From: Candidatus Omnitrophota bacterium
GTDB taxonomy: Bacteria; Omnitrophota; Gorgyraeia; Zapsychrales; JANLHA01
Assembly (NCBI GenBank): GCA_023247795.1
Contig: JAHFFT010000009.1
Span: 578 to 64,577 of the forward strand
DNA length: 64,000 bases
Direction of reading: 5' to 3'
Shown here piece by piece: positions 1 to 64,000 of this stretch. The notes under the pieces were generated by a model. The model made no database searches, was not told the DNA's origin, and saw only the letters and a list, made by a program, of their open reading frames with translations. The translations under genes were made by a program, and so were the position numbers. Positions within the stretch are counted from its first letter, which is position 1. Every line of letters starts with the position of its first letter.

Positions 1-1300
1 ATCTTAAAATGGATTCATGAAAACAAAAAAATCATTTTCAGAGATCTACAGTTTTCCAGGATTCCGGGCTCAAGCGAAATTCAAGAAAGGCATTTTGGGC
101 GATCCTAAAGCCAGAGTTGTTGAACTTGTCAGGCGTCAAAAAAAACGATTTGTTCAACCTGCGAAAAATCTTCCAGAAGTTATTATGATCAACGCGCCCA
201 CCGGGTCAGAGATCTCGCCAGTGGAGACATGCGGATTTATCTGGAGTTTGATTACCGTAGAGTTAACTGCAAACATTGCCAGGCCGTGAGACAAGAATTT
301 ATCCCCTGGTTATCCAACAGCAAGCGGGTCACCCAACGCTTTGCTCGTGAGATTGGCCGAATGTGTCGTGAGGTATCTGTAGCCCGAGTTGCCGCCATGC
401 ATAATCTCACCTGGGGGCAAGTCAGGCGACTGGAAATGATTTATATGAAAGAGCTTGTTGAAAAACATCCGCCATTAAAACGATTAAGGGTGATCGGCAT
501 TGATGAAGTCTCAATCAAGAAAGGTCATCGTTACGCCATTGTTGTGGCAGACATGGATCAACAACGTCCGATCTGGATGAGCACGACACTTGGTCGAGAC
601 AAGGAGCAGATGGACGAATTTTACAAAGAACTTGACGGAAAACAACGTAATAACATTAAGCTTGCCGTTATGGACATGTGGAAACCGTTTCGCAATTCCT
701 TGCGCGACCATGCTCCGCAGGCAGAAATCATTTATGATAAATTTCATGTTCTTGGACATCTTAATACCGCGATCGATCTGCTCAGACGACAAGAATATAA
801 ACGTGCAAGTGAAAAAGATCGAAAATTTATTAAAGGACAACGCTATACATTGCTGAGCAGAGAAGCCAACTTAAACTTGAAAGGCCGTGAATCACTGAAT
901 ATTCTTCTCAAAGCAAACAAACGGTTGAACAAAGCGTATATCCTGAAAGAATCCTTTGCCCAGCTTTGGGATTATGATGACCCAGTGAAAGCCCGTCAGT
1001 TTTTTGATAACTGGAAATCCCAATTACGCTGGAGCCGATTAAAGCCGTATCATGATTTTGTTGATCTGATCGAGCGTCATTGGCACGGTGTTGTCAGTTA
1101 CTGCCATCCTGATCACAAAGTCTCGCTAGGATTCATGGAAGGTCTTATTAACAAGATCCGTGTTATTCAAAGACGCTCTTTTGGAATTCAAAACCTTGGG
1201 TACTTAAAACTCAAGATCATTACATCATTTATCAAAGATCAGCCCCTGTGATTTACCCACAGGAAACGTTGTAGACCCATTTTTCTAACTTGTATGGTTT
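1..1300 (+). mobile_element. Partial ISL3-family insertion sequence. The left terminal inverted repeat is cut by the window start and the right end is not precisely defined.
   Basis: The encoded protein has the ISL3 transposase architecture (N-terminal CxxC...CxxC zinc finger, IGIDE motif, DDE region). Only 16 nt lie upstream of the first start codon, so the left end cannot be seen. Confidence 0.6.
17..1251 (+). pseudogene. ISL3-family transposase, frameshifted and split into ORFs 17..289 and 229..1251
   Basis: Translating upstream from 229 in that frame gives TICSTCEKSSRSYYDQRAHRVRDLASGDMRIYLEF back to a TGA at 121-123. ORF 17..289 carries the N-terminus in a different frame. The two frames can be joined by a 1-nt indel in the A8 run at 138-145. 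The joined protein would be ~420 aa, typical for ISL3. Confidence 0.7.
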
Positions 1301-1488
1301 GCTTTGGGAAAAAATATTAACAAAATTTGAAGGAAAAGATGTAAAAATCGAAGGCACGTTAGTTACTTTAAGACCTAAGCCCACAAATAATAATGAGGTT
1401 GGGGCTTGGGAATGCCGAAGCTTATTTATTGACTCCATATCTTTAAATAGAAAATAATTGAGCCCCCTAAAGTAGCAATAAGGACAGA

Positions 1489-1815
1489 ATGGTTATAAAA
1501 AATATTAATTCAGAAAAATTGCATGATATCGTTATTTTTCAACCTAAAGGCACCAAAATTGCTTTAGAGGTAAAATTAAAAGACGAAACTGTTTGGCCAA
1601 CCCAGGGCCAAATGTCTGAACTGTTTCTCACAGAGCGCAGTGTTATCACGAAACATATTCATAATATATTTGAAACAAAGGAATTAGGACAAAAAAGCAA
1701 TGTGCAAAAAATGCACATTCCTAATTCGGATAAACCTGTAAATCTTTGGAGTGGCCCGAATCTTTTATTAACAAGACTTAACCAAAGAGAATACGATGAG
1801 CAAAAACATTATTAA
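1489..1815 (+). pseudogene. RhuM-family (virulence or Fic-associated) protein, N-terminal fragment only
   Basis: The N-terminus (DETVWPTQGQMSELFLTERSVITKHIHNIFETKEL) matches the conserved RhuM N-terminal region. The ORF stops at 108 aa and overlaps the ridA start; full-length RhuM proteins are ~330 aa. Confidence 0.55.
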
Positions 1816-2176
1816 AACAGACAAAGCGTGTTTGCCGGTGGGACCATACAATCAGGCTGTATCAATCGGAAATCTGGTGTATACCGCCGGGCAAATCCCA
1901 TTGGACAAGCAGGGCAACATGGTGCCTGGAGGCATCAAAGAACAAACGGAACAGGTGATTGCGAATCTCAAAGCAGTGCTTGAGGCCGCCGGCTCATCAC
2001 TGGAGAAAGCGGTCAAGGCCACGGTATTTTTAAAAGACCTCAATGATTTTGTTGGGATGAATGAAGTTTACGCCAAATATTTCAGTGCCGCCACAGCGCC
2101 AGCACGTACAACAATCCAAGTGGCCCGCATCCCTAAAGATTCCCTCGTTGAAATCGAGATCGTAGCAGGTATTTAA
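1796..2176 (+). CDS. ridA: RidA/YjgF/TdcF-family reactive-intermediate deaminase
   Basis: 126 aa with typical RidA length and motifs (PVGPYNQAV, ARTTIQVARIP). Confidence 0.85.
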   Translation: MSKNIIKTDKACLPVGPYNQAVSIGNLVYTAGQIPLDKQGNMVPGGIKEQTEQVIANLKAVLEAAGSSLEKAVKATVFLKDLNDFVGMNEVYAKYFSAATAPARTTIQVARIPKDSLVEIEIVAGI

Positions 2177-2363
2177 AATAAACCAAAGCAGCCGTCCATT
2201 AGTGCTTGATAAATTTATAAAGAACTTTGGGACGAAATAAAGTTGCGTTATTTAATCGCTTACGTCGTAGAAGGCATCATTTCATTTATGATTCTGAAAA
2301 TCATGTGGATATTGAAGAAGCTCGATCCGCTTTAGAAACAGCAAAAAAATTGATTGGTAAGAC

Positions 2364-2397
2364 CAGATATCACTGGCTGTGAAGCCAGTGATATCTG
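2364..2397. repeat. Perfect 14-bp-stem hairpin with a 6-nt loop: cagatatcactggc-tgtgaa-gccagtgatatctg
   Basis: Read directly: the right arm is the exact reverse complement of the left arm. It sits in a non-coding stretch between ridA and the two-gene module. Confidence 0.8.
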
Positions 2398-2454
2398 ATT
2401 ACCTAACAAACAGATGATTTCCTATAAATGTTGGTTAACCGCTTTAAGTACAGA

Positions 2455-2507
2455 CTTGACAAAGGTTACCCAACAAGTTATATTTTAACGTATCTTGTTA
2501 GGTAACC
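2455..2507 (+). promoter_or_regulatory. Sigma70-like promoter (TTGACA-N17/18-TATATT) overlapped by an inverted-repeat operator-like site
   Basis: ttgaca is at 2455-2460 and tatatt at ~2479-2484. ggttacccaacaag (2464-2477) and cttgttaggtaacc (2494-2507) are inverted repeats with one mismatch. A third half-site-like ttacctaacaa sits at ~2399-2410. Confidence 0.55.
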
Positions 2508-2524
2508 TTAACCTGGGGAAGAAT

Positions 2525-2845
2525 ATGAACGGTGTCATAAAAGGGGTCCTAACCGAAGAGTTGAACAACTCCCTGAGAATGAAAAAGGAATATGAGGCCG
2601 CTTTAAAAAAGTTGCCAGCAGGGTGCATCGTTAAGAAAAAAATTAAAAATAATGAGTACTGTTATCTTGTCAAAAGAATGGGGGATAAACTCAAACATAT
2701 CTACAAAGGAAAATTGCCGGATGATGAGCTTAAAAAATATGAAGAAGCCAAAAAACTGAGAGCCAAATACCGGAACCTGTTGTCCCAATTAAAAAAGCAG
2801 ATTAAATTCCTCAAAGGGGCTTTGCGTGGAAAAGAAGCAATATGA
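2525..2845 (+). CDS. Hypothetical small basic, coiled-coil-rich protein. First gene of the two-gene module and putative antitoxin or regulator partner.
   Basis: ATG at 2525 is preceded by a ggggaag Shine-Dalgarno-like sequence. 106 aa, K/E-rich and predicted helical, with an RMGDKLKH (Rx6H) motif. Its stop overlaps the next gene by 20 nt. Confidence 0.5.
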   Translation: MNGVIKGVLTEELNNSLRMKKEYEAALKKLPAGCIVKKKIKNNEYCYLVKRMGDKLKHIYKGKLPDDELKKYEEAKKLRAKYRNLLSQLKKQIKFLKGALRGKEAI

Positions 2846-3359
2846 TCTTTGTCTGGAAGTCCTGCGGCGTTTTCACGAACACAAGTTATTATCCGAATTT
2901 ATCCTGATCGGTAGCTGGTGTATTGTCTTTTACGAAAAATATTTCTCTAGCCCGGATTACATCCGCCACATTTCGCTCATCACCCGTGACATTGACTTTC
3001 TGATAGACAGACCTCAGTGCGTCAAAGCAGAAGTGGACATTCCTGAATTGCTTAAAGACCTTGGTTTTATCGCCACTTTTATAGGACCGGAAGGATACAT
3101 GAAACTGGATCATCCCCGGTTGATCCTTGAATTCCTGACCCCCGAAAGAGGACGAGGAAGAGATGCTCCTCATCCTTTACCATCACTTCATGTCAACGCG
3201 ACAGCTTTAAGATTTCTTAATTTTTTATCTGAGAACACAATCAAGGTAAAGGTCAAAAATTTTACAATACAGTTGCCTCATCCAGCCAATTGCTATAAGG
3301 TAAAACATATGTTTTCTAGAAAAGCCGATGAACGTATACGACATTTTGGGGTATTTTGA
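2826..3359 (+). CDS. Nucleotidyltransferase-fold protein (GS...DxD, resembling AbiEii/DUF1814 or MNT family). Putative toxin or effector of a toxin-antitoxin/abortive-infection-like pair.
   Basis: LIGSWCIVFY...RHISLITRDIDFLIDRP carries hG[GS] and DxD ~25 aa apart, the pol-beta NTase signature. GTG start at 2826 is preceded by aggggc and overlaps the upstream gene. Confidence 0.5.
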   Translation: MEKKQYDLCLEVLRRFHEHKLLSEFILIGSWCIVFYEKYFSSPDYIRHISLITRDIDFLIDRPQCVKAEVDIPELLKDLGFIATFIGPEGYMKLDHPRLILEFLTPERGRGRDAPHPLPSLHVNATALRFLNFLSENTIKVKVKNFTIQLPHPANCYKVKHMFSRKADERIRHFGVF

Positions 3360-3404
3360 ACCGTAGGTTAGGCAAAACACACACGCTAAAATTCTTATAA
3401 TCAT

Positions 3405-4742
3405 ATGATTAACAATGAGATAACAAAAAAGAAGGTTTTTGTCGAGACCTACGGCTGCCAGATGAATGAGTATGACTCTGAACTGGTGAAGGCGATTCTT
3501 GAAAAGAAAGAATATGCCTTTGTCAAAGACGAGAGGGAAGCTGATGTGGTCATGCTTAACACCTGCGCCATTAGGGAAAATGCTCATCGCAAAATTTATG
3601 GCCGTGTTCATCAAATCCGCCACGAACGTAGCGGCAAACCAGTCATGATCGGTCTTTTGGGATGCATGGCCACGAATCTGCGCCAAAATCTTTTAAACGA
3701 TCGACAATTAAAAATCGACTTTATCGCCGGGCCTGACAGTTACAAGCGCCTACCAGATCTCATTTCCCATGCTCAGGAAACGGGTGAAAAGACCTTTGAT
3801 CTGACACTGTCGGAATTTGAAACTTACTCTGATATTTTTCCCAAAAGGGAAGGAATGATCAACGCCTGGATCGCGGTCATGCGAGGGTGTAATAATTTCT
3901 GTACGTTTTGTGTTGTGCCATATACACGAGGAAGAGAACGCAGTCGAACCGTTGCCAACGTCGTTGCGGAATCTCAGCAGATCGCCAATCAAGGGGCCAA
4001 ACAGATCACGTTGCTAGGCCAAAACGTCAATTCTTATCACTGCGATGGGCAGGATTTTGCCGATCTTATCAACGCTGTTAGTGAAATCGAGGGGATCGAG
4101 AGGATCCGTTTCACGTCCCCGCACCCCAAAGATTTTCCAGAAAAGTTGTTAAAGACCATCGCCCAAAACAAAAAGGTCTGCAAACACATTCACCTGCCGT
4201 TGCAGGCGGGCAGCAACCGGATTTTGGATTTGATGAATCGCACCTATACCCGTGAAGAATTTCTCGACTTAGTTAACAAAATCAGAGATCTCATTTCTAA
4301 TGTGGCACTCACAACCGATATCATCATCGGTTTCCCAACCGAGACCGATGCTGAATTTGACGAAACAGTTGATATGATGGAAAAAGTGCGCTTCGATTCG
4401 GCATTCATTTTCAAATATTCTGAACGGGAAGGGACCATCGCCCAACGCAAATACCCTGATGATATCCATGATGCCATCAAGACCGAACGCATCGTCAAAC
4501 TCAACGAAATACAAAAGGGAATTGCCCATCAAAAAAACCTCGCTCATATCGGCGAGACGCTTGAGCTTTTAATGGAAAGAGACGCGACAGCTGATGATCC
4601 TTTCTCAAAAGGCCGCACTGATAGCAATAAGCTAGTCCACGTTCAAGGAAGTTTCCCGGTCGGATCATTCGTCAAGGCCACGATCACCGCAGCTTCACCC
4701 CAAAATCTCCGAGGGGCCGCCCTGAATAAACTCTTGATTTAG
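3405..4742 (+). CDS. miaB: tRNA-i6A37 methylthiotransferase MiaB (radical SAM)
   Basis: VETYGCQMNEYDSE N-terminal MTTase domain, then the CNNFCTFCVVP radical-SAM motif and a TRAM-like C-terminus. Confidence 0.9.
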   Translation: MINNEITKKKVFVETYGCQMNEYDSELVKAILEKKEYAFVKDEREADVVMLNTCAIRENAHRKIYGRVHQIRHERSGKPVMIGLLGCMATNLRQNLLNDRQLKIDFIAGPDSYKRLPDLISHAQETGEKTFDLTLSEFETYSDIFPKREGMINAWIAVMRGCNNFCTFCVVPYTRGRERSRTVANVVAESQQIANQGAKQITLLGQNVNSYHCDGQDFADLINAVSEIEGIERIRFTSPHPKDFPEKLLKTIAQNKKVCKHIHLPLQAGSNRILDLMNRTYTREEFLDLVNKIRDLISNVALTTDIIIGFPTETDAEFDETVDMMEKVRFDSAFIFKYSEREGTIAQRKYPDDIHDAIKTERIVKLNEIQKGIAHQKNLAHIGETLELLMERDATADDPFSKGRTDSNKLVHVQGSFPVGSFVKATITAASPQNLRGAALNKLLI

Positions 4743-4783
4743 CGAGAAAATTACGTTATATTCACCGAAAAGGATAGATCTAA

Positions 4784-5815
4784 ATGCTAACCACAGAACA
4801 CCTTACCGCCGAGCAACTCTATGCGACTTTGAAAAATATCAAAGTCGGAGGGACGGTCTGTCATTATTCACTCAAAAAATGTGCAGAATTTGTCCCCATC
4901 ATCAATGAAATCAATGAGTTGAAGCAGGAACAAAACGCGGTCATCTTAGCGCATTCATATGTCTCACCGGAGATCGTCTATGGGGTCGCGGATTTTGTTG
5001 GTGATTCTTATCAATTGAGCAAAGACGCCATGAGCACTGACGCGCAAAAAATCATCTTTGCCGCTGTCCGTTTTATGGGGGAGACTGCTCAAATCTTGAA
5101 TCCGGAAAAAGAAGTCTTGATTCCCGGACTGCTCGACGGCTGCACGCTGGCCGATTCGATCAATTCCGAGGAAGTAAAGAAATTAAGAGCACAGTTTCCG
5201 AACCATACTTTTGTCTGTTACATCAATACCACCGCCGAAGTCAAGGCCGAGTGTGATGTCTGTGTCACATCCGCCAACGTTTATGATATCGTACAAAAAA
5301 TCCCGAGTGACAAAATTTATTTTCTACCCGACAAATTGATGGGGAAAAACCTTGTTGAAGAAATGAAACGCCGGTCGGTGAAAAAGGACATCCAATACCA
5401 TCAAGGCACCTGTTATGTGCACGAAGAATACGAACCTTCGCAGATATACGAAATCCGCATGGAGCACCCGCAGGTAAAAGTGGTCAGCCACCCGGAATGC
5501 CGGCCAGAGGTCTGCGAGGCCAGCGATTTTGTTGGCAGCACTTCGCAAATGCTTGACTATATGCTTAAAACCGATGCTAAAGATTTTCTCATGTTGACCG
5601 AATGCGGCCTATCAGCACGCCTGCAGGTAGAGTTCCCAGATAAAAGGTTAGTCGGCTCCTGCACCTTGTGCCGCTACATGAAATCCAATTCTTTGATTGA
5701 TATCCTGCGGGTCCTTAAAGACCCTTCTGACCGCGACCGCGTTTTCCTTTCCGAAGAGACTCGCCTCAAAGCACACAAGTGCATCGAGGCGATGTTTCAC
5801 TACACACAGGGCTAA
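4784..5815 (+). CDS. nadA: Quinolinate synthase NadA
   Basis: 343 aa with the NadA triple-repeat architecture and conserved Cys residues. Confidence 0.85.
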   Translation: MLTTEHLTAEQLYATLKNIKVGGTVCHYSLKKCAEFVPIINEINELKQEQNAVILAHSYVSPEIVYGVADFVGDSYQLSKDAMSTDAQKIIFAAVRFMGETAQILNPEKEVLIPGLLDGCTLADSINSEEVKKLRAQFPNHTFVCYINTTAEVKAECDVCVTSANVYDIVQKIPSDKIYFLPDKLMGKNLVEEMKRRSVKKDIQYHQGTCYVHEEYEPSQIYEIRMEHPQVKVVSHPECRPEVCEASDFVGSTSQMLDYMLKTDAKDFLMLTECGLSARLQVEFPDKRLVGSCTLCRYMKSNSLIDILRVLKDPSDRDRVFLSEETRLKAHKCIEAMFHYTQG

Positions 5816-5947
5816 TTTAGCCTCTCATAAATACTCTAAATTCCTTACAAATAAACACTTACTCCATATTATACAAGGGTTTGTATTTGTCCTATCATGC
5901 ATGTTAAACTTTAATACACTTTACTAATACTAATAACGATTTCACTC

Positions 5948-8900
5948 ATGAACTTTTCTCGAAACAAATCCTATTTTTTATTTAAACCATTGGCGTACTT
6001 TGTCTTATGGTTTTTTCTTTTAAACAACCTCATGCCAATCCCCTTGGCTAACGCTCAGGAAATCTTTTCTCTGCCCAAACCAAACGTGATGCTGGGGCTA
6101 TCGAGTCCTTTTACTCCCGTTATTCTTAAAGGACTTAAGGTCAACACCCATAACCCTTTCGAATTTGACTTCATCATTGACTCGGGCAGCAATAAACTAC
6201 AAGTTAACGCGGTCGGGGATCAAAACGAACATATCCAACAACAACTCAAACCGGAATCAGAGAAACTCATCAAATATTTTTTGGCGTCCTTAACCATCCC
6301 CGAGGATGACCTTTGGGTCAACTTATCGGTGTATGAAAGTGGTAAAATCGTGCCTGCTCAATTAGGCCAAACTGAAATGGGTCGCGATTTGTTGGCCCAA
6401 GATTATCTGCTCAAACAACTGAGTTCATCTTTGCTATACCCAGAAAATGAAATTGGAAAAAAATTCTGGGAACGCGTTTATCAAAAAGTTTATGAAAAAT
6501 TCGGGCGCACCGATGTGCCCATCAATACGTTTAATAAAATTTGGATCGTTCCAGAGAAAGCCGTTGTGTACGAAAATGGCGCAAACGCCTTTGTTGTTGA
6601 AAGCTCGCTGAAAGTTATGCTTGAGGAAGATTATCTGGCAAAGCAAGAAGAAGGAAAGAGCAACCCGATCGCAAAAATTCAACAAGACGATACTTCAACC
6701 CTTTCATCGCAAATTGTTCGTGACGTCATGATCCCAGCGATTGAGCAGGAAGTTAATGAAGGAGCGTTATTTTCTCAACTGAGACAAATCTACAGCGCGC
6801 TCATCCTGGCGACCTGGTACAAAAAGGCCTTAAAAGAAAGTTTGATCAGCCAAATTTACGTTGACCAGAAAAAAGTAAAAGGAGTTGAAACAAACGACCC
6901 CGGCGTCATTAACAAAATCTACGATCAATACGTGCAGGCCTTCAAAGAAGGCGTCTACAATTTCATCAAAGAGGATTACGACCCCTATACTAAAGAAAAT
7001 ATCCCTAGAAAATATTTTTCCGGTGGTTTAACGCTCAAATTAAAAGATAAAGAACAGTACGTAACAACATTAGGCCATCAAAACAGCACTGACTTATTTA
7101 GCGTTCATGCCGGAACAAACGGCCTTGCTCCTTCAGGGGTTATTCCACTGAGTAATGATATTATTAGAGAAATGAAGTTAAAGCCTCTTGATGGTTCATT
7201 GGAATTGAACTCACAAAATTTCGGCTTAAATATAACTCCTAAAACAAACGATGTCTTCATGTTTACAAGTACCAAAAATGATGAAATAACCGAACTCGAA
7301 AACCATTGCCGCGAGTTTGTTGATCAGAATCTAGATCGAGTCCTAAAAAAATTTCATGTCCCAGGCAAATTGCAAACAAGAAGCAAAGTTCTTCTGATTC
7401 AAGAGATGGTCGATATTAAAATGACGGATGATCCTGACTTATCAGATGAATTGATTCTTGAGTATGTCATTGTTGAATTTGTTGAAAAGGACGTTGACTT
7501 TTTAAAAAATACTCGTGTACCTGATGATACGGAAATAAAAATCACAAATAAAGCACTAAAAATGTTGGAAGCAATTAACGAAAAATGGAAATTGCCTGAT
7601 GCTCCGACCGTCTCTATTGTTATGAGTTCCAATTTTAAGGATAAAGTCAATGGTAGGTATGTGGATCTTTTTCATACAATGGTGATTAAAGAAGATTTAT
7701 CAGAGGATGAAATGTTGGAGACCATCTTACATGAATGGCTGCATCATTTTTTTGAAGGCTTTGAAGCAAAATGGCTGGATGAAGGAACAATCGAATACCT
7801 TACGATTAAACTCTTAATTGAAAATAATGCCCTGCCGCAACAACCCAAGCAAATGCCGGAATGGTCGGATAAAATTGAAAAAATGGTTTTTGGCAAATTA
7901 TTTGAATTAGGCAAGATTGGTCCGGTGAGTCAATATATTGTCAGCCATTATTTGAACCAAGGAACCGTTTCTTATCCAATTTACACAATCATTGTAGAGT
8001 ATCTCGTGGAGCAGATACTCCCAAAATTGAATATGGACTTACCATCTTTCCTTTCTGATTTCAAATTTGGGAGAAAGACAAAAATATTTGAGCAGCTGAC
8101 AAGTAATTCAAGAAATAGTTTGTTTGAACTTATTGAGCAAGCTCAAAATAGTAAAAATTTTTATGATTGGCCAGAAAACATTCTTATTAGCACTGAGCAG
8201 AGAGCCCAAATGGAACAAATAATTGCGTCCATAGTGAAAACTCATCCTTGGGCTCTTAAAGCCCCGCATGTTGTTAAACATGTAACAGACGTATTGAATT
8301 TATTACTATTAACTCATCAAACAGTTATGTCTAGTGATGGAGTTTTACAAATTACTAGGGAACACTTCCAGAATTTGCTTGAGCTTCAAGAAAGAATGCG
8401 TGCCGCAAACCAAGCAGGGGATAAACAAACAAGGGCACAATTAGAAAACGAGTTGGCTCGGATGGAAAACGATTTTGATGATAAGTTAAATGAAATTGGG
8501 AGAGCTCCTATTGATTTATTAATGCTAGGGAAAGATGGTGAACCAGCGTCTGCCATGGAAAACCAGGGAGTCTCAGAAGAACCTTCTGATCAATTTAAAT
8601 CCAAACTCAAACATACAATTAGAAATCTTGACCCTGAAACCAAAATTTTCGAAACGGGAATGACAATCGGAGGCCTTAAGACCATATTCGGTATAGAAGA
8701 CGACCTGGAAATGGCTCATGTTGATGATTTTCGAATAAAAAATTTAAATCCAAAATACATTGATCTCGTCTCGTATCTTGGCGCCAAAGAGTTCAATAAT
8801 TCTTTGGAATCCATTCTAAAAATTATTTATATTTTAGAAAATTACCCTCATATTCTGTTAGAAGTAGGCGGGGGAACAACCAAAGTTGCCCATGCCCTAG

Positions 8901-9793
8901 CCTTAAAAAATCAAAATATAGGAGTCATCACCTTTGATAAGTATGATCGATTATCAGGGGACTACGGTGAATGGGGGCGAGATTTTCAACGAAATGCTTT
9001 AATCGCCCAAAAAAATGCTCTTAACAATTTAGTCGTCGTACGGGCGGATCAAAGAATGCTGCGTTACTTGCCTTTAAATGCTGTGGATGATATTTTATTT
9101 GTCAACCCCAATTTTCTGCTTGCCGAAATAAAATTGGATAAAGAAACGCAGAGGCCTTTAAAACCCAATGGAAGGATTCTACAAAAACCATATGATCACC
9201 GGCAATTTATTGACCGAGGAACTCTTGAGGCTATATTAGCCGTTGAGCCAGATTTTTTTAACGCAGTTGCCCTTGCCAAAAAAAGATCCAAATTTCCAAT
9301 CCATGTGCTGGGAAGAGATTTTCAACCGCCTTATGATCCTCATGAAAGATCTCTCCCTGGCATTATTCGAATTAAGGGTCCCCAAGAAGAAATTATTCAA
9401 GGATATACTTTTACAAATCTGAATACCAGTATCCTTTATGGCGTGGATATCGAACCCCTGGCCTGGCAAAATAGAGGAGAAACATTATATGAGTGGCGGA
9501 AAGAACATGTGCCAATAAAACCTATGAGTGACAAACTCTTATTATCCAGTCCAACAGCCGCTTCTGAAACAAATGACTTTCAAAAAGGTGGTATTGACCT
9601 CAATCCCATCCGATCTCAGTTGGATGTCAAAGGCAATGAACAAAAACCGGTTTTTAATTTCAATCTGAACGATTTGAAAAAAATCAACATTGAAGGGTTA
9701 AGTCCGTTTATTATCAACATCTCCCCCATCACAAACCTTCCTTTGTTCTTGAGTTATCAAGAAGAAGATCAACAACCGAGTGAAATCCGCTAA
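5948..9793 (+). CDS. Large secreted or membrane-anchored multidomain protein with a gluzincin-like HExxH..E motif and a C-terminal class I SAM-methyltransferase-like domain
   Basis: N-terminal hydrophobic signal peptide (cleavage site ...PLANA-QE). HEWLHHFFEGFEAKWLDEGTIEY at ~aa 590 resembles HExxH...WLNEGFATY of M1/gluzincin peptidases. LEVGGGTTKVAHALA...ITFDKYD...AVDDILFVNPNF...KPNGRIL carries Rossmann MTase motifs I, II, IV-like and III. Confidence 0.55.
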   Translation: MNFSRNKSYFLFKPLAYFVLWFFLLNNLMPIPLANAQEIFSLPKPNVMLGLSSPFTPVILKGLKVNTHNPFEFDFIIDSGSNKLQVNAVGDQNEHIQQQLKPESEKLIKYFLASLTIPEDDLWVNLSVYESGKIVPAQLGQTEMGRDLLAQDYLLKQLSSSLLYPENEIGKKFWERVYQKVYEKFGRTDVPINTFNKIWIVPEKAVVYENGANAFVVESSLKVMLEEDYLAKQEEGKSNPIAKIQQDDTSTLSSQIVRDVMIPAIEQEVNEGALFSQLRQIYSALILATWYKKALKESLISQIYVDQKKVKGVETNDPGVINKIYDQYVQAFKEGVYNFIKEDYDPYTKENIPRKYFSGGLTLKLKDKEQYVTTLGHQNSTDLFSVHAGTNGLAPSGVIPLSNDIIREMKLKPLDGSLELNSQNFGLNITPKTNDVFMFTSTKNDEITELENHCREFVDQNLDRVLKKFHVPGKLQTRSKVLLIQEMVDIKMTDDPDLSDELILEYVIVEFVEKDVDFLKNTRVPDDTEIKITNKALKMLEAINEKWKLPDAPTVSIVMSSNFKDKVNGRYVDLFHTMVIKEDLSEDEMLETILHEWLHHFFEGFEAKWLDEGTIEYLTIKLLIENNALPQQPKQMPEWSDKIEKMVFGKLFELGKIGPVSQYIVSHYLNQGTVSYPIYTIIVEYLVEQILPKLNMDLPSFLSDFKFGRKTKIFEQLTSNSRNSLFELIEQAQNSKNFYDWPENILISTEQRAQMEQIIASIVKTHPWALKAPHVVKHVTDVLNLLLLTHQTVMSSDGVLQITREHFQNLLELQERMRAANQAGDKQTRAQLENELARMENDFDDKLNEIGRAPIDLLMLGKDGEPASAMENQGVSEEPSDQFKSKLKHTIRNLDPETKIFETGMTIGGLKTIFGIEDDLEMAHVDDFRIKNLNPKYIDLVSYLGAKEFNNSLESILKIIYILENYPHILLEVGGGTTKVAHALALKNQNIGVITFDKYDRLSGDYGEWGRDFQRNALIAQKNALNNLVVVRADQRMLRYLPLNAVDDILFVNPNFLLAEIKLDKETQRPLKPNGRILQKPYDHRQFIDRGTLEAILAVEPDFFNAVALAKKRSKFPIHVLGRDFQPPYDPHERSLPGIIRIKGPQEEIIQGYTFTNLNTSILYGVDIEPLAWQNRGETLYEWRKEHVPIKPMSDKLLLSSPTAASETNDFQKGGIDLNPIRSQLDVKGNEQKPVFNFNLNDLKKINIEGLSPFIINISPITNLPLFLSYQEEDQQPSEIR

Positions 9794-9892
9794 TGACCTC
9801 TCATTTGGGTTAGATCTCTTCCTCAACTTAAATTGACAAACAATTCAACACTGTGTTATCATTCGATATTCTTTATTTCTAGAAGGAAAAAT

Positions 9893-11026
9893 ATGGGTAA
9901 AAATTCAGTCGGAATCGTTAAAACTCAATATTTCGAATGCTGTGAATCGCCGCAAGAACTCAAACTCAAGGGCGGGCAGCGACTTGGGCCCATCACCGTC
10001 GCCTACGAAACCTACGGCAATTTAAACAACCAAAAATCAAACGCCATCCTCATTTTTCATGCCCTGAGCGGAGACGCGCATGCCGCTGGATGGCATGAAG
10101 AGGCCAAAAACCCGGGTTGGTGGGACGGCATGATCGGTCCCGGCAAGGCCTTTGACACCAACAAATATTTTGTCATCTGTGCGAATGTCCTCGGAAGTTG
10201 TAAAGGAAGCACCGGACCAGCTTCGATCAATCCCAAAACCGGCAAACCTTACGGCCTAAGTTTTCCCGTTGTGACAATCGAAGACATGGTGGAAGTGCAG
10301 AAATTACTCATCGACCATTTAGGGATCAAAAAATTATTGTCAACGGCCGGAGGATCCATGGGAGGGCTTTTGGCCTTAAAATGGTCAGTCCTTTATCCGG
10401 AAACAACTGCCTCGGTCATCACCATTGCGACAAATCACCGGCACACCGCCCAGCAGATTGCCTTGCATGAAGTCTGCCGCCAGGCGATCATGTCTGATCC
10501 CGACTGGCAGGGAGGAGATTACTATGGAAAATCCATTCCGGCGCGAGGTTTGGCCCTATCGCGCATGATTGGGCACATCACGTACATGAGTGAAAAATCC
10601 ATGGATGATAAATTCGGCCGTAAACTGATTGGTAAAGAAAAAGTCGGATACGATTTTACTCAAGATTTTGAAGTTGAAAATTATCTCAAATACCGCGGGG
10701 ACAGTTTTGTCCAACGGTTTGACGCCAATTCTTATCTTTACTTAACAAAAACGCTCGACTATTTTGATTTGGCTGAGGAAGGGGCCCTGGTCTCAACGTT
10801 TCGCAACGTAACTGCCAATTTTTTAGTCATCTCCTTTTCTTCCGACTGGCTTTACCCGTCCTATCAATCAACCGAACTCGTCCGCGCGTTGAAAGCGAAT
10901 GATATCGATGTTTCTAACATCGAAATCAATACCAATTATGGCCACGATTCTTTCTTAGTTGAAATTGAAGGGCAGTCAAAATTGATTTCGCACTTTTTAA
11001 CCCGTTTAGAGAAAAAGCACCTGTAA
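9893..11026 (+). CDS. metX: Homoserine O-acetyltransferase MetX
   Basis: SVGIV...YETYG, alpha/beta hydrolase GGSMGG nucleophile elbow, HDSFL. Start chosen at the ATG at 9893, which follows a gaagga Shine-Dalgarno sequence; ORF 9833 is an N-terminal over-extension. Confidence 0.85.
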   Translation: MGKNSVGIVKTQYFECCESPQELKLKGGQRLGPITVAYETYGNLNNQKSNAILIFHALSGDAHAAGWHEEAKNPGWWDGMIGPGKAFDTNKYFVICANVLGSCKGSTGPASINPKTGKPYGLSFPVVTIEDMVEVQKLLIDHLGIKKLLSTAGGSMGGLLALKWSVLYPETTASVITIATNHRHTAQQIALHEVCRQAIMSDPDWQGGDYYGKSIPARGLALSRMIGHITYMSEKSMDDKFGRKLIGKEKVGYDFTQDFEVENYLKYRGDSFVQRFDANSYLYLTKTLDYFDLAEEGALVSTFRNVTANFLVISFSSDWLYPSYQSTELVRALKANDIDVSNIEINTNYGHDSFLVEIEGQSKLISHFLTRLEKKHL

Positions 11027-11029
11027 AAA

Positions 11030-11623
11030 ATGAGCCACTCAGACCGACTAGATTATCAGATTATCTTGGATTTCATCGAACCCAACTCCCGGGTCCTTGA
11101 CTTGGGCTGCGGCGACGGAGAACTCTTGGCGCTGTTAATCGAACAAAAAAAATGTCACGGCACCGGAATCGAAATCGATGAAAAAGCGATTTACCGTTGC
11201 ATGGCAAAAGGCCTCACCGTTTCTCATGGTGATATCAATTCCGGATTGGCCGATTATTCAAACAAACGCTTTGACTATGTGATCCTCAATGAAAGCCTGC
11301 AACAGATCCTGAATTTACAAAAAGTGATTTTAGAAGCGCTGCGGGTCGGAAAGAAAGTCATTGTTGGGGTCCCGAACTTTTGTCATTGGAGAGGCCGTCT
11401 GCAGGTTTTATTCAACGGACAGGTTCCCGTCACCAAAAAACTTCCCTTTGAATGGTACAATACACCCAACGTCCGCTTTTTTAGCATCAAAGATTTTCAA
11501 AATTTCTGTCTGATGAATAAAATTAAAGTCCTCGACCATAAAGCACTTGCTGACGATAACCTGGTATCATTTTTTCCGAACCTTTTTGCCCATATCGGAA
11601 TATTTTTATTGTCCAAAGACTAA
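11030..11623 (+). CDS. metW: Methionine biosynthesis protein MetW
   Basis: 197 aa with LDLGCGDGELL motif I, immediately downstream of metX. Confidence 0.85.
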   Translation: MSHSDRLDYQIILDFIEPNSRVLDLGCGDGELLALLIEQKKCHGTGIEIDEKAIYRCMAKGLTVSHGDINSGLADYSNKRFDYVILNESLQQILNLQKVILEALRVGKKVIVGVPNFCHWRGRLQVLFNGQVPVTKKLPFEWYNTPNVRFFSIKDFQNFCLMNKIKVLDHKALADDNLVSFFPNLFAHIGIFLLSKD

Positions 11624-11629
11624 TGGAAA

Positions 11630-11715
11630 CCCCTCGGAGGCTGCTGGGCCGCAGCCTCCTGGGGTAAATTCGCGCAGGCTGAGTTGACGTCGCTGACGCT
11701 CCGTAACTCAGGCGC
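11630..11715 (+). terminator. Two consecutive GC-rich hairpins in the metW 3' region (possible terminator or structured RNA)
   Basis: cccctcggaggctgc-tgggcc-gcagcctcctgggg (11630-11664), then gcgcaggctgagtt...aactcaggcgc (11672-11715). GC-rich in an AT-biased genome. Confidence 0.45.
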
Positions 11716-11733
11716 TCATTTAAAGGAGACCCC

Positions 11734-11913
11734 ATGCCTTATATCAACCTCAAACTCGTTGGAAAACTCACCAAAGAACAAAAGAATGAAATCGCCAAAC
11801 AATTTTCAGAGACCTTATTGAAAGTGGCCAATAAACCGAAAGACCATACCTATCTGGTCATTGATGAAGTGTCTGGTGAAAATTGGGCGGTGGGAGAAAA
11901 ACTTTTTGCTTAA
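11734..11913 (+). CDS. 4-oxalocrotonate tautomerase-family small protein (59 aa, N-terminal Pro1)
   Basis: Hand translation gives MPYINLKLVGKLTKEQKNEIAKQFSETLLKVANKPKDHTYLVIDEVSGENWAVGEKLFA. aaaggagac precedes the ATG. The ORF is absent from the ORF track because it is under 60 aa. Confidence 0.65.
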   Translation: MPYINLKLVGKLTKEQKNEIAKQFSETLLKVANKPKDHTYLVIDEVSGENWAVGEKLFA

Positions 11914-11949
11914 CGACGGTAGCCCGAAATGGGTGCTGTGTGTTGCGCG

Positions 11950-12183
11950 TTAATGAAAATTTTTATGAGTGCCGTCACAATAGGGTGGAGTGGACGTCGC
12001 TTTGCAGCCGCACCAGGCAACCTTTTTCTTTTCTGTTATTTGAACAACTTTAGGAAGCATGCCGGTATCGCCATGCGTGCCATCGCAAAAGGGTTGCTTT
12101 TGCGATTTACCGCAGCTGCACCAGGCGTACGAGCGAGGCTCAGCGTCTAGAATAAAGGGATGATAAATTAATTCTCCTGACAT
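11950..12183 (-). CDS. CDGSH iron-sulfur domain protein with two CDGSH motifs
   Basis: Two copies of C-x-C-G-x-S-x3-P-x-CDG(T/S)H: WCSCGKSQKQPFCDGTH and WCGCKATSTPPYCDGTH. Confidence 0.8.
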   Translation of the reverse strand: MSGELIYHPFILDAEPRSYAWCSCGKSQKQPFCDGTHGDTGMLPKVVQITEKKKVAWCGCKATSTPPYCDGTHKNFH

Positions 12184-12189
12184 AGAAAC

Positions 12190-12441
12190 TCAAAAGGCGT
12201 TATGAGTGCCATCACAAAAAGGCTTATCGACTGTATGTTTGCAGCCACACCAAGCAACGGTTTGCGTGCCTTCAATTTTTACAACCATCGGCCGAAACTC
12301 GCTGCCGCGATGAGATCCATCACAAAACGGTTGGTTCTTTGAGTTACCACACGCGCACCAGGCATAACTGCCAGGTTCCATCTTCAAAACAAAAGGGGAA
12401 TTTTTGGCAATATTTGGTTCACTCATTTTTAACCTCCTCAT
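12190..12441 (-). CDS. CDGSH iron-sulfur domain protein, tandem paralog with two CDGSH motifs
   Basis: WCACGNSKNQPFCDGSH and WCGCKHTVDKPFCDGTH. An AGGAGG Shine-Dalgarno sequence lies upstream on the - strand. Confidence 0.8.
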   Translation of the reverse strand: MRRLKMSEPNIAKNSPFVLKMEPGSYAWCACGNSKNQPFCDGSHRGSEFRPMVVKIEGTQTVAWCGCKHTVDKPFCDGTHNAF

Positions 12442-12526
12442 TTATTTTTGTAATTGTAGGAGAAAATCTTAGACAAGTCAATAAGCGGATGGAGACAGTC
12501 CCTAAAGGGAGGGTCACCCGGTTATC

Positions 12527-13720
12527 ATGAAAAAAACACAATATCTCATCATCGGGGCAGGTATTATCGGACTTTCCATTGCCCGCGCGCTCAAAAAACG
12601 CGATGCCTCCGGCAAAATCTTAATCATTGAAAAAGAACAAGATACTGCCCAACATGCTTCGGGCCGTAACAGTGGAGTTCTGCACGCTGGATTTTACTAT
12701 ACAGCCAACAGCTTAAAAGCGCGGTTTACGGTGGATGGGAATCGTCTCCTTAAAGAATACTGCCGGGAGAAAGGACTGCCGTTGAATGAATGTGGAAAAT
12801 TGGTTGTGGCGATGGATGACGCCGAGCTGCAAATCCTTTATGAGTTGGAAAAACGCGGTGTTCGTAACGGCGTTAAGGTTGAATTGATTGACGCGGCAGC
12901 CGCGAAAGAAATTGAACCAAATGTCAAAACGCATCAAAAAGCCTTGTATTCTCCAACGACGGCGAGCGTTGATCCGATCAAAGTCTGTCAGAGCTTAAAA
13001 GAGGATTTGAAACAACAGGGCGTTGAATTCCAATGGCAGGTGAGTTATGTCCGCCGCGAAAAGGGCACGGTTGAAACCAATCAAGGCGAAATCGAAGCTA
13101 AACAAGTGATCAATTGCGCTGGCCTCTACGCCGACAAAATCGCCCAAGATTTCGACTTTGGCCATGATTATACCATCATGCCTTTCAAAGGGCTTTATCT
13201 GAAATACAAAACCAATAAAACTGCTATCAAAACAAATATTTATCCCGTACCAAATTTACGAAACCCGTTTCTCGGGGTCCATTTCACCAAAACGGTTTAT
13301 GGTGACATCAAGATCGGCCCGACCGCTATTCCGGCCTTTTGGCGGGAAAACTATCAAGGATTTACAAATTTTCAAAGTAAGGAATTTCTGCAAATCATGG
13401 GTTATCAGAGCCAATTGCTGCTTAAAAACCGGTTTCATTTTCGAAACTTGGCTGTTGAAGAGATGAAAAAACACCAAAAATCATATTTTGTTGGCCTGGC
13501 CGCAAAACTGGTACAGCAGATTGACGCTGAAGGTTTTAGCGAATATACCAAACCCGGCATCCGCGCCCAGCTGCTCGATCGTAACACGCTTGAGCTGGTC
13601 CAGGATTTTGTCGTTGAAGGGGACGCTCACTCGGTCCACGTCTTAAACGCGGTTTCGCCTGCCTTTACCTGTGCCTTTCCGTTTGCTGAGCATATTGTCA
13701 GCCAATATTGTCCTGCTTGA
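12527..13720 (+). CDS. lhgO: L-2-hydroxyglutarate oxidase/dehydrogenase LhgO-family FAD oxidoreductase
   Basis: IIGAGIIGLSIA dinucleotide fold, then HASGRNSGVLHAGFYY...SLKARF, which is characteristic of LhgO. Confidence 0.75.
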   Translation: MKKTQYLIIGAGIIGLSIARALKKRDASGKILIIEKEQDTAQHASGRNSGVLHAGFYYTANSLKARFTVDGNRLLKEYCREKGLPLNECGKLVVAMDDAELQILYELEKRGVRNGVKVELIDAAAAKEIEPNVKTHQKALYSPTTASVDPIKVCQSLKEDLKQQGVEFQWQVSYVRREKGTVETNQGEIEAKQVINCAGLYADKIAQDFDFGHDYTIMPFKGLYLKYKTNKTAIKTNIYPVPNLRNPFLGVHFTKTVYGDIKIGPTAIPAFWRENYQGFTNFQSKEFLQIMGYQSQLLLKNRFHFRNLAVEEMKKHQKSYFVGLAAKLVQQIDAEGFSEYTKPGIRAQLLDRNTLELVQDFVVEGDAHSVHVLNAVSPAFTCAFPFAEHIVSQYCPA

Positions 13721-13859
13721 CTCAAGTCTCACGGTATTGTACACTTTAAATAAGCTGAAAAACGAATTATATCTTGACTTTTTGCTCTAGTTCGTTATGA
13801 TTTAGTTTAGCGGTCTTTAGAAATTAGCACGGAATTATGTCAAAAATAAGGAGTTACGC

Positions 13860-14423
13860 ATGAATTACCGAATCATGATTCAAGGAACACCCAATCCTAA
13901 TGCTTTAAAATTTGTCTTAAATGTTCCCGTAAAAAGCGCTGGAAACGTAACCTATAAATCCGCCCAAGATTGCGAGTTCAATCCTTTAGCGAAAAAAATT
14001 TTTGACGTCAGTCCTGACATCAAAGAGGTCTATTTTTTTGATAACTACATTACCGTCACTCAAAACGGCAACTCCGATTGGAACAATATTGAGGAGCTTG
14101 TGCAAAAAACCATTCTCGATAACGTTGCTCAACATAATCCTAATTTTATGGATGTTCAAAAGCAAACATCACCGCAACTGCAAGCCAATACCGATGACCC
14201 TGAACTGGCCAAGATTGGTGCCATTTTGGATCAAACCGTGCGCCCGGCGCTGCAGGCCGACGGAGGGGATTTGCAGCTGATTGAATTGCGTGACAATGTT
14301 TTAAAAATCAATTACCAAGGTGCCTGTGGCTCCTGCCCAAGTTCGACGATGGGAACGCTCAAAGCGATTGAAGAATTGCTTAAGTCGGAATACAACCCTA
14401 ATATCAAACTTGAAGCGGCTTAA
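13860..14423 (+). CDS. nfuA: Nfu/NifU-like Fe-S cluster carrier (Nfu N-terminal and NifU C-terminal domains)
   Basis: C-terminal GACGSCPSS CxxC motif and an Nfu_N-like N-terminal half. Confidence 0.75.
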   Translation: MNYRIMIQGTPNPNALKFVLNVPVKSAGNVTYKSAQDCEFNPLAKKIFDVSPDIKEVYFFDNYITVTQNGNSDWNNIEELVQKTILDNVAQHNPNFMDVQKQTSPQLQANTDDPELAKIGAILDQTVRPALQADGGDLQLIELRDNVLKINYQGACGSCPSSTMGTLKAIEELLKSEYNPNIKLEAA

Positions 14424-14439
14424 GATTGAAAAAAAACTT

Positions 14440-14814
14440 ATGACAAATCGTGCTGATTTAGCGCAAATGAAATGTGAGCCCTGTGAAGGAAAGACGGCTG
14501 CCTTCACGAAAAAGCAGGTGCTAGAGTATCTGACCGGTACGCCGGCATGGCGATTGGATATAAAAAACAATTCCATTTCACGCAATTTTCTTATGAAAAA
14601 TTTTTTGTCGGCGGTGAAATTCATTAATGAGGTTGCAGATATTGCTGAGGCTGACAACCATCATCCCGATGTCCATTTGACTGGATACCGGAATTTAAAA
14701 ATAGAATTGAGCACCCATGCGATTGGCGGATTGTCAGAAAGCGATTTTATTGTTGCGGCAAAGATCGACCGGCTACAACCGGAACTGAAGGCCGAAAGAA
14801 AAGCCCATGTTTAA
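14440..14814 (+). CDS. Pterin-4a-carbinolamine dehydratase (PCD/DCoH)
   Basis: EADNHHPDVHLTGY signature. The ATG at 14440 is in the frame of ORF 14320; the upstream part overlaps nfu and is treated as an over-extension. Confidence 0.75.
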   Translation: MTNRADLAQMKCEPCEGKTAAFTKKQVLEYLTGTPAWRLDIKNNSISRNFLMKNFLSAVKFINEVADIAEADNHHPDVHLTGYRNLKIELSTHAIGGLSESDFIVAAKIDRLQPELKAERKAHV

Positions 14815-15262
14815 AATCAACCGAAAAATCGAATACGCCTTAATCGCCCTTAAGCACATGAGCCATAAATCACCAGGACAGCTGACCTCCGCCAAAGAAA
14901 TCTGCGATCTTTATCATACACCCTTTGACCCAACGTCGCGGGTATTGCAAATCATGTCGCAGCATGAGGTGGTCCGAGCGGAACAAGGGGCCTATGGCGG
15001 TTATCAGATCGTAAAAGATTTAAAAAAAGTCACCTTGGGTGAGCTTTGTGACATGATTTCCGGACCGATTCAAATCGCCAGCTGTTTTTCCGGTGATTAT
15101 TCCCACTGCGAATTGAACACCTATTGCAGTGTCATTGGCCCGATGTTGAACCTGAATGAAAAAATCTCAGCACTTTTCGGTCAAATCAAGATCGCTGATT
15201 TGATCGAACGCAAGCATCTCGGCGAAAAATCGATCCGCGAAAAGCCGACAGCAGAAAAATAA
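14807..15262 (+). CDS. Rrf2-family transcriptional regulator (IscR/SufR-like) leading the suf operon
   Basis: [13 protein letters not shown]-terminal winged helix-turn-helix typical of Rrf2. Cys residues are consistent with an Fe-S-sensing regulator. Confidence 0.8.
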
Positions 15263-15269
15263 GGAGTTC

Positions 15270-16751
15270 ATGATGGTGAAAGCTTCTGAAGAAAAATTAC
15301 TCAATGAGAAAACCATTGAGGAAAATAGCCTGTCCCGTCGAGATTACAAATACGGATTCGTCACGGACATTGAAACCGAACGCATCCCTATGGGGCTGAA
15401 TGAAGACATCATTGCTCTGATCGCGGAAAAGAAAAATGAGCCGCAATGGATGCTGGAGTGGCGCTTGAAGGCCTATCGGCATTGGACAAAAATGAAAGAA
15501 CCGCATTGGCCAAATTTTCATTACGACCCGATCGATTATCAAGCCTTGAGTTATTACACCTCACCCAAATGGAAAAAAGACCAACAGCCTAAAAATTTGG
15601 ATGAGGTTGATCCGGAACTGTTGAAAACGTTTGAACGTTTAGGGATCCCTTTGACCGAACAAAAACGCTTAAGCGGTGTGGCAGTGGATGCGGTGTTTGA
15701 CAGCGTTTCCGTAGGAACAACGCATCAATCCGAACTGGAAAAGCACGGTGTCATTTTCTGTTCAGTGAGTGAGGCGGTGAAAACTCATCCGGAACTGGTT
15801 AAAAAATATCTGGGCAGTGTTGTGCCCTACACCGACAATTTCTTTGCCGCCCTCAATTCGGCAGTGTTCAGCGATGGTTCCTTCTGCTATATCCCAAAAG
15901 GAGTGCGCTGCCCGTTGGATTTATCCACTTATTTTCGCATCAATGCCGCGGAAACCGGTCAGTTCGAGCGTACCTTGATCGTTGCCGAAGAGGGGAGTTA
16001 CGTAAGCTACCTGGAAGGCTGCACAGCACCGATGCGAGAGCAAAACCAATTGCATGCCGCGGTTGTCGAACTCATCGCTTTAGATAACGCCGAGATCAAA
16101 TATTCGACCGTGCAGAACTGGTATGCCGGTGACAAACAAGGAATAGGCGGCATTTACAACTTCGTCACCAAACGCGGAAAATGCCTTGGTCATCACTCCA
16201 AAATTTCCTGGACGCAGGTTGAGGCTGGTTCGGCCATCACCTGGAAATACCCCAGTGTCATTTTGCAAGGGGATGATTCGATTGGTAAATTTTATTCCGT
16301 TGCCTTGACCAACAACCGTATGCGGGCAGATACCGGAACCAAAATGATCCATATCGGTAAGAACACCAAAAGCACCATCATCTCCAAAGGGATCTCGACC
16401 GATGAGTCCAATAACAATTACCGCGGGCTGGTGAAAGTGCTGCCGTCTGCGGATAATGCGCGAAATTTTTCGCAATGCGACTCGATGCTGGTCGGTAATA
16501 AATGCAGTGCCAATACCTTTCCGTATATCGAAGTAAAAAATAGCACGGCCACATTAGAGCATGAGGCCTCAACTTCTAAAATCAATGCCGATCAAATTTT
16601 TTATCTGCAATCACGCGGGTTGGATTTGGAAGGGGCCATCTCTTTGATCATCAACGGTTTTTGTAAGGAGGTCTTCAAAGAACTTCCTCTGGAATTCGCC
16701 GTCGAGGCGGTCAAACTTTTAGAAATGAAATTGGAAGGAAGTGTTGGTTAA
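15270..16751 (+). CDS. sufB: Fe-S cluster assembly protein SufB
   Basis: 493 aa with SufB/SufD-family conserved C-terminal region, in a suf operon context. Confidence 0.9.
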
Positions 16752-16778
16752 CCCATTAACGAAAGAGGTTCTAAGTCG

Positions 16779-17531
16779 ATGTTAGAAATCAAGAATTTGT
16801 ATGCCGGGATCAAAGGCATAACGATATTAAAAGGGATCAATTTGACCATCAACCCCGGTGAGATTCATGCCATCATGGGACCAAACGGATCGGGAAAGAG
16901 CACGCTCGCTAAAGTCATCTGTGGCCATCCGGATTATGAAGTCACGGCCGGGGAAATCCTTTACGAAATTGATTTTAAAAAGAAGGACATCCTTGAGATG
17001 GACCCGGAAGAGCGGGCCCGCGAAGGGATATTCCTGGCCTTTCAGTATCCGGTCGAAATCCCCGGAGTCAATTCGGCATCATTTTTACGAGCCGCCTTCA
17101 ATGAGGTCTGTCGTCACCATGGCGTTGAGGAGATGGATCCCGCTTCTTTTGATGATTATCTGCGAAAAAAAATGAAACTCTTAGGCATGGATGAAAAATT
17201 CCTTAACCGCCCCTTGAACGTGGATTTTTCCGGTGGAGAAAAAAAACGAAATGAAATCCTGCAGATGGCGATCTTAAATCCGCGTTTTTCCGTCTTGGAC
17301 GAGACCGATTCCGGGCTTGATATTGATTCCATGCGTGTGGTGGCGGAAGGGGTCAACAAACTTAAAACCAAAAAAAATGCGACACTCGTTATTACCCATT
17401 ATCAAAGACTGTTGAATTATATCGTTCCCGATGTTGTTCATATCTTGCAGGATGGAAAAATCGTCAAGTCCGAAGGTAAGGAACTGGCCATGCAGGTCGA
17501 AGAAAAAGGTTACGATTGGATAAAAAGTTAA
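16779..17531 (+). CDS. sufC: Fe-S cluster assembly ATPase SufC
   Basis: Walker A GPNGSGKST, ABC signature LSGGEKKR. Confidence 0.9.
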   Translation: MLEIKNLYAGIKGITILKGINLTINPGEIHAIMGPNGSGKSTLAKVICGHPDYEVTAGEILYEIDFKKKDILEMDPEERAREGIFLAFQYPVEIPGVNSASFLRAAFNEVCRHHGVEEMDPASFDDYLRKKMKLLGMDEKFLNRPLNVDFSGGEKKRNEILQMAILNPRFSVLDETDSGLDIDSMRVVAEGVNKLKTKKNATLVITHYQRLLNYIVPDVVHILQDGKIVKSEGKELAMQVEEKGYDWIKS

Positions 17532-17552
17532 ATCTTGCTCAAGGGATTAACA

Positions 17553-18866
17553 ATGATCGCCCCTAAAGAAACAATTCATTTTATCAAAGATTTTGATTCT
17601 ACGCAAAACCGTCTTCAATCTGAAGATCCATCTTGGATAAAAAACTTGCGTAAAGTCAGTCTTAACCGTTTTCTAGAATGCGGAATTCCAACCAGCAAAG
17701 ATGAGGAGTGGAAATATACCAATGTGAGTGTTCTGAATGATCTCACATTGGCGATTGCCCATTCCGGCTCAATTCTGGAAAACAATCAACTGCAGAAATT
17801 CTTAGGGCCGGAAATCAATCTTGTCTTTGTTAATGGAAAATTCGTGAAAGAACTTTCCTATGCGGGGATCCCCGCAAAAGGACTGACCATCCGCTCCTGG
17901 CAGCAGGCCATCGAAAACGATGAAAAAATCATTGAGCAGCTGCTAAAAAAATATGACCTGCAAGCGCAGAAGCCCTTTGTGGCACTCAATCAAAGCCTTG
18001 CTCAAGAAGGCATATTTGTCGATGTGGCAGCGAACACGGCGATTCCATCACTGATCCATGTGGTGCATATCACCAGCTCCCAGGCTGGTGCCCTCTTTAC
18101 AACACCGCGATGCTTTATTCATCTGGGAAAATCAAGCGAGGCATCAATTGTCGAAACACACCTTTGTTTTAATAAGGACTTAAGTTATTTTTCAAATCCA
18201 TTAACCGATGTTTATCTTGATGAGAACGCGATCCTCCATTACAGTAAGGCCCAGAGTGAAAGTTTGAAGGCCTACCACATCGGGACCACCCGAGTCTGGC
18301 AGGAACGCAATTCCAGCTATTATGGATTTTCACTAAGCGTTGGGGCGGCCTTAACCCGCCATGATCTTGACATCATCCTCAATGGAGAAGGATGCCAATC
18401 AACCCTTAACGGCCTTTACGCCGTTGATAAGGCCCAGCACGTGGACAATCATACTTCCGTCGACCATCGCTTCCCCAATTGCACCAGCAACCAACTGTAT
18501 AAAGGGATTTTGAACGGCGCTGCCCGGGCAGTATTCAACGGAAAAATTTTTGTGCGACCGATTGCGCAATTGACCAATTCTTATCAACTCAATAAAAATC
18601 TGGTCCTTGGTCACAATTGCCGAGTTGATACCAAGCCGCAGCTTGAGATCTTTGCCGACGATGTCAAATGCACGCATGGGGCTACCATCGGGCAACTCAA
18701 CGAAGATGAACTTTTTTACTTGCAGACCCGCGCTATCCCTAAAAAACGGGCCGTCATCATGTTATCCCATGGTTTCGTTGATGACATCATCAATAAAGTT
18801 CAAAATCCTGCTGTCCAAAAAATATTTAACTCGTTGTTGGTTCCGGTTTTCCAGGCCTTAGAGTAA
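17553..18866 (+). CDS. sufD: Fe-S cluster assembly protein SufD
   Basis: SufB/D-family C-terminal domain between sufC and sufS. ATG at 17553 is preferred over the TTG-extended ORF 17535. Confidence 0.8.
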   Translation: MIAPKETIHFIKDFDSTQNRLQSEDPSWIKNLRKVSLNRFLECGIPTSKDEEWKYTNVSVLNDLTLAIAHSGSILENNQLQKFLGPEINLVFVNGKFVKELSYAGIPAKGLTIRSWQQAIENDEKIIEQLLKKYDLQAQKPFVALNQSLAQEGIFVDVAANTAIPSLIHVVHITSSQAGALFTTPRCFIHLGKSSEASIVETHLCFNKDLSYFSNPLTDVYLDENAILHYSKAQSESLKAYHIGTTRVWQERNSSYYGFSLSVGAALTRHDLDIILNGEGCQSTLNGLYAVDKAQHVDNHTSVDHRFPNCTSNQLYKGILNGAARAVFNGKIFVRPIAQLTNSYQLNKNLVLGHNCRVDTKPQLEIFADDVKCTHGATIGQLNEDELFYLQTRAIPKKRAVIMLSHGFVDDIINKVQNPAVQKIFNSLLVPVFQALE

Positions 18867-18878
18867 TCCCAAAAAGAG

Positions 18879-20105
18879 GTGTCTATGCCTTTCGATATTC
18901 AGAAAATCAGAAAGGATTTTCCGAATTTAGCGGTTAACGTCAAGGGCCAGCCCATTACCTATTTGGACAACGCGGCAACCACCTTCAAACCCAAAAGCGT
19001 CATTAAGGCCGTTCACGAGTATTACACCACGGGCACGGCGAACGTTCATCGTGGTTTGCATGAACTGAGTGAGAAGGCAACCGCCCAATTCGAGGCGACC
19101 CGCGAGACGATCAAAACGTTTATCAATGCCCAAAAAATTTCCGAAATCATTCTGACCAAAGGTACCACCGAAGGTATCAATTTGGTCATGAATAGCTTTG
19201 GACGAGCGTTCCTTAAAAAAGGAGATGAAATCCTTGTTTCCGAAATGGAACATCATTCCAACATTGTTCCCTGGCAGATGTTATGCGAAGAAAAGGGCTG
19301 CTATTTGAAAGTCATCCCCATCAATGACAACGGCGATTTGGACATCGAACAATTCCATAAACTTCTAAACAAAAGAATAAAACTGATCAGCGTTGTTTAT
19401 GTCTCTAATTCCCTGGGCACTGTGAATCCGATTCAGACGATCATTCAAGAAGCGCGTCGTTTTAAAATCCCCGTTTTGATCGACGGGGCGCAAGCCGTCA
19501 GCCATTTTCCGATTGATGTGCAAGCCTTGGACTGTGATTTTTTTGTCTTCTCCGGACATAAGCTCTTTGGTCCGACCGGGGTTGGGGTTCTCTACGGCAA
19601 GGAGGAACTGCTCAATAAAATGCCTCCCTATCAAGGTGGAGGAGACATGATTGAAAGGGTCTCATTTGAGAAGACCACCTACAATATCCTCCCGCATAAA
19701 TTTGAAGCAGGAACGCCCAATATCGCCAGTGTCATTGGCTTGAAACCAGCCATGGAGTATCTGCAATCCATCGGATTTGCTGATATCATGGCCCATGAAG
19801 AAAAACTTTTAGCTTATGGAACACAGGTGTTAAAAAAAATAAAAGGCTTACGCATCATCGGCAACGCCCGTAAAAAGGTTCCTGTTTTTTCTTTTGATCT
19901 GAAAGGGATTCATGCCCAAGACATCGGGACATTGGTGAATGAAGAAGGGGTAGCGATCCGCACTGGCCATCATTGCACGATGCCGGTCATGCAGCACTTT
20001 GGCTTAAAGGCGACTTCCCGAGCGGCGCTGGCATTTTACAATACCAAAGAGGACATCGATCATTTGATCCATGCCCTTGGATCCGTAAAGAAAATCTTTG
20101 CCTAA
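18879..20105 (+). CDS. sufS: Cysteine desulfurase SufS (class V aminotransferase)
   Basis: SGHKLFGPTGVGVL PLP-lysine region and the C-terminal active-site Cys loop region. Confidence 0.85.
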   Translation: MSMPFDIQKIRKDFPNLAVNVKGQPITYLDNAATTFKPKSVIKAVHEYYTTGTANVHRGLHELSEKATAQFEATRETIKTFINAQKISEIILTKGTTEGINLVMNSFGRAFLKKGDEILVSEMEHHSNIVPWQMLCEEKGCYLKVIPINDNGDLDIEQFHKLLNKRIKLISVVYVSNSLGTVNPIQTIIQEARRFKIPVLIDGAQAVSHFPIDVQALDCDFFVFSGHKLFGPTGVGVLYGKEELLNKMPPYQGGGDMIERVSFEKTTYNILPHKFEAGTPNIASVIGLKPAMEYLQSIGFADIMAHEEKLLAYGTQVLKKIKGLRIIGNARKKVPVFSFDLKGIHAQDIGTLVNEEGVAIRTGHHCTMPVMQHFGLKATSRAALAFYNTKEDIDHLIHALGSVKKIFA

Positions 20106-20110
20106 CCTTT

Positions 20111-20145
20111 CTCACCTCGCAGGTGCACCTGCGAGGTGAGAATTC
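20111..20145. repeat. Perfect 30-bp palindrome ctcacctcgcaggtg|cacctgcgaggtgag between sufS and moaA. Its 18-nt half acctgcgaggtgagaatt recurs at 41891-41908.
   Basis: Read directly. It has hairpin or terminator potential but no U-tract. The second copy lies just upstream of argD. Confidence 0.8.
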
Positions 20146-20155
20146 TGAGAATGAA

Positions 20156-21175
20156 ATGAACGTATTAACCGACCAACTAAACCGCCCTTTAAAAGATTTG
20201 CGAATCTCGGTGATTGACCGCTGCAATTTCCGCTGTCCTTACTGCATGCCGCAAGCGCAATATCATCAGCACTATGAATTCCTTAAAAATGAAGACTGGC
20301 TGCGTTTTGATGAAATCATTCGTTTAACAAAAATATTCACAACTCTGGGAGTTCATAAAGTGCGGCTCACCGGTGGCGAACCTTTACTGCGTCCGCAATT
20401 GCCCGAATTGATTCAAAAACTTGCACAAATCCAAAACATCGATGACTTAGCACTCACCACCAATGGTTCGCTGTTGGAAACTTACGCAAAAGAACTTAAA
20501 ACGGCCGGCTTACAGCGTCTCACAATCAGCCTTGATGCCTTGAATGAAACAACTTTTTTAGCGATGAGCGGTCAAAAGGGAAGCGCTCAACAAGTCTTGC
20601 GTGGGATTGAAAAAGCGCAGGAGATTGGTTTTGCTGATATCAAAATCAACATCGTGATCAAACGCGGGGTCAATGACCAACACTTCATGGACATTATCAA
20701 ATATTTTCGCGGCACCGGGATCATTGTCCGATTTATCGAATATATGGACGTAGGGACTTGCAACCATTGGGAGCAAAGCCAAGTCGTTGCTAACAAAGAA
20801 ATCCATACGGCTATCCATCAACAATTCCCGTTGCAGGCATTGGAAGCGAATTATTTCGGGGAAGTGGCTAAAAGGTATGCCTTCGCCGATGGGAGAGGCG
20901 AAATCGGTTTCATTTCCTCGGTGTCGCAACCCTTTTGTTCGGACTGTACGCGGTTACGACTATCCACCGATGGAAAAATTTACACTTGCCTCTTTGCGAG
21001 TGAAGGTGTTGATTTACGAACCCCCTTGCGGGAAGGGGCCGCCGACGAGGAATTATTGCAGATCATTAAAAACTGCTGGCAAAAGCGCAGCGATCAATAT
21101 TCCGAAAACCGCAGTCTTTTGCGATCGTTAAAGTCGCCAAGACAAAAAATCGAAATGTACAAAATAGGCGGTTAA
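20156..21175 (+). CDS. moaA: GTP 3',8-cyclase MoaA (radical SAM)
   Basis: CNFRCPYCMP radical-SAM motif and the C-terminal MoaA Cys cluster. Real start is the ATG at 20156 (MNVLTDQ); ORF 19973 is an over-extension that overlaps sufS. Confidence 0.85.
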   Translation: MNVLTDQLNRPLKDLRISVIDRCNFRCPYCMPQAQYHQHYEFLKNEDWLRFDEIIRLTKIFTTLGVHKVRLTGGEPLLRPQLPELIQKLAQIQNIDDLALTTNGSLLETYAKELKTAGLQRLTISLDALNETTFLAMSGQKGSAQQVLRGIEKAQEIGFADIKINIVIKRGVNDQHFMDIIKYFRGTGIIVRFIEYMDVGTCNHWEQSQVVANKEIHTAIHQQFPLQALEANYFGEVAKRYAFADGRGEIGFISSVSQPFCSDCTRLRLSTDGKIYTCLFASEGVDLRTPLREGAADEELLQIIKNCWQKRSDQYSENRSLLRSLKSPRQKIEMYKIGG

Positions 21176-22149
21176 AACGATAAGGGGACGTCTTTCAACT
21201 CCTCCCGCTCAATAGCAAAATTTCCGATAAATCTGACCTCCCGTACCAAATCAAAACCAAAATTCTTTTTGACCAATACCTGCATTTTCCAAGTCAAATC
21301 AAAGACGTTTTGCGCTGTGCATTTTTGCTTCTTGACGATGATGTTCGCGTGTTTGCGATAAATCGCGGCCCCGCCGCAACGCAGTTTCTTTCCACCAACC
21401 TGTTCCAAAAACCATCCGGCAGCCTGTCGCCTTTGCGCCTTCGACGTCGGTTCGATATTTCGAAAAATGCTTCCAGCGCAAGGTTCCTGCCTGAGATCCG
21501 GATGTTTTGAATGCCGCAACTCTAAAAATTCTCGTCGCTCTTGAAGTAATTGAGTTGAGTCGCCGCGTTGCAACCCCAAAACAGCTTCGATCACAACGTC
21601 ATTACTTTCCTTCAAATTGGAATGGCGATAAGCAAACCCCAAATCTTTTGGCTCAACCATTTTGATTTTGCCAGATGGGTCCAATAGTTTAACACTGACA
21701 ACGCGATCACCGATCTGTTGGCCAAAAGCACCGGCGTTGCCAACGATAGCGCCTCCGACGGTGCCAGGGATACCGGAGGCGCAATTGATTCCCTCCAAAC
21801 CCTGTGTGGCCGCAAAGACCGCTAAATCATCCAGCGAAGTGCTCGCACTGACTTTGACCTTGTTTCCTGTCCTTTTAATGATGGGTGTTGTTGTCACGTA
21901 ACGGACCACCGCACGGCCGATCCCTTCATCGGAAATGATCAAATTCGAACCCCCGCCCATAAGAAAGAAGGGGAGCTTATGTTTGTGTAAAAAGCGAATG
22001 GTTAAAATCAGCTCTTCGGGTGTTTGGCAGTTGATGAGACACGGACACTTTCCGCCAAGTTTGAATGTTGTCCATTTAGAAAGCGGGCTGTTCCAAAGGA
22101 CCGGAATGTAAAAATTTGAAAAAATTTTGCGATCAATCCATGTTTTCAT
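21172..22149 (-). CDS. murB: UDP-N-acetylenolpyruvoylglucosamine reductase MurB
   Basis: FAD-binding LGGGSNLI region and a MurB-type C-terminal domain. Confidence 0.75.
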   Translation of the reverse strand: MKTWIDRKIFSNFYIPVLWNSPLSKWTTFKLGGKCPCLINCQTPEELILTIRFLHKHKLPFFLMGGGSNLIISDEGIGRAVVRYVTTTPIIKRTGNKVKVSASTSLDDLAVFAATQGLEGINCASGIPGTVGGAIVGNAGAFGQQIGDRVVSVKLLDPSGKIKMVEPKDLGFAYRHSNLKESNDVVIEAVLGLQRGDSTQLLQERREFLELRHSKHPDLRQEPCAGSIFRNIEPTSKAQRRQAAGWFLEQVGGKKLRCGGAAIYRKHANIIVKKQKCTAQNVFDLTWKMQVLVKKNFGFDLVREVRFIGNFAIEREELKDVPLSF

Positions 22150-23693
22150 GTCGAAGAAGAATGTTCAAAATAATATTTGATGGCTGGCACACCGTTGCTG
22201 ATTGAAAAAGCATTCGTGATCCCTTGCTCATGCAACAATTCAACGATATGCAAACTTCGCACGCCGCCGGCACAAAAAATCAAGTATTGTTTTTTGGGAT
22301 CAAAGGCAAACTGCCATTGCTCAAACTCACTCATCGGCAGATGCTGCGTTTTGATCATATTGACCGGTTCCATAAACAATTCTTGTTCTTCTCGGATATC
22401 AATGAACTCATACTGCGACCAATCCTTCAAAGGGATGTTTGACAAATCAACTTCAAGTGACATAACCGGCACCTCACTTTCATAATTTTGCGCCTCGATA
22501 GACGTGATGGTTGGTGTTGCCCCGCACAACGGGCAGGCCACTTGCGGGGATACTGTTAGCGATTGAATCTGATTTGTTTGAAAATTGATCATCAACACTC
22601 GATCCACCAACAAATCATTTGACCCAAGAAAATATTTCAATGCCTCTAAGGCCTGCCAATGACCGACGATGTTGGGAACCACCCCGATCACTCCGGCCTC
22701 AACACAGTTGCCAACACATTCCGGCTGCGGAATTATTTGCCAGAGACAGCGCAAGCACGTTTTACTTTGACCGGGATAATAGGTGTGGATTTCTCCATCC
22801 CATTGATAAATGTTGGCCTGGATCAGGACCTTTTTAGAAAGATATGCCGCGTCGTTCAAAAGATATTTGCTTTTAAAATTGTCAGTGCAGTCAAGAATGC
22901 AGTCGTAATTTTCAATGACCTCATGGATATTGCTTGCGGAAAGGCAAACCGGATGGGAGAGGACCCGAATAAAAGGATTCATTTTTTTAAGCCGGCCAAC
23001 TGCCAATTCAATTTTGGATTTTCCTACATCATTGGCCGAATAAAGGGCCTGGCGATGGAGATTATGGATTTCTAACGTGTCGAATTCGCAAATCCCAATG
23101 GTGCCAACACCGGCCTCGGCCAACGAAGTCAACGCCGCGCACCCCAGACCTCCGGCCCCAACGACCAAGACCCTAGCTTCTTGCAAACGCTTTTGTCCGG
23201 GATCACCGATTTCTTTCAATGCCGTTTGCCTAGAATAATACTGCTCCTTTTCAGGAACTGTTGAAAAAATATCCTTACTTTGAGTTTCACAATTCACCCA
23301 ACCTGAGTCACCATCACTATAAAACTCTTTTTTCCAAATCGGCAAACGAATTTTGATTTCATCAATGAGAAATCGACAGGCCCTAAAAGCCGCGTCACGA
23401 TGCTGCGCGCTCACTGCGATCCACACAGCAATATCACCGACCTGCAAATGACCGGTCCGATGCGCAATAACAATTTTCTGAACTGAAAATTTTTCTTCGG
23501 CTTCATAAATGATCTGCTGAGCTTGGGGCCGGCACAATTCAGGATAGGCATCATACTCTAAGGACTTAACATCTCGGCCGTTGTTAGAGTTGCGAACAAC
23601 GCCCTCGAAAAAGACAAATCCTCCCGCACGATCATCTTTAAATAACTTACGGTAGTCTTGAGGAAGAATGGGTTTTTCGGTGAGTTCAAACAT
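22146..23693 (-). CDS. Tri-domain fusion of MoaE (molybdopterin synthase large subunit), MoeB/ThiF-type adenylyltransferase and a rhodanese domain
   Basis: N-terminus VGDIAVWIAVSAQHRDAAFRACRFLIDEIKIRLPIWKKE is MoaE. Middle VLVVGAGGLGCAALTSLAEAGVG...CxxC is the MoeB E1-like domain. C-terminal CAGGVRS is a rhodanese active-site loop. Confidence 0.75.
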   Translation of the reverse strand: MFELTEKPILPQDYRKLFKDDRAGGFVFFEGVVRNSNNGRDVKSLEYDAYPELCRPQAQQIIYEAEEKFSVQKIVIAHRTGHLQVGDIAVWIAVSAQHRDAAFRACRFLIDEIKIRLPIWKKEFYSDGDSGWVNCETQSKDIFSTVPEKEQYYSRQTALKEIGDPGQKRLQEARVLVVGAGGLGCAALTSLAEAGVGTIGICEFDTLEIHNLHRQALYSANDVGKSKIELAVGRLKKMNPFIRVLSHPVCLSASNIHEVIENYDCILDCTDNFKSKYLLNDAAYLSKKVLIQANIYQWDGEIHTYYPGQSKTCLRCLWQIIPQPECVGNCVEAGVIGVVPNIVGHWQALEALKYFLGSNDLLVDRVLMINFQTNQIQSLTVSPQVACPLCGATPTITSIEAQNYESEVPVMSLEVDLSNIPLKDWSQYEFIDIREEQELFMEPVNMIKTQHLPMSEFEQWQFAFDPKKQYLIFCAGGVRSLHIVELLHEQGITNAFSISNGVPAIKYYFEHSSST

Positions 23694-23709
23694 ATTTTAT
23701 TGAAAAAAT

Positions 23710-23964
23710 TTAAAATGTGATTTTAACAATACCACTTTTGATCGAACATTGGCAACCCAGGCGGTTATTACGGTCCATGCCAAGGTCTTGTTCTTCCTGA
23801 TTCAGTTCGCCAAGATTATCCGCGCCTTCAATGATTTCAATCTGGCAAGTCCCACAAACCCCGGAGTTGCAACTGAAGGGGATGCCGGCCTTTTGACAAA
23901 TGTCATCGATCTGTTTCCCATCCTGCGCGTCGTATTCAATATTGTCGATAATGACTTTTGCCAT
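23710..23964 (-). CDS. [2Fe-2S] ferredoxin (plant/adrenodoxin-type Cys spacing)
   Basis: CNSGVCGTC (C-x4-C-x2-C) plus a downstream Cys. 84 aa, immediately downstream of ispH on the - strand. Confidence 0.6.
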   Translation of the reverse strand: MAKVIIDNIEYDAQDGKQIDDICQKAGIPFSCNSGVCGTCQIEIIEGADNLGELNQEEQDLGMDRNNRLGCQCSIKSGIVKITF

Positions 23965-23975
23965 AATGACCTCTT

Positions 23976-24908
23976 CTAAACCAACGCCTCTAAGCCAGGC
24001 AATTTAAAAATGATGTTCTTCTCTGGATTTTCAAAGGAATGGACTTGAACAACTTCGTTAGTCGCTTTGATCCGTTCAATCAATTCATCGACGATGAAGC
24101 GAGGAACGGAGGCCCCGGAACTGATGCCAATCCGCTTTTTACCGTTAAGGATGGACAAATCCAATTCTTCGGCCCGGTCAATGATATAACTGGGGACACC
24201 TTCATTCGCCCCGGTTTCTCGCAGGCGGTTGCTGTTGGAACTGTTCGGCGAACCGCAAATGATGATCAAATCACACACCCGTGCTAATTCTTTGACCGAA
24301 TCCTGACGATTTTGAGTGGCATAACAAATATCCGAACGCGCCGGACCTTCCAACTTTGGGAATTTCCTTTTCAATTTTGCAATGATCCCTTTGGTCTCAT
24401 CAACTGACAAAGTGGTTTGGGTTAGGTACCCAACGGGTGTCTCGCTAGGGATGTCCAATTGCTCCACATCTTGCTCATTTTCGATGATGTAAAGATACTT
24501 CGGGTTAACGTACCCAGCGGTCCCAATCAATTCCTGATGGCCTTTATGGCCAATGAGAATCGTGGCCCGCTGCTGAAAAGAAAATTTAACAGCTTCCTTA
24601 TGCACCTTGGTGACCAAAGGACAGGTGGCATCAACAAATTTCAGATTTCGCTTTTTAGCACTGTTGATCACCTCGGGAGGAACTCCGTGCGCACTTAAGA
24701 TCACGCGAGCCCCTTCTGGGATATCGTTGATATCATCCACAAAAATAACACCACGGCCGCGAAAGTCACTCACCACAAATGTGTTATGAACAATCTCATG
24801 GTAAACATAAAGGGGCGCGCCAAAACGTTCTAACGCCTGTTCAACCATTTCCACGGCATTGGCAACACCGGCGCAAAAACCTTGCGATCGGGCGAGAAAA
24901 ATTTCCAT
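23976..24908 (-). CDS. ispH: 4-hydroxy-3-methylbut-2-enyl diphosphate reductase IspH/LytB
   Basis: GFCAGV and ATCPLV Cys-containing motifs of IspH. Confidence 0.85.
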   Translation of the reverse strand: MEIFLARSQGFCAGVANAVEMVEQALERFGAPLYVYHEIVHNTFVVSDFRGRGVIFVDDINDIPEGARVILSAHGVPPEVINSAKKRNLKFVDATCPLVTKVHKEAVKFSFQQRATILIGHKGHQELIGTAGYVNPKYLYIIENEQDVEQLDIPSETPVGYLTQTTLSVDETKGIIAKLKRKFPKLEGPARSDICYATQNRQDSVKELARVCDLIIICGSPNSSNSNRLRETGANEGVPSYIIDRAEELDLSILNGKKRIGISSGASVPRFIVDELIERIKATNEVVQVHSFENPEKNIIFKLPGLEALV

Positions 24909-25031
24909 AAATTCAGTCTTTTCGTTAAAATTGTTTGTGTTGCAAGACGAGCAAGAATTCTCTATAATTTGGGGTAATTATAACATGCCGCATACAAAAT
25001 GCAAAGAAAAACAGGCTTAAGAAAGGTAACA

Positions 25032-26258
25032 ATGGACTTGAAAGCTCGTCGTCAAACTCCTGAAGTAAAGGTGGGGAAGGTCCGTATCGGCAACAGTTGT
25101 CCGATCGTGATTCAGTCGATGACCGATACACCCACGTCGGATATCGAGGCCAGTCTAAAACAGACAATCGAACTGATTGAAGCCGGGTCAGAAATGGTAC
25201 GACTCACCGTTAACAACGATGAGGCTGCGGCAGCGATCCCGCACATTCGAAAACGTCTGAAAGATCAAGGCTATCAAACTCCACTGATTGGCGACTTTCA
25301 CTTCAACGGACATACGCTCTTACGCAAACACCCTGATTGCGCCAAGGCATTGGACAAATACCGGATCAACCCAGGGAACGTCGGCAAAGCCAACCGTCAC
25401 GATGAGAATTTCAGCCAGATCATTAAAATCGCCATCGAGCATGATAAACCAGTGCGGATCGGGGTCAACTGGGGGTCACTTGACCAGGAGCTTCTAACGC
25501 ACTTGATGGATGAAAACGCGAAGTTGGCAGTCCCAAATGACTTTAAAGAAGTGACTTATGCGGCGATGATTCAAAGTGCTTTAACAAGCGCTCAACTCGC
25601 CCAAAAACTCGGCATGGAAAAAAATAAAATCATTTTGAGTGTCAAGATGTCGGTGCTGCAGGATATGGTGACTGTTTATTCGCGGCTGGCAGAGCGATGC
25701 GATTATGCCATGCATTTAGGTTTGACCGAGGCCGGGGCTGATATGCAAGGGATATCATCCAGTTCGGCAGCCTTGGGGATTTTGCTGCAGCAGGGAATAG
25801 GAGACACCATCCGAGTATCGTTGACACCACAGCCACAGGTGCCCCGTTCGCGGGAAGTTGAAATCTGCAAAACCATTCTGCAATCGCTGGGACTGCGTTA
25901 CTTCAAGCCAAGTGTGACCAGCTGCCCAGGTTGTGGACGGACCAGCAGCGATTATTTCCAATACCTCGCCCGCGACATCAATGAACACATCTTACGCGAA
26001 ATGCCGAAGTGGAAAAACGAATTTCCTGGTGTTGAGCGTCTGAAAATCGCGGTCATGGGCTGTGTGGTCAATGGCCCTGGAGAAAGCCGGCACGCGGACA
26101 TCGGCATCAGTCTTCCTGGGAGTTTTGAAAAGCCTGTTGCACCCGTCTACGTCGACGGTAAAGAACACTCGACCCTCAAAGGGGAAGGCATTAAAGATGA
26201 GTTCATTGCCCTTTTGGAAAATTACATAAGAACACGATTTTCGATCACAAAACCATAA
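25032..26258 (+). CDS. ispG: 4-hydroxy-3-methylbut-2-en-1-yl diphosphate synthase IspG/GcpE
   Basis: VRIGNSCPIVIQSMT N-terminal TIM-barrel region, C-terminal CPGCGR and GCVVNGPGE Fe-S motifs. ATG at 25032. Confidence 0.85.
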   Translation: MDLKARRQTPEVKVGKVRIGNSCPIVIQSMTDTPTSDIEASLKQTIELIEAGSEMVRLTVNNDEAAAAIPHIRKRLKDQGYQTPLIGDFHFNGHTLLRKHPDCAKALDKYRINPGNVGKANRHDENFSQIIKIAIEHDKPVRIGVNWGSLDQELLTHLMDENAKLAVPNDFKEVTYAAMIQSALTSAQLAQKLGMEKNKIILSVKMSVLQDMVTVYSRLAERCDYAMHLGLTEAGADMQGISSSSAALGILLQQGIGDTIRVSLTPQPQVPRSREVEICKTILQSLGLRYFKPSVTSCPGCGRTSSDYFQYLARDINEHILREMPKWKNEFPGVERLKIAVMGCVVNGPGESRHADIGISLPGSFEKPVAPVYVDGKEHSTLKGEGIKDEFIALLENYIRTRFSITKP

Positions 26259-26662
26259 TGCGCATTTTCATCATCATCATCTTAGTTTTATCACTGACCG
26301 TTTTATTTTCTATCCAATCGCAAAAATCAAAATGCTTACCCGTCGCCGAACAATTGATTCAAATTAAAATCCAAGAATTAAAAAATTTGGGATTCGCAAC
26401 CCTGCTGAGCAAACTCGACACGGGTTATGAATACGATGACAAAACCATTGATAACGTCACTTATGAATTCCGTTATCTGGTTAAACTACCTAATGAAAAT
26501 GAGCTGGATGGACAGGTGAGCAATATCGCGTCAAGAATGGCGAATAAGGATGGAATTATTCATACTATCGAGGTTAGCGGACAGGTGAATTGCATTGAAA
26601 TCCTTCCCTTTGTCGGGCTTAAAACCGGACCAAAATTCAACATTTTGGTGACCGATCAATAA
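26258..26662 (+). CDS. Hypothetical small secreted protein with a signal peptide
   Basis: MRIFIIIILVLSLTVLFSIQSQ hydrophobic N-terminus. The ATG overlaps the ispG stop. Confidence 0.4.
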   Translation: MRIFIIIILVLSLTVLFSIQSQKSKCLPVAEQLIQIKIQELKNLGFATLLSKLDTGYEYDDKTIDNVTYEFRYLVKLPNENELDGQVSNIASRMANKDGIIHTIEVSGQVNCIEILPFVGLKTGPKFNILVTDQ

Positions 26663-26663
26663 T

Positions 26664-27140
26664 TCATAATACTTTAAGAGCTGAAAGGACTTCCTGATTG
26701 TGACCTTGGGGAGTCACTTTCTCAAAAATATTTTTGATCTTTCCGTCTTTACCAATGATAAAAGTCGACCGCGCCACACCCATATATTTGCGGCCGTACA
26801 TGGATTTTTCGACCCAAACCCCATAATCTTGACATATTTTTTTCTGCTCGTCGCTCAATAAAGTGAATGGCAATTGGAATTTGGCAATGAACTTGGTGTG
26901 TTTTTCGGCGGAATCCGGACTGACGCCTAGCACAACCGCATCGATCTTCTCAAATGATTTGATTTCATCACGAAAACCGCAGGCCTCAACCGTACAGCCT
27001 GGGGTGTCATCCTTGGGATAAAAATAAAGAACAACGTTTTTTTGTTTGAAAAAATCTTTAAGCGAAACAATTTTCCCATCTTGGTCTGGGGTCGAAAAAG
27101 ATGGGGCTGGATCACCAATTTTTATTTTCATTTTATCCAT
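26664..27140 (-). CDS. bcp: Thiol peroxidase Bcp/PrxQ (peroxiredoxin)
   Basis: FYPKDDTPGCTVEACGFRD, the canonical Bcp peroxidatic and resolving Cys region. Confidence 0.85.
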   Translation of the reverse strand: MDKMKIKIGDPAPSFSTPDQDGKIVSLKDFFKQKNVVLYFYPKDDTPGCTVEACGFRDEIKSFEKIDAVVLGVSPDSAEKHTKFIAKFQLPFTLLSDEQKKICQDYGVWVEKSMYGRKYMGVARSTFIIGKDGKIKNIFEKVTPQGHNQEVLSALKVL

Positions 27141-27160
27141 TTATTTTTGGGGGATAGTCC

Positions 27161-27637
27161 CTAAAGGGCCTGCCCTCCGTAGGGTTTCCAGGTTTTGCTT
27201 TGCGGATCATAAATGACTTTCGGACATTGCTCCATGGGCAAACCATCTTCAAGCGGCCAGGCCGTTGCTTCCAGTTTGTTCCCGTCGAGATCATAAAAAT
27301 AAAGTGACCAAGATTTCGAACGTTTTTTCGCGAATTCAATTTTGACCCTATGAGACTCAAGTTGATTGATAAACCCATCAAAATCTTTGGCTGCCACCCG
27401 AAAAGAAAAATGGTTCGCGCCAAGACCTTCATTAGCAAAAGGGTGATGCTGATCAAAATCTTTCGCTTGTATGACCCCCAATAGCGACGGGCCACAATCT
27501 AAAAAATATTCAACACCCGGCTTGGAAGGTTCCCGCTCAGTGATTTTCAAACCCAAAACCTTGGTATAAAATGCAACGGTCTTGTCGAGATCGCGAACGT
27601 TTAAGGCCACATGATCAATCCCTTGAATCCTGATCAT
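27161..27637 (-). CDS. VOC/glyoxalase-family protein
   Basis: IDHVALNVRDLDKTVAFYTKVLGL, the VOC beta-alpha-beta-beta-beta metal-binding module. Confidence 0.7.
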   Translation of the reverse strand: MIRIQGIDHVALNVRDLDKTVAFYTKVLGLKITEREPSKPGVEYFLDCGPSLLGVIQAKDFDQHHPFANEGLGANHFSFRVAAKDFDGFINQLESHRVKIEFAKKRSKSWSLYFYDLDGNKLEATAWPLEDGLPMEQCPKVIYDPQSKTWKPYGGQAL

Positions 27638-28437
27638 AGCTTTATTGTCCGTTCGATTTTTCTCTGACTGAATAGTACATATTCGGTATATCCGGCCGCC
27701 TTAGCCAGCTGCAACGCTTGACCATAATCCTTACCAACATCTTTGGGATCATGCGCGTCTGAGCCAAAGCAGAGAGCGACTTGACATCGTGCGTAAATTT
27801 TCAAGGCCAACAGCGACGGATAAATCTCTTTAACCGGTTTTCGCAACCCCGAGGTATTGATTTCCACCGCAACACCCGACTCCTTAAAAACCTGTGCGGT
27901 TTTTTCGACTTCCTCAGCTAAAAATGCAGAAGGGCGATGACCAAATTTTTTGACCAAATCCACATGCGCCATAATATCAAACAACTGACTTTGCGCTGAC
28001 TGTCGTAAAAGGGAATAATACTGGCAATAGACCTCGTTGATATCATTCTGGTCCCACTGATCACGTTCCTCCGGGTTATCAAACCCCCAACCCCGGATAA
28101 AATGCACCGAGCCAATCACATAATCATAAGGATAATCCTTGAGGATCGCTTTAGTCTTTTCTTCATAGCCAGGAACAAAATCCGCTTCAATCCCCACTTT
28201 GATCCGCAATTCATTTCGATACTGATCGCGAACCTGTTCAATCATTCGATAGTATTGAGGAAGTTGGTCCATCTTCATCGTTATTCCGGGCAAATCTTTG
28301 ACAACAAAAGGGGCATGGTCGGAAAAACCGATCTCTTCCAACCCAACCTGCAAAGCTTGTTTGGCATATTCTTGCGGAAGGCCTATCGCATGGCCGCAAA
28401 GTGGGGTGTGCATATGATAATCAGCAATGGGGTTCAT
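27634..28437 (-). CDS. PHP-domain histidinol-phosphatase-family protein (HisJ/HisK-like)
   Basis: DYHMHTPLCGHA N-terminal PHP metal-binding motif and distributed His/Asp ligands. Confidence 0.7.
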   Translation of the reverse strand: MNPIADYHMHTPLCGHAIGLPQEYAKQALQVGLEEIGFSDHAPFVVKDLPGITMKMDQLPQYYRMIEQVRDQYRNELRIKVGIEADFVPGYEEKTKAILKDYPYDYVIGSVHFIRGWGFDNPEERDQWDQNDINEVYCQYYSLLRQSAQSQLFDIMAHVDLVKKFGHRPSAFLAEEVEKTAQVFKESGVAVEINTSGLRKPVKEIYPSLLALKIYARCQVALCFGSDAHDPKDVGKDYGQALQLAKAAGYTEYVLFSQRKIERTIKL

Positions 28438-28559
28438 GATACCTTCCTTCTCGAGGAGGGTACTAAGACGTTTGACACGAAAATTTGACTATGTTAATAT
28501 GCGAATTCGGTTTGTTTTAAGTCAACAAGCACAATGTAACCTATAATAAATTCGAGCGG

Positions 28560-29285
28560 ATGTCAAATACCAAGTCAAAAGTTGCTTTAGTGACTGGCGG
28601 GGCCAAACGGATCGGCCAGGCCATTGCCTTATCCCTAGCGGCGCAAGGATACAGCATTGCCCTTCACTATTACACATCAAAAGCGGCGGCAGAAAAAACA
28701 GCCCAAGCCATTAAAAATTTGAATGTTGATTGCCAAATCTTTCCAGCAGATCTTACCGATTTACAATCAACACAAAATTTTGTCAAACGCGTTTTTACTC
28801 ATTATTCAAAAATCGATGTGCTCGTCAACAATGCCTCGCTGTTTCAACCTTCGACATTGAAGAAGGGGGATCTCAAACAATTTGAAAATGACATGGCTGT
28901 CCACGTTCGGGTCCCATTCCTTTTGATTTCGCAATTCGCCAAAAGGTACAAAGCAGGGAACATCATCAACATCTTGGACACGCGGATCAGCGACGCAAAA
29001 GCCCCGCGCTTCAGTTATCTGCTGGCAAAAAAAGCGCTGGCCGAACTCACAACGATGGCGGCTTTGGAATTGGCTCCAGCCATCCGTATTAATGGAATTG
29101 CCCCTGGATTGATCTTGGCTCCCGAAGGCGAAAAGCAGAGCTATTTGCAACGTCTCACCCAACGGATCCCTTTAAGAAAGAAAGGGGAGTTGCAACACAT
29201 CACACAATCCATCGAGTTTCTTCTCAACAATGACTTTTTAACCGGTCAGATCATTTACGTTGACGGCGGCGAACATTTGATCTAA
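28560..29285 (+). CDS. folM: Short-chain dehydrogenase/reductase, pteridine-reductase-like (FolM/PTR1 family)
   Basis: VTGGAKRIGQAIA with the Arg-containing glycine motif typical of PTR1/FolM. It sits upstream of folB-folK. Confidence 0.6.
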   Translation: MSNTKSKVALVTGGAKRIGQAIALSLAAQGYSIALHYYTSKAAAEKTAQAIKNLNVDCQIFPADLTDLQSTQNFVKRVFTHYSKIDVLVNNASLFQPSTLKKGDLKQFENDMAVHVRVPFLLISQFAKRYKAGNIINILDTRISDAKAPRFSYLLAKKALAELTTMAALELAPAIRINGIAPGLILAPEGEKQSYLQRLTQRIPLRKKGELQHITQSIEFLLNNDFLTGQIIYVDGGEHLI

Positions 29286-29296
29286 AGGGGACTCCT

Positions 29297-29656
29297 ATGG
29301 CAAAAATAAGAATCACGGACCTGCATTTGCGAACCATCATCGGCATTTTTGATTGGGAACGAGAACAAAAACAAGACGTCCTCATCAATATTGAAATGGA
29401 ATGTGACATCACAAAAGCAACTCAAACCGATGACATTAAAGACACCGTCGACTATAAAACAATCACAAAAAAAATCATCCAATTCGTTGAACAATCCCAA
29501 TTCTTCCTCTTGGAAAAATTGACCGCCGAGATTTTAGGGATTGTGATGGAAGAACAAAAGGTGATCAAAGCAACGGTCCGCATTGATAAGCCACAGGCAC
29601 TCCGATTCGCCCAATCGGTTTCGGTCGAATTCACAGAACAACGCAAATCAAAATGA
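29297..29656 (+). CDS. folB: Dihydroneopterin aldolase FolB/FolX family
   Basis: 119 aa. RITDLHLRTIIGIFDWEREQKQDVLINIEM matches the FolB fold signature. Confidence 0.75.
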   Translation: MAKIRITDLHLRTIIGIFDWEREQKQDVLINIEMECDITKATQTDDIKDTVDYKTITKKIIQFVEQSQFFLLEKLTAEILGIVMEEQKVIKATVRIDKPQALRFAQSVSVEFTEQRKSK

Positions 29657-30033
29657 ACATCGCGGTCATTGGCCTTGGCTCAAACATCGATCCACAAAAA
29701 AACATCGTTCAAGCCAAAGAGTTGATCCATAAAAATTTTCCCATCATCAAGGCCAGCCAATTTGTTGAGACCACTCCCATTGGTTATCCTGACCAAGCCA
29801 ATTTTTTAAACGGAGCGGTTTTAGTTGAAACGGTCCTTGAACAAACCTCTTTCCAAAGCACCCTAAAAAAAATAGAGCACGCCTTAGGCCGTAAAAGCAG
29901 CAGCAAATTCGGTCCACGCAGCATTGACTTAGACCTCTTGGTCTGGAACGGCAAAATCATTGATCTTGATTTCTACGAGCGTGACTTCATCAAACAATCT
30001 GTCTTAGAATTGCTGCCAAAGGTAAAATTCTAA
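29653..30033 (+). CDS. folK: HPPK-like protein (divergent 6-hydroxymethyl-7,8-dihydropterin pyrophosphokinase paralog)
   Basis: GLGSNI...GPRSIDLDLL HPPK motifs are present, but the C-terminal PHPR motif of canonical FolK is not recognizable. Confidence 0.6.
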   Translation: MNIAVIGLGSNIDPQKNIVQAKELIHKNFPIIKASQFVETTPIGYPDQANFLNGAVLVETVLEQTSFQSTLKKIEHALGRKSSSKFGPRSIDLDLLVWNGKIIDLDFYERDFIKQSVLELLPKVKF

Positions 30034-30035
30034 CA

Positions 30036-30479
30036 ATGTTTATCAATTTTGCCCTCATTGTCGTTATTCTTTCATTCCTCGAATTGCTGGTGACGATGCG
30101 AGTAGGCAGCATTTTAGGGCCAAGAAACGCCTTCTTGTTGATGATTCTGTCCGGAGTTTTAGGGGCTGCAATCATAAAAATCCAAGGCCCCTTGTTGATG
30201 AAAAAACTACAAGATCAACTCAACCAGGATAAAATGCCAAGTGGAGCCTTGCTGGACGGACTCCTCATCATGACTGGGGCGATTCTACTATTGATTCCGG
30301 GATTTCTGAGTGATCTTATGGGACTTTTACTGTTATTCCCTGCCAGCCGTATTGTTATTAAGTACATAACCCGCAATAAGTTACAAAAATTTTTTAAATC
30401 CTCTCAAAGCAAACCCAAAAACTCTCGCAAGCGTTCATCAACCCACTATGATGACATAGAAGACGCTGACTTCCATTAA
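30036..30479 (+). CDS. fxsA: FxsA-family inner-membrane protein
   Basis: LELLVTMRVGSILGPRNAFLLMILSGVLGAAIIKIQG, the FxsA N-terminal TM pattern. Confidence 0.75.
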   Translation: MFINFALIVVILSFLELLVTMRVGSILGPRNAFLLMILSGVLGAAIIKIQGPLLMKKLQDQLNQDKMPSGALLDGLLIMTGAILLLIPGFLSDLMGLLLLFPASRIVIKYITRNKLQKFFKSSQSKPKNSRKRSSTHYDDIEDADFH

Positions 30480-30585
30480 TACCCAATAAAACCTCAATAA
30501 ATAACCATCAACTTGTAACCCATTTAATTTTAATATGTTATAAAATATCAACGATTTTGCAAACCCTTCCCAGACCCGCTTTCCT

Positions 30586-31032
30586 GTGGTATGGTTAACT
30601 AATTGGTATAAAAGGAGGGAAGAGGTGTTTAATAACCTTAAGTTGCTTGTTATCGCCATATTGCTGTTTACCAGCACAGCCTATGCCTATGTCAAATACG
30701 GTAGGCAGACAGAACCGGAAGTTCCCCCAGTTGAAACCGGCATGGCGTCTTGGTACTCAAGGACTGATCCCGGAGTCATTGAACGGACAGCCAATAATGA
30801 GATCTTTGATGATCAGGCCTTTACCTGTGCCAAATGGGATGTCCCGTTTCATCAACGGATCAAGGTAACCAATATTGAAAACGGCAAATCGATCGTCGTT
30901 CGCGTCAATGACCGCGGGCCGCACCGCCGCTTAGTCAATGAGGGGCGGGTCATTGATCTTACCAAAAAAGCCTTCTCCAAAATCGCCAACCCTGAAAACG
31001 GGTTGATTAACGTAGAGCTAGAATTTCTTTAA
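30586..31032 (+). CDS. rlpA: RlpA-family septal ring lytic transglycosylase-like protein (double-psi beta-barrel)
   Basis: GMASWYS...FTCA...VRVNDRGP, the conserved RlpA DPBB motifs, after an N-terminal TM/signal segment. Confidence 0.75.
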   Translation: MVWLTNWYKRREEVFNNLKLLVIAILLFTSTAYAYVKYGRQTEPEVPPVETGMASWYSRTDPGVIERTANNEIFDDQAFTCAKWDVPFHQRIKVTNIENGKSIVVRVNDRGPHRRLVNEGRVIDLTKKAFSKIANPENGLINVELEFL

Positions 31033-31149
31033 ATCCTGCCACAGCGCTATCCATCAAATCAATCCGTAATTTTTATCTTGCAAATGAAGTTTTGATTGTT
31101 ATGATACAAATGACTTTTAACACAATTCATAAAAAGGAAAAATTGACTG

Positions 31150-31890
31150 ATGAATTTTGACAATGAAGTCGTTGTGGTCACGGGGGCAACCCGCGGGATT
31201 GGCAAGGAAATTGCTTTAGAGTTTGCCAACGCCAAAGCCCATGTTATTCTCCTTGGCCGCAACGAAGAAATTCTCTCCTCGACAACCAAAAAAATCCTCG
31301 AAGACGGTTTTAAAAGCGAATATTACCTCTGTGACGTCGCCAACAGCGAAAATGTTCAAGAAACGGTTAAAAAAATTCTTGACAAGCATAAGCGGGTTGA
31401 TATATTGATTAACAACGCTGGCGTCACCAAGGATAATTTGCTGTTACGCATGAAAGAAGAGGACTGGGACGCCGTACTTAACACAAATTTGCGTGGCTGT
31501 TTCAACGTCACAAAGTCTGTCGCAAAGGCAATGTTGAAGAATAGTAAGGGTAAGATCATCAACATTGCGTCGATCATTGGCATTCTCGGAAACGCCGGTC
31601 AGGCCAATTACGCGGCAAGTAAGGCCGGAATCATTGGTTTCACCAAATCGGTTGCCAAAGAATTCGCTTCACGAGGGATTACCGCCAATGTGGTTGCCCC
31701 AGGGTACATCCAAACCGAAATGACTGATCAAATCAAAGCAACAAACCGAGAAGAAATTTTAAAAAGCATCCCTCTCGGTCGTTTAGGAACGACCCAAGAC
31801 ATTGCCGGGGTATGCTTGTTCCTTGCTTCAAAAGAGGCAGATTACATAACAGGGCAAACCATCATTGTTGATGGGGGAATGGCAATATAA
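31150..31890 (+). CDS. fabG: 3-oxoacyl-ACP reductase FabG
   Basis: [20 protein letters not shown] and YAASKAG, the SDR catalytic triad region, upstream of acpP-fabF. Confidence 0.9.
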
Positions 31891-31921
31891 AACCTATTTT
31901 AGGTTAAAAAGGAGGACTTTC

Positions 31922-32161
31922 ATGGCTGTCGAAGAAAAAATAAAATCAATCATCGCTGAACAGTTGGGCGTCAAAGCCGAAGAGGTCACACCTCAAGCGT
32001 CATTCATTGACGATCTTGGAGCGGATTCCTTAGACACCGTCGAATTGATTATGGCGTTGGAAGAAGAATTCGGTGTTGAAATCCCCGACGAAGATGCGGA
32101 AAAGATGACCACGGTTGGTGACGCGATCAGATATATCGAAGAAAAAGCGGCAAAAAAATAA
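31922..32161 (+). CDS. acpP: Acyl carrier protein
   Basis: [21 protein letters not shown], the phosphopantetheine attachment site. ATG at 31922; ORF 31865 is an over-extension. Confidence 0.9.
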
Positions 32162-32198
32162 ATACCTATCCGCAGTCAGCACTCCAAACCAACATATA

Positions 32199-32232
32199 AG
32201 GCCCCGATCATAATCGGGGCTGAATTTTATTC
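32199..32232 (+). terminator. Hairpin gccccgat-cata-atcggggc followed by a T-rich run (attenuator or terminator between acpP and fabF)
   Basis: Read directly. This is the typical position of the acpP terminator. Confidence 0.55.
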
Positions 32233-32247
32233 AGAGAAATTTAGACT

Positions 32248-33492
32248 ATGCAAAAAAGACGAGTCGTTATTACGGGAATGGGTGTGATTTCTCCGGTCGG
32301 GACCGGAAGCGCCAAATTTTGGAAATCATTGGTTGAAGGAAAAAGCGGCATCCGTCCCATCACATCATTTGACGCCAAAGATTTCGAATGCCAGATCGCC
32401 GGCGACGTCATTGATTTTGATCCCTTAACGCATTTCAACACCAAAGACGCGCGGCATTTGGCAAATTTTGTGAAATTTGCCGTTGTCGCCACTCGAGAAG
32501 CCATCGCGAACGCGAAATTGGATTTGCAAAAAACTGACCTTGATCGGGTCGGTGTCCTGATCGGTTCCGGCATTGGCAGTCTGCGTACTTTGCAGGTTGA
32601 ATATGAAAAATTTCTCGAACGCGGTCCCAGCAAGATATCACCCTTTTTTATTCCAAAGCTGATCATCAATGAAGCTTCCGGACAAGTCTCCATTGACACC
32701 GGTGCTCGCGGACCAGCCACTTGTGTTGCCACCGCCTGTGCCACGGCAACAAATGCCATTGGCGATGCCATGCGCTTCATCCAATACGGTGATGCTGATG
32801 TCATTTTCGCCGGCGGGAGCGAAAGTGCTACAACAGTGCTGGGGGTCGGTGGATTTTGCGCGCTCAAGGCCTTGACAAAAAGGAACCATGAGCCAGAAAG
32901 GGCCAGCCGTCCTTTTGAAATGAACCGGGATGGTTTTGTTATGGCGGAAGGTGCTGGTGTTGTTGTTTTAGAAGTTTTGGAACATGCCAAAAAACGGGGC
33001 GCTCCCATTTTGGCCGAACTATGCGGCTATGGCCGCACCTCAGATGCATATCACGTAACCGCCCCAGAATCGACGGGGGCGGGAGCGGCTAAGGCCATGG
33101 CTCTGGCGATCAAGGATGCCGGAATGACTCCCAAAGACATCTCTTACATCAACGCGCACGGTACTTCAACTAAATTGAACGATAAAGTTGAGACGATGGC
33201 GATTAAAACAGTATTTGGTGATATCGCCAAGAAAGTCCCGGTCAGCTCAACCAAATCGATGACTGGGCATCTGCTCGGGGCAGCCGGTGGAGTTGAACTT
33301 GCCGCCTGTGTTTGGGCCTTGAAGGATGACATCATTCCTCCCACCATCAACTACGAAACTCCGGATCCAGAATGCGATCTTGATTATGTTCCTAACACCG
33401 CCCGCAAACTGAAGGTGCAGACAGCGATGAGCAATTCTTTAGGTTTTGGTGGGCACAACGCTTCCATCATCGTAAAAAAATTCCGAGAGTAA
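32248..33492 (+). CDS. fabF: 3-oxoacyl-ACP synthase II FabF
   Basis: 414 aa KAS-II with the active-site Cys region GPATCVATACATA and the HGTST and GHLLGAAG motifs. Confidence 0.9.
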   Translation: MQKRRVVITGMGVISPVGTGSAKFWKSLVEGKSGIRPITSFDAKDFECQIAGDVIDFDPLTHFNTKDARHLANFVKFAVVATREAIANAKLDLQKTDLDRVGVLIGSGIGSLRTLQVEYEKFLERGPSKISPFFIPKLIINEASGQVSIDTGARGPATCVATACATATNAIGDAMRFIQYGDADVIFAGGSESATTVLGVGGFCALKALTKRNHEPERASRPFEMNRDGFVMAEGAGVVVLEVLEHAKKRGAPILAELCGYGRTSDAYHVTAPESTGAGAAKAMALAIKDAGMTPKDISYINAHGTSTKLNDKVETMAIKTVFGDIAKKVPVSSTKSMTGHLLGAAGGVELAACVWALKDDIIPPTINYETPDPECDLDYVPNTARKLKVQTAMSNSLGFGGHNASIIVKKFRE

Positions 33493-33522
33493 TTCAGCAC
33501 AACGATTTTCGCCTTAACAAAA

Positions 33523-34638
33523 ATGAAAGAAAAAATTTATAAAATAGCTGTTATTCCCGGAGACGGCATCGGGCCAGAAGTCATTCGCGAAGGATGTAAA
33601 GTCCTGGACGTCGTTTCAAAAAAACATTCCTTCCGTTTAGTGAAAACCGAATTTGATTTCGGTGGTGGCCGCTATCTAAAGACCGGACATATTTTATCCG
33701 ATGACGACATCAAAAACTTTAAGAAATTTCAGGCGATTTATTTAGGAGGAATCGGGCATCCTGAGGTGAAACCCGGTATTTTGGAACGAGGGATCTTACT
33801 CAAATTACGTTTTGATTTGGATCAGTACATCAACCTTCGTCCCGTCAGGCTCTATGAAAATGTCGAAACTCCAATCAAAAATAAAAAACCACAGGACATT
33901 GATTACACGGTCATCCGTGAGAATACTGGAGACCTGTATACCGGTGTGGGGGAATTTAAAAACAAAGGCAGCAAAGAGGAAGTGGCGATTCAGTCCATGA
34001 TTTATTCTTACAAACAGGTTGAGCGCTGCGTTCGTTACGCCTTTGAATTCTGCCAAAACCGTCATCAGACCGAACCTTGGCGAGGATTGTCCTCATCAGA
34101 AAAAGGCAAAGGATATATCGGAAAAGTCACGATGTGCGGAAAAACCAATGTCTTGACTTATGTCTTTGACCTTTGGCAAAGGGTGTTTCAAGAAATCGCG
34201 AATGAATTTCCAAAGATTTTAACGGATTATGTCCACGTCGACGCGATGTGCATCTACATGATCGAAGCCCCGGAACGTTTTGATACGATTGTCACCAGCA
34301 ATATGTTCGGTGACATCATCACTGATCTTGCCGCCGTGACCCAGGGCGGAATGGGGGTCGCACCCAGCGGCAATATCAATCCCCACGGGGTCAGCATGTT
34401 TGAGCCGGTCCATGGGACAGCACCTCAATTCACCGGTCAAAATGTCATCAACCCCATTGCCGCTATCGCTAGCGGTGCTATGCTACTGAATCATTTGGGA
34501 GAAAACGCGGCCGCTCAAGAATTGGAAAAGGCCATGCGTACCGTGATTAAAAAAATGAAATCCATGCAGGTTGGAAAGATGGGGATGACGACGTCGCAGG
34601 TAGGTGACGCGATTGTGGAACAACTTTCAAAAAATTAA
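33523..34638 (+). CDS. Isopropylmalate/isocitrate/tartrate dehydrogenase-family oxidative decarboxylase (LeuB/TtuC-like)
   Basis: IAVIPGDGIGPEV, NLRP, DAMCIYMIEAPERFDTIVTSNMFGDIITDLAA and FEPVHGTAP family motifs. Confidence 0.65.
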   Translation: MKEKIYKIAVIPGDGIGPEVIREGCKVLDVVSKKHSFRLVKTEFDFGGGRYLKTGHILSDDDIKNFKKFQAIYLGGIGHPEVKPGILERGILLKLRFDLDQYINLRPVRLYENVETPIKNKKPQDIDYTVIRENTGDLYTGVGEFKNKGSKEEVAIQSMIYSYKQVERCVRYAFEFCQNRHQTEPWRGLSSSEKGKGYIGKVTMCGKTNVLTYVFDLWQRVFQEIANEFPKILTDYVHVDAMCIYMIEAPERFDTIVTSNMFGDIITDLAAVTQGGMGVAPSGNINPHGVSMFEPVHGTAPQFTGQNVINPIAAIASGAMLLNHLGENAAAQELEKAMRTVIKKMKSMQVGKMGMTTSQVGDAIVEQLSKN

Positions 34639-34649
34639 AAAAGAAACCC

Positions 34650-35651
34650 ATGAAAAAATATAATGTGGCCATTGTTGGAATCCGTGGGGCTGTTGGATAC
34701 TGCATGTACCAAGTGCTCAAAGAACGAAAGTTTCCGATCAATGAACTGCGCCCGATGTCTTCGAATCCAGACGAATGCCCAAGCTATGAAATCAACGGCA
34801 GAAAAGTTAAAGCCGTGAAACTGAGCCATGACGCTTTTAAAGGAATCGATTTCGCGCTTTTTTCACCAGGGGCGGCGTTGAGCTTGGAATACGCTCCGTC
34901 GGCGGTCAAGGCCGGAGCGATCGTGATCGATAATACCAGTGCCTTTCGAATGGATCCAACGGTCCCGCTGGTTGTTCCAGAAGTTAACCCTCAAGACATC
35001 GAAAAACATAAAGGTCTCATTGCCAACCCTAACTGCAGCACCATTCAAATGGTTGTTGCCCTTAAACCGCTGCATGACTACGCGCGTATCAAAAGGATTG
35101 TGGTCTCGACGTATCAGTCGGTATCCGGGGCAGGCTCTGAGGCGATTGAAGAACTGGAAAAACAAGTGATCAACCGGCAGACTCCACCCAAAGCGTTTCC
35201 GCACCCGATCGCGTTCAATTTGATTCCACAGATTGATGTCGCCATGGACAACTTCTATACCAAAGAAGAAATGAAGATGGTCAATGAAACCAAAAAAATC
35301 ATGGGCGATGATTCGATCCGTGTTACGGCAACCTGCGTGCGGGTGCCGGTGCTTTGGGCGCATTCCGAATCGATCAATATTGAAACTGAAAAGAAATTGA
35401 CAAGAGAAAAAGCAATTGAACTCTTAAGTAAGGCGCCGGGCGTACATATCATCGATGATTTGCGCCACAGCAAATACCCACAACCGCTCGACGTTGCCGG
35501 TCAAGACGACACTTTTGTCGGCCGTATCCGCGAAGATGAGAGCATCAAGAATGGTCTCAATCTTTGGGTTGTCGCCGACAACCTTCGAAAAGGTGCCGCG
35601 ACCAACGCGATCCAGATCGCCGAGGAAATCATCAAAAAACACCAACAGTGA
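34650..35651 (+). CDS. asd: Aspartate-semialdehyde dehydrogenase
   Basis: VAIVGIRGAVG NAD fold and NPNCSTI active-site Cys region. Confidence 0.85.
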   Translation: MKKYNVAIVGIRGAVGYCMYQVLKERKFPINELRPMSSNPDECPSYEINGRKVKAVKLSHDAFKGIDFALFSPGAALSLEYAPSAVKAGAIVIDNTSAFRMDPTVPLVVPEVNPQDIEKHKGLIANPNCSTIQMVVALKPLHDYARIKRIVVSTYQSVSGAGSEAIEELEKQVINRQTPPKAFPHPIAFNLIPQIDVAMDNFYTKEEMKMVNETKKIMGDDSIRVTATCVRVPVLWAHSESINIETEKKLTREKAIELLSKAPGVHIIDDLRHSKYPQPLDVAGQDDTFVGRIREDESIKNGLNLWVVADNLRKGAATNAIQIAEEIIKKHQQ

Positions 35652-35657
35652 TCCCGC

Positions 35658-36422
35658 ATGGAGAAACTCCGCAATTTTAAGCTGACGATCGAATATGATG
35701 GCAGCGAATTCCAAGGGTGGCAACTTCAAAAACAATGTCGGACAGTGCAGGGGGATCTAGAAAACGCTCTGCTCGCTATTTTTAAAAAAAATACGCGGCT
35801 CTATGGTTCTGGACGGACCGACAGCGGTGTCCATGCCAAAGGACAGGTCGCGAATTTCAAGACCATTACCCGTCTGACAACGACCGAACTTTTAAAGGCC
35901 ATCAACGCCCATCTCAAAAAGGATGTTGTTGTTCTGCAACTCGAGGAAACCTCCCAAACGTTTCACGCCCGATATTCGGCCAAACGTAAGACCTATCAAT
36001 ATTGGTTATTGAATCGTACTTTGCGAAGCAGTCTGATCCACGGGCATTCCTTGCACGTTCCATATCCGCTGAACATTCGCAGGATGCGAGAGGCTTCCCA
36101 ATTCTTCATCGGCAAAAACGACTTTCGATCCTTAGCGTCTAAAGACCCCGCTGGTGGCCACGATCAAAATGAAAAAAATACAACACGAACGATTTATCGT
36201 CTGGAAATCAAAAAAAAACATGAGCACCTCCTGATTGAGATCGAAGCTAACGGGTTTCTTTATAAAATGGTCAGAAATATTGTTGGACTACTTTTAGAAA
36301 TAGGTAAGGGGCGCTTGCCAGCAACGGCAGCTAAAACTTTTCTCGAACAAAAAAACCGTGAAGTCCTCGTTAAAAAAACCGCGCCAGCGCATGGATTATA
36401 TCTTTCGAAAGTAGTATACTGA
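35658..36422 (+). CDS. truA: tRNA pseudouridine(38-40) synthase TruA
   Basis: IEYDGSEFQGWQLQ and GSGRTDSGVHA catalytic Asp motif. Confidence 0.85.
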   Translation: MEKLRNFKLTIEYDGSEFQGWQLQKQCRTVQGDLENALLAIFKKNTRLYGSGRTDSGVHAKGQVANFKTITRLTTTELLKAINAHLKKDVVVLQLEETSQTFHARYSAKRKTYQYWLLNRTLRSSLIHGHSLHVPYPLNIRRMREASQFFIGKNDFRSLASKDPAGGHDQNEKNTTRTIYRLEIKKKHEHLLIEIEANGFLYKMVRNIVGLLLEIGKGRLPATAAKTFLEQKNREVLVKKTAPAHGLYLSKVVY

Positions 36423-36446
36423 AAATCTGCTTCAACAGGACAAAAA

Positions 36447-37805
36447 ATGGCATCATTTGAAATAGAAAAAATAAAAAAATCCTTGCCAAACTCCTCCGCG
36501 AACTATCGAGTGAATTTGGGATGTCTGTTTTTCTTTTTTGCCACGATGACTTTGCTTCCTAAATTTTTTCCATCAATGGGATCGATCCAGCTGATGTTAC
36601 TCTGCCTTTTGACAACGGTCATTCCTTTATGGCTATACGACCTTTTCATTGTTCAGATATACCGACGACCATCCACCGATCTTCTAACCAAACCAACTCA
36701 ATTCAATAAAGAACGTCTCGTCATCAAATTGATCGGCTTTTACACAACGATCTTCGTTATCCTTTGTTTCTATTACCTCATTGACACGTTTTTCCCGGGC
36801 TCCATGCTGGAGACCTTTTTAAAATTTCTCAATCCTGCCGCGCCATGGTTGATCGTTCTTAGCCCCATCTATTTTTGCAAAATTGACCGCCAACAAAAAA
36901 ATCCTTATGATGAATACTGGCAAATGGGCTGCCTGATAATTGGACGCTGGAGGGACATTGATGCTCAAGTCCTTAAAGAATATATTCGGGTCTGGTTCAT
37001 TAAGGGTTTTTTCACACCTTTTCTTTTTGTCCTCCTTTTAAGATATCTCGAACATAACCTTTCCTTTCATGAAAAGAGCTGGAACTTTTTATCTTTTCAC
37101 GGCTATCTTTTAGATCTATTTTATACTGCTGATGTTATCTATGGTCTCTTAGGATATGTCTTCACTTGTCGGATTTTAGACACCCACATCCGATCCACAG
37201 AACCAACATTTTTGGGATGGCTTGTTTGTTTGATGTGTTATGATCCGCTCAATACCTATTTTGGCATTGGACTGTTTCAATATGACGATGGTCTTCAATG
37301 GCAGCATTGGTTCGCTTTTTTTCCCATCTTTTATTACTTCTACGCGATTGTGATTTTCTTTTTAACGCTTGTTTACGGCCTATCCACAGTGGCCTTTGGT
37401 TATCGCATGTCCAATCTCACTTATCGAGGGCTCATCACGTCCGGACCATACCGCTTTACCAAACACCCAGCCTATGTGTGTAAAGTTGCCAGCTGGTGGC
37501 TCATTTCTTTGCCATTTCTCTCAGTCAGTGGCCCTGGCGTGGCTCTCAAAAACACCCTAAGCCTGTTGTTTATCTCATTCATCTATTACCTACGCGCCCG
37601 AACCGAAGAAAATCATCTTTCCAATTATCCGGAATATGTCGAATACGGGAATTGGATGAACGATCATGGTGTCTTTCGGTCGATCGGCAAATTTCTCCCA
37701 TTCCTAAAATATTCCGAAGAAAAATGTAAGCGCTGGAAAAGTATTGTTTGGTTTAAAAAGAGCGGAGTTAAGACAATTCACTCAAAAATGCCTATAAACC
37801 ATTGA
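36447..37805 (+). CDS. Polytopic membrane protein with a C-terminal ICMT/PEMT-family methyltransferase-like domain
   Basis: Multiple hydrophobic spans. The C-terminus LITSGPYRFTKHPAYV...RARTEENHL...YPEYVEY matches the GPY..RHPxY...EE motif of isoprenylcysteine carboxyl / phospholipid methyltransferases. Confidence 0.55.
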   Translation: MASFEIEKIKKSLPNSSANYRVNLGCLFFFFATMTLLPKFFPSMGSIQLMLLCLLTTVIPLWLYDLFIVQIYRRPSTDLLTKPTQFNKERLVIKLIGFYTTIFVILCFYYLIDTFFPGSMLETFLKFLNPAAPWLIVLSPIYFCKIDRQQKNPYDEYWQMGCLIIGRWRDIDAQVLKEYIRVWFIKGFFTPFLFVLLLRYLEHNLSFHEKSWNFLSFHGYLLDLFYTADVIYGLLGYVFTCRILDTHIRSTEPTFLGWLVCLMCYDPLNTYFGIGLFQYDDGLQWQHWFAFFPIFYYFYAIVIFFLTLVYGLSTVAFGYRMSNLTYRGLITSGPYRFTKHPAYVCKVASWWLISLPFLSVSGPGVALKNTLSLLFISFIYYLRARTEENHLSNYPEYVEYGNWMNDHGVFRSIGKFLPFLKYSEEKCKRWKSIVWFKKSGVKTIHSKMPINH

Positions 37806-37829
37806 CAAGACGCATAAAAATGTTATAAT
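37802..37829 (+). promoter_or_regulatory. Consensus sigma70 promoter (TTGACA-N16-TATAAT) upstream of rplM
   Basis: ttgaca at 37802-37807 and tataat at 37824-37829. Confidence 0.6.
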
Positions 37830-37858
37830 TTTGCGCATTGTTAAAATGAACCTTTGAG

Positions 37859-38317
37859 GTGAATATGAAGCTCAGTAAAAGCTATCTTCCAGATCCCAAA
37901 AAGATTGAACGCAAATATTATTTGGTCGATGCCAAAGATGTGATCCTAGGTCGGTTGGCGGCCAAGGTTGCTACAATTTTACGAGGGAAACATAAAACGA
38001 TTTATACGCCTCACTTGGAAACCGGGGACTCGGTGATTGTCATCAACGCCTCGAAAATCAAGGTGAGTGGAAAAAAATTACAAGACAAAGTCTATCAAAA
38101 ATATTCCGGCTATCCGTCGGGACAGCGTTGTTTGAGTCTCGCGCAACTTTTACAAAAATCGCCGGAGGCTGTGATCAGGTCGGCCGTCGATCGGATGATT
38201 CCGCGTGGCAGGTTAGGTTACGCCATACGCACTCGACTACGGGTTTATGCCGGAGACAAACATCCGCATCAAGCACAAAAACCAATTACCCTGGTCATAT
38301 CCGAGGAGAAAAAATAG
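37859..38317 (+). CDS. rplM: 50S ribosomal protein L13
   Basis: YYLVDAKDVILGRLAAKVATILRGKH...YTPH, the L13 signature. Confidence 0.9.
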   Translation: MNMKLSKSYLPDPKKIERKYYLVDAKDVILGRLAAKVATILRGKHKTIYTPHLETGDSVIVINASKIKVSGKKLQDKVYQKYSGYPSGQRCLSLAQLLQKSPEAVIRSAVDRMIPRGRLGYAIRTRLRVYAGDKHPHQAQKPITLVISEEKK

Positions 38318-38319
38318 TC

Positions 38320-38715
38320 ATGGTTGAAATCGTTAAATATGGCGCCACGGGCCGACGAAAAAACGCGATTGCCCGAGTCAATCTTACTCCGGGACAGGGC
38401 ACCATCCAGGTGAACAAACGCGAATTTGAAAAATATTTCAATCAAGAAACAGATCGAATCATGATCATGGAACCTATGAAAATCACGAATACATTAAAAA
38501 AATATGATATTGCTGTTGAAGTCAATGGTGGCGGGATGTCTGGTCAGGCCGGCGCATTCCGTTTAGGGCTTTCACGAGCCTTGGTTAAAATCGATGGTGA
38601 GTATAAGCCATTGTTAAAAAAGGCTGACTGCTTACGCAGAGATGACAGAATGAAGGAAAGAAAGAAACCCGGACAAAAGGGGGCACGTAGGAAGTTTCAG
38701 TGGGTCAAAAGATAA
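38320..38715 (+). CDS. rpsI: 30S ribosomal protein S9
   Basis: YGATGRRKNAIARV...GGGMSGQAGAFRLGLSRAL...RRKFQWVKR. ATG at 38320; ORF 38128 is an over-extension that overlaps rplM. Confidence 0.9.
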   Translation: MVEIVKYGATGRRKNAIARVNLTPGQGTIQVNKREFEKYFNQETDRIMIMEPMKITNTLKKYDIAVEVNGGGMSGQAGAFRLGLSRALVKIDGEYKPLLKKADCLRRDDRMKERKKPGQKGARRKFQWVKR

Positions 38716-38744
38716 CACCAAAAATTTAAGATTTCAAACAGAAA

Positions 38745-38793
38745 AACCTATCTCCCTCGATAAAAACGTTGACGAGATAGGTTTTTTCTTTTA
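38745..38793 (+). terminator. Rho-independent terminator after rpsI (aacctatctc...gagataggtt plus T-run)
   Basis: 10-bp stem followed by tttttctttt. Confidence 0.7.
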
Positions 38794-38829
38794 TTATAAA
38801 CATTTCTCTAGCAACAATTAGCGAAAAAT

Positions 38830-39861
38830 ATGAGGCATTCAATGATCAAAGTTGGAATTGTTGGTATCAGTGGCTATTCTGGCGTAACCGCTTTAGAAAT
38901 CCTTCTCAAACACCCAAAGGTAAGGGTGACCTATGTCAGTGCCAATCAAACCAGCGGTAAGGTGGAAGATATCTGGCCGAAGTTAAAAGGGCAATGCTCG
39001 TTATCCTGCAGTCGCTATCAGGCAGAAAAAGCGGTCAAGGCTTGTGATGTGATTTTTTTAGCGGTTCCGCACACCGTTGCCATGGGATTGGCACCAGAAT
39101 TATTGAAATCCAAAATGAAAATCATTGACTTGAGCGCCGATTACCGTCTTCCCGAGGCTGATCATTATCAAAAATTTTATGAAACCGTGCACAAGGATCA
39201 AGGGAATCTTAAGAATGCGGTTTACGGGCTGCCGGAGCTTTACCGAACACAAATCAAAAAGGCCATTCTTGTCGCCAATCCGGGATGCTACCCGACCGCC
39301 GCAATCTTAGGCTGCGCTCCCATCATGGCCACTTATTCCAACACCGTCGAACAGATCATCATCGACGCCAAATCCGGAGTGAGCGGCGCAGGTAAAAAAC
39401 TCAGCGAAAGCTTGATGTTCTGTGAAGTCAATGACAACTTTAAGGCTTATAAAGTTCTCAACCATCAACATATACCGGAAATCGAACATTACTTGTCCCG
39501 TCTGGCTGGCAAGGATTTCCCTTTGACATTTGTTCCGCATCTCTTGCCTGTCAATCGAGGGATCTTGGCGACCATTTACATTTCCTTAAATAAAAAAATG
39601 TCTTACCAGCAGGTTTACGATCTGTATCAAAAATTTTATAAAACCGAACCCTTTGTACGGGTCTTAAAACCGAATGAACACGCGGAATTGAAAAATGTGG
39701 CCTATACGAATTTCTGCGACATCGGAATCAGCGTCGATGAAAATAAAAAACTTTTGATCATCACCTCGGCAATTGACAATCTTCTCAAAGGGGCTGCTGG
39801 TCAGGCCGTCCAAAATATGAATATCATGCATCAATTTGAAGAAACAACGGGGTTGCTATGA
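38830..39861 (+). CDS. argC: N-acetyl-gamma-glutamyl-phosphate reductase ArgC
   Basis: KVGIVGISGYSG NAD fold and GCYPTA active-site Cys. The alternative start at 38842 (MIKVG) is possible. Confidence 0.85.
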   Translation: MRHSMIKVGIVGISGYSGVTALEILLKHPKVRVTYVSANQTSGKVEDIWPKLKGQCSLSCSRYQAEKAVKACDVIFLAVPHTVAMGLAPELLKSKMKIIDLSADYRLPEADHYQKFYETVHKDQGNLKNAVYGLPELYRTQIKKAILVANPGCYPTAAILGCAPIMATYSNTVEQIIIDAKSGVSGAGKKLSESLMFCEVNDNFKAYKVLNHQHIPEIEHYLSRLAGKDFPLTFVPHLLPVNRGILATIYISLNKKMSYQQVYDLYQKFYKTEPFVRVLKPNEHAELKNVAYTNFCDIGISVDENKKLLIITSAIDNLLKGAAGQAVQNMNIMHQFEETTGLL

Positions 39862-40997
39862 AAACAATCAATGGTGGCGTCACGGCCACACCTGGATTCT
39901 TGGCCAATGGCCTATGGTGCGGAATCAAACGCTCTCGCAAACCAGATTTGGCTCTGATCTACGCCGAAAATCCCTGTGTGGCAGCCGGAGTCTTTACAAA
40001 AAATTCCATTAAAGCGGCACCGTTGATCGTCAGCCAAGAACATATCAAAAATCATCAAGCCCAGGCGATCATTGTTAACAGCGGCAACGCCAACTGCTTC
40101 ACTGGTGAGTTCGGAATGCTTTACGCCAAACAATCAACGGAATTGATCGCTCAATTGCTCAAGATAAAGACCGAAGATGTTTTAGTCACCTCGACTGGCA
40201 TCATCGGCAAACCACTGCCCTTTAACAAAATCGTGGCAGCAGCAGCACAGCTCGTGCAGGGACTTTCTCATCAGGGAGGGAAAAAAGCGGCCGAAGCGAT
40301 TTTGACAACAGATCTCATCGCGAAAGAAATCGCCGTACAGACAGTGATTGACGGAAAAAAAATCACTATCGGCGCCTGCGCTAAAGGATCAGGTATGATC
40401 GCACCCAACATGGCGACCATGCTTGGGTTTATCACGACCGATGCTGCCATTTCGGCATCCCTGCTGCAAACAGCATTAGCGGATTGCGTTGATGGCACCT
40501 TCAACTGCATCACCATCGACGGATGTATGAGCACCAACGACATGGTGACACTCTTTGCCAATGGCCAAGCAAAGAATAAAACAATCCGCTCTGCTGATAA
40601 AAATTATAAAAAATTTTACGCTGCCTTGCACTATGTGTGTCTGGATCTCGCGAAACGAATCGTTAGGGACGGCGAAGGGGCAACCAAATTTTTAGAAATC
40701 CGCGTCAACGGAGCAAAAGGCAAAAAGGAAGCCCGTCAAACGGCTTTGGCCATTGCCAACTCCAATCTGGTAAAAACCGCGGCTTATGGCAGCAATCCCA
40801 ATTGGGGACGGGTCGCGGCCGCCATCGGGGCCTTGGGTCTTACAATCTCGGAGAATGAACTAAAAATTTCCTTCAGCTCTTTCAAGAAAAAAAACATTAC
40901 CATCACGATTGCCCTCAAACGCGGCAGTCATCAGGCCTGCGTCTACACAACAGATCTTTCCCTTGATTACATCAAAATCAACGGCGCTTACACTTAA
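39858..40997 (+). CDS. argJ: Bifunctional ornithine acetyltransferase / N-acetylglutamate synthase ArgJ
   Basis: GFITTDA...ATML autoproteolytic Thr region typical of ArgJ. Confidence 0.85.
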   Translation: MKTINGGVTATPGFLANGLWCGIKRSRKPDLALIYAENPCVAAGVFTKNSIKAAPLIVSQEHIKNHQAQAIIVNSGNANCFTGEFGMLYAKQSTELIAQLLKIKTEDVLVTSTGIIGKPLPFNKIVAAAAQLVQGLSHQGGKKAAEAILTTDLIAKEIAVQTVIDGKKITIGACAKGSGMIAPNMATMLGFITTDAAISASLLQTALADCVDGTFNCITIDGCMSTNDMVTLFANGQAKNKTIRSADKNYKKFYAALHYVCLDLAKRIVRDGEGATKFLEIRVNGAKGKKEARQTALAIANSNLVKTAAYGSNPNWGRVAAAIGALGLTISENELKISFSSFKKKNITITIALKRGSHQACVYTTDLSLDYIKINGAYT

Positions 40998-41010
40998 ATT
41001 GGACTGCTCC

Positions 41011-41868
41011 ATGAAAAAATTCATCGAAAAAGCCAGTGTCCTTGTTGAGGCAATTCCTTATATCCACGCCTTTCGCCGCACAGTGTTTGTGATTAAGTAC
41101 GGTGGCAGCATCTTACACGATCAGCAAATACGCAAACAGGTCTTGGGCGATATCGTTTTCTTGAGCTGTGTTGGGATCCGTGTTGTTTTGGTTCATGGGG
41201 GTGGGCCGCACATCAGCTCGCGATTAAAAGAGCTGGGCGTCATTTCCAAATTTCACGACGGTATTCGCGTCACTGATCAAACAACTTTGCAAATCGTTAC
41301 CGAGGAATTGGATAAATTGAATAAAAGCATTGTCCAAGAAATCAAGGAGCTGCGCGGCGATGTCACGGGATTGAAGGGACAGGAAAACATCATTCACGTT
41401 GAGAAGAAAACAGCGTCCAAAGATCTGGGGTTTGTCGGCACCATCAAAAATGTTGAACGAAAAGCCATTGAAGAACATATCCAGCAAGGCTGCATCACTG
41501 TCATTTCTCCCATGGGGATCAGCACTGAAAAGCAGACCCATAACGTCAACGCCGACGAGGTGGCAAGCGCCATTGCGGTTTCTTTAAAAGCCGAAAAGCT
41601 GGTCTTATTAACGAATGTGCAAGGTGTGATTCGTGACTTGAATGATCCTAGCTCACTCATCTCTTCTTTAAACGTACACGAGATTGAAAAATTGATCGAA
41701 CAAAAGGTCATTCAAGGCGGCATGATCCCCAAAGTTCAGGCTGGGATTGAAGCCGTGGTTGGCGGAGTAAAAAAAGCGCATATCGTCGACGCCAAACTCC
41801 GGCACGCGCTGTTATTAGAAATCTTTACCGATCAGGGGATCGGAACCCAGATCGTTAATTCCAAATAG
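41011..41868 (+). CDS. argB: Acetylglutamate kinase ArgB
   Basis: FVIKYGGS...VLVHGGGP amino-acid-kinase motifs. ATG at 41011. Confidence 0.85.
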   Translation: MKKFIEKASVLVEAIPYIHAFRRTVFVIKYGGSILHDQQIRKQVLGDIVFLSCVGIRVVLVHGGGPHISSRLKELGVISKFHDGIRVTDQTTLQIVTEELDKLNKSIVQEIKELRGDVTGLKGQENIIHVEKKTASKDLGFVGTIKNVERKAIEEHIQQGCITVISPMGISTEKQTHNVNADEVASAIAVSLKAEKLVLLTNVQGVIRDLNDPSSLISSLNVHEIEKLIEQKVIQGGMIPKVQAGIEAVVGGVKKAHIVDAKLRHALLLEIFTDQGIGTQIVNSK

Positions 41869-41930
41869 GAAATGATGTTCCCCCATGCCAACCTGCGAGG
41901 TGAGAATTGGGGAGGCCATCAACTGAAAAA

Positions 41931-43115
41931 ATGAACCAAACAGATATCATTGCCAATTACCACAAATATATTTTGGATACCTATACGCGGACACCTTTGA
42001 TCTTCGTCAAGGGCAAAGGAATGAGTTTGACCGATATCCATGGGAAAAAATATTTGGACTTTTTCCCGGGATGGGGGGTCAACAACATCGGACACTGTCA
42101 TCCGAAAGTCATGGCCGGGGTGCGCGATCAAATCGGAAAACTGATCCATATCCCTAACAATTTTTATCATCTGCAGCAGGCGAAATTGGCTAAAGAAATC
42201 ATCCGCAATTCTTTTGCCGGAAAAATCTTTTTCTGCAACAGTGGCGCCGAAGGCTGCGAGGCCGCCATCAAACTGGCCAAGGCCTATGGACAAAGCGACC
42301 ATCGTCATGAAATCATTGCCATGAATAAAAATTTTCATGGCCGAACCATAGGGGCCTTGAGTGCTACCGGACAAAGCAAATACCAAGAAGGATTTTTGCC
42401 ATTGCTCGACGGGTTCAAACACGTTGCCTTCAACGATATCGAAGCGGTCAAAAATGCACTGAGTGAAAAGACCGTTGCCATCCTGCTCGAACTGGTCCAA
42501 GGCGAAGGAGGGATCCATATTGCTGAGCAAACCTTCATTCAAGAATTGCGTAAGTTGTGCGATCAAAAAAACATCTTGCTCATTTTTGACGAAGTACAGA
42601 CGGGTATGGGGCGTACTGGTGAAATCTTTGCTTACAAACATTATGGGGTGATCCCCGATGCCATGGTCTTGGCCAAGGCCTTAGGGGGTGGACTGCCCAT
42701 AGGGGCTTTGGTCGTCGGAAAAAAATTTTGTGGGGTTTTGAAACCCGGAATGCACGCCTCGACCTTTGGCGGTAGCCCGCTGATTTGCAAGGCCGCGTTA
42801 GGAGTTTTCAAGGCCATTGTTGCCGATAAGATGTTACCCAATGCTAAACGAATGGGCGAATACTTGATCAAAAAATTAAAACATTTGCAGTCAAAATTCA
42901 ATTGCATGAAGGAAGTCCGTGGGTTAGGATTAATGATTGGTGTTGAGCTCACCATCGAAGGTAAACCCCTCATCGAGGAATGCCTCAAACACGGATTGAT
43001 CATCAATTGCACGCAGGGAAATGTTTTACGCATCATGCCGGCCTTAAATGTTACAAAAAAACAGATTGATCGGGCCTTACACATTTTAGAAAAAGCAATG
43101 GAAACAACGATATGA
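41931..43115 (+). CDS. argD: Acetylornithine aminotransferase ArgD
   Basis: Class III aminotransferase with FDEVQTGMGRTG PLP-Lys region. ATG at 41931 follows ggagg; ORF 41907 is a TTG over-extension. Confidence 0.85.
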   Translation: MNQTDIIANYHKYILDTYTRTPLIFVKGKGMSLTDIHGKKYLDFFPGWGVNNIGHCHPKVMAGVRDQIGKLIHIPNNFYHLQQAKLAKEIIRNSFAGKIFFCNSGAEGCEAAIKLAKAYGQSDHRHEIIAMNKNFHGRTIGALSATGQSKYQEGFLPLLDGFKHVAFNDIEAVKNALSEKTVAILLELVQGEGGIHIAEQTFIQELRKLCDQKNILLIFDEVQTGMGRTGEIFAYKHYGVIPDAMVLAKALGGGLPIGALVVGKKFCGVLKPGMHASTFGGSPLICKAALGVFKAIVADKMLPNAKRMGEYLIKKLKHLQSKFNCMKEVRGLGLMIGVELTIEGKPLIEECLKHGLIINCTQGNVLRIMPALNVTKKQIDRALHILEKAMETTI

Positions 43116-44032
43116 AACGCGATCTGATCACATTATTCGATTATACCGCCACAGAGATCCAACAGCTTTTGGAATCGAGCGCCAAATTTAAAAGGGACCG
43201 AACTTTTGGATCGCAACTGCTCCTTGGCAAATCCATTGGTTTGATTTTTCAAAAGCCATCAAACCGCACCCGGGTCTCTTTTGAGGTTGGTGTTAACCAA
43301 CTGGGTGGGAATTGCATTTATCTGGGGCCGGAAGAAATCAATTTGGGGGAACGGGAATCAACGACCGACGTTGCTAAAACATTGTCTCGATACTTAAGCG
43401 CCCTTGTCGCCCGCACCCATGCGCACAAAGTCATTGTTGAACTTGCCGAGCAAGCTAGCATTCCGATCATCAATGGCTTGTCCGATCTTTATCATCCTTG
43501 CCAAGCCTTGGCGGATTTGCTCACGGTGCAGGAAACATTTAAAAACTTGAAAGGGCTCACCTTGGCTTATATCGGCGATGGCAACAATGTCTGTCACTCG
43601 CTCTTGATTGGCTGTTCCAAACTCGGTATCCATATGCGAATAGCAACCCCCAAAGGTTATGAACCTCTTTCAGAGATTGTCAAATCAGCGCAAACCATTG
43701 CGAAAAAATCCGGCGCGCAAATCAAATTGACCCATTCTCCTCAGGAAGCAGTCAAATCAGCACAGGTGATTTATTCTGATGTCTGGGTCAGTATGGGGCA
43801 GGAAAAAGAAGCCAAGAAGAGGTTAAAAATATTTCAGAATTACCAGGTCAATAAAAAATTGCTGCAATCCGCTGACAAGGACCATATCTTTATGCATTGT
43901 CTTCCCGCGCACCGCGGTGAAGAGGTGAGTGCCGATGTCATCGATGGTAAACATTCGGTCGTATTTGACCAGGCGGAAAACCGTTTGCACGTCCAAAAGG
44001 CCGTGCTAGCTTTTTTATTGAAGACGAAATAA
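43112..44032 (+). CDS. argF: Ornithine carbamoyltransferase ArgF
   Basis: STRTR carbamoyl-phosphate motif and HCLP ornithine-binding motif. Confidence 0.9.
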   Translation: MKRDLITLFDYTATEIQQLLESSAKFKRDRTFGSQLLLGKSIGLIFQKPSNRTRVSFEVGVNQLGGNCIYLGPEEINLGERESTTDVAKTLSRYLSALVARTHAHKVIVELAEQASIPIINGLSDLYHPCQALADLLTVQETFKNLKGLTLAYIGDGNNVCHSLLIGCSKLGIHMRIATPKGYEPLSEIVKSAQTIAKKSGAQIKLTHSPQEAVKSAQVIYSDVWVSMGQEKEAKKRLKIFQNYQVNKKLLQSADKDHIFMHCLPAHRGEEVSADVIDGKHSVVFDQAENRLHVQKAVLAFLLKTK

Positions 44033-44052
44033 AAAATAAGGGAGTTTGAAAT

Positions 44053-45219
44053 ATGAAAAAAGTTGTTTTAGCCTATTCTGGCGGACTTGATACCTCCTGC
44101 ATCATCAAATGGCTGGAAAGCAAAAAATACGATTCCATCGCATTCATCGCGAATGTGGGGCAGCAGGAAGATTTCAAATCGATCGAAAATCGCGCGTTAA
44201 AGACCGGTGCTTCCAAGGCCTATGTCTTGGATTTGCAGGAAGAGTTTGTTAACGACTATGTTTTTCCCGCACTCAAGGCCGGAGCGGTTTATGAAAACAA
44301 ATATTTCCTAGCCACCGCGCTTTCTCGTCCGCTGATTGCCAAACATCAGGTCGAGATTGCTCACAAAGAAAAAGCAACGGCGGTTGCCCACGGATGCACG
44401 GGCAAAGGCAACGATCAGGTTCGTTTTGAGACGACGATTTCGCTTTTAGATCGGACATTGGAACAAATCGCACCGGTGCGGATCTGGGAATTTAAGACCC
44501 GCGAACAAGAAATCGAATATGCCAAGAAGCATAAGATTCCGGTTGAGGTCACCAAAAAAAGTCCGTACAGCGTCGATAAAAACCTTTATGGACGCAGCAT
44601 TGAGTGCGGTATTCTTGAAGATCCCTGGGCAGAACCACCAGAGGAAATCTATCAGATGACAACCAATCCGCTAGAAGCACCTAACAAAGCAACCTATATC
44701 GAGATTGAATTTGCAGAAGGGATTCCGGTCAAAATTGACGGAAAAAGTTATCAACCCGTTGCCCTTATTCATGAACTCAACAAAATCGCCGGCGCCAATG
44801 GTGTAGGTCGGGTTGACATGATTGAAAACCGCTTGGTCGGGATCAAATCCCGAGAGATTTATGAAAATCCAGCAGCAACGGTTCTGCACAGCGCGCATCA
44901 AGAACTCGAGGCCTTAGTCCTGGATCGCGAAAGCATGCGTTATAAACAGCCTGTTGCTCATAAGTACGCTGAAATGATCTATTACGGGCTTTGGGAAACG
45001 CCTTTAAAAAAACAGCTCGACGCTTACATTGCTAAAACACAGGAACGTGTGTCTGGGACGATCCGTTTAAAACTGTATAAAGGCACCTGCACGCCAGTAG
45101 GTCGCAAATCGAAATATTCTCGATACAAAATAGAATTAGCGACCTATGGTGACAAAGATGTTTTTGATCAAAAACTGGCCGAAGGGTTTTTACGGCTATG
45201 GAGTTTGCCTTATGAATAA
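44053..45219 (+). CDS. argG: Argininosuccinate synthase ArgG
   Basis: AYSGGLDTS PP-loop ATPase motif. Confidence 0.9.
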   Translation: MKKVVLAYSGGLDTSCIIKWLESKKYDSIAFIANVGQQEDFKSIENRALKTGASKAYVLDLQEEFVNDYVFPALKAGAVYENKYFLATALSRPLIAKHQVEIAHKEKATAVAHGCTGKGNDQVRFETTISLLDRTLEQIAPVRIWEFKTREQEIEYAKKHKIPVEVTKKSPYSVDKNLYGRSIECGILEDPWAEPPEEIYQMTTNPLEAPNKATYIEIEFAEGIPVKIDGKSYQPVALIHELNKIAGANGVGRVDMIENRLVGIKSREIYENPAATVLHSAHQELEALVLDRESMRYKQPVAHKYAEMIYYGLWETPLKKQLDAYIAKTQERVSGTIRLKLYKGTCTPVGRKSKYSRYKIELATYGDKDVFDQKLAEGFLRLWSLPYE

Positions 45220-46561
45220 ATTATGGGGTGGACGTTTTCAAAAAAAGACAAATAAGCTCGTCGAAGAATTTACAAATTCTTTGCGCTTTGACCAAAAATT
45301 GGCCCGCTATGATTGCCTGGGTTCGCTTTTGCATATCAAAGTTTTACGAAAGGCAGGACTGATAAATTCTAAAGAATTCGCGCAACTCCAAAAAGGGTTG
45401 ACGAGCATTAAAGACTCAATTGAGAATGGATCGTTCTTTAAAAAAATCGATCTTGGCTTTGAGGACATCCATTCCTATATCCAAACCGTGTTGGAACAAA
45501 AAGCAGGGAAGGCGGCACTCAAATTGCATACCTGCCGTTCGCGAAATGATCAGGTCTCTTTAGCGACAAAATTGTACTGTTTGGAAGAAAGCAAAATCCT
45601 TATCGAGAACCTGCACAAACTTGACAGCAGTTTGCAACAGTTAGCAGAAGCGAATAATGCTTTGATCATTCCAGGATTCACCCATTTGCAACATGCCATT
45701 CCGGTTCGAATTTATGATTACTTTTTTGCTTATCACCAAATGTTTTTACGAGACAAGAAACGAATCGAGCAGACATTGTCAAACATCCATCCTACTTTAG
45801 GATCTGGGGCCTTGGCAGGAACTATGATCGAGAGTGATTGTTATCATCAGGCGATTGAAAATCTTTCGCATGTAAAAATCACATCTCCCCAAAGCGCTTT
45901 GGACACCGTTAGCGACCGGGATTTTGTGATTGATCTCCTGCACGCGTTATCTATCATTGGGCTGCATCTATCACGCCTAGCCGAAGACCTGATCCTCTGG
46001 TGCACTAAAGAATTTGATTTCATTGATATCGATGAGAGTTTCTGTACCGGAAGTTCCCTGATGCCGCAAAAGAAAAACCCCGATGTCTTGGAATTGGTGC
46101 GCGGGTACACGGGGCGACTGTATGGCAATTATCAGAGTGTCATGGTGATGATGAAAGGGCTGCCCTTGAGTTACAATCGCGATATGCAGCATGATAAAGA
46201 ACCTTTGTTTGATTCGATCGAAATTGTTCAGAAAGAGCTTGCTGTCATGGCCGCACTTTTGCAAAATATCACGTTTAAAAGGGACAAGATCGAAATTCAA
46301 CTTGATGATGAGACACTGTATGCCACCGACATGGCCGATCATCTTGTTAAAAAAGGGATGGAATTTAAGAAAGCGCACCACATCATTGGCGAATTGGTGC
46401 AATATAAAATTCAGTCAGGTCAAAAGATTGTTGATATGGACAACCAGGAATTATCCAAAGTACACCCTTTATTGAAGGCACCGGAATTGAAAAAAATCAT
46501 TGACCCAAAACACTCGGTCGATTCGAAAAAATCTGTTAAAAAGGTCAAATGGGAATTTTAA
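45212..46561 (+). CDS. argH: Argininosuccinate lyase ArgH
   Basis: MNKLWGGRF N-terminus and GSSLMPQKKNPD fumarate-lyase signature. ATG at 45212 overlaps the argG stop. Confidence 0.9.
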   Translation: MNKLWGGRFQKKTNKLVEEFTNSLRFDQKLARYDCLGSLLHIKVLRKAGLINSKEFAQLQKGLTSIKDSIENGSFFKKIDLGFEDIHSYIQTVLEQKAGKAALKLHTCRSRNDQVSLATKLYCLEESKILIENLHKLDSSLQQLAEANNALIIPGFTHLQHAIPVRIYDYFFAYHQMFLRDKKRIEQTLSNIHPTLGSGALAGTMIESDCYHQAIENLSHVKITSPQSALDTVSDRDFVIDLLHALSIIGLHLSRLAEDLILWCTKEFDFIDIDESFCTGSSLMPQKKNPDVLELVRGYTGRLYGNYQSVMVMMKGLPLSYNRDMQHDKEPLFDSIEIVQKELAVMAALLQNITFKRDKIEIQLDDETLYATDMADHLVKKGMEFKKAHHIIGELVQYKIQSGQKIVDMDNQELSKVHPLLKAPELKKIIDPKHSVDSKKSVKKVKWEF

Positions 46562-46564
46562 AAT

Positions 46565-47821
46565 ATGCACGACTTTCACTACAAAAATAATGCTCTCTAT
46601 TGCGAAGAAGTAAAGGTCACCGACGTTGCCCGCGCCGTGGGGACACCATTCTACCTTTACAGCCACCACACGCTAGTCGACCATTTCACAAAAATCCAAA
46701 AGGCCTTCGCGAAAATCAATCCTTTGATCTGCTTTGCCATGAAATCCAATGATAATCTAGCGATCTTGAAAACCCTGGTGGATGAGGGGGCAGGGCTTGA
46801 CATTGTCTCCGTCGGAGAACTTAAAAAAGCACTGAAGGTCAAAGCCGACCCTAAAAAAATTGTTTTTGCCTCGGTAGGCAAGACCGAAGAAGAGATCGCT
46901 TTCGCGTTACAAAAAGGGATTCTTTCATTTAACGTTGAATCAGTCCCGGAACTCGATGAGATCAATCGAATCGCGAAAAAGACAAATAAAAAAGCACAGG
47001 TGGCATTGCGGATCAACCCGGATGTCGCCGCCGCGACCCATGATTTCATCACCACCGGTACTTTAAAAAATAAATTCGGCATTGATTTGGCGTCGACCCG
47101 TGAGATCCTTAAAGGCCAGGGTCGTTACTCACACATCAACATCTCTGGACTGCATATTCACATCGGATCACAAATCGTCAAATCCGATCCTTTTGTCGCG
47201 GCGATCAAAAAAGTCATCGAGTTTATCGCTGAATTACGCCAAGCCGGGATCAAAATCAAATACCTTGATATCGGTGGAGGGATGGGGATCGTTTACAAAG
47301 ATGAAAATCCGCAAACCGCGGAAGAGTTTGCGACGGCAATCTTACCACTCCTTGAAAAATTGGACCTGCAAGTGATCATGGAACCGGGACGCTTCATCGT
47401 TGGTAACGCCGGGATTTTTGTCACCAAGGTCCTTTATTTGAAAGACAATGGATTTAAAAAATTTCTAATTGTCGATGGTGGGATGAACGACCTGATCCGA
47501 CCGTCGTTATATAACGCCTATCACGATATCTGGCCGCTAAAAAAAACCGCTAAAGAAAAAGTCACGGTTGATGTGGTGGGCCCGATCTGCGAAAGTGGGG
47601 ATTTCTTCGCGAAAGAGCGTTCCTTACCGATCATGGAGAAAAACGACCTGCTGGCGGTCATGAGTGCCGGGGCGTATGGCTACGTAATGTCCAGCAATTA
47701 TAACGTGCGCTGTCGCGTGCCTGAAGTCATGGTCAAAGGCAAACAATTTGACATCACTAAAAAACGAGAGACATTCGCGGATTTGATCCGAGGGGAAAGC
47801 ATCCCGGAGTTCTTAAAATGA
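46565..47821 (+). CDS. lysA: Diaminopimelate decarboxylase LysA
   Basis: Fold-III PLP decarboxylase motifs (FAMKSN, GGGMGI, EPGR) in a dap cluster. Confidence 0.85.
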   Translation: MHDFHYKNNALYCEEVKVTDVARAVGTPFYLYSHHTLVDHFTKIQKAFAKINPLICFAMKSNDNLAILKTLVDEGAGLDIVSVGELKKALKVKADPKKIVFASVGKTEEEIAFALQKGILSFNVESVPELDEINRIAKKTNKKAQVALRINPDVAAATHDFITTGTLKNKFGIDLASTREILKGQGRYSHINISGLHIHIGSQIVKSDPFVAAIKKVIEFIAELRQAGIKIKYLDIGGGMGIVYKDENPQTAEEFATAILPLLEKLDLQVIMEPGRFIVGNAGIFVTKVLYLKDNGFKKFLIVDGGMNDLIRPSLYNAYHDIWPLKKTAKEKVTVDVVGPICESGDFFAKERSLPIMEKNDLLAVMSAGAYGYVMSSNYNVRCRVPEVMVKGKQFDITKKRETFADLIRGESIPEFLK

Positions 47822-48651
47822 AAAAACAAAAATCGATCGATTTTCATAAAATGGTCGGCGCGGGAAATGACTTTATTGTCATCGACGCGAATAAGGGAAT
47901 CGACTATAAAAAGTTAGTAGTTAAAATCTGTGACCGCTCCAACGGCATTGGTGCCGACGGCCTACTGATTTTAGATCAATCAAAAAACGCGGATTTTCGC
48001 ATGCGGATTTTCAACGCCGATGGGTCTGAGGCCGAGATGTGCGGGAATGGGGCCCGTTGCTTAGCCGCTTATATCGTTCGCTATAAAAACCCTAAAAGAA
48101 AATTGTTCACCATGCAAACCCTGGCCGGTATCATCCACGCCGAGGCCAAGGGAGAAATTGCGAATGTCCAATTGAGTGATCCGATTGACTATCGACCGAA
48201 TTTGACGATTGATCTGAACGGAAAATCTTTGCAAGTTCATTATATCGACACCGGCGTTCCGCACACGATCGTTTATGTTGCCGATATTAAAAAAATCGAT
48301 GTCAATTTCATCGGTGAAAAAATCCGTAACCATAAGGCCTTTTCTCCTCGAGGAACCAATGCCAACTTTGTGGAACAATTGGATTCCAATTTGGTCGAGG
48401 CACGCACCTTTGAACGTGGGGTCGAACATGAAACCAAGGCCTGCGGGACCGGAAGTGTCGCTTGCGCCCTTGTTTCTTTTCGGCAGGCATCGCCTGAAAT
48501 CCTTAGTCAAAAACAGGCCAAAATGAACGTCTTAACCGCAAGCGGTGAAGTCTTACAAGTTCAGTTTGATTTAACCAACGGAACCATGACCAATGTTTGG
48601 CTGAAAGGCAGTGCCAAATTCATTGCTCATGGTCAGTATTATTTTACTTAA
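47818..48651 (+). CDS. dapF: Diaminopimelate epimerase DapF
   Basis: FHKMVGAGNDFIV and the two catalytic Cys regions (MCGNGARC, ACGTGS). Confidence 0.85.
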   Translation: MKKQKSIDFHKMVGAGNDFIVIDANKGIDYKKLVVKICDRSNGIGADGLLILDQSKNADFRMRIFNADGSEAEMCGNGARCLAAYIVRYKNPKRKLFTMQTLAGIIHAEAKGEIANVQLSDPIDYRPNLTIDLNGKSLQVHYIDTGVPHTIVYVADIKKIDVNFIGEKIRNHKAFSPRGTNANFVEQLDSNLVEARTFERGVEHETKACGTGSVACALVSFRQASPEILSQKQAKMNVLTASGEVLQVQFDLTNGTMTNVWLKGSAKFIAHGQYYFT

Positions 48652-48716
48652 ATTCGGGCGATCAAACTTGACGTGCATAGTTGTCAAGTCAGGCGCTCTT
48701 AAGGAAGGGGCCATCC

Positions 48717-49598
48717 ATGATTCGTGGGTCAATCGTTGCCATCGTCACACCCTTTAAAAATGGAAAGGTCGATGAGCCACAATTTAAAAAACTCATCGAG
48801 CAACAAATCAAAAGCGGCACGCACGGGATCGTTCCCTGTGGTACCACCGGAGAAACCCCAACCTTAACGCAAAAAGAACACGAATTCGTGATCAAACTGG
48901 CGATTGACACTGTTAAAGGACGCTTACCGGTCATTGCCGGGACAGGATCTAACTCGACACAGGAAGCCATTGATTTAACCAAACATGCCGCTCAAGCTGG
49001 TGCTGACGCGGCCTTGGTTGTCAGCCCTTATTACAACCGCCCATCTCAGGAGGGGCTTTATCAACATTTTAAAGCGGTCAGCCAAAGTGTCTCGATTCCC
49101 ATTATTCTCTACAACATTGCCGGTCGGACCGGCGTCAATATCGAAACACCGACGGTGGCTCGTCTGGCCCAGGACTGTAAAAATATCATTGGGGTCAAAG
49201 AGGCATCTGGCTCACTGGCCCAAATGCAAAGTGTTAAAGAAGAATGTCCCAAAGATTTCTTACTATTTTCCGGCGACGACGCCTTAACACTGCCGGTTTT
49301 AGCGATCGGTGGGGTCGGGGTCATTTCGGTCGCGGCCAACATCATCCCACAGGATATCGTGGCCATGATTGACGCTTTTGAAAGTAAAGACTTAGAAAAA
49401 GCCCGTCGCATCCATTTTAAAATGCTGCCACTTTTCAAAGCATTGTTCTTAGAAACAAATCCGGTGCCGCTCAAAATGGCCATGGAGATGTTAGGGATGT
49501 GCTCAAGTGAAATGCGCCTTCCCTTGGTAGCGATGGGAAAAAACAATACCGCAAAATTGAAGATAGCGTTGAAGGATTACGGTTTGCTCAAACAATAA
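48717..49598 (+). CDS. dapA: 4-hydroxy-tetrahydrodipicolinate synthase DapA
   Basis: GSIVAIVTPF...GTTGE motifs. ATG at 48717 follows aaggaagggg. Confidence 0.85.
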   Translation: MIRGSIVAIVTPFKNGKVDEPQFKKLIEQQIKSGTHGIVPCGTTGETPTLTQKEHEFVIKLAIDTVKGRLPVIAGTGSNSTQEAIDLTKHAAQAGADAALVVSPYYNRPSQEGLYQHFKAVSQSVSIPIILYNIAGRTGVNIETPTVARLAQDCKNIIGVKEASGSLAQMQSVKEECPKDFLLFSGDDALTLPVLAIGGVGVISVAANIIPQDIVAMIDAFESKDLEKARRIHFKMLPLFKALFLETNPVPLKMAMEMLGMCSSEMRLPLVAMGKNNTAKLKIALKDYGLLKQ

Positions 49599-49602
49599 GG
49601 AA

Positions 49603-50337
49603 ATGAACATGATCAAACTTGCAGTGAGCGGTTGTCACGGTCGGATGGGAGAACGGATCACCCATTTGGCTTTACAAGACACGGATTTTGAAGTGCGTAC
49701 CCTTTTGGAGCACCACGACCATCCCAAAGCCAAAGATCCGATCGGACACATCAAAATCAGTACCCAGCCCGACATGCTCAAAGGTTGTGACGTCTTAATT
49801 GAATTCACCACACCCGAAGCAACGCTGAAACATCTTGAGGCCTGTCGAAAACATAAAGTCAAAATGGTGATCGGCACAACCGGATTTTCTGTGGAACAAA
49901 CGTCCATCATTAAAAATGCGGCCCAAGATATCGCGATCGTTTTTTCTTCCAACATGTCGATCGGGGTCAACATTGTCTTTAAGCTCGCGGAACAATTGGG
50001 CAAGATGCTTCCCAAAGGGTTTAAGATCAAAATGACCGAGGCCCATCACATTCATAAAAAAGACGCTCCGTCGGGGACTGCAAAAACTTTAGCAGATTAT
50101 CTCAATAAGCACGCTAAAAATAAAATTGCCTACCAAGACATAAGCGCGATTCGTGAAGGCGAAATCATTGGAGACCATAAAATCATCGTCGAGAGCGATG
50201 AAGACACCATCATTCTCGACCATCACGCCAAGAACCGTGACATGTTTGCCAAAGGGGCATTGGTCGCGGCAAAATTTCTTAAAAGCAAAAAAAGCGGACT
50301 CTTTAACATGCAGGATGTGTTGGGAATTACTAATTAA
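49603..50337 (+). CDS. dapB: 4-hydroxy-tetrahydrodipicolinate reductase DapB
   Basis: KLAVSGCHGRMG NAD fold, DVLIEFTTPEA and HHIHKKDAPSGTA signature. Confidence 0.85.
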   Translation: MNMIKLAVSGCHGRMGERITHLALQDTDFEVRTLLEHHDHPKAKDPIGHIKISTQPDMLKGCDVLIEFTTPEATLKHLEACRKHKVKMVIGTTGFSVEQTSIIKNAAQDIAIVFSSNMSIGVNIVFKLAEQLGKMLPKGFKIKMTEAHHIHKKDAPSGTAKTLADYLNKHAKNKIAYQDISAIREGEIIGDHKIIVESDEDTIILDHHAKNRDMFAKGALVAAKFLKSKKSGLFNMQDVLGITN

Positions 50338-50431
50338 AGTCTCATGTTGCAAGTCGCAAATTTCATGTGTTTTAAAATTTATGCCATGAGACTTGGGACT
50401 TGCAACTTGCCACTTATTTGAGGAGGATTTC

Positions 50432-51610
50432 ATGAATATGGCTTCATCATTAAAAATCGAAAAGGCTGATCGACTTAAAGAACTCCCACCCTATTTGTTT
50501 GTAGAAATTGACCGTGCCAAACGCCAAGCCAGAGAGGCCGGCCGTAACATCATTGATTTAGGCATCGGAGATCCAGATACGCCAACACTTCCACATATCA
50601 TCGAAGCCATGAAAAAAGCCATTGCCGATCCAGCTAATCATCGTTACGCCTTTGACGCCGGCTTACCAGCGTTTCGTAACGCAGTGTCTGAATGGTTCAA
50701 ACGCCGATTTTCCGTTGAGCTCGACCCTAAAACTGAAATTTACCCTCTGATTGGTTCAAAAGAAGGGCTTGCTCATCTGCCCTTAGGGATCATCAACCCT
50801 AAAGATAAAGTCGCTCTGACCGATCCAGCCTACCCAGCTTATCAGGCTTCAATCATTTTTGCCGGTGGACGGATCATCCATATTCCCTTAAAAGAAAGCC
50901 AGGATTTTCTTCCCGATCTAAAAAAAATCGAAGAATTGAAAGACATCAAAGCCATGTATGTCAATTACCCCAATAATCCAACCGCAGCAACCGCGACCAA
51001 GGAGTTTTACGTTGAGCTCGTTCGTCTGGCGAAAGAAAAGGGGATCATCCTCATTTCTGACATGGCCTATTCGGAAATTTATTTTGACGGACAGAAACCA
51101 ATCAGCATCTTAGAGATCGAAGGGGCCAAAGATGTGGCTATTGAGTTTCATTCCTTATCAAAAACTTACAATATGACCGGTTGGCGGATCGGCTGGGCCT
51201 GCGGAAACCCAGACCTGATCGCGATTTTATCGACGGTAAAAACCAACTTTGACTCTGGGGTTTTTCAGGCCATCCAAGTCGCGGGTATCGCGGCCCTCAA
51301 CACCCCGGATGAAGAAATCAATGATCTGCGCCTCATGTACGAAGAACGCCGCGATTGCCTCATCAATGGGTTGCGTTCCATCGGCTGGAAAATCCCCGCA
51401 CCCAAAGCGGCTTTCTACATCTGGGGAAGGATTCCCAAAGGATTTTCTGATTCCATACAAACGTCAAAAATCTTTTTAGAAAAAGCTGATATTGTTGCGA
51501 CACCTGGTGTGGGTTTTGGAAAAAGCGGGGAAGGGTATATCCGCATGTCAATCACGGTCAGCAAAGACCGCTTAACCGAAGCAGTCAGCCGACTGAGCAA
51601 AATCCTTTAA
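50432..51610 (+). CDS. dapL: LL-diaminopimelate aminotransferase DapL (class I aminotransferase)
   Basis: N-terminal LPPYLFVEIDRAKRQ is typical of DapL. PLP-Lys region SLSKTYNMTGWRIGWA. ATG at 50432 follows aggagga. Confidence 0.7.
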   Translation: MNMASSLKIEKADRLKELPPYLFVEIDRAKRQAREAGRNIIDLGIGDPDTPTLPHIIEAMKKAIADPANHRYAFDAGLPAFRNAVSEWFKRRFSVELDPKTEIYPLIGSKEGLAHLPLGIINPKDKVALTDPAYPAYQASIIFAGGRIIHIPLKESQDFLPDLKKIEELKDIKAMYVNYPNNPTAATATKEFYVELVRLAKEKGIILISDMAYSEIYFDGQKPISILEIEGAKDVAIEFHSLSKTYNMTGWRIGWACGNPDLIAILSTVKTNFDSGVFQAIQVAGIAALNTPDEEINDLRLMYEERRDCLINGLRSIGWKIPAPKAAFYIWGRIPKGFSDSIQTSKIFLEKADIVATPGVGFGKSGEGYIRMSITVSKDRLTEAVSRLSKIL

Positions 51611-51615
51611 AGCCA

Positions 51616-52890
51616 ATGCCCATCGTTTACCTTGGCTTAGGTTCAAATCTCGGCAACCGCAAAGCCAATATCAACGCGGCACTAAAAAAATTGGGCGCTG
51701 CCAGGATAACTGTTGAAAAGACAGCTGCCTTCCTGGAAACAGAACCCGTTGGTGGTCCAGCGCAAGACAAATTCATCAACACCGTAGCCAAGGCTTTCAC
51801 CAAACTCTCACCAGAAGAACTCTTAACACAGATCCAAACCATTGAAAAATCCTTAGGCCGAGTGCGAAGCGTTAAAAACGGCCCAAGAACCATTGATATC
51901 GATATTTTACTTTATGACCAGCTGAAAATAAAAAAGGCCAATCTCACGATCCCGCACCCACGTATGCTGGAACGTGAATTTGTGATGACACCTTTAAATG
52001 AAATCGCACCGAACATGATTAAAAAAATGCGAATCATCAAAACAATTCAGAATCTAAGAAAAGAGTTAATAAAATTTCGTCTGCAAAATCAGCGCATTGG
52101 CTTTGTCCCGACGATGGGGTCCCTGCACCAAGGGCACCTTTCCCTGATCCGAAAATCCGTTAAAGAAAATGAAATTACGGTCGTCAGCATTTTCGTCAAC
52201 CCGCTGCAGTTCGGGCCGTCTGAAGATTTTAAAAACTATCCTCGAAACATCAAAAAGGACCAATCTTTGGCAAAACAAGGATGGGCCGATATCATTTTTA
52301 TTCCCAACGAAAAGGAAATGCTCAATTCTAGCCAATTGACCTATGTCGACGTTGAAAAACTCACACAAGGATTATGCGGTGCTTTTCGTCCCGGACATTT
52401 CCGCGGGGTCACAACGATCGTTGCCAAATTGTTAAACATTGTTCAGCCCCATTCCCTATATCTAGGTCAAAAGGACATTCAGCAGGCGGTGGTCATCCAA
52501 AAAATGACCAACGATCTCAATATCCCAGTCAACATAAGAGTTTGTCCCACAGTCCGCGAAAAGGATGGTTTGGCCATGAGTTCACGAAACCAATATTTGT
52601 CGTCCGCGCAAAGACAAGAGGCTGTCATCCTTTATCAATCGCTGCAGTTGGGACAACAATTCATTCAAGCTGGAGAGACCGAAGTGAGTAAAATTCTGCG
52701 TCAGATGCGCGAAAGAATCACAAAGAACAGCCCGGTGAAAATCCAATATCTGGCTTGTGTTGATCCCGTGAATTTAGAACCGCTCAAAATCATCAATGGA
52801 AATGTGCTTTTGGCCGGCGCGGTTTGGATAGGAAACACGCGTCTCATTGACAACATCAACGTTCGCGCGATATCACGGAAAAACAAATGA
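51616..52890 (+). CDS. Bifunctional fusion of HPPK (FolK) and pantoate--beta-alanine ligase (PanC)
   Basis: N-terminal half has LGLGSNLG...GPRTIDIDIL...PHPRMLEREFVMTPL (canonical HPPK). C-terminal half has GFVPTMGSLHQGHLSL and the later PanC motifs. Confidence 0.8.
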   Translation: MPIVYLGLGSNLGNRKANINAALKKLGAARITVEKTAAFLETEPVGGPAQDKFINTVAKAFTKLSPEELLTQIQTIEKSLGRVRSVKNGPRTIDIDILLYDQLKIKKANLTIPHPRMLEREFVMTPLNEIAPNMIKKMRIIKTIQNLRKELIKFRLQNQRIGFVPTMGSLHQGHLSLIRKSVKENEITVVSIFVNPLQFGPSEDFKNYPRNIKKDQSLAKQGWADIIFIPNEKEMLNSSQLTYVDVEKLTQGLCGAFRPGHFRGVTTIVAKLLNIVQPHSLYLGQKDIQQAVVIQKMTNDLNIPVNIRVCPTVREKDGLAMSSRNQYLSSAQRQEAVILYQSLQLGQQFIQAGETEVSKILRQMRERITKNSPVKIQYLACVDPVNLEPLKIINGNVLLAGAVWIGNTRLIDNINVRAISRKNK

Positions 52891-53711
52891 ATAAACATCA
52901 TCCTCTCAAATTAGGAATTTTGGGTTGCGGCGCCATTGGTTCACGGATCGCGTTGAGTACAAAAAAAGAGCTCAAAGGGTTATGCCAAGTTTCCGGCGTC
53001 CATGACATCCATTTTGAAAAAGCGCGAGATCTCGCGAAAAAACTTAAAATCCCGAAATTGGTCAAAGAGACATTTCCTTCACTGATCATGAGCTCTGATC
53101 TCATCATCGAAGCAACTGGCTCAACAAACACCCGTCGATTGATTGCACTGGTTTTGCAAAGAAAAAAACATGTCCTGTGCATGAGCGTTGGAAAAATCAT
53201 TGATCCTCGACAGCTCATCCGTCTAGCAAAAATGAACAATTGTCGACTCATGATCCCCTCCGGCGCCATCGGCGGAATTGACGCTTTTAAAGCCGCAAGT
53301 CTCGTCGGTGTTGAAGAAATTGTCTTGACCACAAAAAAATCCCCCAACAGCCTCGAGCAAACCGATTATTTAAAAAATAAAAAAATTTTCTTGTCGAGGA
53401 TTAAAAAAGACACTATCATCTTTGAAGGCAACGTCGAAGAGGCAGTAAAATATTTTCCAAAAAACATCAACGTCGCCGCGACGTTGGCATTAGCAACGCA
53501 AGCAAAGGAAAAAATTAAGATTGTGATCATGGCCTGTCCGAACCTCAAAAATAACATTCATGAAATCAAAATGAGCGGTGAACAGGGAAGCATTCTCTGT
53601 CGGAGCGAGAATCGAATTTGCCCAGACAATCCAAAAACAAGTTATCTTGCGGTCCTTTCCGCGATCCAGACGATCAAAGACTTTTGTACCGGCTTCAAAG
53701 TCGGAACATAA
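52887..53711 (+). CDS. nadX: L-aspartate dehydrogenase NadX
   Basis: LGCGAIG, PSGAIGGID, FEGNVEEAVKYFPKNINVA and NPKTSYLAVLSAIQTIK closely follow the TM1643-type aspartate dehydrogenase pattern. Confidence 0.8.
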   Translation: MNKHHPLKLGILGCGAIGSRIALSTKKELKGLCQVSGVHDIHFEKARDLAKKLKIPKLVKETFPSLIMSSDLIIEATGSTNTRRLIALVLQRKKHVLCMSVGKIIDPRQLIRLAKMNNCRLMIPSGAIGGIDAFKAASLVGVEEIVLTTKKSPNSLEQTDYLKNKKIFLSRIKKDTIIFEGNVEEAVKYFPKNINVAATLALATQAKEKIKIVIMACPNLKNNIHEIKMSGEQGSILCRSENRICPDNPKTSYLAVLSAIQTIKDFCTGFKVGT

Positions 53712-53756
53712 TTCAAATCAGGCAATCATTTGCCATTTCAGAAAGGGGGTGAAATC

Positions 53757-54059
53757 ATGGTTAAGAAAGTCGCTAAAGTAGGTATCAAAAAGCAAAAAGG
53801 TTACCTTTACTTCGTTGATAAGAAAGGTGATGTGTCTTGCGCCCAAATGGCCCGAGGGAATAAAAAGGGTGGAAAACCGCAAAAGGTGGCTACGGTTGGC
53901 ATCAAGAAAGAAGCGGGGTTTCTTTATTTCATTGACAAGAACGGTGACATCTCCTGCGCGAAAATGGTGCGCGGCGGTACAAAAAAGAAGGCTACCGCTC
54001 GTCGTGCTACAACAAAGCGCAGTGCTGCACCTAAGAAGAAAGCATCAAAGAGGAAGTAA
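53757..54059 (+). CDS. Small lysine-rich protein with an internal tandem duplication and a histone-H1-like K/A-rich tail
   Basis: Two ~35-aa repeats, KVAKVGIKKQKGYLYFVDKKGDVSCAQMARG and KVATVGIKKEAGFLYFIDKNGDISCAKMVRG, then KKKATARRATTKRSAAPKKKASKRK. aggggg Shine-Dalgarno sequence before the ATG at 53757. Confidence 0.6.
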   Translation: MVKKVAKVGIKKQKGYLYFVDKKGDVSCAQMARGNKKGGKPQKVATVGIKKEAGFLYFIDKNGDISCAKMVRGGTKKKATARRATTKRSAAPKKKASKRK

Positions 54060-54075
54060 CTTCCGTTTTTTCCGA

Positions 54076-54120
54076 AATAACCCCTGTATGAAAAGTTCTA
54101 TACAGGGGTTATTTCACTTA
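54076..54120 (+). terminator. Strong stem-loop terminator (aataacccctgtat...atacaggggttatt)
   Basis: 14-bp stem read directly, downstream of the small basic protein gene. Confidence 0.7.
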
Positions 54121-54177
54121 CCCGTCAACATTTGAACCATATCATCCATTCGAGCCCATCCTCATGGTGAAGAACGC

Positions 54178-56970
54178 ATGACATCGGACCATATCATCAT
54201 CCGTGGCGCCCGGGAACATAACCTTAAGAACATCAATCTTAAAATCCCGCGCAATCAATTTGTTGTCATTACCGGTTTGAGCGGTTCTGGAAAATCATCG
54301 CTGGCCTTTGACACCATTTATGCCGAGGGGCAGCGACGCTATGTTGAAAGCCTGTCAGCCTACGCGCGGCAATTTTTAGAGCAGCTGCAAAAGCCGCAGT
54401 TGGAATCGATCGAAGGTCTTTCTCCAACGATATCGATCGAACAAAAAACAACCAGCCGTAATCCACGTTCGACCGTGGCAACGCAAACCGAAATCTACGA
54501 CTATCTGCGATTGCTCTTTGCCCGCATCGGCATCCCGACCTGCGCGCAATGCGGAAAGAAACTCGAAAAGCAAAGTCCCCAGGAAATCGTCGACGCGCTT
54601 TTCAAACTTCCGGAAGAAACAAAAATCACTTTGCTGGCACCGTTGGTAAGCGGCAAAAAGGGAGAGTACCGTCACATCCAAAACCAAGTGACAAAAGCTG
54701 GGTTCGCACGGCTGCGCGTCAATGGCACCATTTATGATGTCAACGACAAAATCCAATTGGACCGCTATAAAAAGCACCACATTGAAGTGGTCGTTGACCG
54801 CATAGGACTGAAAGCAAGCGCGAAGAAACGATTGACCGACTCGATCGAAACGGCCCTAGAGGTAGGGAAAGGACATCTGATCGTCAATTTTCAAGACCAA
54901 TTTCCAGAACGAAATTTCAGTGAAAAACTCTCCTGCTGCGACGGGACAACCCATTTGAGCGAAATGGAACCGCGGGTCTTTTCTTTCAATTCCCCTTACG
55001 GGGCATGCGCCGGATGCAATGGTTTGGGCACAAAAATGGAAATCGACCCAGAGCGCCTACTTCCTGATCCGACAAAGACCTGGATCCAAGCCGTGGCCCC
55101 TTGGCAGCGAGGACGGCACAACTACATGATGTACTACCGCGCGGTCTTAAGAGAATTGGGCAAACTCCACCGTATCGATCAAGCAACACCATTTAAGAAC
55201 CTATCAAAGCCATTTCAAAAAATCGCCTTTTACGGATCAGATGATGAAATCTGGGGAAAACCTTTTGAAGGGATCATTCCTTATCTGGAACGTTTGTTTA
55301 AAAACACTGACAGCGACTGGCTGAAAGATGAATTGACCCGTTATATGTCGGTGTTGCCTTGTCCGCAGTGCCAAGGCCTTCGGCTAAAAAGAGAAAGCCT
55401 CGCGGTTAAAATTGCCGATTGCAACATCGCCCAAATCGCTGACCTTTCAATCAAAGATGCCAAGGCCTTTTTCAGTCATCTCACGTTAACAAACGAACAG
55501 CAATTGATCAGCCAAGAAATCATTAAAGAAATCCAACGCCGGTTAGATTTCTGCATCAACGTTGGACTCGAATACCTGACTTTAAATCGCAAAAGTGCCA
55601 CCCTTTCCGGCGGAGAGGCAGAACGGATCCGTTTGGCAACCCAAGTCGGATCAGGTCTCGTGGGTGTTATCTACATCCTTGATGAACCGAGCATCGGACT
55701 GCATCAAAGGGACAATGAACGGCTTTTGAATACACTGCATGCTTTACGGGATATGGGTAACACCTTAATTGTCGTTGAACACGACGAGGAAACCATCCGC
55801 AAATCCGACTACATCATTGATTTAGGGCCAGGGGCAGGGGAGCACGGTGGAGAAGTGATTTACGCCGGCAAGACCTCAGGCATTGGGAAATGCAAAGCAT
55901 CGTTGACTGGAAAATATCTGAACAATCAATTCCGAATTCCAGTTCCACAATCCCGACGGAAAGCAAACAAAGGACAATTCCTTGAAATCATCGGCGCCCA
56001 ACAGCACAATCTGAAAAACATCGATGTCAAAATCCCGCTAGGGACCTTGACCTGCATCACTGGCGTTTCCGGTTCCGGCAAGTCAACCTTGATCGATGAT
56101 ATCCTTTACCGCGCCTTGGCACAAAAATTTTACCGATCAACGGAAAAACCAGGAAAATTCAAAAAACTCACTGGTCTTGAATTCATTGACAAAGTCATTG
56201 TCGTTGACCAATCGCCCATTGGACGCACACCTCGGTCCAACCCCGCGACTTATTCCAACGCCTTTGGCCCCATGCGAATGCTCTTCAGCCAACTTCCTGC
56301 GGCAAAAATCCGCGGTTATAAACCCGGCCGTTTCAGTTTCAACGTCAAGGGCGGACGATGTGAGGCCTGCAGCGGAGACGGGATCAAAAAGATCGAGATG
56401 CATTTCTTACCCGACATTTATGTTCCTTGTGAGATCTGCCATGGACGAAGATTCAACGAACAGACCCTCGATATCCGTTATAAAGATAAAAACATTGCCG
56501 ATTGCCTGCAGATGTCGATCGAGGAAGCCCTTGAACACTTTACCAATATCCCGACCATCGAACGCGTTCTTAAAACCATCTTGGACGTTGGTCTTGGTTA
56601 TATCAAACTTGGGCAGCCGGCCACGACCCTTTCCGGCGGAGAGGCGCAGCGGGTCAAACTCGCGAGCGAATTGTGCAAAACCGCAACCGGTCGGACCTTA
56701 TACATTCTTGATGAACCGACGACAGGATTGCATTTTGCCGATGTTGATAAACTGCTCAAAGTCCTGCAGCAACTCGTTGACCGCAACAACACTTGTTTGA
56801 TCATTGAACACAACCTTGATGTCATCAAAAACGCGGACCACATCATCGACCTTGGCCCTGATGGGGGAGACCGGGGAGGGGAGATCATTTTTGCCGGAAC
56901 TCCCGAAGAGATCATCCATCACGATGCCTCGCATACCGGACGTTACTTAAAAAAGGCCTTGATCACTTAA
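54178..56970 (+). CDS. uvrA: Excinuclease ABC subunit UvrA
   Basis: 930 aa with two ABC ATPase modules (GLSGSGKSSL, GVSGSGKSTL) and zinc-finger Cys clusters. Confidence 0.95.
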   Translation: MTSDHIIIRGAREHNLKNINLKIPRNQFVVITGLSGSGKSSLAFDTIYAEGQRRYVESLSAYARQFLEQLQKPQLESIEGLSPTISIEQKTTSRNPRSTVATQTEIYDYLRLLFARIGIPTCAQCGKKLEKQSPQEIVDALFKLPEETKITLLAPLVSGKKGEYRHIQNQVTKAGFARLRVNGTIYDVNDKIQLDRYKKHHIEVVVDRIGLKASAKKRLTDSIETALEVGKGHLIVNFQDQFPERNFSEKLSCCDGTTHLSEMEPRVFSFNSPYGACAGCNGLGTKMEIDPERLLPDPTKTWIQAVAPWQRGRHNYMMYYRAVLRELGKLHRIDQATPFKNLSKPFQKIAFYGSDDEIWGKPFEGIIPYLERLFKNTDSDWLKDELTRYMSVLPCPQCQGLRLKRESLAVKIADCNIAQIADLSIKDAKAFFSHLTLTNEQQLISQEIIKEIQRRLDFCINVGLEYLTLNRKSATLSGGEAERIRLATQVGSGLVGVIYILDEPSIGLHQRDNERLLNTLHALRDMGNTLIVVEHDEETIRKSDYIIDLGPGAGEHGGEVIYAGKTSGIGKCKASLTGKYLNNQFRIPVPQSRRKANKGQFLEIIGAQQHNLKNIDVKIPLGTLTCITGVSGSGKSTLIDDILYRALAQKFYRSTEKPGKFKKLTGLEFIDKVIVVDQSPIGRTPRSNPATYSNAFGPMRMLFSQLPAAKIRGYKPGRFSFNVKGGRCEACSGDGIKKIEMHFLPDIYVPCEICHGRRFNEQTLDIRYKDKNIADCLQMSIEEALEHFTNIPTIERVLKTILDVGLGYIKLGQPATTLSGGEAQRVKLASELCKTATGRTLYILDEPTTGLHFADVDKLLKVLQQLVDRNNTCLIIEHNLDVIKNADHIIDLGPDGGDRGGEIIFAGTPEEIIHHDASHTGRYLKKALIT

Positions 56971-57018
56971 TCAGAAAATTTTGCAACTCTCATTGGGAGT
57001 TGCTATAATCATCCACTT

Positions 57019-59541
57019 ATGAAACACCCAAATGAAATTTTAAAAATGACCGTCTTAATTTTCGCGCTCATTTTAGCATTTTCTAAAACACCGCTGGTGT
57101 ATGCCCAGAACCTCCCCAATCCCACCAATTCCGACAAAGCCGAGCAAGAATTGTTCATCGTGGCCCAACGTTCTTTCGACGACGGGTTCTATGATGTGGC
57201 CAACCGCTACATCCAACAATTCCTCGCGAAATATCCCAAGAGTGAAAAACTCGTTCAAGCCAAATTGCTATTAGGGCAATGTTATTTTTTTCAAAGTCAA
57301 TACCTGAAGGCCTATGAAGTTTTTCAAAATCTGCTTTCCTTCTCGGAGTACAAGGACGCGACCCTGTACTGGTTAGGGGAAACTTATTTCAAGGGTGCCG
57401 ATTACAAACAGGCTCAATCCTATTACAGTCAAGTGATTGATGTCTACCCACAATCAGAATACCTTCCGCAAGCGACCTATGCCTTGGCCTGGAGTTATTT
57501 TGAACAAGGGAATTATAAGATCGCCAAACAAAATTTTTTAAAACTGATCAATGAATTTCCCGGCCACCAACTCAGCGAAGACGCTGCTTTCAAATTGGGC
57601 GAGTGCGAACAAAACCAGGGCAATTACAAGGTCGCGGCCAACCATTTCAAGGACTACATCATCAAATATCCCCACTCCAACCGCCATCCGCAGGCTTACT
57701 TTTATATCGGTGAAGGGTATTACTACGTCGAGGATTATCTGACCGCCATCACCTATTACGCGAAGGCCGCGGACATCAGTTACACCCCTGACTTAAACGT
57801 ATTGGCCAAGACCAGCATGGGCTGGTGCTATTTGAAATTGGGGAAACATGATCTCGCCCAAAAAGCATTTGAAGAGGCCAGATCGCTTGCTGACGAGAAA
57901 AAACTGCTCAGCGACGAAATTTATTTGGGACAGGCGACCCTTTTCTTGGAGATGGGGAACAATGAGTTGGCCCTTGCCAATTATTCGGCCTTGATTGAAA
58001 AATTCCCCAGCAGCCCGAGGGTGGCAGAGGCCCGTTTGGGCATGGCCAACATTTACTACTCATTAAAAAATTACGACAAGGCTGTCCGTGGTTATCAAGC
58101 GATCCTGTCCGAATTTCAAAATGATCCGAAATGGAGCGAGATCATTGAAAAAGCGACTTATGGGCTCGCCTGGACTTATTTGAAAGCCGGGAATGTTGAT
58201 TTGGCCGTTAAAAATTTTCAGGATATCATGAACAAAACCGACAGCAAAATTGTCAAGGTCAGCGCCTTGACCCAAATCGCCGATGCTTACCAAGAAACGG
58301 ATGAATTGGAAAAAGCGTTGAAAGTTTACGATCAAATTTTACGCGACTATCCTGACAGTTTATACACCGACTATGTCCAGTACCGTCAGGGGATCGCTTT
58401 ACTCAAACTCAATCGCGTCGAGGCGGCAACCCTTTCCTTCCAAACCATGCAAACCAATTTTCCGAAAAGCAAATATCTTGAAGACGTAAACTATTATCTC
58501 GCTCTTGCTTATTTTAAAAAAGAAGATTGGCGGCAAACGGTTGAAAAAGCCGAAGAGTATCTCAAACAATTGCCTTCCCACAAAACATTTGAAACAGAAT
58601 CGCAGTATATTTTAGGGCTGTCCCTCGTGGAACTCAAACAGTATCAAGAGGCTTTCACCACCTTTCAAAAACTCCTAAAGACTCCGGCCCTGCAGGACCC
58701 AATGTTGCGAAGCTCAGAACTGAATCTGGCCAAATGTTTCTATCACCTCGGTGATAAAAGGGAGGCCGTCAAAAGATTCAAATTGCTATTTCAACGTTAC
58801 CAAGACTCCGATACTGGCGAGGAGGCCTTGCTTTGGCTGGGAGATCATGAACTGAAAGAACAAAATTTTTCGAACGCCATTGAACATTATGAAAAATTTG
58901 TTCAGACCTACCCGGTGAGCCAAAAACTGCAAATCGTTTACTATGAACTTGGGGTCGCTTACCAGGCTGAAAAACAATGGGAAAAGGCCCTGCATTTTTA
59001 CCGATTGGTGGACGATCCATCGGCGAAAGAGATCTACGCTAAAGCCAAATTAGCCGCCGCTGATATCTTTTCTCAACAAACAGATGATGGGGAGGCCAGC
59101 CTTGAACGCTATCTAAAAATTGTCGACAGCAATCCGGATTATAAACGCGACGCCCTCGTAAAAATCGCCTCGATTTATTACAAACAACCGAACTACGAAA
59201 AGGCCGTGGATTTTTACCGTCAAGCCTTGACCGCGGAAAAAGGACTGAGCGAAATTTCAGACCCTGAGCTGGAATTCCACATTGGTGACGCCTTTGAATT
59301 GGGGAACCAAACAAAAGATGCGGTGGAGGCTTATCTAAGAATCCCCTATCTGCACGCGCAAGCCCAACCATGGTGCATCAAAGCCTATTTGCGGGTCGCC
59401 CGCATCTTCGAAGACCAGGAGCAATGGCAGGAAGCCAAAGGGATTTACCAAAAAGTCAGCCAATACCAAAGTAATGAAGCAAAATACGCGAACGAACGGA
59501 TTCAGTGGATCAATCAAAACGTTTTTCAAAAAGCAATTTAA
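57019..59541 (+). CDS. Large periplasmic TPR-repeat protein with a signal peptide
   Basis: Signal peptide ILAFSKTPLVYAQN, then numerous 34-aa TPR-like repeats (Y..A......G.Y..A). It lies directly upstream of exbB/tolQ. Confidence 0.7.
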   Translation: MKHPNEILKMTVLIFALILAFSKTPLVYAQNLPNPTNSDKAEQELFIVAQRSFDDGFYDVANRYIQQFLAKYPKSEKLVQAKLLLGQCYFFQSQYLKAYEVFQNLLSFSEYKDATLYWLGETYFKGADYKQAQSYYSQVIDVYPQSEYLPQATYALAWSYFEQGNYKIAKQNFLKLINEFPGHQLSEDAAFKLGECEQNQGNYKVAANHFKDYIIKYPHSNRHPQAYFYIGEGYYYVEDYLTAITYYAKAADISYTPDLNVLAKTSMGWCYLKLGKHDLAQKAFEEARSLADEKKLLSDEIYLGQATLFLEMGNNELALANYSALIEKFPSSPRVAEARLGMANIYYSLKNYDKAVRGYQAILSEFQNDPKWSEIIEKATYGLAWTYLKAGNVDLAVKNFQDIMNKTDSKIVKVSALTQIADAYQETDELEKALKVYDQILRDYPDSLYTDYVQYRQGIALLKLNRVEAATLSFQTMQTNFPKSKYLEDVNYYLALAYFKKEDWRQTVEKAEEYLKQLPSHKTFETESQYILGLSLVELKQYQEAFTTFQKLLKTPALQDPMLRSSELNLAKCFYHLGDKREAVKRFKLLFQRYQDSDTGEEALLWLGDHELKEQNFSNAIEHYEKFVQTYPVSQKLQIVYYELGVAYQAEKQWEKALHFYRLVDDPSAKEIYAKAKLAAADIFSQQTDDGEASLERYLKIVDSNPDYKRDALVKIASIYYKQPNYEKAVDFYRQALTAEKGLSEISDPELEFHIGDAFELGNQTKDAVEAYLRIPYLHAQAQPWCIKAYLRVARIFEDQEQWQEAKGIYQKVSQYQSNEAKYANERIQWINQNVFQKAI

Positions 59542-59553
59542 CGGGAGGGCGCA

Positions 59554-60198
59554 ATGGAATTAGGACAGCTGAATGCCTGGCAATTGATCATGAAAGGAGG
59601 ACCTATCATGGTCCCGCTGCTTCTCTGCTCGATCATTGGCTTAGCCGTCGTTATCGCAAAGCTCATCTATTTTACGAGCATCGCAACGAACACCCAAGCA
59701 CTCCGCCAAGAGGTCTTCGCGTTCCTCAAAAATAACCGCATCCGCGAGTCCATCGAGACTTGTGAAAAAAGTCCGTCACCGGTAGCCAAAATTCTTCTGG
59801 CGGGGATTCTTAAACTCGGCGACACACGGGAAAATATCAGTCAAGCCATGGAAGACGCGAGCCTCTTTGCCGTCCCTGAGCTTGAAAAACGAATCAACAT
59901 CCTTTCAACGATCACGCACCTGGCCCCTCTGCTGGGACTGCTCGGCACCGTGACTGGTCTTACAAACACTTTCCACGCGATCCAAACGCGTGCCGCAACC
60001 ATGAATCCAATGTCTCCGGGAGATTTGGCTGGCGGGATCTGGGAGGCCCTACTGACCACTGTTGCCGGACTCGTGATTGCTGTCTGCGCCTTTATCACTT
60101 ACAACTACCTTTTGTCCCGGGTGAATCATTTTATTATCGATATGGAAAGAGCGGGCAGCGAACTTCTAAATTTACTAACACAAGTCTCATCATCATAG
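59554..60198 (+). CDS. MotA/TolQ/ExbB-family proton-channel protein
   Basis: 214 aa, three TM spans and the conserved C-terminal TolQ/ExbB region (LGLLGTVTGL). Confidence 0.8.
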   Translation: MELGQLNAWQLIMKGGPIMVPLLLCSIIGLAVVIAKLIYFTSIATNTQALRQEVFAFLKNNRIRESIETCEKSPSPVAKILLAGILKLGDTRENISQAMEDASLFAVPELEKRINILSTITHLAPLLGLLGTVTGLTNTFHAIQTRAATMNPMSPGDLAGGIWEALLTTVAGLVIAVCAFITYNYLLSRVNHFIIDMERAGSELLNLLTQVSSS

Positions 60199-60231
60199 AC
60201 GCGATTTAAAAACACTCAAATCCTCAATGTC

Positions 60232-60642
60232 ATGGTTCTAAAATTCAAACGAAACCTTGTCAAATCACCCACGAGCTATGAATTGAGTTTCACACCGTTG
60301 ATTGCGGTGATCTTTCTCATTCTCGTTCTTTTTATGTTGTCATCGTCATTGACTTTTCAAAAGGGGATTGAAGTCAAACTTCCCAAGGCGGTGACCAGCG
60401 ACACCTTACAAGAAAAAAATTCGGTGGTCTCGATCACCAGTGAAAATGTGATTTATCTAAACAAATCCGTTATGACGATCAAAGAATTGGAAAAAATCCT
60501 AAAAAACCCGAAGTTGCAATCGCGCCCCCTGCTCATCAAAGCCGACCGTCGCGCCTCGGTAGGGAGGGTCGTTGATATCTGGGATCTCTGCCGCAAACTG
60601 GGGATCGAAAAATTGAATATCGCGACCAACCAAGAAAATTGA
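60232..60642 (+). CDS. ExbD/TolR-family biopolymer transport protein
   Basis: 136 aa, a single N-terminal TM (LIAVIFLILVLFML) and an ExbD-fold periplasmic domain. Confidence 0.8.
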   Translation: MVLKFKRNLVKSPTSYELSFTPLIAVIFLILVLFMLSSSLTFQKGIEVKLPKAVTSDTLQEKNSVVSITSENVIYLNKSVMTIKELEKILKNPKLQSRPLLIKADRRASVGRVVDIWDLCRKLGIEKLNIATNQEN

Positions 60643-61082
60643 TGAAACTCCGTCAGCTGCCCACGCTCCATATTTCTTTTATCGCTTTTTTACTCTCGGC
60701 ATTTTTGCACATATCCGTTTTAATTTTTAAAATTTCATTTTCAACAATTCCAAGCGAGACAAAGCCGACTCTCATTTTTCTTGGATCGATTCTGAATCAA
60801 AAAAACTTATTTGAACAAAACCCACTCTTGTTAAGAGAAAACAGTCACTCCCAAAATGAGCGGATTCCCGTCAGCAATAACGAGAGCGTGTTTCACCCGC
60901 AAAGGACCTCCGGGATCAAAAAGCCTTTCTATTCTAAAGACATTCAGAAGATCGATAAAAGCAGTTCAAAAATACTTTTTCCCTTGCCTCAGCAAAAAGA
61001 GCAATCACCGTCGGAACTTGGAATTGACGCGAACCCTCAACCCTATCAACCTTTAAAATTGCCGGGATCTCATGACCATTGA
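60639..61082 (+). CDS. Membrane-anchored Pro/Gln-rich protein in the TonB/TolA position, with no recognizable C-terminal domain
   Basis: N-terminal TM, then a low-complexity P/Q/S-rich periplasmic segment. Too short (147 aa) for a canonical TonB C-terminal domain. Confidence 0.45.
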   Translation: MMKLRQLPTLHISFIAFLLSAFLHISVLIFKISFSTIPSETKPTLIFLGSILNQKNLFEQNPLLLRENSHSQNERIPVSNNESVFHPQRTSGIKKPFYSKDIQKIDKSSSKILFPLPQQKEQSPSELGIDANPQPYQPLKLPGSHDH

Positions 61083-61299
61083 ATTTTCAACCCTCGTGTC
61101 GTTTTTAATTCTTTTACCTCTCCTCCTTGTCTTTCCGCATTGGCTATTCTATAATCAAAAGAGGGAGGCAGCCGCAAAGTTCGATATGCAGACGTTCGAG
61201 CAATGCCCCTATTGCAGTAGGGTCTTTTTCACGAATGAGAAAAAAGATATCTATAGCTGTCCGCATTGCCGCAGTCTCATAACCGCGGATAAAAAGTAG
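61072..61299 (+). CDS. Small membrane-anchored zinc-ribbon protein
   Basis: N-terminal TM, then CPYCSRV...CPHCRS (CxxC-x16-CxxC). Confidence 0.45.
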   Translation: MTIEFSTLVSFLILLPLLLVFPHWLFYNQKREAAAKFDMQTFEQCPYCSRVFFTNEKKDIYSCPHCRSLITADKK

Positions 61300-61316
61300 G
61301 ACTGGAAGGGAAAAAA

Positions 61317-61688
61317 ATGACCAATCCAAAATTTTTTTGTAACCGTTCGGGAATGGTTATGGTGATGGTGATCATGTTGACGCTTGTCTTTGCCATCATC
61401 ATGATCGGCATCCTTTCACTGAACGTCAGCCGGGTCAAAACCGGTCAGAGTTTGGTCGATAGCATCAAAGCTGAGCAACTGGCCGCGGGAGTCATGTATC
61501 GACAAATGCAGCTGCAGATGGATCAATGCCAGCTTTGCCCAATCCCCGGTGATTGCAGTTCCTGTCCGGCATTGGGATCTGAAAACATGGACAACCATGC
61601 CTTCGCTATCTCGGTCAGTAACCAAGGCGCCTCCGCCAATTCCAATCTTAACAACACCAACCAATACCAATTCAAAGTCGACTTTTAA
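61317..61688 (+). CDS. Hypothetical N-terminally membrane-anchored protein with a Cys-rich C-terminus (possible divergent pseudopilin-like protein)
   Basis: Hydrophobic MVMVMVIMLTLVFAIIMIGIL after a short charged leader ending in G. C-terminal CQLCPIPGDCSSCP. The canonical GFTLxE prepilin motif is absent. Confidence 0.35.
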   Translation: MTNPKFFCNRSGMVMVMVIMLTLVFAIIMIGILSLNVSRVKTGQSLVDSIKAEQLAAGVMYRQMQLQMDQCQLCPIPGDCSSCPALGSENMDNHAFAISVSNQGASANSNLNNTNQYQFKVDF

Positions 61689-61867
61689 TTGTTCCACCTC
61701 GAATTATTCGAATTATTCGATCTTAATTGACAAAGCACCCCTGGTATAGTTAAATTAAATTGCTGTTGAGTTGCACACAATTAACAAACAGATATGGCAG
61801 TCTCTCGACGTATATTTTTTAAATAACTAGTTTTACTACTTATGCCTATGTCAATATTACAATTTAG

Positions 61868-63376
61868 ATGTTGAAATTCGGGAAAAAGACAAAACTAGGC
61901 TTGTATTGGGGCAAGGAGTCCCTTTTCGTTGTCGCCGCTAAGAATGGCCTGGCGGAAAAAATCCTGTCGCTTTCCTTGCAAGAAGCTCTCCAATCACAAA
62001 AAGAAAAAACCCTTCCGGAAAAAATACTATTAGGGTCTTTTCTGTTAAGCAAGCTCGGCAATTTCAAATCCCAATCAAAATCGATCGGTCTTGCTCTTCC
62101 CGCCAACGATCTCATGGTCCGTTCTTTCACAATCCCCATAATGAAGAAGGAGGAGATAAAAAATGTTGTTGAGTTTGAAGCCATCAAATACATTCCTCTC
62201 AAACTCTCGGAATTGACCCATACTTTTCACACCATTCCGCTAACGGACGGGCAACAGAAAGGGTTACGCGTGCTTTTTGTTGCCATTAAGATGAATACGC
62301 TGCAAAGATACACTGGAACATTAGAACATGCCGAATTTGCTATTGAACGCATTGAACCTTCTTTTGTTAGCTTGGTTCGCGCCCTGAACAAAAAAGGACT
62401 GATCAATAAAAATCAACCCACCGCTGTCATTGAATTTGAAAAAGGTAAAAACAAAATCCTCATTCTCGATGAGGACGTCGTCCAACTTGTCCGTGAAATT
62501 CCCGCTCCCGATGAAGAATCAGAATTCACGTCAGCAAACAACAATCTGCTCAAAGACATCCGGGTTTCGCTTGATTTTTATAAACGACAAAACCCTAAAA
62601 GTGATATCAAAAATATTTTAGCGGTTTCGCAAATGTCCCTGAATGAATTGACAACCGGCATCGGCCGCGAGTTCGGATTTTCCAGTCAGTACATTTCAAC
62701 TTCGCAGCTCTTAAATATCAAGGAGACCGTTGATCTTGGATTCGTCTATGCCTATGGCCTGACCCTGGCGGAACAGGAAATCAGTACAAAAAATTTTGAA
62801 TTGTCCGGCCATCCGGCTCGCCTACAGCAGCAGCCCCAATATGCCCTGGCCGGAATCGCTTTGTTTGTCTGTGCGTGCTTTGCCATGCTCAGCGTTTATT
62901 TATCAAATCAAATGATTGTCGGCCATTGGGATCATCTCGCCCAACTGGAAAAAAGCCAGGGATCATTTGAAAAATCTTCGATCGAGGAAATTGAAAAAAA
63001 ACGAATGGAAAAATTGGGTGAATTTTATGCCTATCAGGATATCCGGCTGAAAAGCCAAATCAATGATGAGTTGACCCGAATTCCCAATCTTTTACCGCAA
63101 GGGACGTGGTTGACAAGCTGGGAGTTCGCTTACTACGACAAAAGCTACGAACAGGACAAGATCAATCGCCTAAATTCTCGTCTGCAAATGAACTTTGAAG
63201 GATACACTTACGCAAAAAACCCAAACGCTCAATTTCAAATCATTAACAACTGGCTGGCCCAACTTAAAAATGACGAACATTTCTCACGGCAATTTGACAC
63301 CATCGAATTGGGCTCCGTGCAACAGGAAAATCTGGGAGAATATCCAGTAACGAAATTCAAAATCTCTTGCCGATGA
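61868..63376 (+). CDS. PilM-like actin-fold assembly ATPase fused to a PilN-like transmembrane/periplasmic segment
   Basis: N-terminal LGLYWGKESLFVVAA and DIRVSLDFYKRQ resemble PilM motifs. A TM helix YALAGIALFVCACFAMLSVYL lies at ~aa 320, followed by a periplasmic tail. Confidence 0.5.
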   Translation: MLKFGKKTKLGLYWGKESLFVVAAKNGLAEKILSLSLQEALQSQKEKTLPEKILLGSFLLSKLGNFKSQSKSIGLALPANDLMVRSFTIPIMKKEEIKNVVEFEAIKYIPLKLSELTHTFHTIPLTDGQQKGLRVLFVAIKMNTLQRYTGTLEHAEFAIERIEPSFVSLVRALNKKGLINKNQPTAVIEFEKGKNKILILDEDVVQLVREIPAPDEESEFTSANNNLLKDIRVSLDFYKRQNPKSDIKNILAVSQMSLNELTTGIGREFGFSSQYISTSQLLNIKETVDLGFVYAYGLTLAEQEISTKNFELSGHPARLQQQPQYALAGIALFVCACFAMLSVYLSNQMIVGHWDHLAQLEKSQGSFEKSSIEEIEKKRMEKLGEFYAYQDIRLKSQINDELTRIPNLLPQGTWLTSWEFAYYDKSYEQDKINRLNSRLQMNFEGYTYAKNPNAQFQIINNWLAQLKNDEHFSRQFDTIELGSVQQENLGEYPVTKFKISCR

Positions 63377-64000
63377 AAAAACCCGCCATGGACATCATCA
63401 AAAAATTACAAAATTTGGACCTCAACGACCTGAAAAATATTGACCTCAAAGAGATCAATTACGAAAAAATCCTCACCTTTTTCAAAACGCATCTTGATAA
63501 AACCATTGTCGCGGCATCCGTTTTAGCAACTCTGTTTTTTTCCTTTCAATATTTTATCAAAAAACACGCTGAAATCACGACGGTCAGCAATCAAATCACC
63601 CAACTCGAAAAAAAAATCGCCGCCATCAAAGAATACGACGCTGTTGACAAAAAAAACAATGACTTTCTCAATCTGATTCCTCCCACCGTCAACGATGAAG
63701 ATTTCATGAACAAATTGACCGATTTCGCGGACAAACGCAATATCCAAATCAAGTCCTTTGCCCCGACCAAACGCCAAGAGATGAAACTTTATGACGCCAG
63801 CTCCCTCAATTTGAACGTTACGATCCAAGACTATAAAAACTTGTGGCTTTTTATTCATGACATTGAAACATCCCCTTTAAACATTCGAATTGATTTGCTG
63901 ACCTGCCGCGTCGGGCCCGGGGGGGGAAACAGGCGATCTCAGCCAGAGGTCCCGATGGAAAACGAAATCAAAAACCCCATTGATGTTCAATTGGGAATTT
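63373..64000 (+). CDS. PilO-like membrane-anchored protein, 3'-truncated by the window end
   Basis: ATG at 63373 overlaps the preceding stop. TM helix IVAASVLATLFFSFQYFI, then a coiled coil (ITQLEKKIAAIKEY). Its position after the PilM/N fusion points to PilO. This frame is not in the ORF track because there is no stop inside the window. Confidence 0.4.
   Translation, partial: MKKPAMDIIKKLQNLDLNDLKNIDLKEINYEKILTFFKTHLDKTIVAASVLATLFFSFQYFIKKHAEITTVSNQITQLEKKIAAIKEYDAVDKKNNDFLNLIPPTVNDEDFMNKLTDFADKRNIQIKSFAPTKRQEMKLYDASSLNLNVTIQDYKNLWLFIHDIETSPLNIRIDLLTCRVGPGGGNRRSQPEVPMENEIKNPIDVQLGI

Follow-up and report, generated by a model that had tools for sequence, protein, structure and literature searches.

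The window, by which we mean the whole 64-kb stretch of DNA that was analysed, contains two overlapping open reading frames on the forward strand at 2525..2845 (106 aa) and 2826..3359 (177 aa, GTG start), denoted gene A and gene B. They overlap by 20 nt, as an earlier note on this DNA had claimed. Gene A is intact and is preceded by a ribosome-binding site, GGGGAAG (2515..2521, forward strand), where related loci carry GGAGG at the same place. Its product is a predicted operator-binding autorepressor or antitoxin partner of B. An internal Shine-Dalgarno-like site for B, AAAGGGG (2813..2819, forward strand; AAGGAG in most homologues), lies inside gene A. The part of gene B that is homologous to its family covers codons 1-155 (2826..3291, forward strand) and represents the remnant of a putative MenT/AbiEii-like nucleotidyltransferase (NTase) of PF12281, the GSU2403 family. 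The reading frame then continues through a tail of 22 codons and a stop (3292..3359, forward strand) that is unrelated to the family and consists of DNA lying upstream of miaB. The homologues of A are 106 aa long and those of B begin with M/VEKKQ, so both start codons are correctly placed. No second copy of A or B was found within the 64-kb window.

The promoter upstream of gene A consists of a -35 hexamer, TTGACA (2456..2461, forward strand), which is kept in related loci, and a -10 hexamer, TATATT (2479..2484, forward strand). The spacer is 17 nt long, where 17 or 18 nt had been proposed, and 11 of 12 consensus positions are matched. A proximal inverted repeat has its forward half-site, GGTTACCCAACAAG (2464..2477, forward strand), between the two hexamers and its reverse half-site, CTTGTTAGGTAACC (2494..2507, reverse strand), downstream of the -10 hexamer. 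The arms are complementary at 13 of 14 positions, in line with the 14-bp repeat seen before, and arms of 19 nt are 89% complementary. Further upstream is a distal operator. Its forward half-site, GATTACCTAACAAAC (2397..2411, forward strand), has a counterpart near -110 in most related loci and is the third half-site of the earlier description. We added a fourth, the reverse half-site ATGTTGGTTAACC (2428..2440, reverse strand), which begins 30 nt past the forward half-site, the canonical offset, and is a GGTTAA variant also found in loci L017, L023, L028, and L036. There are thus four TTACCyAACAA half-sites at intervals of ~30 bp around the promoter, and the 11-mer TTACCYAACAA occurs exactly 3 times in 64 kb, always inside 2399-2505.

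The half-site layout of -110/-80/-51/-21 around TTGACA and TATAnT was found to be common to most related loci, across phyla. The operator arms co-vary, with both switching by lineage among CCyAACA, CCATACA, and CCAAACA. The co-variation of both arms and the conserved layout together indicate a protein operator. The residues of A that track the operator class cluster in its beta-sheet, at residues 34-58. The inverted repeats overlap the -35 and -10 hexamers, and their conservation and co-variation support an operator like those of autorepressed toxin-antitoxin operons, the architecture that had been suggested for this locus; A is predicted to bind it. We also considered an RNA hairpin formed by the proximal inverted repeat and rejected it, because its first arm falls inside the promoter, between the two hexamers, and thus precedes the expected start of transcription.

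A perfect hairpin with a 15-bp stem and a 4-nt loop (2364..2397) abuts the module and spans the stop codon of an upstream 51-aa ORF remnant. The earlier note had included it in the regulatory region. The perfect stem was confirmed, but the hairpin lies outside the conserved module, having no counterpart at the homologous loci L081 and L082. An integron attC site was found to be unsupported, as the hairpin occurs only once in the window and lacks conservation at other loci.

We then compared the locus with related loci from Omnitrophota, Planctomycetota, Elusimicrobia, and other phyla. A immediately precedes B in 73 out of 73 loci, as a dedicated adjacent pair with a 20-nt overlap and a single upstream promoter. 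Co-occurrence in other genomes had been named earlier as a check on the pair, and it was found throughout. The overlap computes to 20 nt in 70 of these 73 loci and to 23 nt in the other three, which are apparently shifted by one codon. B starts with GTG in 74 out of 77 aligned loci; in two of the exceptions the start is displaced by one codon, where GTG is found, and the third, locus L072, is ambiguous. An AAGGAG site is located 8 nt upstream of the start of B in the aligned loci. The conservation of the overlap, the internal Shine-Dalgarno site, and the GTG start agrees with the translational coupling that had been proposed. No conserved third gene was found beside the pair across related loci. 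A programmed +1 frameshift joining A and B was considered since fused homologues exist. It was judged unnecessary because B has its own conserved Shine-Dalgarno site and GTG start, and no recognisable slippery site was found in the overlap. The order of small protein followed by NTase had been noted as opposite to that of MntA-HepT; it is no anomaly but the normal order in AbiEi-AbiEii and MenA-MenT.

The predicted model of A comprises a helix (residues 2-29), a three-stranded sheet (34-62), and a second helix (66-104). It is therefore a helical hairpin carrying a beta-sheet and not the simple coiled coil that had been suggested. The view that A differs from the winged-helix antitoxin AbiEi stood, given its 106 aa, its helix-sheet-helix arrangement, and the lack of an AbiEi or COG5340 match. 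A had no significant match in Pfam, NCBIfam, and PADLOC scans, and one homologue had a weak match to Arm-DNA-bind_3 (E 0.016). Precomputed weak matches to DUF6788 (PF20586) exist for many A homologues and some fused proteins, while hmmscan at E<=10 did not list DUF6788. A structure search found no specific structural match for the fold, so that the predicted DNA binding by A follows from the operators only. The identity of A across phyla is 65-86%, which is unusually conserved for an antitoxin and counts against a toxin-antitoxin reading.

In other members of the family, the two parts are found in a single chain. Proteins of 339-358 aa with PF12281 at residues 100-311 are encoded on 315 alphaproteobacterial plasmids, and they reach an E-value of 1e-70 for this family. 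Comparison by hhalign showed homology between the N-terminal domain of these proteins and A (E 3.7e-5), with collinear hmmsearch matches in both directions, and palindromes lie upstream of the fused genes too. This homology of A to the N-terminal domain of single-chain GSU2403 proteins indicates that the pair is a split gene, in which A corresponds to that domain separated from the rest of the chain and not to an unrelated partner. The top scorers of PF12281 are single chains with an A-like N-terminal domain, whereas the branch of B consists of two genes; the split branch comprises >1300 clusters and the fused branch >2700. The single-chain forms do not fit a simple labile-antitoxin model and would need neutralisation in cis.

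Profile searches assign B to the family PF12281 (NTP_transf_8), named by NCBI "GSU2403 family nucleotidyltransferase fold protein". B scored 44.7 bits (cut-off 26.3, E 2e-11) over profile positions 5-178 of 218. We found 1314 B homologues; the full-length ones (228-232 aa) cover positions 5-215, with 31 out of 31 matched and a best E-value of 2e-24. The pair had been proposed to be an undescribed variant. As a sequence family this does not hold, because B belongs to the catalogued PF12281 and A has weak DUF6788 matches. The name of the PF12281 family carries no function. A literature search found neither experimental characterisation nor a toxicity test of any PF12281 member, and neither A nor B was recognised by PADLOC and NCBIfam.

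The pol-beta NTase signature GS...DxD, noticed in B from the sequence, was borne out: G29-S30 and T53-R54-D55-x-D57 are invariant in the B family and kept in the window copy. The AF2 model of B has a pLDDT of 88.5. Foldseek placed ANT(2'')-Ia (E 1.5e-4) and MenT1 at the top ranks, with LnuA also among the best matches, and the nearest solved structures include MenT1, MenT3, and MenT4. The NTase fold, for which the earlier note had proposed a structural check, is thus of the toxin type, with similarity to solved DUF1814/AbiEii/MenT toxins. The antibiotic-modifying enzymes ANT(2'') and LnuA resemble B in structure about as closely as the MenT toxins do, and this counts against reading B as a toxin. 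No match to PF08843 (DUF1814/AbiEii/MenT) was found among B homologues at E<=10, the PADLOC AbiEii model matched 1 out of 31 B homologues (E 0.016), and a B profile search against PDB sequences found nothing.

T53-R54-D55-x-D57, K160, and D176, all invariant in the B family, parallel the active site of MenT1, formed by T39-R40-D41, K137, and D152, in which the Lys and Asp are essential (PMC11375011). Motif III of the B family is K160-L-x5-R167, and motif IV is K175-D176 alone, with the second Asp not conserved. The KLxxxxxR stretch resembles motif III of AbiEii and the K-D pair resembles motif IV. Mutation of AbiEii motifs I-IV abolishes toxicity (PMC3985639).

By alignment, the window copy of B is a 3'-truncated copy that has lost its 3' third, corresponding to ~75 C-terminal residues (codons 156 to about 229). 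The protein alignment with the family diverges after PHPAN, the DNA homology to L081 and L082 ends at 3291, and tblastn with the full-length homologue P0241 found only residues 1-155 in the window. No leftover of the 3' end of B was detected by tblastn in the whole 64 kb. The junction produced by the deletion or rearrangement is at 3291/3292, next to miaB. The window copy retains G29-S30, T53-R54-D55-x-D57, and E102, and lacks K160, R166/R167, K175-D176, and the C-terminal helical domain. It therefore does not comprise the full-length PF12281 domain, an NTase core with a C-terminal helical bundle, and the truncation has removed the motif III Lys and motif IV that are essential for toxicity in AbiEii and MenT. 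The loss of motifs III and IV and of the helical C-terminal domain implies that B is almost certainly inactive, and the enzyme encoded in the window is probably dead. It is likely that only the regulator half, with promoter, operators, and gene A intact, still works in this genome, leaving an orphan repressor or antitoxin. Of the earlier proposal of a novel toxin-antitoxin or abortive-infection system, the conserved NTase pair stands, but the window copy is unlikely to be active, as its B is truncated without the Lys and Asp motifs.

We analysed the decay of the pair in other genomes and found that B was truncated, frameshifted, internally deleted, or absent beside an intact A in 12 out of 67 A-selected loci, all metagenomic and with enough downstream sequence. 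In contrast, an intact A was missing in 0 out of 73 B-selected loci (Fisher's exact p = 8e-5). This one-sided decay, with B lost and A retained, is the pattern that a toxin and its antitoxin would be expected to show. Part of the asymmetry is expected by chance, since B has twice the length of A and is the distal gene of the operon.

The neighbourhood of the module contains an ISL3 transposase (PF01610) and an N-terminal fragment of RhuM (BLASTP E 6e-16), both of which had been noticed earlier. In other genomes, the neighbours of the pair include AbiEii, Fic, RhuM, HsdR, PemK, HicA, and MNT genes. The module is thus found among toxin-antitoxin and defence genes there, which agrees with the defense-island-like setting described before. 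A phage origin of the module was considered. B had no match in 50,697 phage records and one distant relative in IMG/VR, and the module is therefore not phage-borne.

Among characterized systems, MenA1-MenT1 (Rv0078B-Rv0078A) and the other MenAT systems of Mycobacterium tuberculosis resemble the pair in having a small upstream partner followed by an NTase of ~200 aa with a C-terminal helical domain. MenT1 shares with B the T-R-D of the active site, a Lys ~100 residues on, and an Asp ~15 residues after the Lys. However, no similarity between MenAT (DUF1814) and B is detectable at the sequence level, either by the PDB profile search or as a PF08843 match. MenA1 is helical, has 68 aa, and lacks a DNA-binding domain (PMC10435456), whereas A has 106 aa, a beta-sheet, and a conserved four-site operator. 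Unlike MenAT, the A-B family also occurs as a single-chain fusion. The type IV toxin-antitoxin and abortive-infection system AbiEi-AbiEii of Streptococcus agalactiae is likewise an operon of two overlapping genes, of which the antitoxin gene comes first. It is autorepressed via inverted repeats located in its promoter, whose spacer is 17 bp long (PMC3985639, PMC7319586). AbiEii has NTase motifs I-IV, to which the KLxxxxxR and K-D of B bear a resemblance. AbiEi, a COG5340 winged-helix protein with a large C-terminal domain, is unrelated to A. The overlap is 20 nt in A-B but 4 nt in AbiEi-AbiEii, the gap from G-S to D-x-D is 24 residues in B but 15 in AbiEii, and B belongs to PF12281 but AbiEii to PF08843. 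No phage-defence phenotype is known for the A-B module.

We consider it probable that nt 2397-3291 are a copy of a widespread autoregulated bicistronic module which, when intact, is of the toxin-antitoxin or abortive-infection type, and in which B has here been disarmed. In this module, a sigma-70-type promoter bracketed by two palindromic operators would drive gene A. B would be expressed by coupling, through the 20-nt overlap, its own Shine-Dalgarno site, and a weak GTG start, to yield an NTase of roughly 229 aa that is predicted to be structurally MenT/AbiEii-like. A would bind the operators and repress the operon, and would also keep B inactive through binding. Free B would be a growth-arresting NTase that, by analogy with MenT, may add nucleotides to tRNA 3' ends. 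In other lineages, the A and B parts are fused in one 339-aa protein. Next to miaB, a deletion or rearrangement has removed codons 156 to about 229 of B from the window copy. The anatomy of the module, its conservation, the co-occurrence of A and B, the fold and motifs, the truncation, the split and fused forms, and the one-sided decay were shown directly. The toxin-antitoxin function is what we infer from these data, and this extends to the binding of A to DNA, the toxic action of B, its neutralisation by A, and its substrate.

Other explanations are less probable to differing degrees. The pair could be a two-subunit or single-chain DNA-bound enzyme or regulator rather than a toxin-antitoxin system, with A as a DNA-binding or targeting domain and an NTase that senses or uses a nucleotide, either to control the binding to DNA or to modify a target that may be a nucleic acid or a protein, serving defence or plasmid maintenance without intrinsic toxicity. 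The homology of A to the N-terminal domain of the single-chain members, the palindromes upstream of both fused and split genes, the very high conservation of both A and B, and the fused form on the 315 plasmids all fit this explanation. We nevertheless regard it as rather unlikely, as B is repeatedly inactivated beside an intact A but the opposite never occurs, the structures closest to B belong to tRNA-modifying toxins that share its T-R-D-x-D, Lys, and Asp motifs, and the universal weak GTG of B fits a need to keep B below A. A small-molecule NTase modifying an antibiotic or metabolite in the manner of ANT(2'')-Ia or LnuA, with A as its dedicated repressor, would account for the best Foldseek matches and for the promoter under operator control. 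Resistance genes, however, are seldom overlap-coupled to a repressor and their repressors are seldom fused to the enzyme, and the one-sided loss of B with retention of A is unexpected for a resistance gene. T-R-D-x-D, whose Thr is the phospho-acceptor in MenT1, and KLxxxxxR are typical of the DUF1814 toxin group, and the module is embedded in toxin-antitoxin islands. We thus find this explanation improbable.

The explanation to which we give the least credence is a module like MNT-HEPN, in which the NTase B would be the antitoxin and A a HEPN-like or other toxin. The type VII system MntA-HepT also has a pol-beta-superfamily NTase in a two-gene module, but its minimal NTase serves as the antitoxin to a HEPN RNase. 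In A-B, the small protein does not belong to HEPN, B is a larger, MenT-like NTase, and the pattern of decay suggests that the NTase is the harmful part. The R-x6-H stretch in the window copy of A, from which the earlier note took a HEPN hint, and a weak match to a possible HEPN-like remnant just upstream (2227-2382) favour such a module. The hint was lost on comparison with homologues, nearly all of which have Y or F in place of H58. The fold of A is also mixed alpha/beta with a three-stranded sheet and not the all-alpha fold of HEPN, A had no HEPN family match, and it is B that decays and A that survives by itself, whereas a toxic A would allow only the reverse.

Returning to the toxin-antitoxin reading, we tentatively propose, as a possibility held with some reserve, that A-B, together with the fused 339-aa proteins related to it, constitutes a branch of MenT/AbiEii-like NTase toxin systems that is as yet uncharacterised. 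In this branch, the element that neutralises and autorepresses would be an A protein of new fold, with a beta-sheet on a helical hairpin, which would read a four-half-site operator, and classical two-gene forms would exist beside single-chain forms neutralised in cis. The branch would be abundant in Omnitrophota, Planctomycetota, and alphaproteobacterial plasmids, and the window would hold one of many copies with a disarmed toxin and a retained repressor. For this genome, the locus is what is left of a decayed module, whose regulator is intact and whose enzyme is probably dead, amid mobile-element fragments by miaB, and B is better annotated here as a truncated pseudogene than as a 177-aa protein. 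Its exceptional regularity and its co-variation with the protein make the operator a clean model for protein-DNA co-evolution. Should B-type proteins be toxins, the known nucleotidyltransferase toxin-antitoxin and abortive-infection systems would gain a large family in PF12281. A would then be a new kind of antitoxin and repressor, and the family would offer a natural split-versus-fused series in which neutralisation in cis can be compared with that in trans.

We found that A, a small partner ORF (2525-2845, + strand, 106 aa), and B, a nucleotidyltransferase (NTase) ORF (2826-3359, + strand, 177 aa), overlap by 20 nt and that B begins with GTG, as the earlier note had described. B matches the Pfam family PF12281 (NTP_transf_8, E 2e-11), which is named 'GSU2403 family nucleotidyltransferase fold protein' at NCBI. 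Of 432 close homologues of A, almost all are exactly 106 aa long and belong to Omnitrophota and related metagenome-assembled genomes. A precomputed DUF6788 tag, weak and attached to some of them, was not reproduced in our own Pfam scans. A scan with an alignment of B, using one genome per species, uncovered 174 relatives, and the 80 loci kept span Omnitrophota, Planctomycetota, Elusimicrobia, Margulisiibacteriota, Saganbacteria, Zixibacteria, Chlamydiota, Nitrospirae, and other groups. The earlier note had proposed checking co-occurrence of the pair in other genomes, and A was located directly upstream of B on the same strand in each of the 73 loci whose upstream sequence was long enough. The computed overlap was 20 nt in 70 of these and 23 nt in the remaining three, apparently shifted by one codon. 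B starts with GTG in 74 out of 77 aligned loci; of the remaining three, two also have GTG once a shift of one codon is allowed for, and locus L072 is ambiguous. The Shine-Dalgarno site of B in the aligned loci, AAGGAG, lies inside the A coding sequence, 8 nt upstream of the B start. No conserved third gene was found in the neighbourhoods of related loci. Based on the pairing, the overlap, the start with its AAGGAG site and the lack of a third gene, A-B is a genuine, self-contained bicistronic module. It can be present in more than one copy per genome, as with L030 and L036, both from one metagenome-assembled genome.

The copy in the window is not complete, a 3' truncation of B having been missed in the earlier note. 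B homologues are 228-232 aa long, and the window protein aligns with them up to residue 155 (PHPAN, nt 3291), beyond which it diverges. DNA similarity to the closest loci runs from ~2397 to 3291 and stops abruptly; 3292-3404 is the region upstream of miaB. With a full-length B of the same 90% cluster as the tblastn query, only residues 1-155 were matched, and no remnant of the 3' part was found anywhere in the 64 kb. The lost segment includes K160, R166/167, K175-D176 and the entire helical domain, and what is left, a 177-aa ORF, is very probably inactive. The rest of the module is still intact: gene A with its ribosome-binding site, the promoter and the four operator half-sites. The presence in the window of a truncated copy of the conserved A-B module is close to certain, and the locus is a decayed remnant rather than a working system.

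Upstream of A is a sigma-70-type promoter, TTGACA (2456-2461) and TATATT (2479-2484) with a 17-nt spacer and 11 of 12 positions in agreement with the consensus. [quoted passage not shown] An RNA hairpin was excluded for this repeat because the first arm, between -35 and -10, is untranscribed. The promoter, the repeat flanking the -10 box and a third half-site (2397-2411) agree with the earlier description, to which we add a fourth half-site (2428-2440). In the whole 64-kb window there are exactly three matches to the 11-mer TTACCYAACAA, all within 2399-2505. Most related loci share a common layout, with half-sites at about -110 (forward), -80 (reverse), -51 (forward) and -21 (reverse) relative to A, TTGACA between the -80 and -51 half-sites, TATAnT between the -51 and -21 half-sites, and then GGAGG and the ATG of A. 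Each pair has 30 nt from the start of the forward to the start of the reverse half-site. The half-site core varied among lineages: Omnitrophota have CCyAACA, loci of Pirellulales and Planctomycetia have CCATACA, and a few others have CCAAACA. This change is concerted in both arms of both pairs, the outcome to be expected of selection acting on a dimeric protein that binds DNA. Operator class correlates best with A residues located mostly in beta-sheet 34-58 and at the end of helix 1; this analysis is confounded by shared ancestry and is taken only as a pointer.

The surroundings are rich in mobile elements, in line with the earlier note. An ISL3-family transposase ORF (17-1251, 340 aa, HTH_Tnp_ISL3 and DDE domains) apparently lacks the usual N-terminal part. 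The overlap of its start with another ORF, in a different frame (17-289), suggests that it is a frameshifted pseudogene. A RhuM-family N-terminal fragment of ~75 residues (1489-1815; residues 8-83 of a 524-aa homologue, E 6e-16) overlaps the start of an intact Rid/RutC-family deaminase gene (1796-2176). The 51-aa ORF at 2227-2382 (…RLRRRRHHFIYD…EEARSALETAKKLI…) resembles a C-terminal piece of a HEPN-type protein, the sole HEPN support being a weak PADLOC PDC-M05B match (E 0.015) and the PDB giving no match. It probably represents one more remnant of a gene. The stop codon of this ORF is covered by a perfect hairpin (2364-2397) that abuts the distal operator half-site, has a 4-nt loop and no T-run, and is unique in the window. 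The earlier note had counted this hairpin in the module with a 14-bp stem; we find a stem of 15 bp and leave it out of the module since the closest related loci have no counterpart. Candidate explanations for the hairpin are an insulator, a terminator and a recombination scar. Beyond the module lie miaB and nadA, both housekeeping genes.

To characterize the proteins, we modelled A (AF2, pLDDT 81), which has a helix (2-29), three strands (across 34-62) and a second helix (66-104), and B via the full-length homologue P0002 (86% identical to the window copy, pLDDT 88.5), which combines an NTase core with a C-terminal domain of five helices. ANT(2'')-Ia and MenT1 took the top Foldseek ranks. This bears out the NTase fold read from the sequence in the earlier note. 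Structural comparison scored 13.4 for a fungal NTase-like protein (5uvd), 11.8 for the toxin MenT1, 10.7 for MenT3/TglT, and 10.1 for both ANT(2'') and MenT4. Residues invariant in B (G29-S30, T53-R54-D55-x-D57, E102, K160-L-x4-R166-R167, K175-D176) parallel those shown to matter in MenT1 (T39, R40, D41, K137, D152; PMC11375011) and motifs I-IV of AbiEii (G49; R63, D67, D69; K173, R180; D192), whose mutation abolishes toxicity (PMC3985639). At the sequence-profile level B is not a PF08843 member.

A tblastn search of plasmids with B gave 315 records, mostly alphaproteobacterial. The plasmid 'GSU2403 family' protein is a single chain of 339-358 aa with PF12281 over residues 100-311 (E 1e-70) and no Pfam family on the first 100 residues. 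With hhalign, A aligned to this N-terminal domain in a region covering the sheet and the beginning of helix 2 (E 3.7e-5). The A HMM matched 123/123 fused proteins at residues 23-96, the fused-N-domain HMM matched 75/75 A proteins at collinear positions (best E 2.6e-8), and some fused proteins bear the same weak DUF6788 tag as A homologues. By these profile comparisons, A is a detached domain homologous to the fused N-terminal domain, not a foreign partner, and the window module thus represents, in split form, what elsewhere is a single-chain protein. Fused plasmid genes have their own perfect palindrome just upstream (L091:2060-2110, L092:2040-2095, L093:2085-2120; for example GGTTATACTGTTTTT/AAAAACAGTATAACC), unrelated in sequence to the Omnitrophota operator. 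Some A-profile matches have other partners: P0467 joins an A-like N-terminal domain to an MNT-type minimal NTase (PF01909/PF18765), and P0442 and P0495 join one to Peripla_BP_3 and an AraC HTH. These could be chimeras from B deletion or genuine alternative partners.

We also scanned metagenome contigs with the A alignment. Among 67 loci with enough downstream sequence, B was intact in 55 and broken or absent beside an intact A in 12, comprising five 3' truncations with differing breakpoints, a near-duplicate of one truncated locus, one 5' deletion, two frameshifts, two complete losses, and one in-frame deletion removing the LEFLxPE strand. At L140:1012-1626, the strand with this conserved acidic motif is deleted in frame and the rest of the ORF is open, which looks like a precise way to disarm the enzyme. 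Intact A was missing in 0/73 loci of the B-selected sample (Fisher's exact p = 8e-5). Since B has twice the length of A, chance would be expected to account for part of the asymmetry, but not for the total absence of the reverse case. Loss of B with retention of A is the pattern expected if B were harmful without A.

The best-supported model, which we hold to be moderately probable, is a toxin-antitoxin or abortive-infection module of the MenT/AbiE-like type. A would serve as an operator-binding autorepressor and neutraliser, and B as an NTase that arrests growth and whose GTG start keeps its amount low relative to A. This model is supported by the decay asymmetry, by the multiple copies per genome, and by the variable positions of the module, which often adjoins AbiEii, Fic, RhuM, HsdR, PemK, HicA or MNT genes. 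Against it, regulation would have to act in cis in the fused forms, the conservation of A is unusually high, antibiotic NTases are structurally about as close to B as toxins are, and no experiment on any family member was found in the literature searched.

The suggestion of an undescribed variant holds in part. The sequence families of A and B are already catalogued, though functionally blank; the literature searched contained no description of the pairing, the operator grammar, the universal GTG start, the split/fused relationship or the decay asymmetry. The family would fall within a known kind, the NTase toxin systems, and is a good experimental candidate, though the window locus is no longer a functional system.

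What the first reader, a model, noticed from the sequence alone, without database searches (positions are those of the whole stretch)
5948..9793. 1281-aa secreted protein combining a gluzincin-type HExxH..E motif with a C-terminal Rossmann methyltransferase-like domain
Seen in sequence:
- N-terminal signal peptide.
- HEWLHHFFEGFEAKWLDEGTIEY (~aa 590) mirrors the HExxH...WLNEGFATY zinc site of M1-type gluzincins, with a shorter spacer.
- The last ~350 aa carry SAM-MTase motif I (LEVGGGTTKVAHALA), an acidic beta-2 end (ITFDKYD), a motif IV-like DDILFVNPNF reminiscent of the NPPY/F of amino-methyltransferases, and motif III (KPNGRIL).

Inference:
- A peptidase-like module and an MTase module on one exported polypeptide is not a described family arrangement that I recognise.
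- It could be a secreted effector or modification enzyme.
- It sits between nadA and metX under its own AT-rich promoter region.
Basis: partly seen in the sequence, partly recalled or inferred. Interest (0 to 1): 0.65.

Follow-up and report, generated by a model that had tools for sequence, protein, structure and literature searches.

The report
Exported cap–cargo–cap enzyme, Omnitrophota family
This gene encodes an exported 1,281-residue protein whose peptidase-like and methyltransferase-like parts are one interchangeable "cargo" carried between a conserved head and tail, which together define a very large, apparently undescribed protein family found only in the tiny, possibly predatory Omnitrophota bacteria.

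Summary
The HExxH…E signature is invariant in the module's only three detectable relatives among 1.84 billion proteins. Its predicted topology fits a gluzincin, but fold matches are not significant. The C-terminal module is a class I SAM-methyltransferase-like domain of the TrmB/NpmA type, supported by consistent profile hits.

Residues ~37-362 (N-cap) and ~1212-1276 (C-cap) are shared with thousands of Omnitrophota proteins that carry unrelated enzymes in between (kinases, glycolytic enzymes, phosphatases, methyltransferases).

- Of 122 retrieved proteins, 121 have the N-cap and 119 have the C-cap.
- The two caps co-vary (Mantel r 0.72), while 650 of 660 pairs with near-identical N-caps have unrelated cargo.
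- 101 of 121 members have a Sec-type signal peptide (AxA|Q).
- Neither cap matches Pfam, NCBIfam, PDB or viral structures.

So the peptidase+methyltransferase combination is one permutation within a modular, exported, many-copy family. It may be a small relative of the giant Omnitrophota "Archaeovorin" proteins. What the caps do is inferred, not shown: most plausibly sorting, anchoring or delivery of enzymes to the cell surface or to a host or prey cell.

The parts
5816..5947 (+). AT-rich intergenic spacer upstream of the gene; candidate promoter region
   Evidence: GC is 28% against 44% for the window, in the lowest 0.2% of 132-nt windows. There are two 9/12 sigma-70-like matches at 5844-5872 and 5870-5898, but the count is not above the shuffled expectation. 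Promoter function is not shown.
5948..9793 (+). Whole ORF, 1281 aa plus stop codon
   Evidence: An ortholog of 89% identity lies in conserved synteny. Overall dN/dS is 0.33.
5948..6055 (+). Sec-type signal peptide, aa 1-36, with predicted cleavage ANA|QE
   Evidence: Positive n-region (+3), hydrophobic core and an AxA site. 101 of 121 family members meet the same three criteria. Of 105 predicted cleavage sites, 88 have Ala at -1 and 79 have Gln at +1. This is a heuristic; SignalP was not run.
6056..7033 (+). N-cap: family-defining N-terminal domain, aa ~37-362
   Evidence: 50-59% identical to thousands of Omnitrophota proteins. About 50 columns are invariant. It is always at the ORF start and never internal. 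AlphaFold model: pLDDT 76, pTM 0.73. No match in Pfam, NCBIfam, PDB sequences, PDB folds or viral folds. dN/dS is 0.11.
7034..7264 (+). Linker, aa 363-439
   Evidence: Family conservation decays here. pLDDT drops below 50 from aa 356 in the N-cap model.
7265..8272 (+). HExxH (zincin-like) cargo module, aa ~440-775
   Evidence: Only 3 relatives among 1.84 billion representatives. The motif is invariant. AlphaFold model: pLDDT 67. Predicted order: three strands, then the HExxH helix, then a helix carrying the Glu. Foldseek top hits are IrrE/PprI, selecase and thermolysin, none significant. Sub-threshold Pfam and PDB hints point to M61, BSP and DUF6782. dN/dS in the core is 0.19.
7730..7798 (+). 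Putative metal-binding signature H595-E596-x-x-H599 ... W609-L-D-E612-G ... Y617
   Evidence: The block of the model containing it has pLDDT of about 87-90.
8273..8722 (+). Helical, low-complexity spacer, aa 776-925
   Evidence: It has no homologs outside the ortholog. pLDDT is below 50 where it was modelled. The family profile gives only coiled-coil-type noise hits here.
8753..9508 (+). Class I SAM-methyltransferase-like cargo module (TrmB/NpmA type), aa ~936-1187
   Evidence: HMM match E 2e-61 to the 10-copy module profile. The profile hits HemK, TrmB and KamB-type structures. 7 of 10 copies match Pfam Methyltransf_4 and 6 of 10 match NpmA. One copy passes Pfam's own cut-off and another aligns to GidB over model positions 35-164 of 184. 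The query copy alone reaches only NpmA E 0.05. Its structure was not predicted.
9581..9775 (+). C-cap: family-defining C-terminal tail, aa ~1212-1276 (GGIDLNP ... G.sPfIINIsPitNLPlFL)
   Evidence: Present in 119 of 122 proteins, ending a median of 4 aa before the C-terminus. GGI(D), G40 and P50 are invariant. No Pfam or NCBIfam match. A profile search finds only Omnitrophica-labelled fragments. dN/dS is 0.12.

Best explanation
The gene encodes one member of a very large, Omnitrophota-restricted family of modular exported proteins. The layout is signal peptide, N-cap (~330 aa), variable enzyme cargo (~300 to more than 3,000 aa), then C-cap (~65 aa at the extreme C-terminus).

Shown here:
- The caps are strictly coupled and co-vary.
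- They are under strong purifying selection.
- They are more alike within a genome than between genomes.
- The cargo between them is exchanged freely.

In this member the cargo is two independent modules:
- a minimal gluzincin-like HExxH-x12-E domain;
- a TrmB/NpmA-like class I SAM-methyltransferase domain, placed next to the C-cap.

Inferred mechanism:
1. The protein crosses the inner membrane through Sec and the signal peptide is cut at ANA|QE.
2. The two caps act together as the constant sorting, anchoring or delivery apparatus, recognised by a conserved lineage-specific envelope partner.
3. The cargo enzymes act outside the producer's cytoplasm. Because they need cytoplasmic cofactors such as SAM and ATP, the most plausible site is on or inside a host or prey cell.

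On this reading the peptidase-like module would cut a protein target and the methyltransferase-like module would modify RNA or another target there.
For: Family and architecture:
- More than 4,434 homologs share only the N-terminal ~28% of the query, with diverse Pfam enzymes in between.
- 118 of 118 non-orthologous hits share the N-cap by BLAST. With HMMs, 121 of 122 have the N-cap and 119 of 122 the C-cap.
- In 79 genomic loci the N-cap is always at the ORF start. Of about 64 ORFs that end inside a locus, 55 finish with the tail. 'Tail-only' ORFs are frameshift continuations or neighbours cut by the locus edge.
- More than 595 loci were found in species-representative genomes, labelled Omnitrophota or an uncertain Planctomycetales/'bacterium'. 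One MAG contributes at least 7 of the top 80.

Coupling and modularity:
- Mantel r between N-cap and C-cap identity is 0.72 (0 of 999 permutations reach it).
- 650 of 660 pairs with at least 70% identical N-caps have unrelated cargo.
- Within-genome N-cap identity is 0.73 against 0.57 between genomes (p 1.5e-22).

Export:
- 101 of 121 members have a positive n-region, a hydrophobic core and a small-x-small site, with Ala at -1 and Gln at +1.
- The query has no other TM-like segment.

Selection (dN/dS):
- N-cap 0.11, zincin core 0.19, methyltransferase module 0.25, tail 0.12.

Modules:
- HExxH module.
- Methyltransferase module.

Context:
- Omnitrophota giant proteins carry the same enzyme repertoire and are mostly predicted to be membrane-associated or extracellular (bioRxiv 10.1101/2023.11.21.568195; 10.64898/2026.06.07.730766).
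- The one studied member of the phylum is an epibiotic predator whose RNA reaches prey cells (PMC13153191).
Against: - There is no experimental or structural evidence for localisation or for what the caps do.
- The N-cap fold has no recognisable analog, so its role is pure inference.
- SAM- and ATP-dependent cargo makes little sense in a periplasm or outside a cell unless it is delivered into another cell. No delivery machinery was found next to family genes.
- The zincin assignment is weak. Foldseek's best E is 0.098 with low TM scores. The model has pLDDT 67 from a 4-sequence alignment. The Pfam and PDB profile hits are sub-threshold.
- The query's own methyltransferase copy does not reach any Pfam threshold. 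Profile-profile alignment to MetW covers motif I only. Its fold was not modelled.
- The signal peptide was judged by heuristics only.
Confidence: 0.6

Rival explanations
1. One reading: a stand-alone, functionally integrated bifunctional secreted enzyme, in which the peptidase and the methyltransferase work together and the combination itself is the novelty.
For: Both modules are on one polypeptide. Both are conserved in the ortholog and under purifying selection. Both motif sets are intact.
Against: The modules occur independently. Eight methyltransferase-module carriers lack the HExxH module, and P0121 has the HExxH module without the methyltransferase module. A 150-aa low-complexity spacer separates them. 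The conserved parts of the protein are the caps, not the pair. Cargo is shuffled throughout the family.
Confidence: 0.1
2. The N-terminal hydrophobic segment is an uncleaved membrane anchor and the protein body stays on the cytoplasmic face. The family would then be a set of membrane-tethered cytoplasmic enzymes, with the caps organising them on the inner membrane.
For: The cargo is overwhelmingly cytoplasm-type and cofactor-dependent: HATPase_c, response regulators, PGK, GAPDH, kinases, SAM methyltransferases. The 2026 preprint reads many long Omnitrophota proteins as membrane-anchored with cytoplasmic content (10.64898/2026.06.07.730766).
Against: The charge distribution gives N-in, C-out: the n-region is +3 and the first 15 mature residues are net 0. 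A signal-peptidase-type site (A at -1, Q at +1) is conserved in most members, which is hard to explain for an anchor. The query has only one hydrophobic segment.
Confidence: 0.15
3. The family supplies enzymes to an enlarged or specialised periplasm or envelope compartment of the producer itself (a PVC-type cell plan), not to another cell.
For: Export is well supported. Family genes are scattered among housekeeping genes with no toxin/immunity or secretion neighbours. The cargo includes whole stretches of central metabolism.
Against: No source of ATP, NAD or SAM is known in bacterial periplasms (established knowledge). DNA-binding HTH domains in an exported 3,349-aa member, together with kinases, phosphatases and DnaJ, are odd for a periplasm.
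Confidence: 0.1
4. A polymorphic-toxin-like interbacterial competition system, with a conserved delivery region and variable toxic domains.
For: A constant region with variable enzymatic modules, many copies per genome and cargo swapping resemble polymorphic toxins.
Against: No conserved small downstream immunity gene, and no conserved neighbour of any kind, was found in 79 loci. The cargo is mostly metabolic or signalling enzymes rather than nucleases, deaminases or pore formers. The variable part is internal, between two conserved ends, not C-terminal.
Confidence: 0.05

Closest known systems
Archaeovorin-type giant multi-enzyme proteins of Omnitrophota (West-Roberts et al., bioRxiv 10.1101/2023.11.21.568195; long-protein catalogue, bioRxiv 10.64898/2026.06.07.730766)
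   Same: Same phylum. Same unusual repertoire of cytoplasm-type enzyme domains on signal-peptide or TM-bearing polypeptides: methyltransferases, HATPase_c, NUDIX, PPDK_N, phosphoglucomutase, GNAT, peptidases, HEAT repeats. Their N-terminal regions are said to 'generally lack identifiable domains'. The HExxH module is shared with a TM-rich protein of at least 5,912 aa.
   Different: Size: 0.66 to more than 3.7 kaa here, against 10-147 kaa. Members usually have no internal TM helices. The family is defined by an N-cap/C-cap pair that neither paper describes. P0122 lacks the C-cap. Whether the giants start with the N-cap was not testable here.
Type IX secretion system cargo proteins with a conserved C-terminal domain (established knowledge)
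   Same: The logic is the same: a Sec signal peptide, very diverse enzymes, and a conserved beta-rich domain of ~70-100 aa at the extreme C-terminus, in dozens of paralogs per genome.
   Different: NCBIfam, which includes the T9SS sorting-domain models, gave no hits. T9SS is a Bacteroidota/FCB system (my own knowledge). T9SS cargo has no conserved N-terminal domain. T9SS cargo is extracytoplasmic-type (hydrolases, adhesins), not kinases or glycolytic enzymes.
MARTX toxins (established knowledge)
   Same: Conserved N- and C-terminal regions flank a central array of effector modules that are shuffled between strains. The conserved ends are thought to deliver the middle into a target cell.
   Different: MARTX toxins are exported by a type I system and have no Sec signal peptide. 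Their ends are long glycine-rich repeat regions. They contain an autoprocessing cysteine protease domain. There is one gene per genome, not many.
Minimal gluzincins and MA-clan zincins: selecase/minigluzincins, IrrE/PprI (ImmA/IrrE type), M61, BSP, thermolysin
   Same: HExxH on one helix, preceded by a small beta-sheet and followed by a helix bearing an invariant Glu in W-x-x-E-G. These are the top Foldseek hits (IrrE prob 0.77; selecase prob 0.84, TM 0.51 on the target) and the sub-threshold Pfam/PDB hits.
   Different: No match is statistically significant. The spacer is 12 residues, against 18-19 in M1 and thermolysin. There is no GAMEN motif. The module has additional invariant motifs, GPVS and EY..ILP. 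It has only three known relatives.
TrmB (Pfam Methyltransf_4) and NpmA/KamB 16S rRNA m1A1408 methyltransferases
   Same: Motif I (E/DxGxGxx), an acidic residue ending strand 2, N-L-x-x-x-R-A-D, LPDxSxDxxxxxxP and LKPGGxI are conserved in order. The profile hits TrmB and KamB-type structures. Pfam Methyltransf_4 matches 7 of 10 copies and NpmA 6 of 10.
   Different: Scores are mostly below the curated cut-offs; the query copy scores 13 bits against 60 for NpmA. Matches cover mainly the N-terminal half of the models. The module has its own ~100-aa C-terminal extension. It sits on an exported protein, and its substrate is unknown.

Membership tests
Omnitrophota N-cap/C-cap ('cap-cargo-cap') family (defined here) | N-terminal ~330-aa domain directly after a signal peptide | tested here: met
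   The query aa 10-363 is 53% identical to P0003, and aa 29-379 is 52% identical to P0017. The HMM matches 121 of 122 proteins, always at the N-terminus.
Omnitrophota N-cap/C-cap ('cap-cargo-cap') family (defined here) | ~65-aa GGIDLNP...PVIINIxPxxNLPxFLG tail at the extreme C-terminus | tested here: met
   The query has it at aa 1212-1276. It is present in 119 of 122 proteins.
Sec (SPase I) signal peptide | Positive n-region, hydrophobic h-region, small-x-small cleavage site | tested here: met
   Charge +3, hydrophobic core, ANA|Q. 101 of 121 relatives also pass. This is heuristic only; SignalP and DeepTMHMM were not available.
Gluzincin (MA(E)) metallopeptidases | HExxH on a helix plus a Glu ligand on the following helix | tested here: met
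   H595, E596, H599 and E612 are invariant in 4 of 4 copies. The model places HExxH in a helix at module residues 147-163 and E173 in a helix at 169-186, after three strands. The metal-site geometry could not be inspected because no coordinates are returned.
Gluzincin (MA(E)) metallopeptidases | Significant sequence or fold match to a known zincin family | tested here: not met
   The best Foldseek hit is E 0.098 (IrrE). Selecase reaches prob 0.84 but E 0.29. Pfam hits to M61, BSP and DUF6782 are at E 0.06-0.11. The PDB profile hit to M61 is at E 2.8.
Gluzincin (MA(E)) metallopeptidases | Zinc binding and proteolytic activity | not testable with these tools
   Requires biochemistry.
   The spacer is 12 residues and there is no G.MEN in the protein. 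There is no Pfam M1 hit at E up to 10.
Class I SAM-dependent methyltransferases (TrmB / NpmA-KamB lineage) | Motif I glycine-rich loop, acidic residue at the end of strand 2, and downstream motifs in canonical order | tested here: met
   EVGGG at aa 972 and ITFD, with G49, G51, D72, N102, R107, D122 and P129 (alignment numbering) invariant or nearly so in 10 copies.
Class I SAM-dependent methyltransferases (TrmB / NpmA-KamB lineage) | Profile match above the curated threshold | tested here: inconclusive
   The query copy reaches NpmA at 13.3 bits against a cut-off of 60. The P0027 copy reaches Methyltransf_4 at 25.6 bits against 24. The P0017 copy aligns to GidB over model positions 35-164 of 184 at E 4e-4. 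The module profile hits HemK at 6e-4 and TrmB at 7e-4 in the PDB. hhalign against MetW covers motif I only, with prob 42%.
Class I SAM-dependent methyltransferases (TrmB / NpmA-KamB lineage) | Rossmann-like seven-strand fold shown by a structure | not tested
   The motif is absent from the query. The residues after 'NP' vary among paralogs (NF, NS, SR, MA, AK, FD...).
T9SS C-terminal sorting domain | Match to the curated T9SS sorting-domain models | tested here: not met
   NCBIfam returned no families at E up to 10 for the whole protein. Pfam found nothing on the tail.
ClyA-family alpha pore-forming toxins (weak top fold hits for the N-cap) | Significant structural superposition | tested here: not met
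   MakB, ClyA and NheA score E 0.16-1.5, prob 0.10 or less and TM about 0.13.
Archaeovorin giant proteins | Giant size (tens of thousands of aa) with many TM helices | tested here: not met
   The query is 1281 aa with a single N-terminal hydrophobic segment. The enzyme repertoire of the family overlaps.

The most novel reading that the evidence does not exclude
The N-cap and C-cap are the two halves of a previously unrecognised, phylum-specific protein sorting and delivery system. Through it, ultra-small Omnitrophota would export dozens of cytoplasm-type enzymes per genome (glycolytic enzymes, kinases, phosphatases, RNA-type methyltransferases, peptidases). These would be placed on the surface of, or injected into, host or prey cells, making the family the phylum's effector arsenal. 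The giant 'Archaeovorins' would be the extreme end of the same design.
Probability: 0.25. Interest if true: 0.9.

Novelty: new variant of a known kind. Interest (0 to 1): 0.68.

Why it matters
Omnitrophota are abundant, uncultivated nanobacteria suspected of living off other cells. How they interact with hosts is unknown, and attention so far has gone to a few dozen giant genes.

This locus points to a much larger family of ordinary-sized proteins: thousands of sequences, with several to many copies per genome. The family uses one constant head-and-tail pair to carry an open-ended set of enzymes behind a secretion signal.

If the caps are a sorting or delivery signal, they give three things:
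- a simple sequence handle (two HMMs) to enumerate the exported or effector repertoire of any Omnitrophota genome;
- a way to search for the partner machinery by phylogenetic profiling;
- a framework for explaining why cytoplasm-type enzymes sit on exported proteins in this phylum.

The locus also supplies two orphan domains (N-cap, C-cap) and a very rare zincin-like module as structural targets.

Tried and rejected
- **M1-type aminopeptidase.** Rejected: no GAMEN motif, a 12-residue spacer, and no profile hit.
- **NPPY-type motif IV.** Rejected.
- **T9SS C-terminal domain.** Rejected: no NCBIfam or Pfam hit.
- **ClyA-like pore-forming fold for the N-cap.** Rejected as unsupported: TM about 0.13 and E at least 0.16. 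Viral structures are also negative.
- **Fast or diversifying evolution of the HExxH module.** This was suggested by 72% identity there against 96-99% elsewhere between the orthologs. Rejected: its dS (0.55) matches neighbouring housekeeping genes (nadA 0.44), dN/dS is 0.19-0.31, and the whole 14-kb syntenic region is a mosaic of 76-99% identity, i.e. population recombination.
- **A conserved partner or neighbour gene.** None found. The most 'recurrent' neighbour cluster was an antisense shadow ORF of the N-cap itself.
- **Paralogs elsewhere in the window.** None.
- **Giant proteins as concatenated cap units.** No internal N-cap was found in any retrieved protein.
- **Obligate pairing of the HExxH and methyltransferase modules.** Rejected.

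Searches that led nowhere:
- The search for homologous proteins with aa 901-1205 returned nothing, not even the query itself.
- hhalign of the methyltransferase module against MetW aligned only motif I.
- The tail-profile search returned only short fragments.
- Five literature searches found no description of the caps.

Full report
**1. The observation**

The ORF is exactly as reported: 5948..9793, + strand, ATG start, 1281 aa. It lies between nadA (Pfam NadA, E 1e-102) and metX/metW, with miaB further upstream.

The 132-nt spacer in front of it is truly AT-rich. It has 28% GC against 44% for the window, in the lowest 0.2% of windows of that size. Its promoter-like hexamers are no more frequent than in shuffled sequence, so a dedicated promoter is plausible but not shown.

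The whole protein has no Pfam, NCBIfam or PDB sequence match.

**2.

A search of 5.8 billion proteins gave more than 4,434 hits. Only one, P0002 (89% identical), is full-length. All the others share about 28% of the query at 50-59% identity.

Pairwise alignments place that shared part at aa ~10-363. They also show a second, weaker shared block at aa 1214-1276.

| Element | BLAST, 118 non-orthologous hits | HMM, 122 proteins |
|---|---|---|
| N-terminal domain (N-cap) | 118 | 121 |
| C-terminal tail (C-cap) | 94 | 119 |
| Methyltransferase-like module | about 9 | 11 |
| HExxH region | 0 | 4 |

- The exceptions to the caps are fragments.
- The N-cap is never internal.
- The tail ends a median of 4 residues before the C-terminus.

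In 79 genomic loci the same rule holds. There are 90 ORFs with the N-cap, always at the ORF start. Of about 64 ORFs that end within a locus, 55 finish with the tail. 'Tail-only' ORFs are frameshift continuations or upstream neighbours cut by the locus edge. Lengths run from about 660 to more than 3,700 aa, and tandem copies are common.

All loci come from MAGs labelled Omnitrophota/Omnitrophica, or from MAGs with uncertain 'Planctomycetales' or 'bacterium' labels. One MAG contributes at least 7 of the best 80.

**3. The middle is interchangeable cargo**

Of the 120 listed homologs, 47 carry precomputed Pfam domains between the caps. These include:
- histidine-kinase ATPase and response-regulator domains;
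- SAM methyltransferases;
- phosphoglucomutase, PGI, FBP aldolase, GAPDH, PGK, FBPase and PPDK_N;
- UDP-glucose pyrophosphorylase, NUDIX and DnaJ;
- Ser/Thr kinase, PP2C and metallophosphoesterase;
- GNAT, phosphoribosyltransferase and PLD;
- M3 and M48 peptidases, and HEAT repeats.

The rest rest on my knowledge of the Pfam accessions. Large members can be almost entirely unannotated: L010 has 3,360 aa and no Pfam hit.

The two caps co-vary strongly:
- Mantel r is 0.72, and 0 of 999 permutations reach it.
- 650 of the 660 protein pairs with at least 70% identical N-caps have no detectable cargo similarity.
- For example, P0021 and P0041 have caps 92% and 86% identical and unrelated cargo.

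N-caps are more alike within a genome (median 73%) than between genomes (57%; p 1.5e-22). This points to lineage-specific expansion and/or concerted evolution.

No neighbouring gene recurs. The only apparent one was an antisense shadow of the N-cap. Family genes sit among housekeeping genes.

**4. Export**

The query has an n-region charge of +3, one hydrophobic segment, and ANA|QE. Across the family, 101 of 121 members satisfy all three signal-peptide criteria. Of 105 predicted cleavage sites, 88 have Ala at -1 and 79 have Gln at +1, and the median cleavage position is after residue 36.

This is heuristic, but a conserved signal-peptidase-type site is hard to reconcile with a mere membrane anchor.

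**5. The caps have no known relatives**

- The N-cap model is usable (pLDDT 76, pTM 0.73). It has two short strands, long helices and a long beta-hairpin at aa 197-225.
- It matches nothing in the PDB. The best hit is E 0.16 with TM about 0.13. The ClyA-family and colicin hits are not significant.
- It matches nothing among viral structures.
- The family profile finds no solved homolog by sequence.
- A profile search with the tail retrieves only short Omnitrophica fragments.

**6. The HExxH module (aa ~440-775)**

An exhaustive HMMER scan of 1.84 billion representatives found only three relatives:
- the ortholog P0002;
- P0121, a complete 3,159-aa cap-family member that also carries GNAT and His_Phos_1 domains;
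- P0122, a 5'-truncated, TM-rich protein of at least 5,912 aa with no C-cap.

At 26-30% overall identity, the signature HExxH-x8-W[LI][DN]EG..[ED]YL is invariant. So are a GPVS motif and an EY..ILP motif.

The AlphaFold model is moderate (pLDDT 67, about 87-90 around the motif). Its order of elements is three strands, then the HExxH helix, then a helix carrying E612. That is the canonical zincin/gluzincin core.

Foldseek finds nothing significant. Even so, every hit with appreciable probability is a zincin:
- IrrE/PprI (E 0.098, prob 0.77);
- selecase (prob 0.84, TM 0.51 on the target);
- an M. tuberculosis transcriptional regulator (6cz6; prob 0.63) that I take, from memory, to be IrrE-like;
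- thermolysin and B. cereus neutral protease.

Sub-threshold sequence hints point the same way: M61 on the W..EG..EY segment, BSP and DUF6782. dN/dS in the core is 0.19.

I rate a zincin-like fold at about 0.65-0.7. Membership of any named peptidase family is not established, and M1 is excluded. From memory, gluzincin-type motifs with spacers of 8-24 residues are known (M60-like domains), so a spacer of 12 is not disqualifying.

**7. The methyltransferase-like module (aa ~936-1187)**

Ten paralogous copies align with conserved motif I, the strand-2 Asp, NL...RAD, LPD.S.DYILLVNP and LKPGG.I.

- The profile hits HemK (6e-4), TrmB (7e-4 to 4e-3) and KamB-type 16S methyltransferases (0.011) in the PDB.
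- 7 of 10 copies match Pfam Methyltransf_4/TrmB, and 6 of 10 match NpmA.
- One copy passes Pfam's own cut-off, and one aligns to GidB across most of the Rossmann core.
- The query copy alone is sub-threshold.
- hhalign against MetW covers only motif I.
- The fold was not modelled.

I rate a class I methyltransferase fold at about 0.85.

The module is always next to a cap: 43-101 aa after the N-cap in eight carriers, and 10-25 aa before the C-cap in the query, P0002 and P0004. It does not co-occur with the HExxH module in P0121.

**8. Evolution between the two orthologs**

| Region | dN/dS | dS |
|---|---|---|
| N-cap | 0.11 | 0.06 |
| C-cap | 0.12 | about 0.05 |
| Methyltransferase module | 0.25 | about 0.07 |
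| aa 440-775 | 0.31 | 0.55 |

The uneven dS mirrors a mosaic of 76-99% identity along the whole 14-kb syntenic block. It therefore reflects population recombination and is not specific to this gene.

**9. How it most likely works**

Shown:
- a strictly coupled, co-varying, strongly constrained pair of terminal domains behind a conserved Sec-type signal peptide;
- freely exchanged enzyme cargo;
- restriction to one phylum;
- many copies per genome.

Inferred:
1. After Sec export and cleavage, the caps are recognised by a conserved, lineage-specific envelope partner.
2. The caps sort, anchor or deliver the protein.
3. The cargo acts outside the producer's cytoplasm.

The cargo is overwhelmingly cofactor-dependent, so the least strained site of action is another cell. 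This fits what is known of the phylum:
- The one studied member is an epibiotic predator whose RNA ends up in prey cells (PMC13153191).
- Giant Omnitrophota proteins carry the same domain repertoire and are mostly predicted to be extracellular or membrane-associated (10.1101/2023.11.21.568195; 10.64898/2026.06.07.730766).

The main rival is a membrane-tethered, cytoplasm-facing scaffold. It explains the cofactor problem but conflicts with the charge bias and the conserved cleavage site.

**10. Comparison and novelty**

The closest analogies in logic are:
- T9SS cargo: signal peptide, diverse enzymes and a conserved C-terminal domain;
- MARTX toxins: conserved ends flanking shuffled effectors.

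Membership in either is not met or not applicable. The closest biological relatives are the Archaeovorin-type giants. Neither paper on them, nor five full-text searches, describes the N-cap/C-cap pair. That library is incomplete, so a prior description cannot be excluded.

I class this as a new variant of a known kind. The reading as a new sorting or delivery system remains a live, higher-novelty possibility (probability about 0.25).

Noticed in passing
window 3426-17792 vs L080 (JAHFFS010000004.1, GCA_023247815.1): The 14-kb syntenic block shared with a related MAG is a mosaic. Nucleotide identity swings between 76% and 99% in 300-nt bins. dS is 0.44 for nadA, 0.20 for metW and 0.06 for the N-cap. 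This suggests frequent homologous recombination in the population.
   Followed up: partly
window 9833-9893: A strong promoter-like site (TTGACA-18-TATCAT with an upstream TG, 11/12) lies at 9833-9862. It sits inside the TTG-started 'metX' ORF listed mechanically. The real metX start is probably the ATG at 9893 (MGKNSVG...), preceded by a GGA-rich ribosome-binding site. This agrees with the 377-aa call in the ortholog. metX-metW therefore appear to have their own promoter directly after the gene of interest, and no terminator-like site was found.
   Followed up: partly
window 5948-9793: The gene has lower GC (38.2%) than the window (44.4%). The HExxH module is lowest at 35.5% and the N-cap highest at 41.7%. 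There is no obvious Shine-Dalgarno sequence before its ATG.
   Followed up: no
C-termini of family members (alignment A4): Beyond the conserved tail, many members end with an acidic stretch followed by ...LS[YLM]xx at the very C-terminus (e.g. LQLSYAH, QLSLAR, EVSYL, QVSYLN). The query ends ...EEDQQPSEIR and lacks it. This may be a second terminal signal.
   Followed up: no
L082 1-20739 (JACOUC010000015.1, GCA_016178055.1): P0122 is a 5'-truncated ORF of at least 5,912 aa with about 8 TM-like segments. It shares the rare HExxH module but has no C-cap. It is followed by two copies of a small-ORF + PIN_3 pair that looks like a toxin-antitoxin module.
   Followed up: partly
L062 9439-19485: A complete 3,349-aa cap-family member carries XRE-type helix-turn-helix DNA-binding domains (HTH_19 at aa 1500-1563; HTH_3 at aa 1399-1446). 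That is odd content for an exported protein.
   Followed up: no
L041 9941-12679: This 913-aa member has a second, internal copy of the C-tail (aa 484-547) in addition to the terminal one (aa 845-909).
   Followed up: no
mature N-terminus of family proteins (query aa 37): The residue after the predicted cleavage site is Gln at 79 of 105 predicted sites. The mature proteins may therefore start with pyroglutamate, directly followed by the conserved LPxPGxMV motif.
   Followed up: no
tool behaviour, query aa 901-1205: the search for homologous proteins with window:8648-9562 returned no hit at all, not even the query's own protein P0001. This is probably a word-prefilter artefact, so absence of hits from that call is not evidence of absence.
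   Followed up: no

Follow-up and report, generated by a model that had tools for sequence, protein, structure and literature searches.

Type IVa pilus (T4aP) gene clusters have been reported as near-universal in the Omnitrophota, and V. archaeovorus reportedly produces T4a pili (Seymour et al. 2023, PMC10066038). The text of that study stresses a co-location with F-type ATPases and nowhere mentions ExbB, TonB or secretin. In the T4aP machines of T. thermophilus (2YCH), P. aeruginosa (5EOU) and M. xanthus (3JC8), PilM and PilN are two separate proteins. [quoted passage not shown] A further point of reference is PocA-PocB-TonB3 of P. aeruginosa, a set of ExbBD-TonB homologues needed for T4aP assembly and localisation (PMC5285504).

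The window analysed here (the whole stretch of 64,000 nucleotides) ends in a locus of the same phylum and with the same kind of cluster, which was compared with 59 distinct Omnitrophota loci carrying a PilM-PilN fusion gene, among them L006, which is 88% identical. The scan of window ORFs yielded no F-type ATPase. The locus is very probably the junction of two separable Omnitrophota gene modules: module 1 (57019-61299) and module 2 (61317 onward), the latter being the 5' end of a complete T4aP-like cluster cut by the window end. The four genes at 61072-64000, all present on the + strand directly downstream of ExbB and ExbD as the initial annotation had placed them, appear from sequence to open an ordinary and complete type IV pilus cluster. 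The adjoining Tol/Ton-like module is separate and partly degenerate.

The gene that defines the comparison set (61868..63376, + strand) encodes the 502-aa PilM-TM-PilN fusion, first recognised from its PilM-like region and the transmembrane (TM) helix and tail that follow. PilM_2 was matched above the Pfam cut-off (31.9 bits, cut-off 27), PilN fell under its cut-off (16.6 bits), and T2SSL reached 14.9 bits (Pfam cut-off 25.5); among NCBIfam models, TIGR01175 scored 46 bits (cut-off 133), and an Amuc_1101-family model was also matched. The AF2 model (pLDDT 80) comprises an actin-like domain (residues 9-300), a TM/coiled-coil segment (325-408) and a beta-alpha-beta domain (413-501). The best Foldseek matches in the PDB are PilM structures (E ~1e-18), with EpsL/GspL cytoplasmic domains at E ~1e-9 and a TM-score of 0.67 on the target, and the family profile matched M. 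xanthus, T. thermophilus and P. aeruginosa PilM in the PDB (E 4e-20 to 6e-10), with no GspL among its matches. The family comprises 646 clusters at 50% identity (E<=1e-30); of the 150 best, almost all measure ~500-556 aa and cover the whole profile, with a few shorter partial proteins, and the DIRVSLDFY motif is conserved family-wide (15 full-length homologues).

The fusion is thus homologous to T4aP PilM and PilN by profile and fold, shares the gene order pilM/N-pilO-pilP-pilQ and has the periplasmic topology of PilN (TM helix, coiled coil, beta-alpha-beta domain). In contrast to T4aP, it is a single polypeptide with a cytoplasmic domain ~50 residues shorter than PilM. The usual phosphate-binding motifs have been replaced in this domain (GLYWG, IEF), which makes ATP binding doubtful and suggests that it may not behave exactly as PilM. 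Its architecture is identical to that of GspL/PulL/EpsL, with a cytoplasmic actin-like domain, one TM helix and a periplasmic ferredoxin-like domain. The protein is probably the inner-membrane alignment subunit of a type IV filament machine, GspL-like in architecture while PilM-like in sequence and fold.

The pilO gene (63373..64000, + strand; 209 codons, cut), whose product is the GspM counterpart, starts with a 4-nt overlap (ATGA) with the pilMN stop. The window fragment scores 17.1 bits with Pfam PilO, below the cut-off of 22, whereas more distant orthologues score above it (26.6-34.2 bits). Its 90% identity to the full-length, 225-aa PilO of L006 bears out the earlier reading of a PilO-like gene running past the window end. 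Because the window stops ~14 codons short of the PilO stop, PilB, PilC and PilQ are absent from it; their reported absence holds for the window and not for the system. In related loci, PilO follows the fusion gene in 54/56 cases, the PilP-slot protein and the secretin do so in 50/50, both PilB and PilC in 36/36 and pilins in 35/35, the downstream cluster being complete in L001-L005 and L006. Just past the window, the relatives encode the PilP-slot protein, the secretin, the PilB ATPase, the PilC platform and four to five pilins; their PilB carries an MshE-type c-di-GMP site (motif 67.7, cut-off 38). As pil genes follow the fusion gene in all relatives with enough sequence, what the window holds is the 5' end of an entire type IV filament cluster. 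For the window genome we infer this completeness from relatives, because its own contig ends ~700 bp past the window; the downstream pilP, pilQ or secretin genes that the initial annotation proposed to look for were found in these related loci. Its suggestion of a non-canonical machine, without PilB, PilC and PilQ and built around an Exb motor, is not supported: in L006 and in every other relative with enough sequence, PilO, PilP, secretin, PilB, PilC and pilins follow.

The same component list maps one-to-one on GspC-M, with PilMN as GspL, PilO as GspM, the PilP-slot protein as GspC, the pilin lacking Glu5 as GspK and the downstream pilins as GspG-J. The cluster might therefore be a T2SS exporting proteins by a pseudopilus and not building a surface pilus, a reading that we consider unlikely. 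Besides the fusion itself, the T2SS-like traits include the lack of any pilT or PilT-like ATPase inside the cluster in the related loci surveyed, a platform protein closer to GspF (345 bits) than to PilC (319 bits), GspG as the best match of the first downstream pilin, and a weak match of PilO to GspM, with T2SSM_b matched in L061. Some Omnitrophota-related contigs (L069, L077, L078 and L084) also bear a second cluster of classical layout, in which PilM and PilN are separate proteins and three ATPases are PilB/PilT-like. However, the PilM domain is nearer PilM than GspL by all three measures given above. In contrast to GspL systems, the secretin and ATPase near the fusion are closer to PilQ (193.5 bits against 158.3 for GspD, both below cut-offs) and PilB (627 against 607 bits for GspE), and the best PDB matches of the secretin and of the full-length ATPase are PilQ and PilB. 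All NCBIfam scores for the cluster proteins are below equivalog cut-offs, and clusters of this phylum have been classed as T4aP, with T4a pili reported in one member. The assignment to T4aP over T2SS is tentative: the fusion, the missing pilT and GspF over PilC are T2SS-like, and the PilB and GspE scores are close.

The type IV filament cluster opens with a 123-aa pilin-like protein (61317..61688, + strand), assigned to the pilus system as a minor pilin of the GspK/PilX type. The N-terminus of GspK-type proteins reads GVALITVL. As initially described, the window copy is pilin-like without a GFTLxE motif: a basic leader ends in Gly12 and is followed by a hydrophobic helix (MVMVMV...) with neither Phe+1 nor Glu+5. 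This Gly-1 is at least 90% conserved in 39 orthologues, with G-[VI]-[VIA]-[LF]-x-T-V as the family consensus. Pfam PilX_N matches 20 of the 39 family members (best E 2.7e-6), the window copy having no PilX_N match, and several homologues are named 'PilX' by JGI. The gene lies upstream of PilMN in 51 of 52 loci, including those devoid of Exb genes, and is missing from the pil-less L086 and L087. The Cys-rich character noted initially applies to the window copy and is not a family feature, since the stretch is confined to the window, L006 (as CxxC) and L003. In the AF2 model, a helix of 62 residues forms the N-terminus, and the remainder is of low confidence. While the Gly-ended leader and the N-terminus resemble those of GspK/PilX, members of this family are only 102-150 aa long, lack the T2SSK globular domain of GspK and are encoded upstream of pilMN, apart from the other pilins; in two genomes, the protein is fused behind a TM segment and a zinc ribbon.

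Upstream of this gene, module 1 begins with an 840-aa periplasmic TPR protein made of repeated YbgF/CpoB-like units (57019..59541, + strand; NCBIfam tol_pal_ybgF 245.5 bits over 10 stretches, cut-off 90; many TPR Pfam matches), present in 43 of 45 related loci. It is followed on the same strand by an ExbB/TolQ-type proton-channel subunit (59554..60198; Pfam MotA_ExbB 102.6 bits) with conserved GTVTG and WEALLTT motifs, closer to TolQ (96.6 bits) than to ExbB (66.3 bits) among NCBIfam models, both scores being below cut-offs. In the ExbD/TolR-type subunit (60232..60642, + strand; Pfam ExbD 88.2 bits), Ala (TPLIAVIF) stands in the position of the essential membrane Asp. Of 50 aligned orthologues, 48 were informative at this position, with 30 Asp, 14 Asn, 2 Ala (the window and L006), 1 Ser and 1 Thr. 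Next comes a mini-TonB (60639..61082, + strand) with an N-in TM anchor bearing S-x3-H (SHLS motif as defined in PMC12215075). It also has an FLGxIL motif, a periplasmic tail of low complexity and, at the C-terminus, a conserved PYxPLRL motif; it has no Pfam or NCBIfam match and no TonB C-terminal domain. Its TM His is at least 90% conserved in 36 orthologues, and a TonB homologue is undetectable in some loci. In L087, the protein in this slot is 222 aa long, has the TM His and FLGPIL, and matches Pfam TonB_C exactly at the cut-off (24.6 bits). A TonB without its C-terminal domain and an ExbD with Ala for Asp make a working motor doubtful.

The last gene of this upstream module, apart from the pilus genes, is the 75-aa membrane-anchored zinc ribbon (61072..61299, + strand), in which the CxxC...CxxC signature first noticed was confirmed as CPYC...CPHC after an N-terminal TM helix. 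C45, C48, C63 and C66 are invariant in 31 orthologues, and the positive-inside rule gives an N-out/C-in topology, so the ribbon is predicted to be cytoplasmic. None of its 125 homologues has a Pfam domain, and all those named by source are from Omnitrophota. The gene overlaps the mini-TonB gene by 11 nt, comes after TonB even where pil genes do not follow, and is missing wherever ExbB and ExbD are missing.

Module 1 might be a housekeeping Tol system (TolQ-TolR-short TolA-CpoB-like) serving outer-membrane integrity and division, and lying near pil genes by inherited order, a reading to which we give somewhat less than an even chance. Its best NCBIfam models are indeed TolQ, TolR and YbgF/CpoB, its anchor helix carries Ser-x3-His as in TolA and TonB, it sits within a long co-directional housekeeping run (arg, dap, lysA, panC, uvrA), and it occurs without pil genes. 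In contrast to Tol-Pal, neither tolB nor pal is found nearby, the anchor protein is devoid of TolA domains II and III, and the TPR protein reaches 840 aa with ~10 YbgF-like units. Moreover, the slot is occupied in L087 by a TonB_C and not a TolA domain, and a core division system would hardly be expected to lose its ExbD Asp in many lineages or to be lost as a whole in one locus group.

The two modules are long-standing neighbours, yet separable. They adjoin in 43 of 52 loci, so the Exb adjacency highlighted in the initial annotation is real and conserved. However, UvrA equals the Exb genes in synteny (34/35 loci), each module occurs alone and the window ExbD is devoid of Asp. Thus, synteny here is not function-specific. 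Exb, TonB and zinc-ribbon genes occur without pil genes in L086 and L087, while the pil cluster and its PilX-like gene occur without ExbB, ExbD, TonB and zinc ribbon in 8 loci that keep the TPR gene, and L036 also has the pil cluster without the Exb module; the TPR gene adjoins UvrA in both Exb-less and pil-less loci. The boundary is marked by the 11-nt overlap on one side and, on the other, by a 179-nt gap 5' of pilMN with a conserved promoter-like site (TTGACA-18-TAAATT, 61727..61756, + strand; a consensus match only), kept in L006, where the surrounding spacer has a 92-nt indel. This boundary is blurred by the closeness of the zinc-ribbon and PilX-like genes, which are 17 nt apart here, overlap in relatives and form a single ORF in L023 and L043. 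The initial annotation had also named the opposite outcome, standard pil genes downstream and unrelated housekeeping genes upstream: the former largely proved right, whereas the small upstream genes are a member of the Exb/TonB module and a minor pilin.

A rival view is that both modules form one machine. The TPR-ExbB-ExbD-mini-TonB-zinc-ribbon set would then be a dedicated type IV filament accessory resembling PocA-PocB-TonB3, which would use the pmf, or serve as a scaffold, in positioning, gating or assembling the secretin or pilus; we find this quite improbable. The modules are adjacent on the same strand down to ~23% PilMN identity, and the zinc-ribbon-PilX-like fusions join proteins of compatible topologies, that of L023 being recorded by NCBI, Logan and ENA on two contigs. 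Besides the Poc precedent, the PilQ N0 domain resembles the signalling domain of TonB-dependent receptors (PMC5285504), and the relatives' secretin bears an STN/N0 domain. The usual TonB client is also in doubt, as a 2026 preprint found no canonical TonB-dependent receptor or sus-type import clusters in its Omnitrophota genome collection. Yet UvrA, which in several loci shares a 4-nt overlap with the TPR gene, is equally syntenic, each module is found without the other, and a promoter-like site separates the units. Moreover, 18 of 48 informative orthologues, the window copy included, have lost the ExbD Asp, and the TonB C-terminal domain is absent, a pattern that looks like decay. Module 1 and PocA-PocB-TonB3 are both of the ExbB/ExbD/TonB type; however, the link to the pilus is here one of gene adjacency, TonB is truncated, ExbD is devoid of Asp in the window, and a zinc-ribbon protein is added. 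These data do not show the modules to be a single machine, although, with the two zinc-ribbon-pilin gene fusions, a functional tie of the Poc kind to the pilus genes is conceivable.

Taken as neighbours, module 1 consists of a YbgF-like TPR protein, ExbB/TolQ, ExbD/TolR, a TonB cut to its membrane anchor and a short C-terminal motif, and a zinc-ribbon membrane protein, and module 2 opens with the GspK/PilX-type minor pilin. The actin-like domain of the fusion would be tethered in the cytoplasm, via one TM helix, to the periplasmic PilN domain, with which PilO would pair. By analogy with established T4aP and T2SS machines, PilMN, PilO and PilP may form the inner-membrane alignment complex that connects the secretin with the PilB/PilC motor; the covalent fusion would stand in for the contact between the PilN peptide and PilM, as in GspL.

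The four ORFs named in the initial annotation were all recovered on the + strand at the positions it gave. These are a 75-aa membrane-anchored zinc-ribbon protein (ZnR, 61072-61299; one TM helix, then CPYC...CPHC), a 123-aa PilX-like pilin (61317-61688), in which a basic leader and Gly12 precede a long hydrophobic stretch, the 502-aa PilM-PilN fusion (PilMN, 61868-63376) and a PilO-like ORF that begins at 63373, with an ATGA overlap with the PilMN stop, and continues beyond the window end. Directly 5' of ZnR lie UvrA, an 840-aa TPR protein, ExbB, ExbD and a 147-aa membrane-anchored protein (hereafter mini-TonB, 60639-61082), with clear MotA_ExbB and ExbD matches in family scans. As filed, the observation pointed to a new, non-canonical envelope machine. 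This claim found no support, the genes being very probably the first part of a type IV pilus cluster truncated by the window end. The region is thus a variant of a known system, together with unexplained details in the adjoining Tol/Ton-like module, and its main claim is ordinary since such clusters have already been reported across Omnitrophota.

The remaining scanned ORFs of the window are housekeeping genes (suf, moa, ispGH, fabF, leuB, asd, rplM/rpsI, the arg operon, lysA, dapFAB, folK-panC and aspartate dehydrogenase), with the exception of an ISL3-family transposase at the window start (229-1251) and one large ORF (5948-9793, 1281 aa) with zero Pfam matches at E<=1e-5. One 424-aa frame (51616-52890) encodes both a FolK (HPPK) and a PanC (pantoate-beta-alanine ligase) domain. 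The ORF at 53730-54059 encodes a 109-aa basic protein with two repeats of ~45 aa (VGIKKxxGxLYFxDKxGDxSCAxM). In two related loci, L001 and L003, a small gene likewise separates aspartate dehydrogenase from UvrA.

That PilB, PilC and PilQ are missing, as first reported, holds inside the window. As these genes follow PilMN in relatives, and in the closest one (L006, 88% identity) as far as PilB at its contig end, their absence is very probably an artefact of truncation: the secretin, extension ATPase, platform and major pilin are absent from the cut window and occur in every relative with enough flanking sequence. A homologue 100% identical to the window PilMN (P0001) is carried by a 64.7-kb contig, indicating that the window is nearly an entire contig. 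Fifteen full-length PilMN homologues were found, and all those with a source name are from Omnitrophota. In contigs carrying homologues of ~37% identity, the order is aspartate dehydrogenase, a small protein, UvrA, TPR, ExbB and ExbD, followed by proteins of 137-161, 84 and 121-125 aa, HTH_17 in some, PilMN and PilO. Downstream of PilO come, in turn, a protein of 174-187 aa, a secretin composed of STN, Secretin_N and Secretin domains, an ATPase of the T2SSE/PilB type that also has an MshEN domain, a platform protein of the T2SSF/PilC type and 4-5 N-methyl pilins. Scanning one genome per species yielded 80 loci, ~65 of them with full-length fusions and nearly all of the latter labelled Omnitrophota or auto-labelled "Planctomycetales". 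Based on iterative HMM searches with window proteins against all ORFs of the loci (59 distinct fusion proteins), genes downstream of PilMN encode PilO in 54/56 loci, a protein in the PilP slot and a secretin in 50/50, PilB and PilC in 36/36, and pilins in 35/35. In L006, the fusion is followed by a 225-aa PilO, a protein of 196 aa in the PilP slot, a secretin ORF of 521 aa and PilB-matching sequence up to the contig end. The truncated window copy of PilO scored 17.1 bits against PF04350 (cut-off 22) and is 90% identical to its L006 orthologue; orthologues in L014, L024, L042 and L061 reached 26.6-34.2 bits, above that cut-off.

PilMN matched PF11104 (PilM_2) with 31.9 bits (cut-off 27), over residues 62-159 only, and TIGR01175 with 46.4 bits, under the 133 cut-off; precomputed PF11104 matches exist in 15/15 homologues. 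Residues 403-502 scored 16.6 bits against PF05137 (PilN), below the cut-off of 22.8; a precomputed match to PF05137 exists for a single homologue, P0012. An AlphaFold2 model built from a 15-sequence alignment (mean pLDDT 80) comprises an actin-like domain (9-300), a disordered linker, long helices (325-408) and a periplasmic beta-beta-alpha-beta-beta domain (413-501; pLDDT about 90). When this model was compared with the PDB using Foldseek, the PilM structures 5EOY, 5EOU, 2YCH and 3JC8 from P. aeruginosa, T. thermophilus and M. xanthus ranked highest (E 1e-18 to 3e-15). Next came FtsA (~1e-10) and then, at ~1e-9 with a TM-score of 0.67 on target, the EpsL/GspL cytoplasmic domains. The family profile retrieved three PilM structures from the PDB (E 4e-20, 4e-14 and 6e-10) and no GspL chain at E<=0.01. 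With PilM, the protein shares the two-domain actin-like fold of the FtsA/MreB type. [quoted passage not shown] PilMN thus combines a GspL-like architecture with a PilM-like sequence. In the alignment, the phosphate motifs of the actin fold are replaced, with GLYWG at the place of T. thermophilus PilM GLEIG and IE(F/I) at that of DIG, and the aligned PilMN sequences have neither the N-terminal D/E-x-G nor the second-half D-x-G nucleotide-binding motif. From these replacements we infer that nucleotide (ATP) binding has probably been lost; GspL is likewise not known to bind nucleotides. The family comprises 646 clusters at 50% identity (E<=1e-30), and among the best 150 representatives nearly all are ~500-556 aa long and match end to end, with a few shorter partial proteins.

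Whether such a cluster builds a surface pilus or a T2SS was considered next to these data. A T2SS-like reading draws on the PilM-PilN fusion itself, on a cluster devoid of any PilT-like gene and on a one-to-one match of components to GspC-M. Scores obtained with NCBIfam models on the L001 orthologues, all below the equivalog cut-offs, favoured PilQ over GspD for the secretin (193 vs 158 bits), PilB over GspE for the ATPase (627 vs 607) and GspF over PilC for the platform (345 vs 319), and the best PDB matches of the ATPase and secretin were PilB and PilQ. Taken across T4aP, T2SS and MSHA, the NCBIfam and PDB scores gave mixed signals. The clusters of this phylum have been classed as T4aP, and V. 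archaeovorus is stated to express such pili (Seymour et al., PMC10066038). Overall, we lean towards a T4aP-like cluster. The PilB orthologue of L001 (L001:13656-15377) has an N-terminal MshE-type c-di-GMP-binding motif (67.7 bits, cut-off 38), which in an extension ATPase implies c-di-GMP control of the filament machine. In L069, L077, L078 and L084, PilM and PilN are encoded separately, in a second type of cluster that also comprises PilC, pilins, PilO-PilP-PilQ and three ATPases resembling PilB/PilT, so that some Omnitrophota-related genomes have a classical T4aP-type cluster as well. No prepilin peptidase gene turned up incidentally among the scanned window ORFs or the examined clusters.

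The PilX-like gene lies 5' of pilMN in 51/52 loci. Its product has a class III signal, with a basic leader ending in Gly, followed by a hydrophobic alpha-1 helix; among 39 orthologues this Gly (Gly12 in the window) is at least 90% conserved and is followed by the consensus [VI]-[VIA]-[LF]-x-T-V. Neither Phe+1 nor Glu+5 occurs in these 39 sequences, position +1 being Met, Val or Ile and +5 Met or Thr. We take this N-terminal pattern to resemble that of GspK/PilX-type minor pilins, and as judged from sequence the protein would fit the GspK/PilX exception, with canonical pilin status excluded. PilX_N (PF14341) matches 20/39 family members (best E 2.7e-6), the window copy not being among them, and among the 406 homologues several bear the JGI name "PilX". 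Only an N-terminal helix of 62 residues (10-71) was confidently predicted by AF2 (mean pLDDT 61; C-terminal half <50), and the family profile gave only chance-level matches in the PDB (FliL TM, mannanase). Cysteine richness, part of the original description, is not a family trait, as the Cys stretch is confined to the window, L006 and L003.

Between this gene and pilMN is a spacer of 179 nt (61689-61867) that contains a 92-nt insertion relative to L006. A short direct repeat at 61699-61722 (TCGAATTAT x about 2.5) is located just 5' of a conserved promoter-like TTGACA. An HTH_17 regulator gene occupies the spacer position in 26/52 loci and is missing in the window. Scanning the whole window against Rfam returned zero matches, and there is thus no riboswitch or RNA in this gap.

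The unexplained details are concentrated in the adjoining Tol/Ton-like module. Mini-TonB has no Pfam or NCBIfam family match. Its TM anchor in the window reads LLSAFLHIS (Ser-x3-His), in which the His is at least 90% conserved and the Ser four residues earlier is present in about half of the family; orthologues further share a KP pair, FLGxIL immediately behind the TM helix and, at the C-terminus, a strongly conserved PYxPLRL. Ser-x3-His corresponds to the first half of the SHLS motif involved in the binding of TonB/TolA to ExbB/TolQ (PMC12215075). Neither TonB_C nor TolA domain III was detected in the window protein with Pfam and NCBIfam; at its C-terminus, only the short PYxPLRL motif is conserved. 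On two more distant contigs, the protein in the same slot is 222 aa long and has both the TM His and FLGPIL; in one of them, L087, Pfam TonB_C scored 24.6 bits, at the cut-off. The shared TM His and FLGxIL, along with TonB_C in the L087 slot, identify mini-TonB as a TonB homologue that lacks the C-terminal domain.

The ZnR gene overlaps the mini-TonB gene by 11 nt, and all four Cys of its product are invariant. None of its 125 homologues has a Pfam domain, and all source-named ones are from Omnitrophota. Longer homologues (105-125 aa) were considered as fusions and dismissed, as they have only an insert between the two CxxC knuckles. For the TPR protein, the best model is YbgF/CpoB (245 bits over 10 repeat units); a pilotin of the PilF/PilW/Tgl type was rejected, with scores far under the cut-offs and the YbgF model winning. 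Searching the literature for Omnitrophota with TolQ, TolB or ExbD returned nothing.

A membrane Asp (ExbD D25, TolR D23) is essential in ExbD, TolR and MotB. The window ExbD (60232-60642), whose Pfam domain scored 88.2 bits (cut-off 25.4), has Ala in its place at about residue 25 (TPLIAVIF), as does L006. Of 48 orthologues informative at this position, 30 have Asp, 14 have Asn and 2 have Ala, with Ser and Thr in one each; the replacements are scattered over loci that differ widely in how similar their PilMN is to that of the window, which suggests that the proton relay was repeatedly lost in intact genes. Some of the Asn-bearing loci are also without detectable TonB.

We read the region as two adjacent, apparently separable modules, because ZnR is always found with Exb/TonB and the PilX-like gene always with the pil cluster. 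The alternative is a real functional link, in which the Tol/Ton-like module would serve the type IV filament machine of Omnitrophota as a dedicated, Poc-like accessory. Gene order is suggestive, with ExbB, ExbD and ZnR directly 5' of the pil genes in 43/52 loci, down to ~23% PilMN identity; however, UvrA is equally syntenic (34/35), and in several loci its gene overlaps that of the TPR protein. Type IV pili of P. aeruginosa require the ExbBD-TonB paralogues PocAB-TonB3 (PMC5285504), and ZnR and the PilX-like protein are encoded in one continuous frame, with compatible topology, in L023 and L043 (L023:9217-9786, 189 aa; L043:292-873, 193 aa), the L023 product (P0399) being recorded by NCBI, Logan and ENA on two contigs. 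Yet each module also occurs on its own: in L086 and L087, UvrA-TPR-ExbB-ExbD-TonB-ZnR is followed by unrelated genes, and in eight loci the pil cluster is found without ExbB, ExbD, TonB and ZnR, in the order UvrA-TPR-DUF2582-PilX-like-HTH_17-PilMN. In L036, neither TPR nor Exb genes were among the upstream matches. The promoter-like site before pilMN is conserved in L006, the essential Asp of ExbD is replaced in the window, L006 and 16 others, and TonB goes undetected in part of the Asn-bearing loci, all of which speak against a dedicated accessory. This link is therefore considered unlikely. The Exb-less group (L049, L055, L058, L061, L062, L063, L065, L067 and L068) keeps UvrA-TPR. These loci also contain a winged-helix gene (DUF2582), an HTH_17 gene that shares 4 nt with pilMN, and a gene for a longer PilX-like protein in which the PilX_N-type motif (SRIQAQYAAKAG) is clear.

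Were the accessory role nonetheless true, the truncated TonB might use PYxPLRL to dock onto either the TPR protein or the N0/STN domain of the secretin, the Zn ribbon, on the cytoplasmic side, might couple to the PilX-type pilin, its fusion partner in two genomes, and in Asp-less ExbD lineages a proton-driven motor might have turned into a static scaffold. It would then be an example, simplified in nature, of a secretin machine served by Ton-type proteins, and an interaction between the two modules would bear on the action of PocAB-TonB3 on pili and on the reason that secretin systems depend on proton-motive force. Of interest to specialists is a Tol/Ton-like module beside a secretin machine, in an order conserved across the examined Omnitrophota loci; its TonB is without the C-terminal domain, its zinc-ribbon partner is specific to Omnitrophota, and its ExbD has repeatedly lost the Asp of the proton relay. 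The PilMN family, with its 646 clusters, is a useful intermediate for understanding how GspL of the T2SS arose from PilM and PilN of T4aP.
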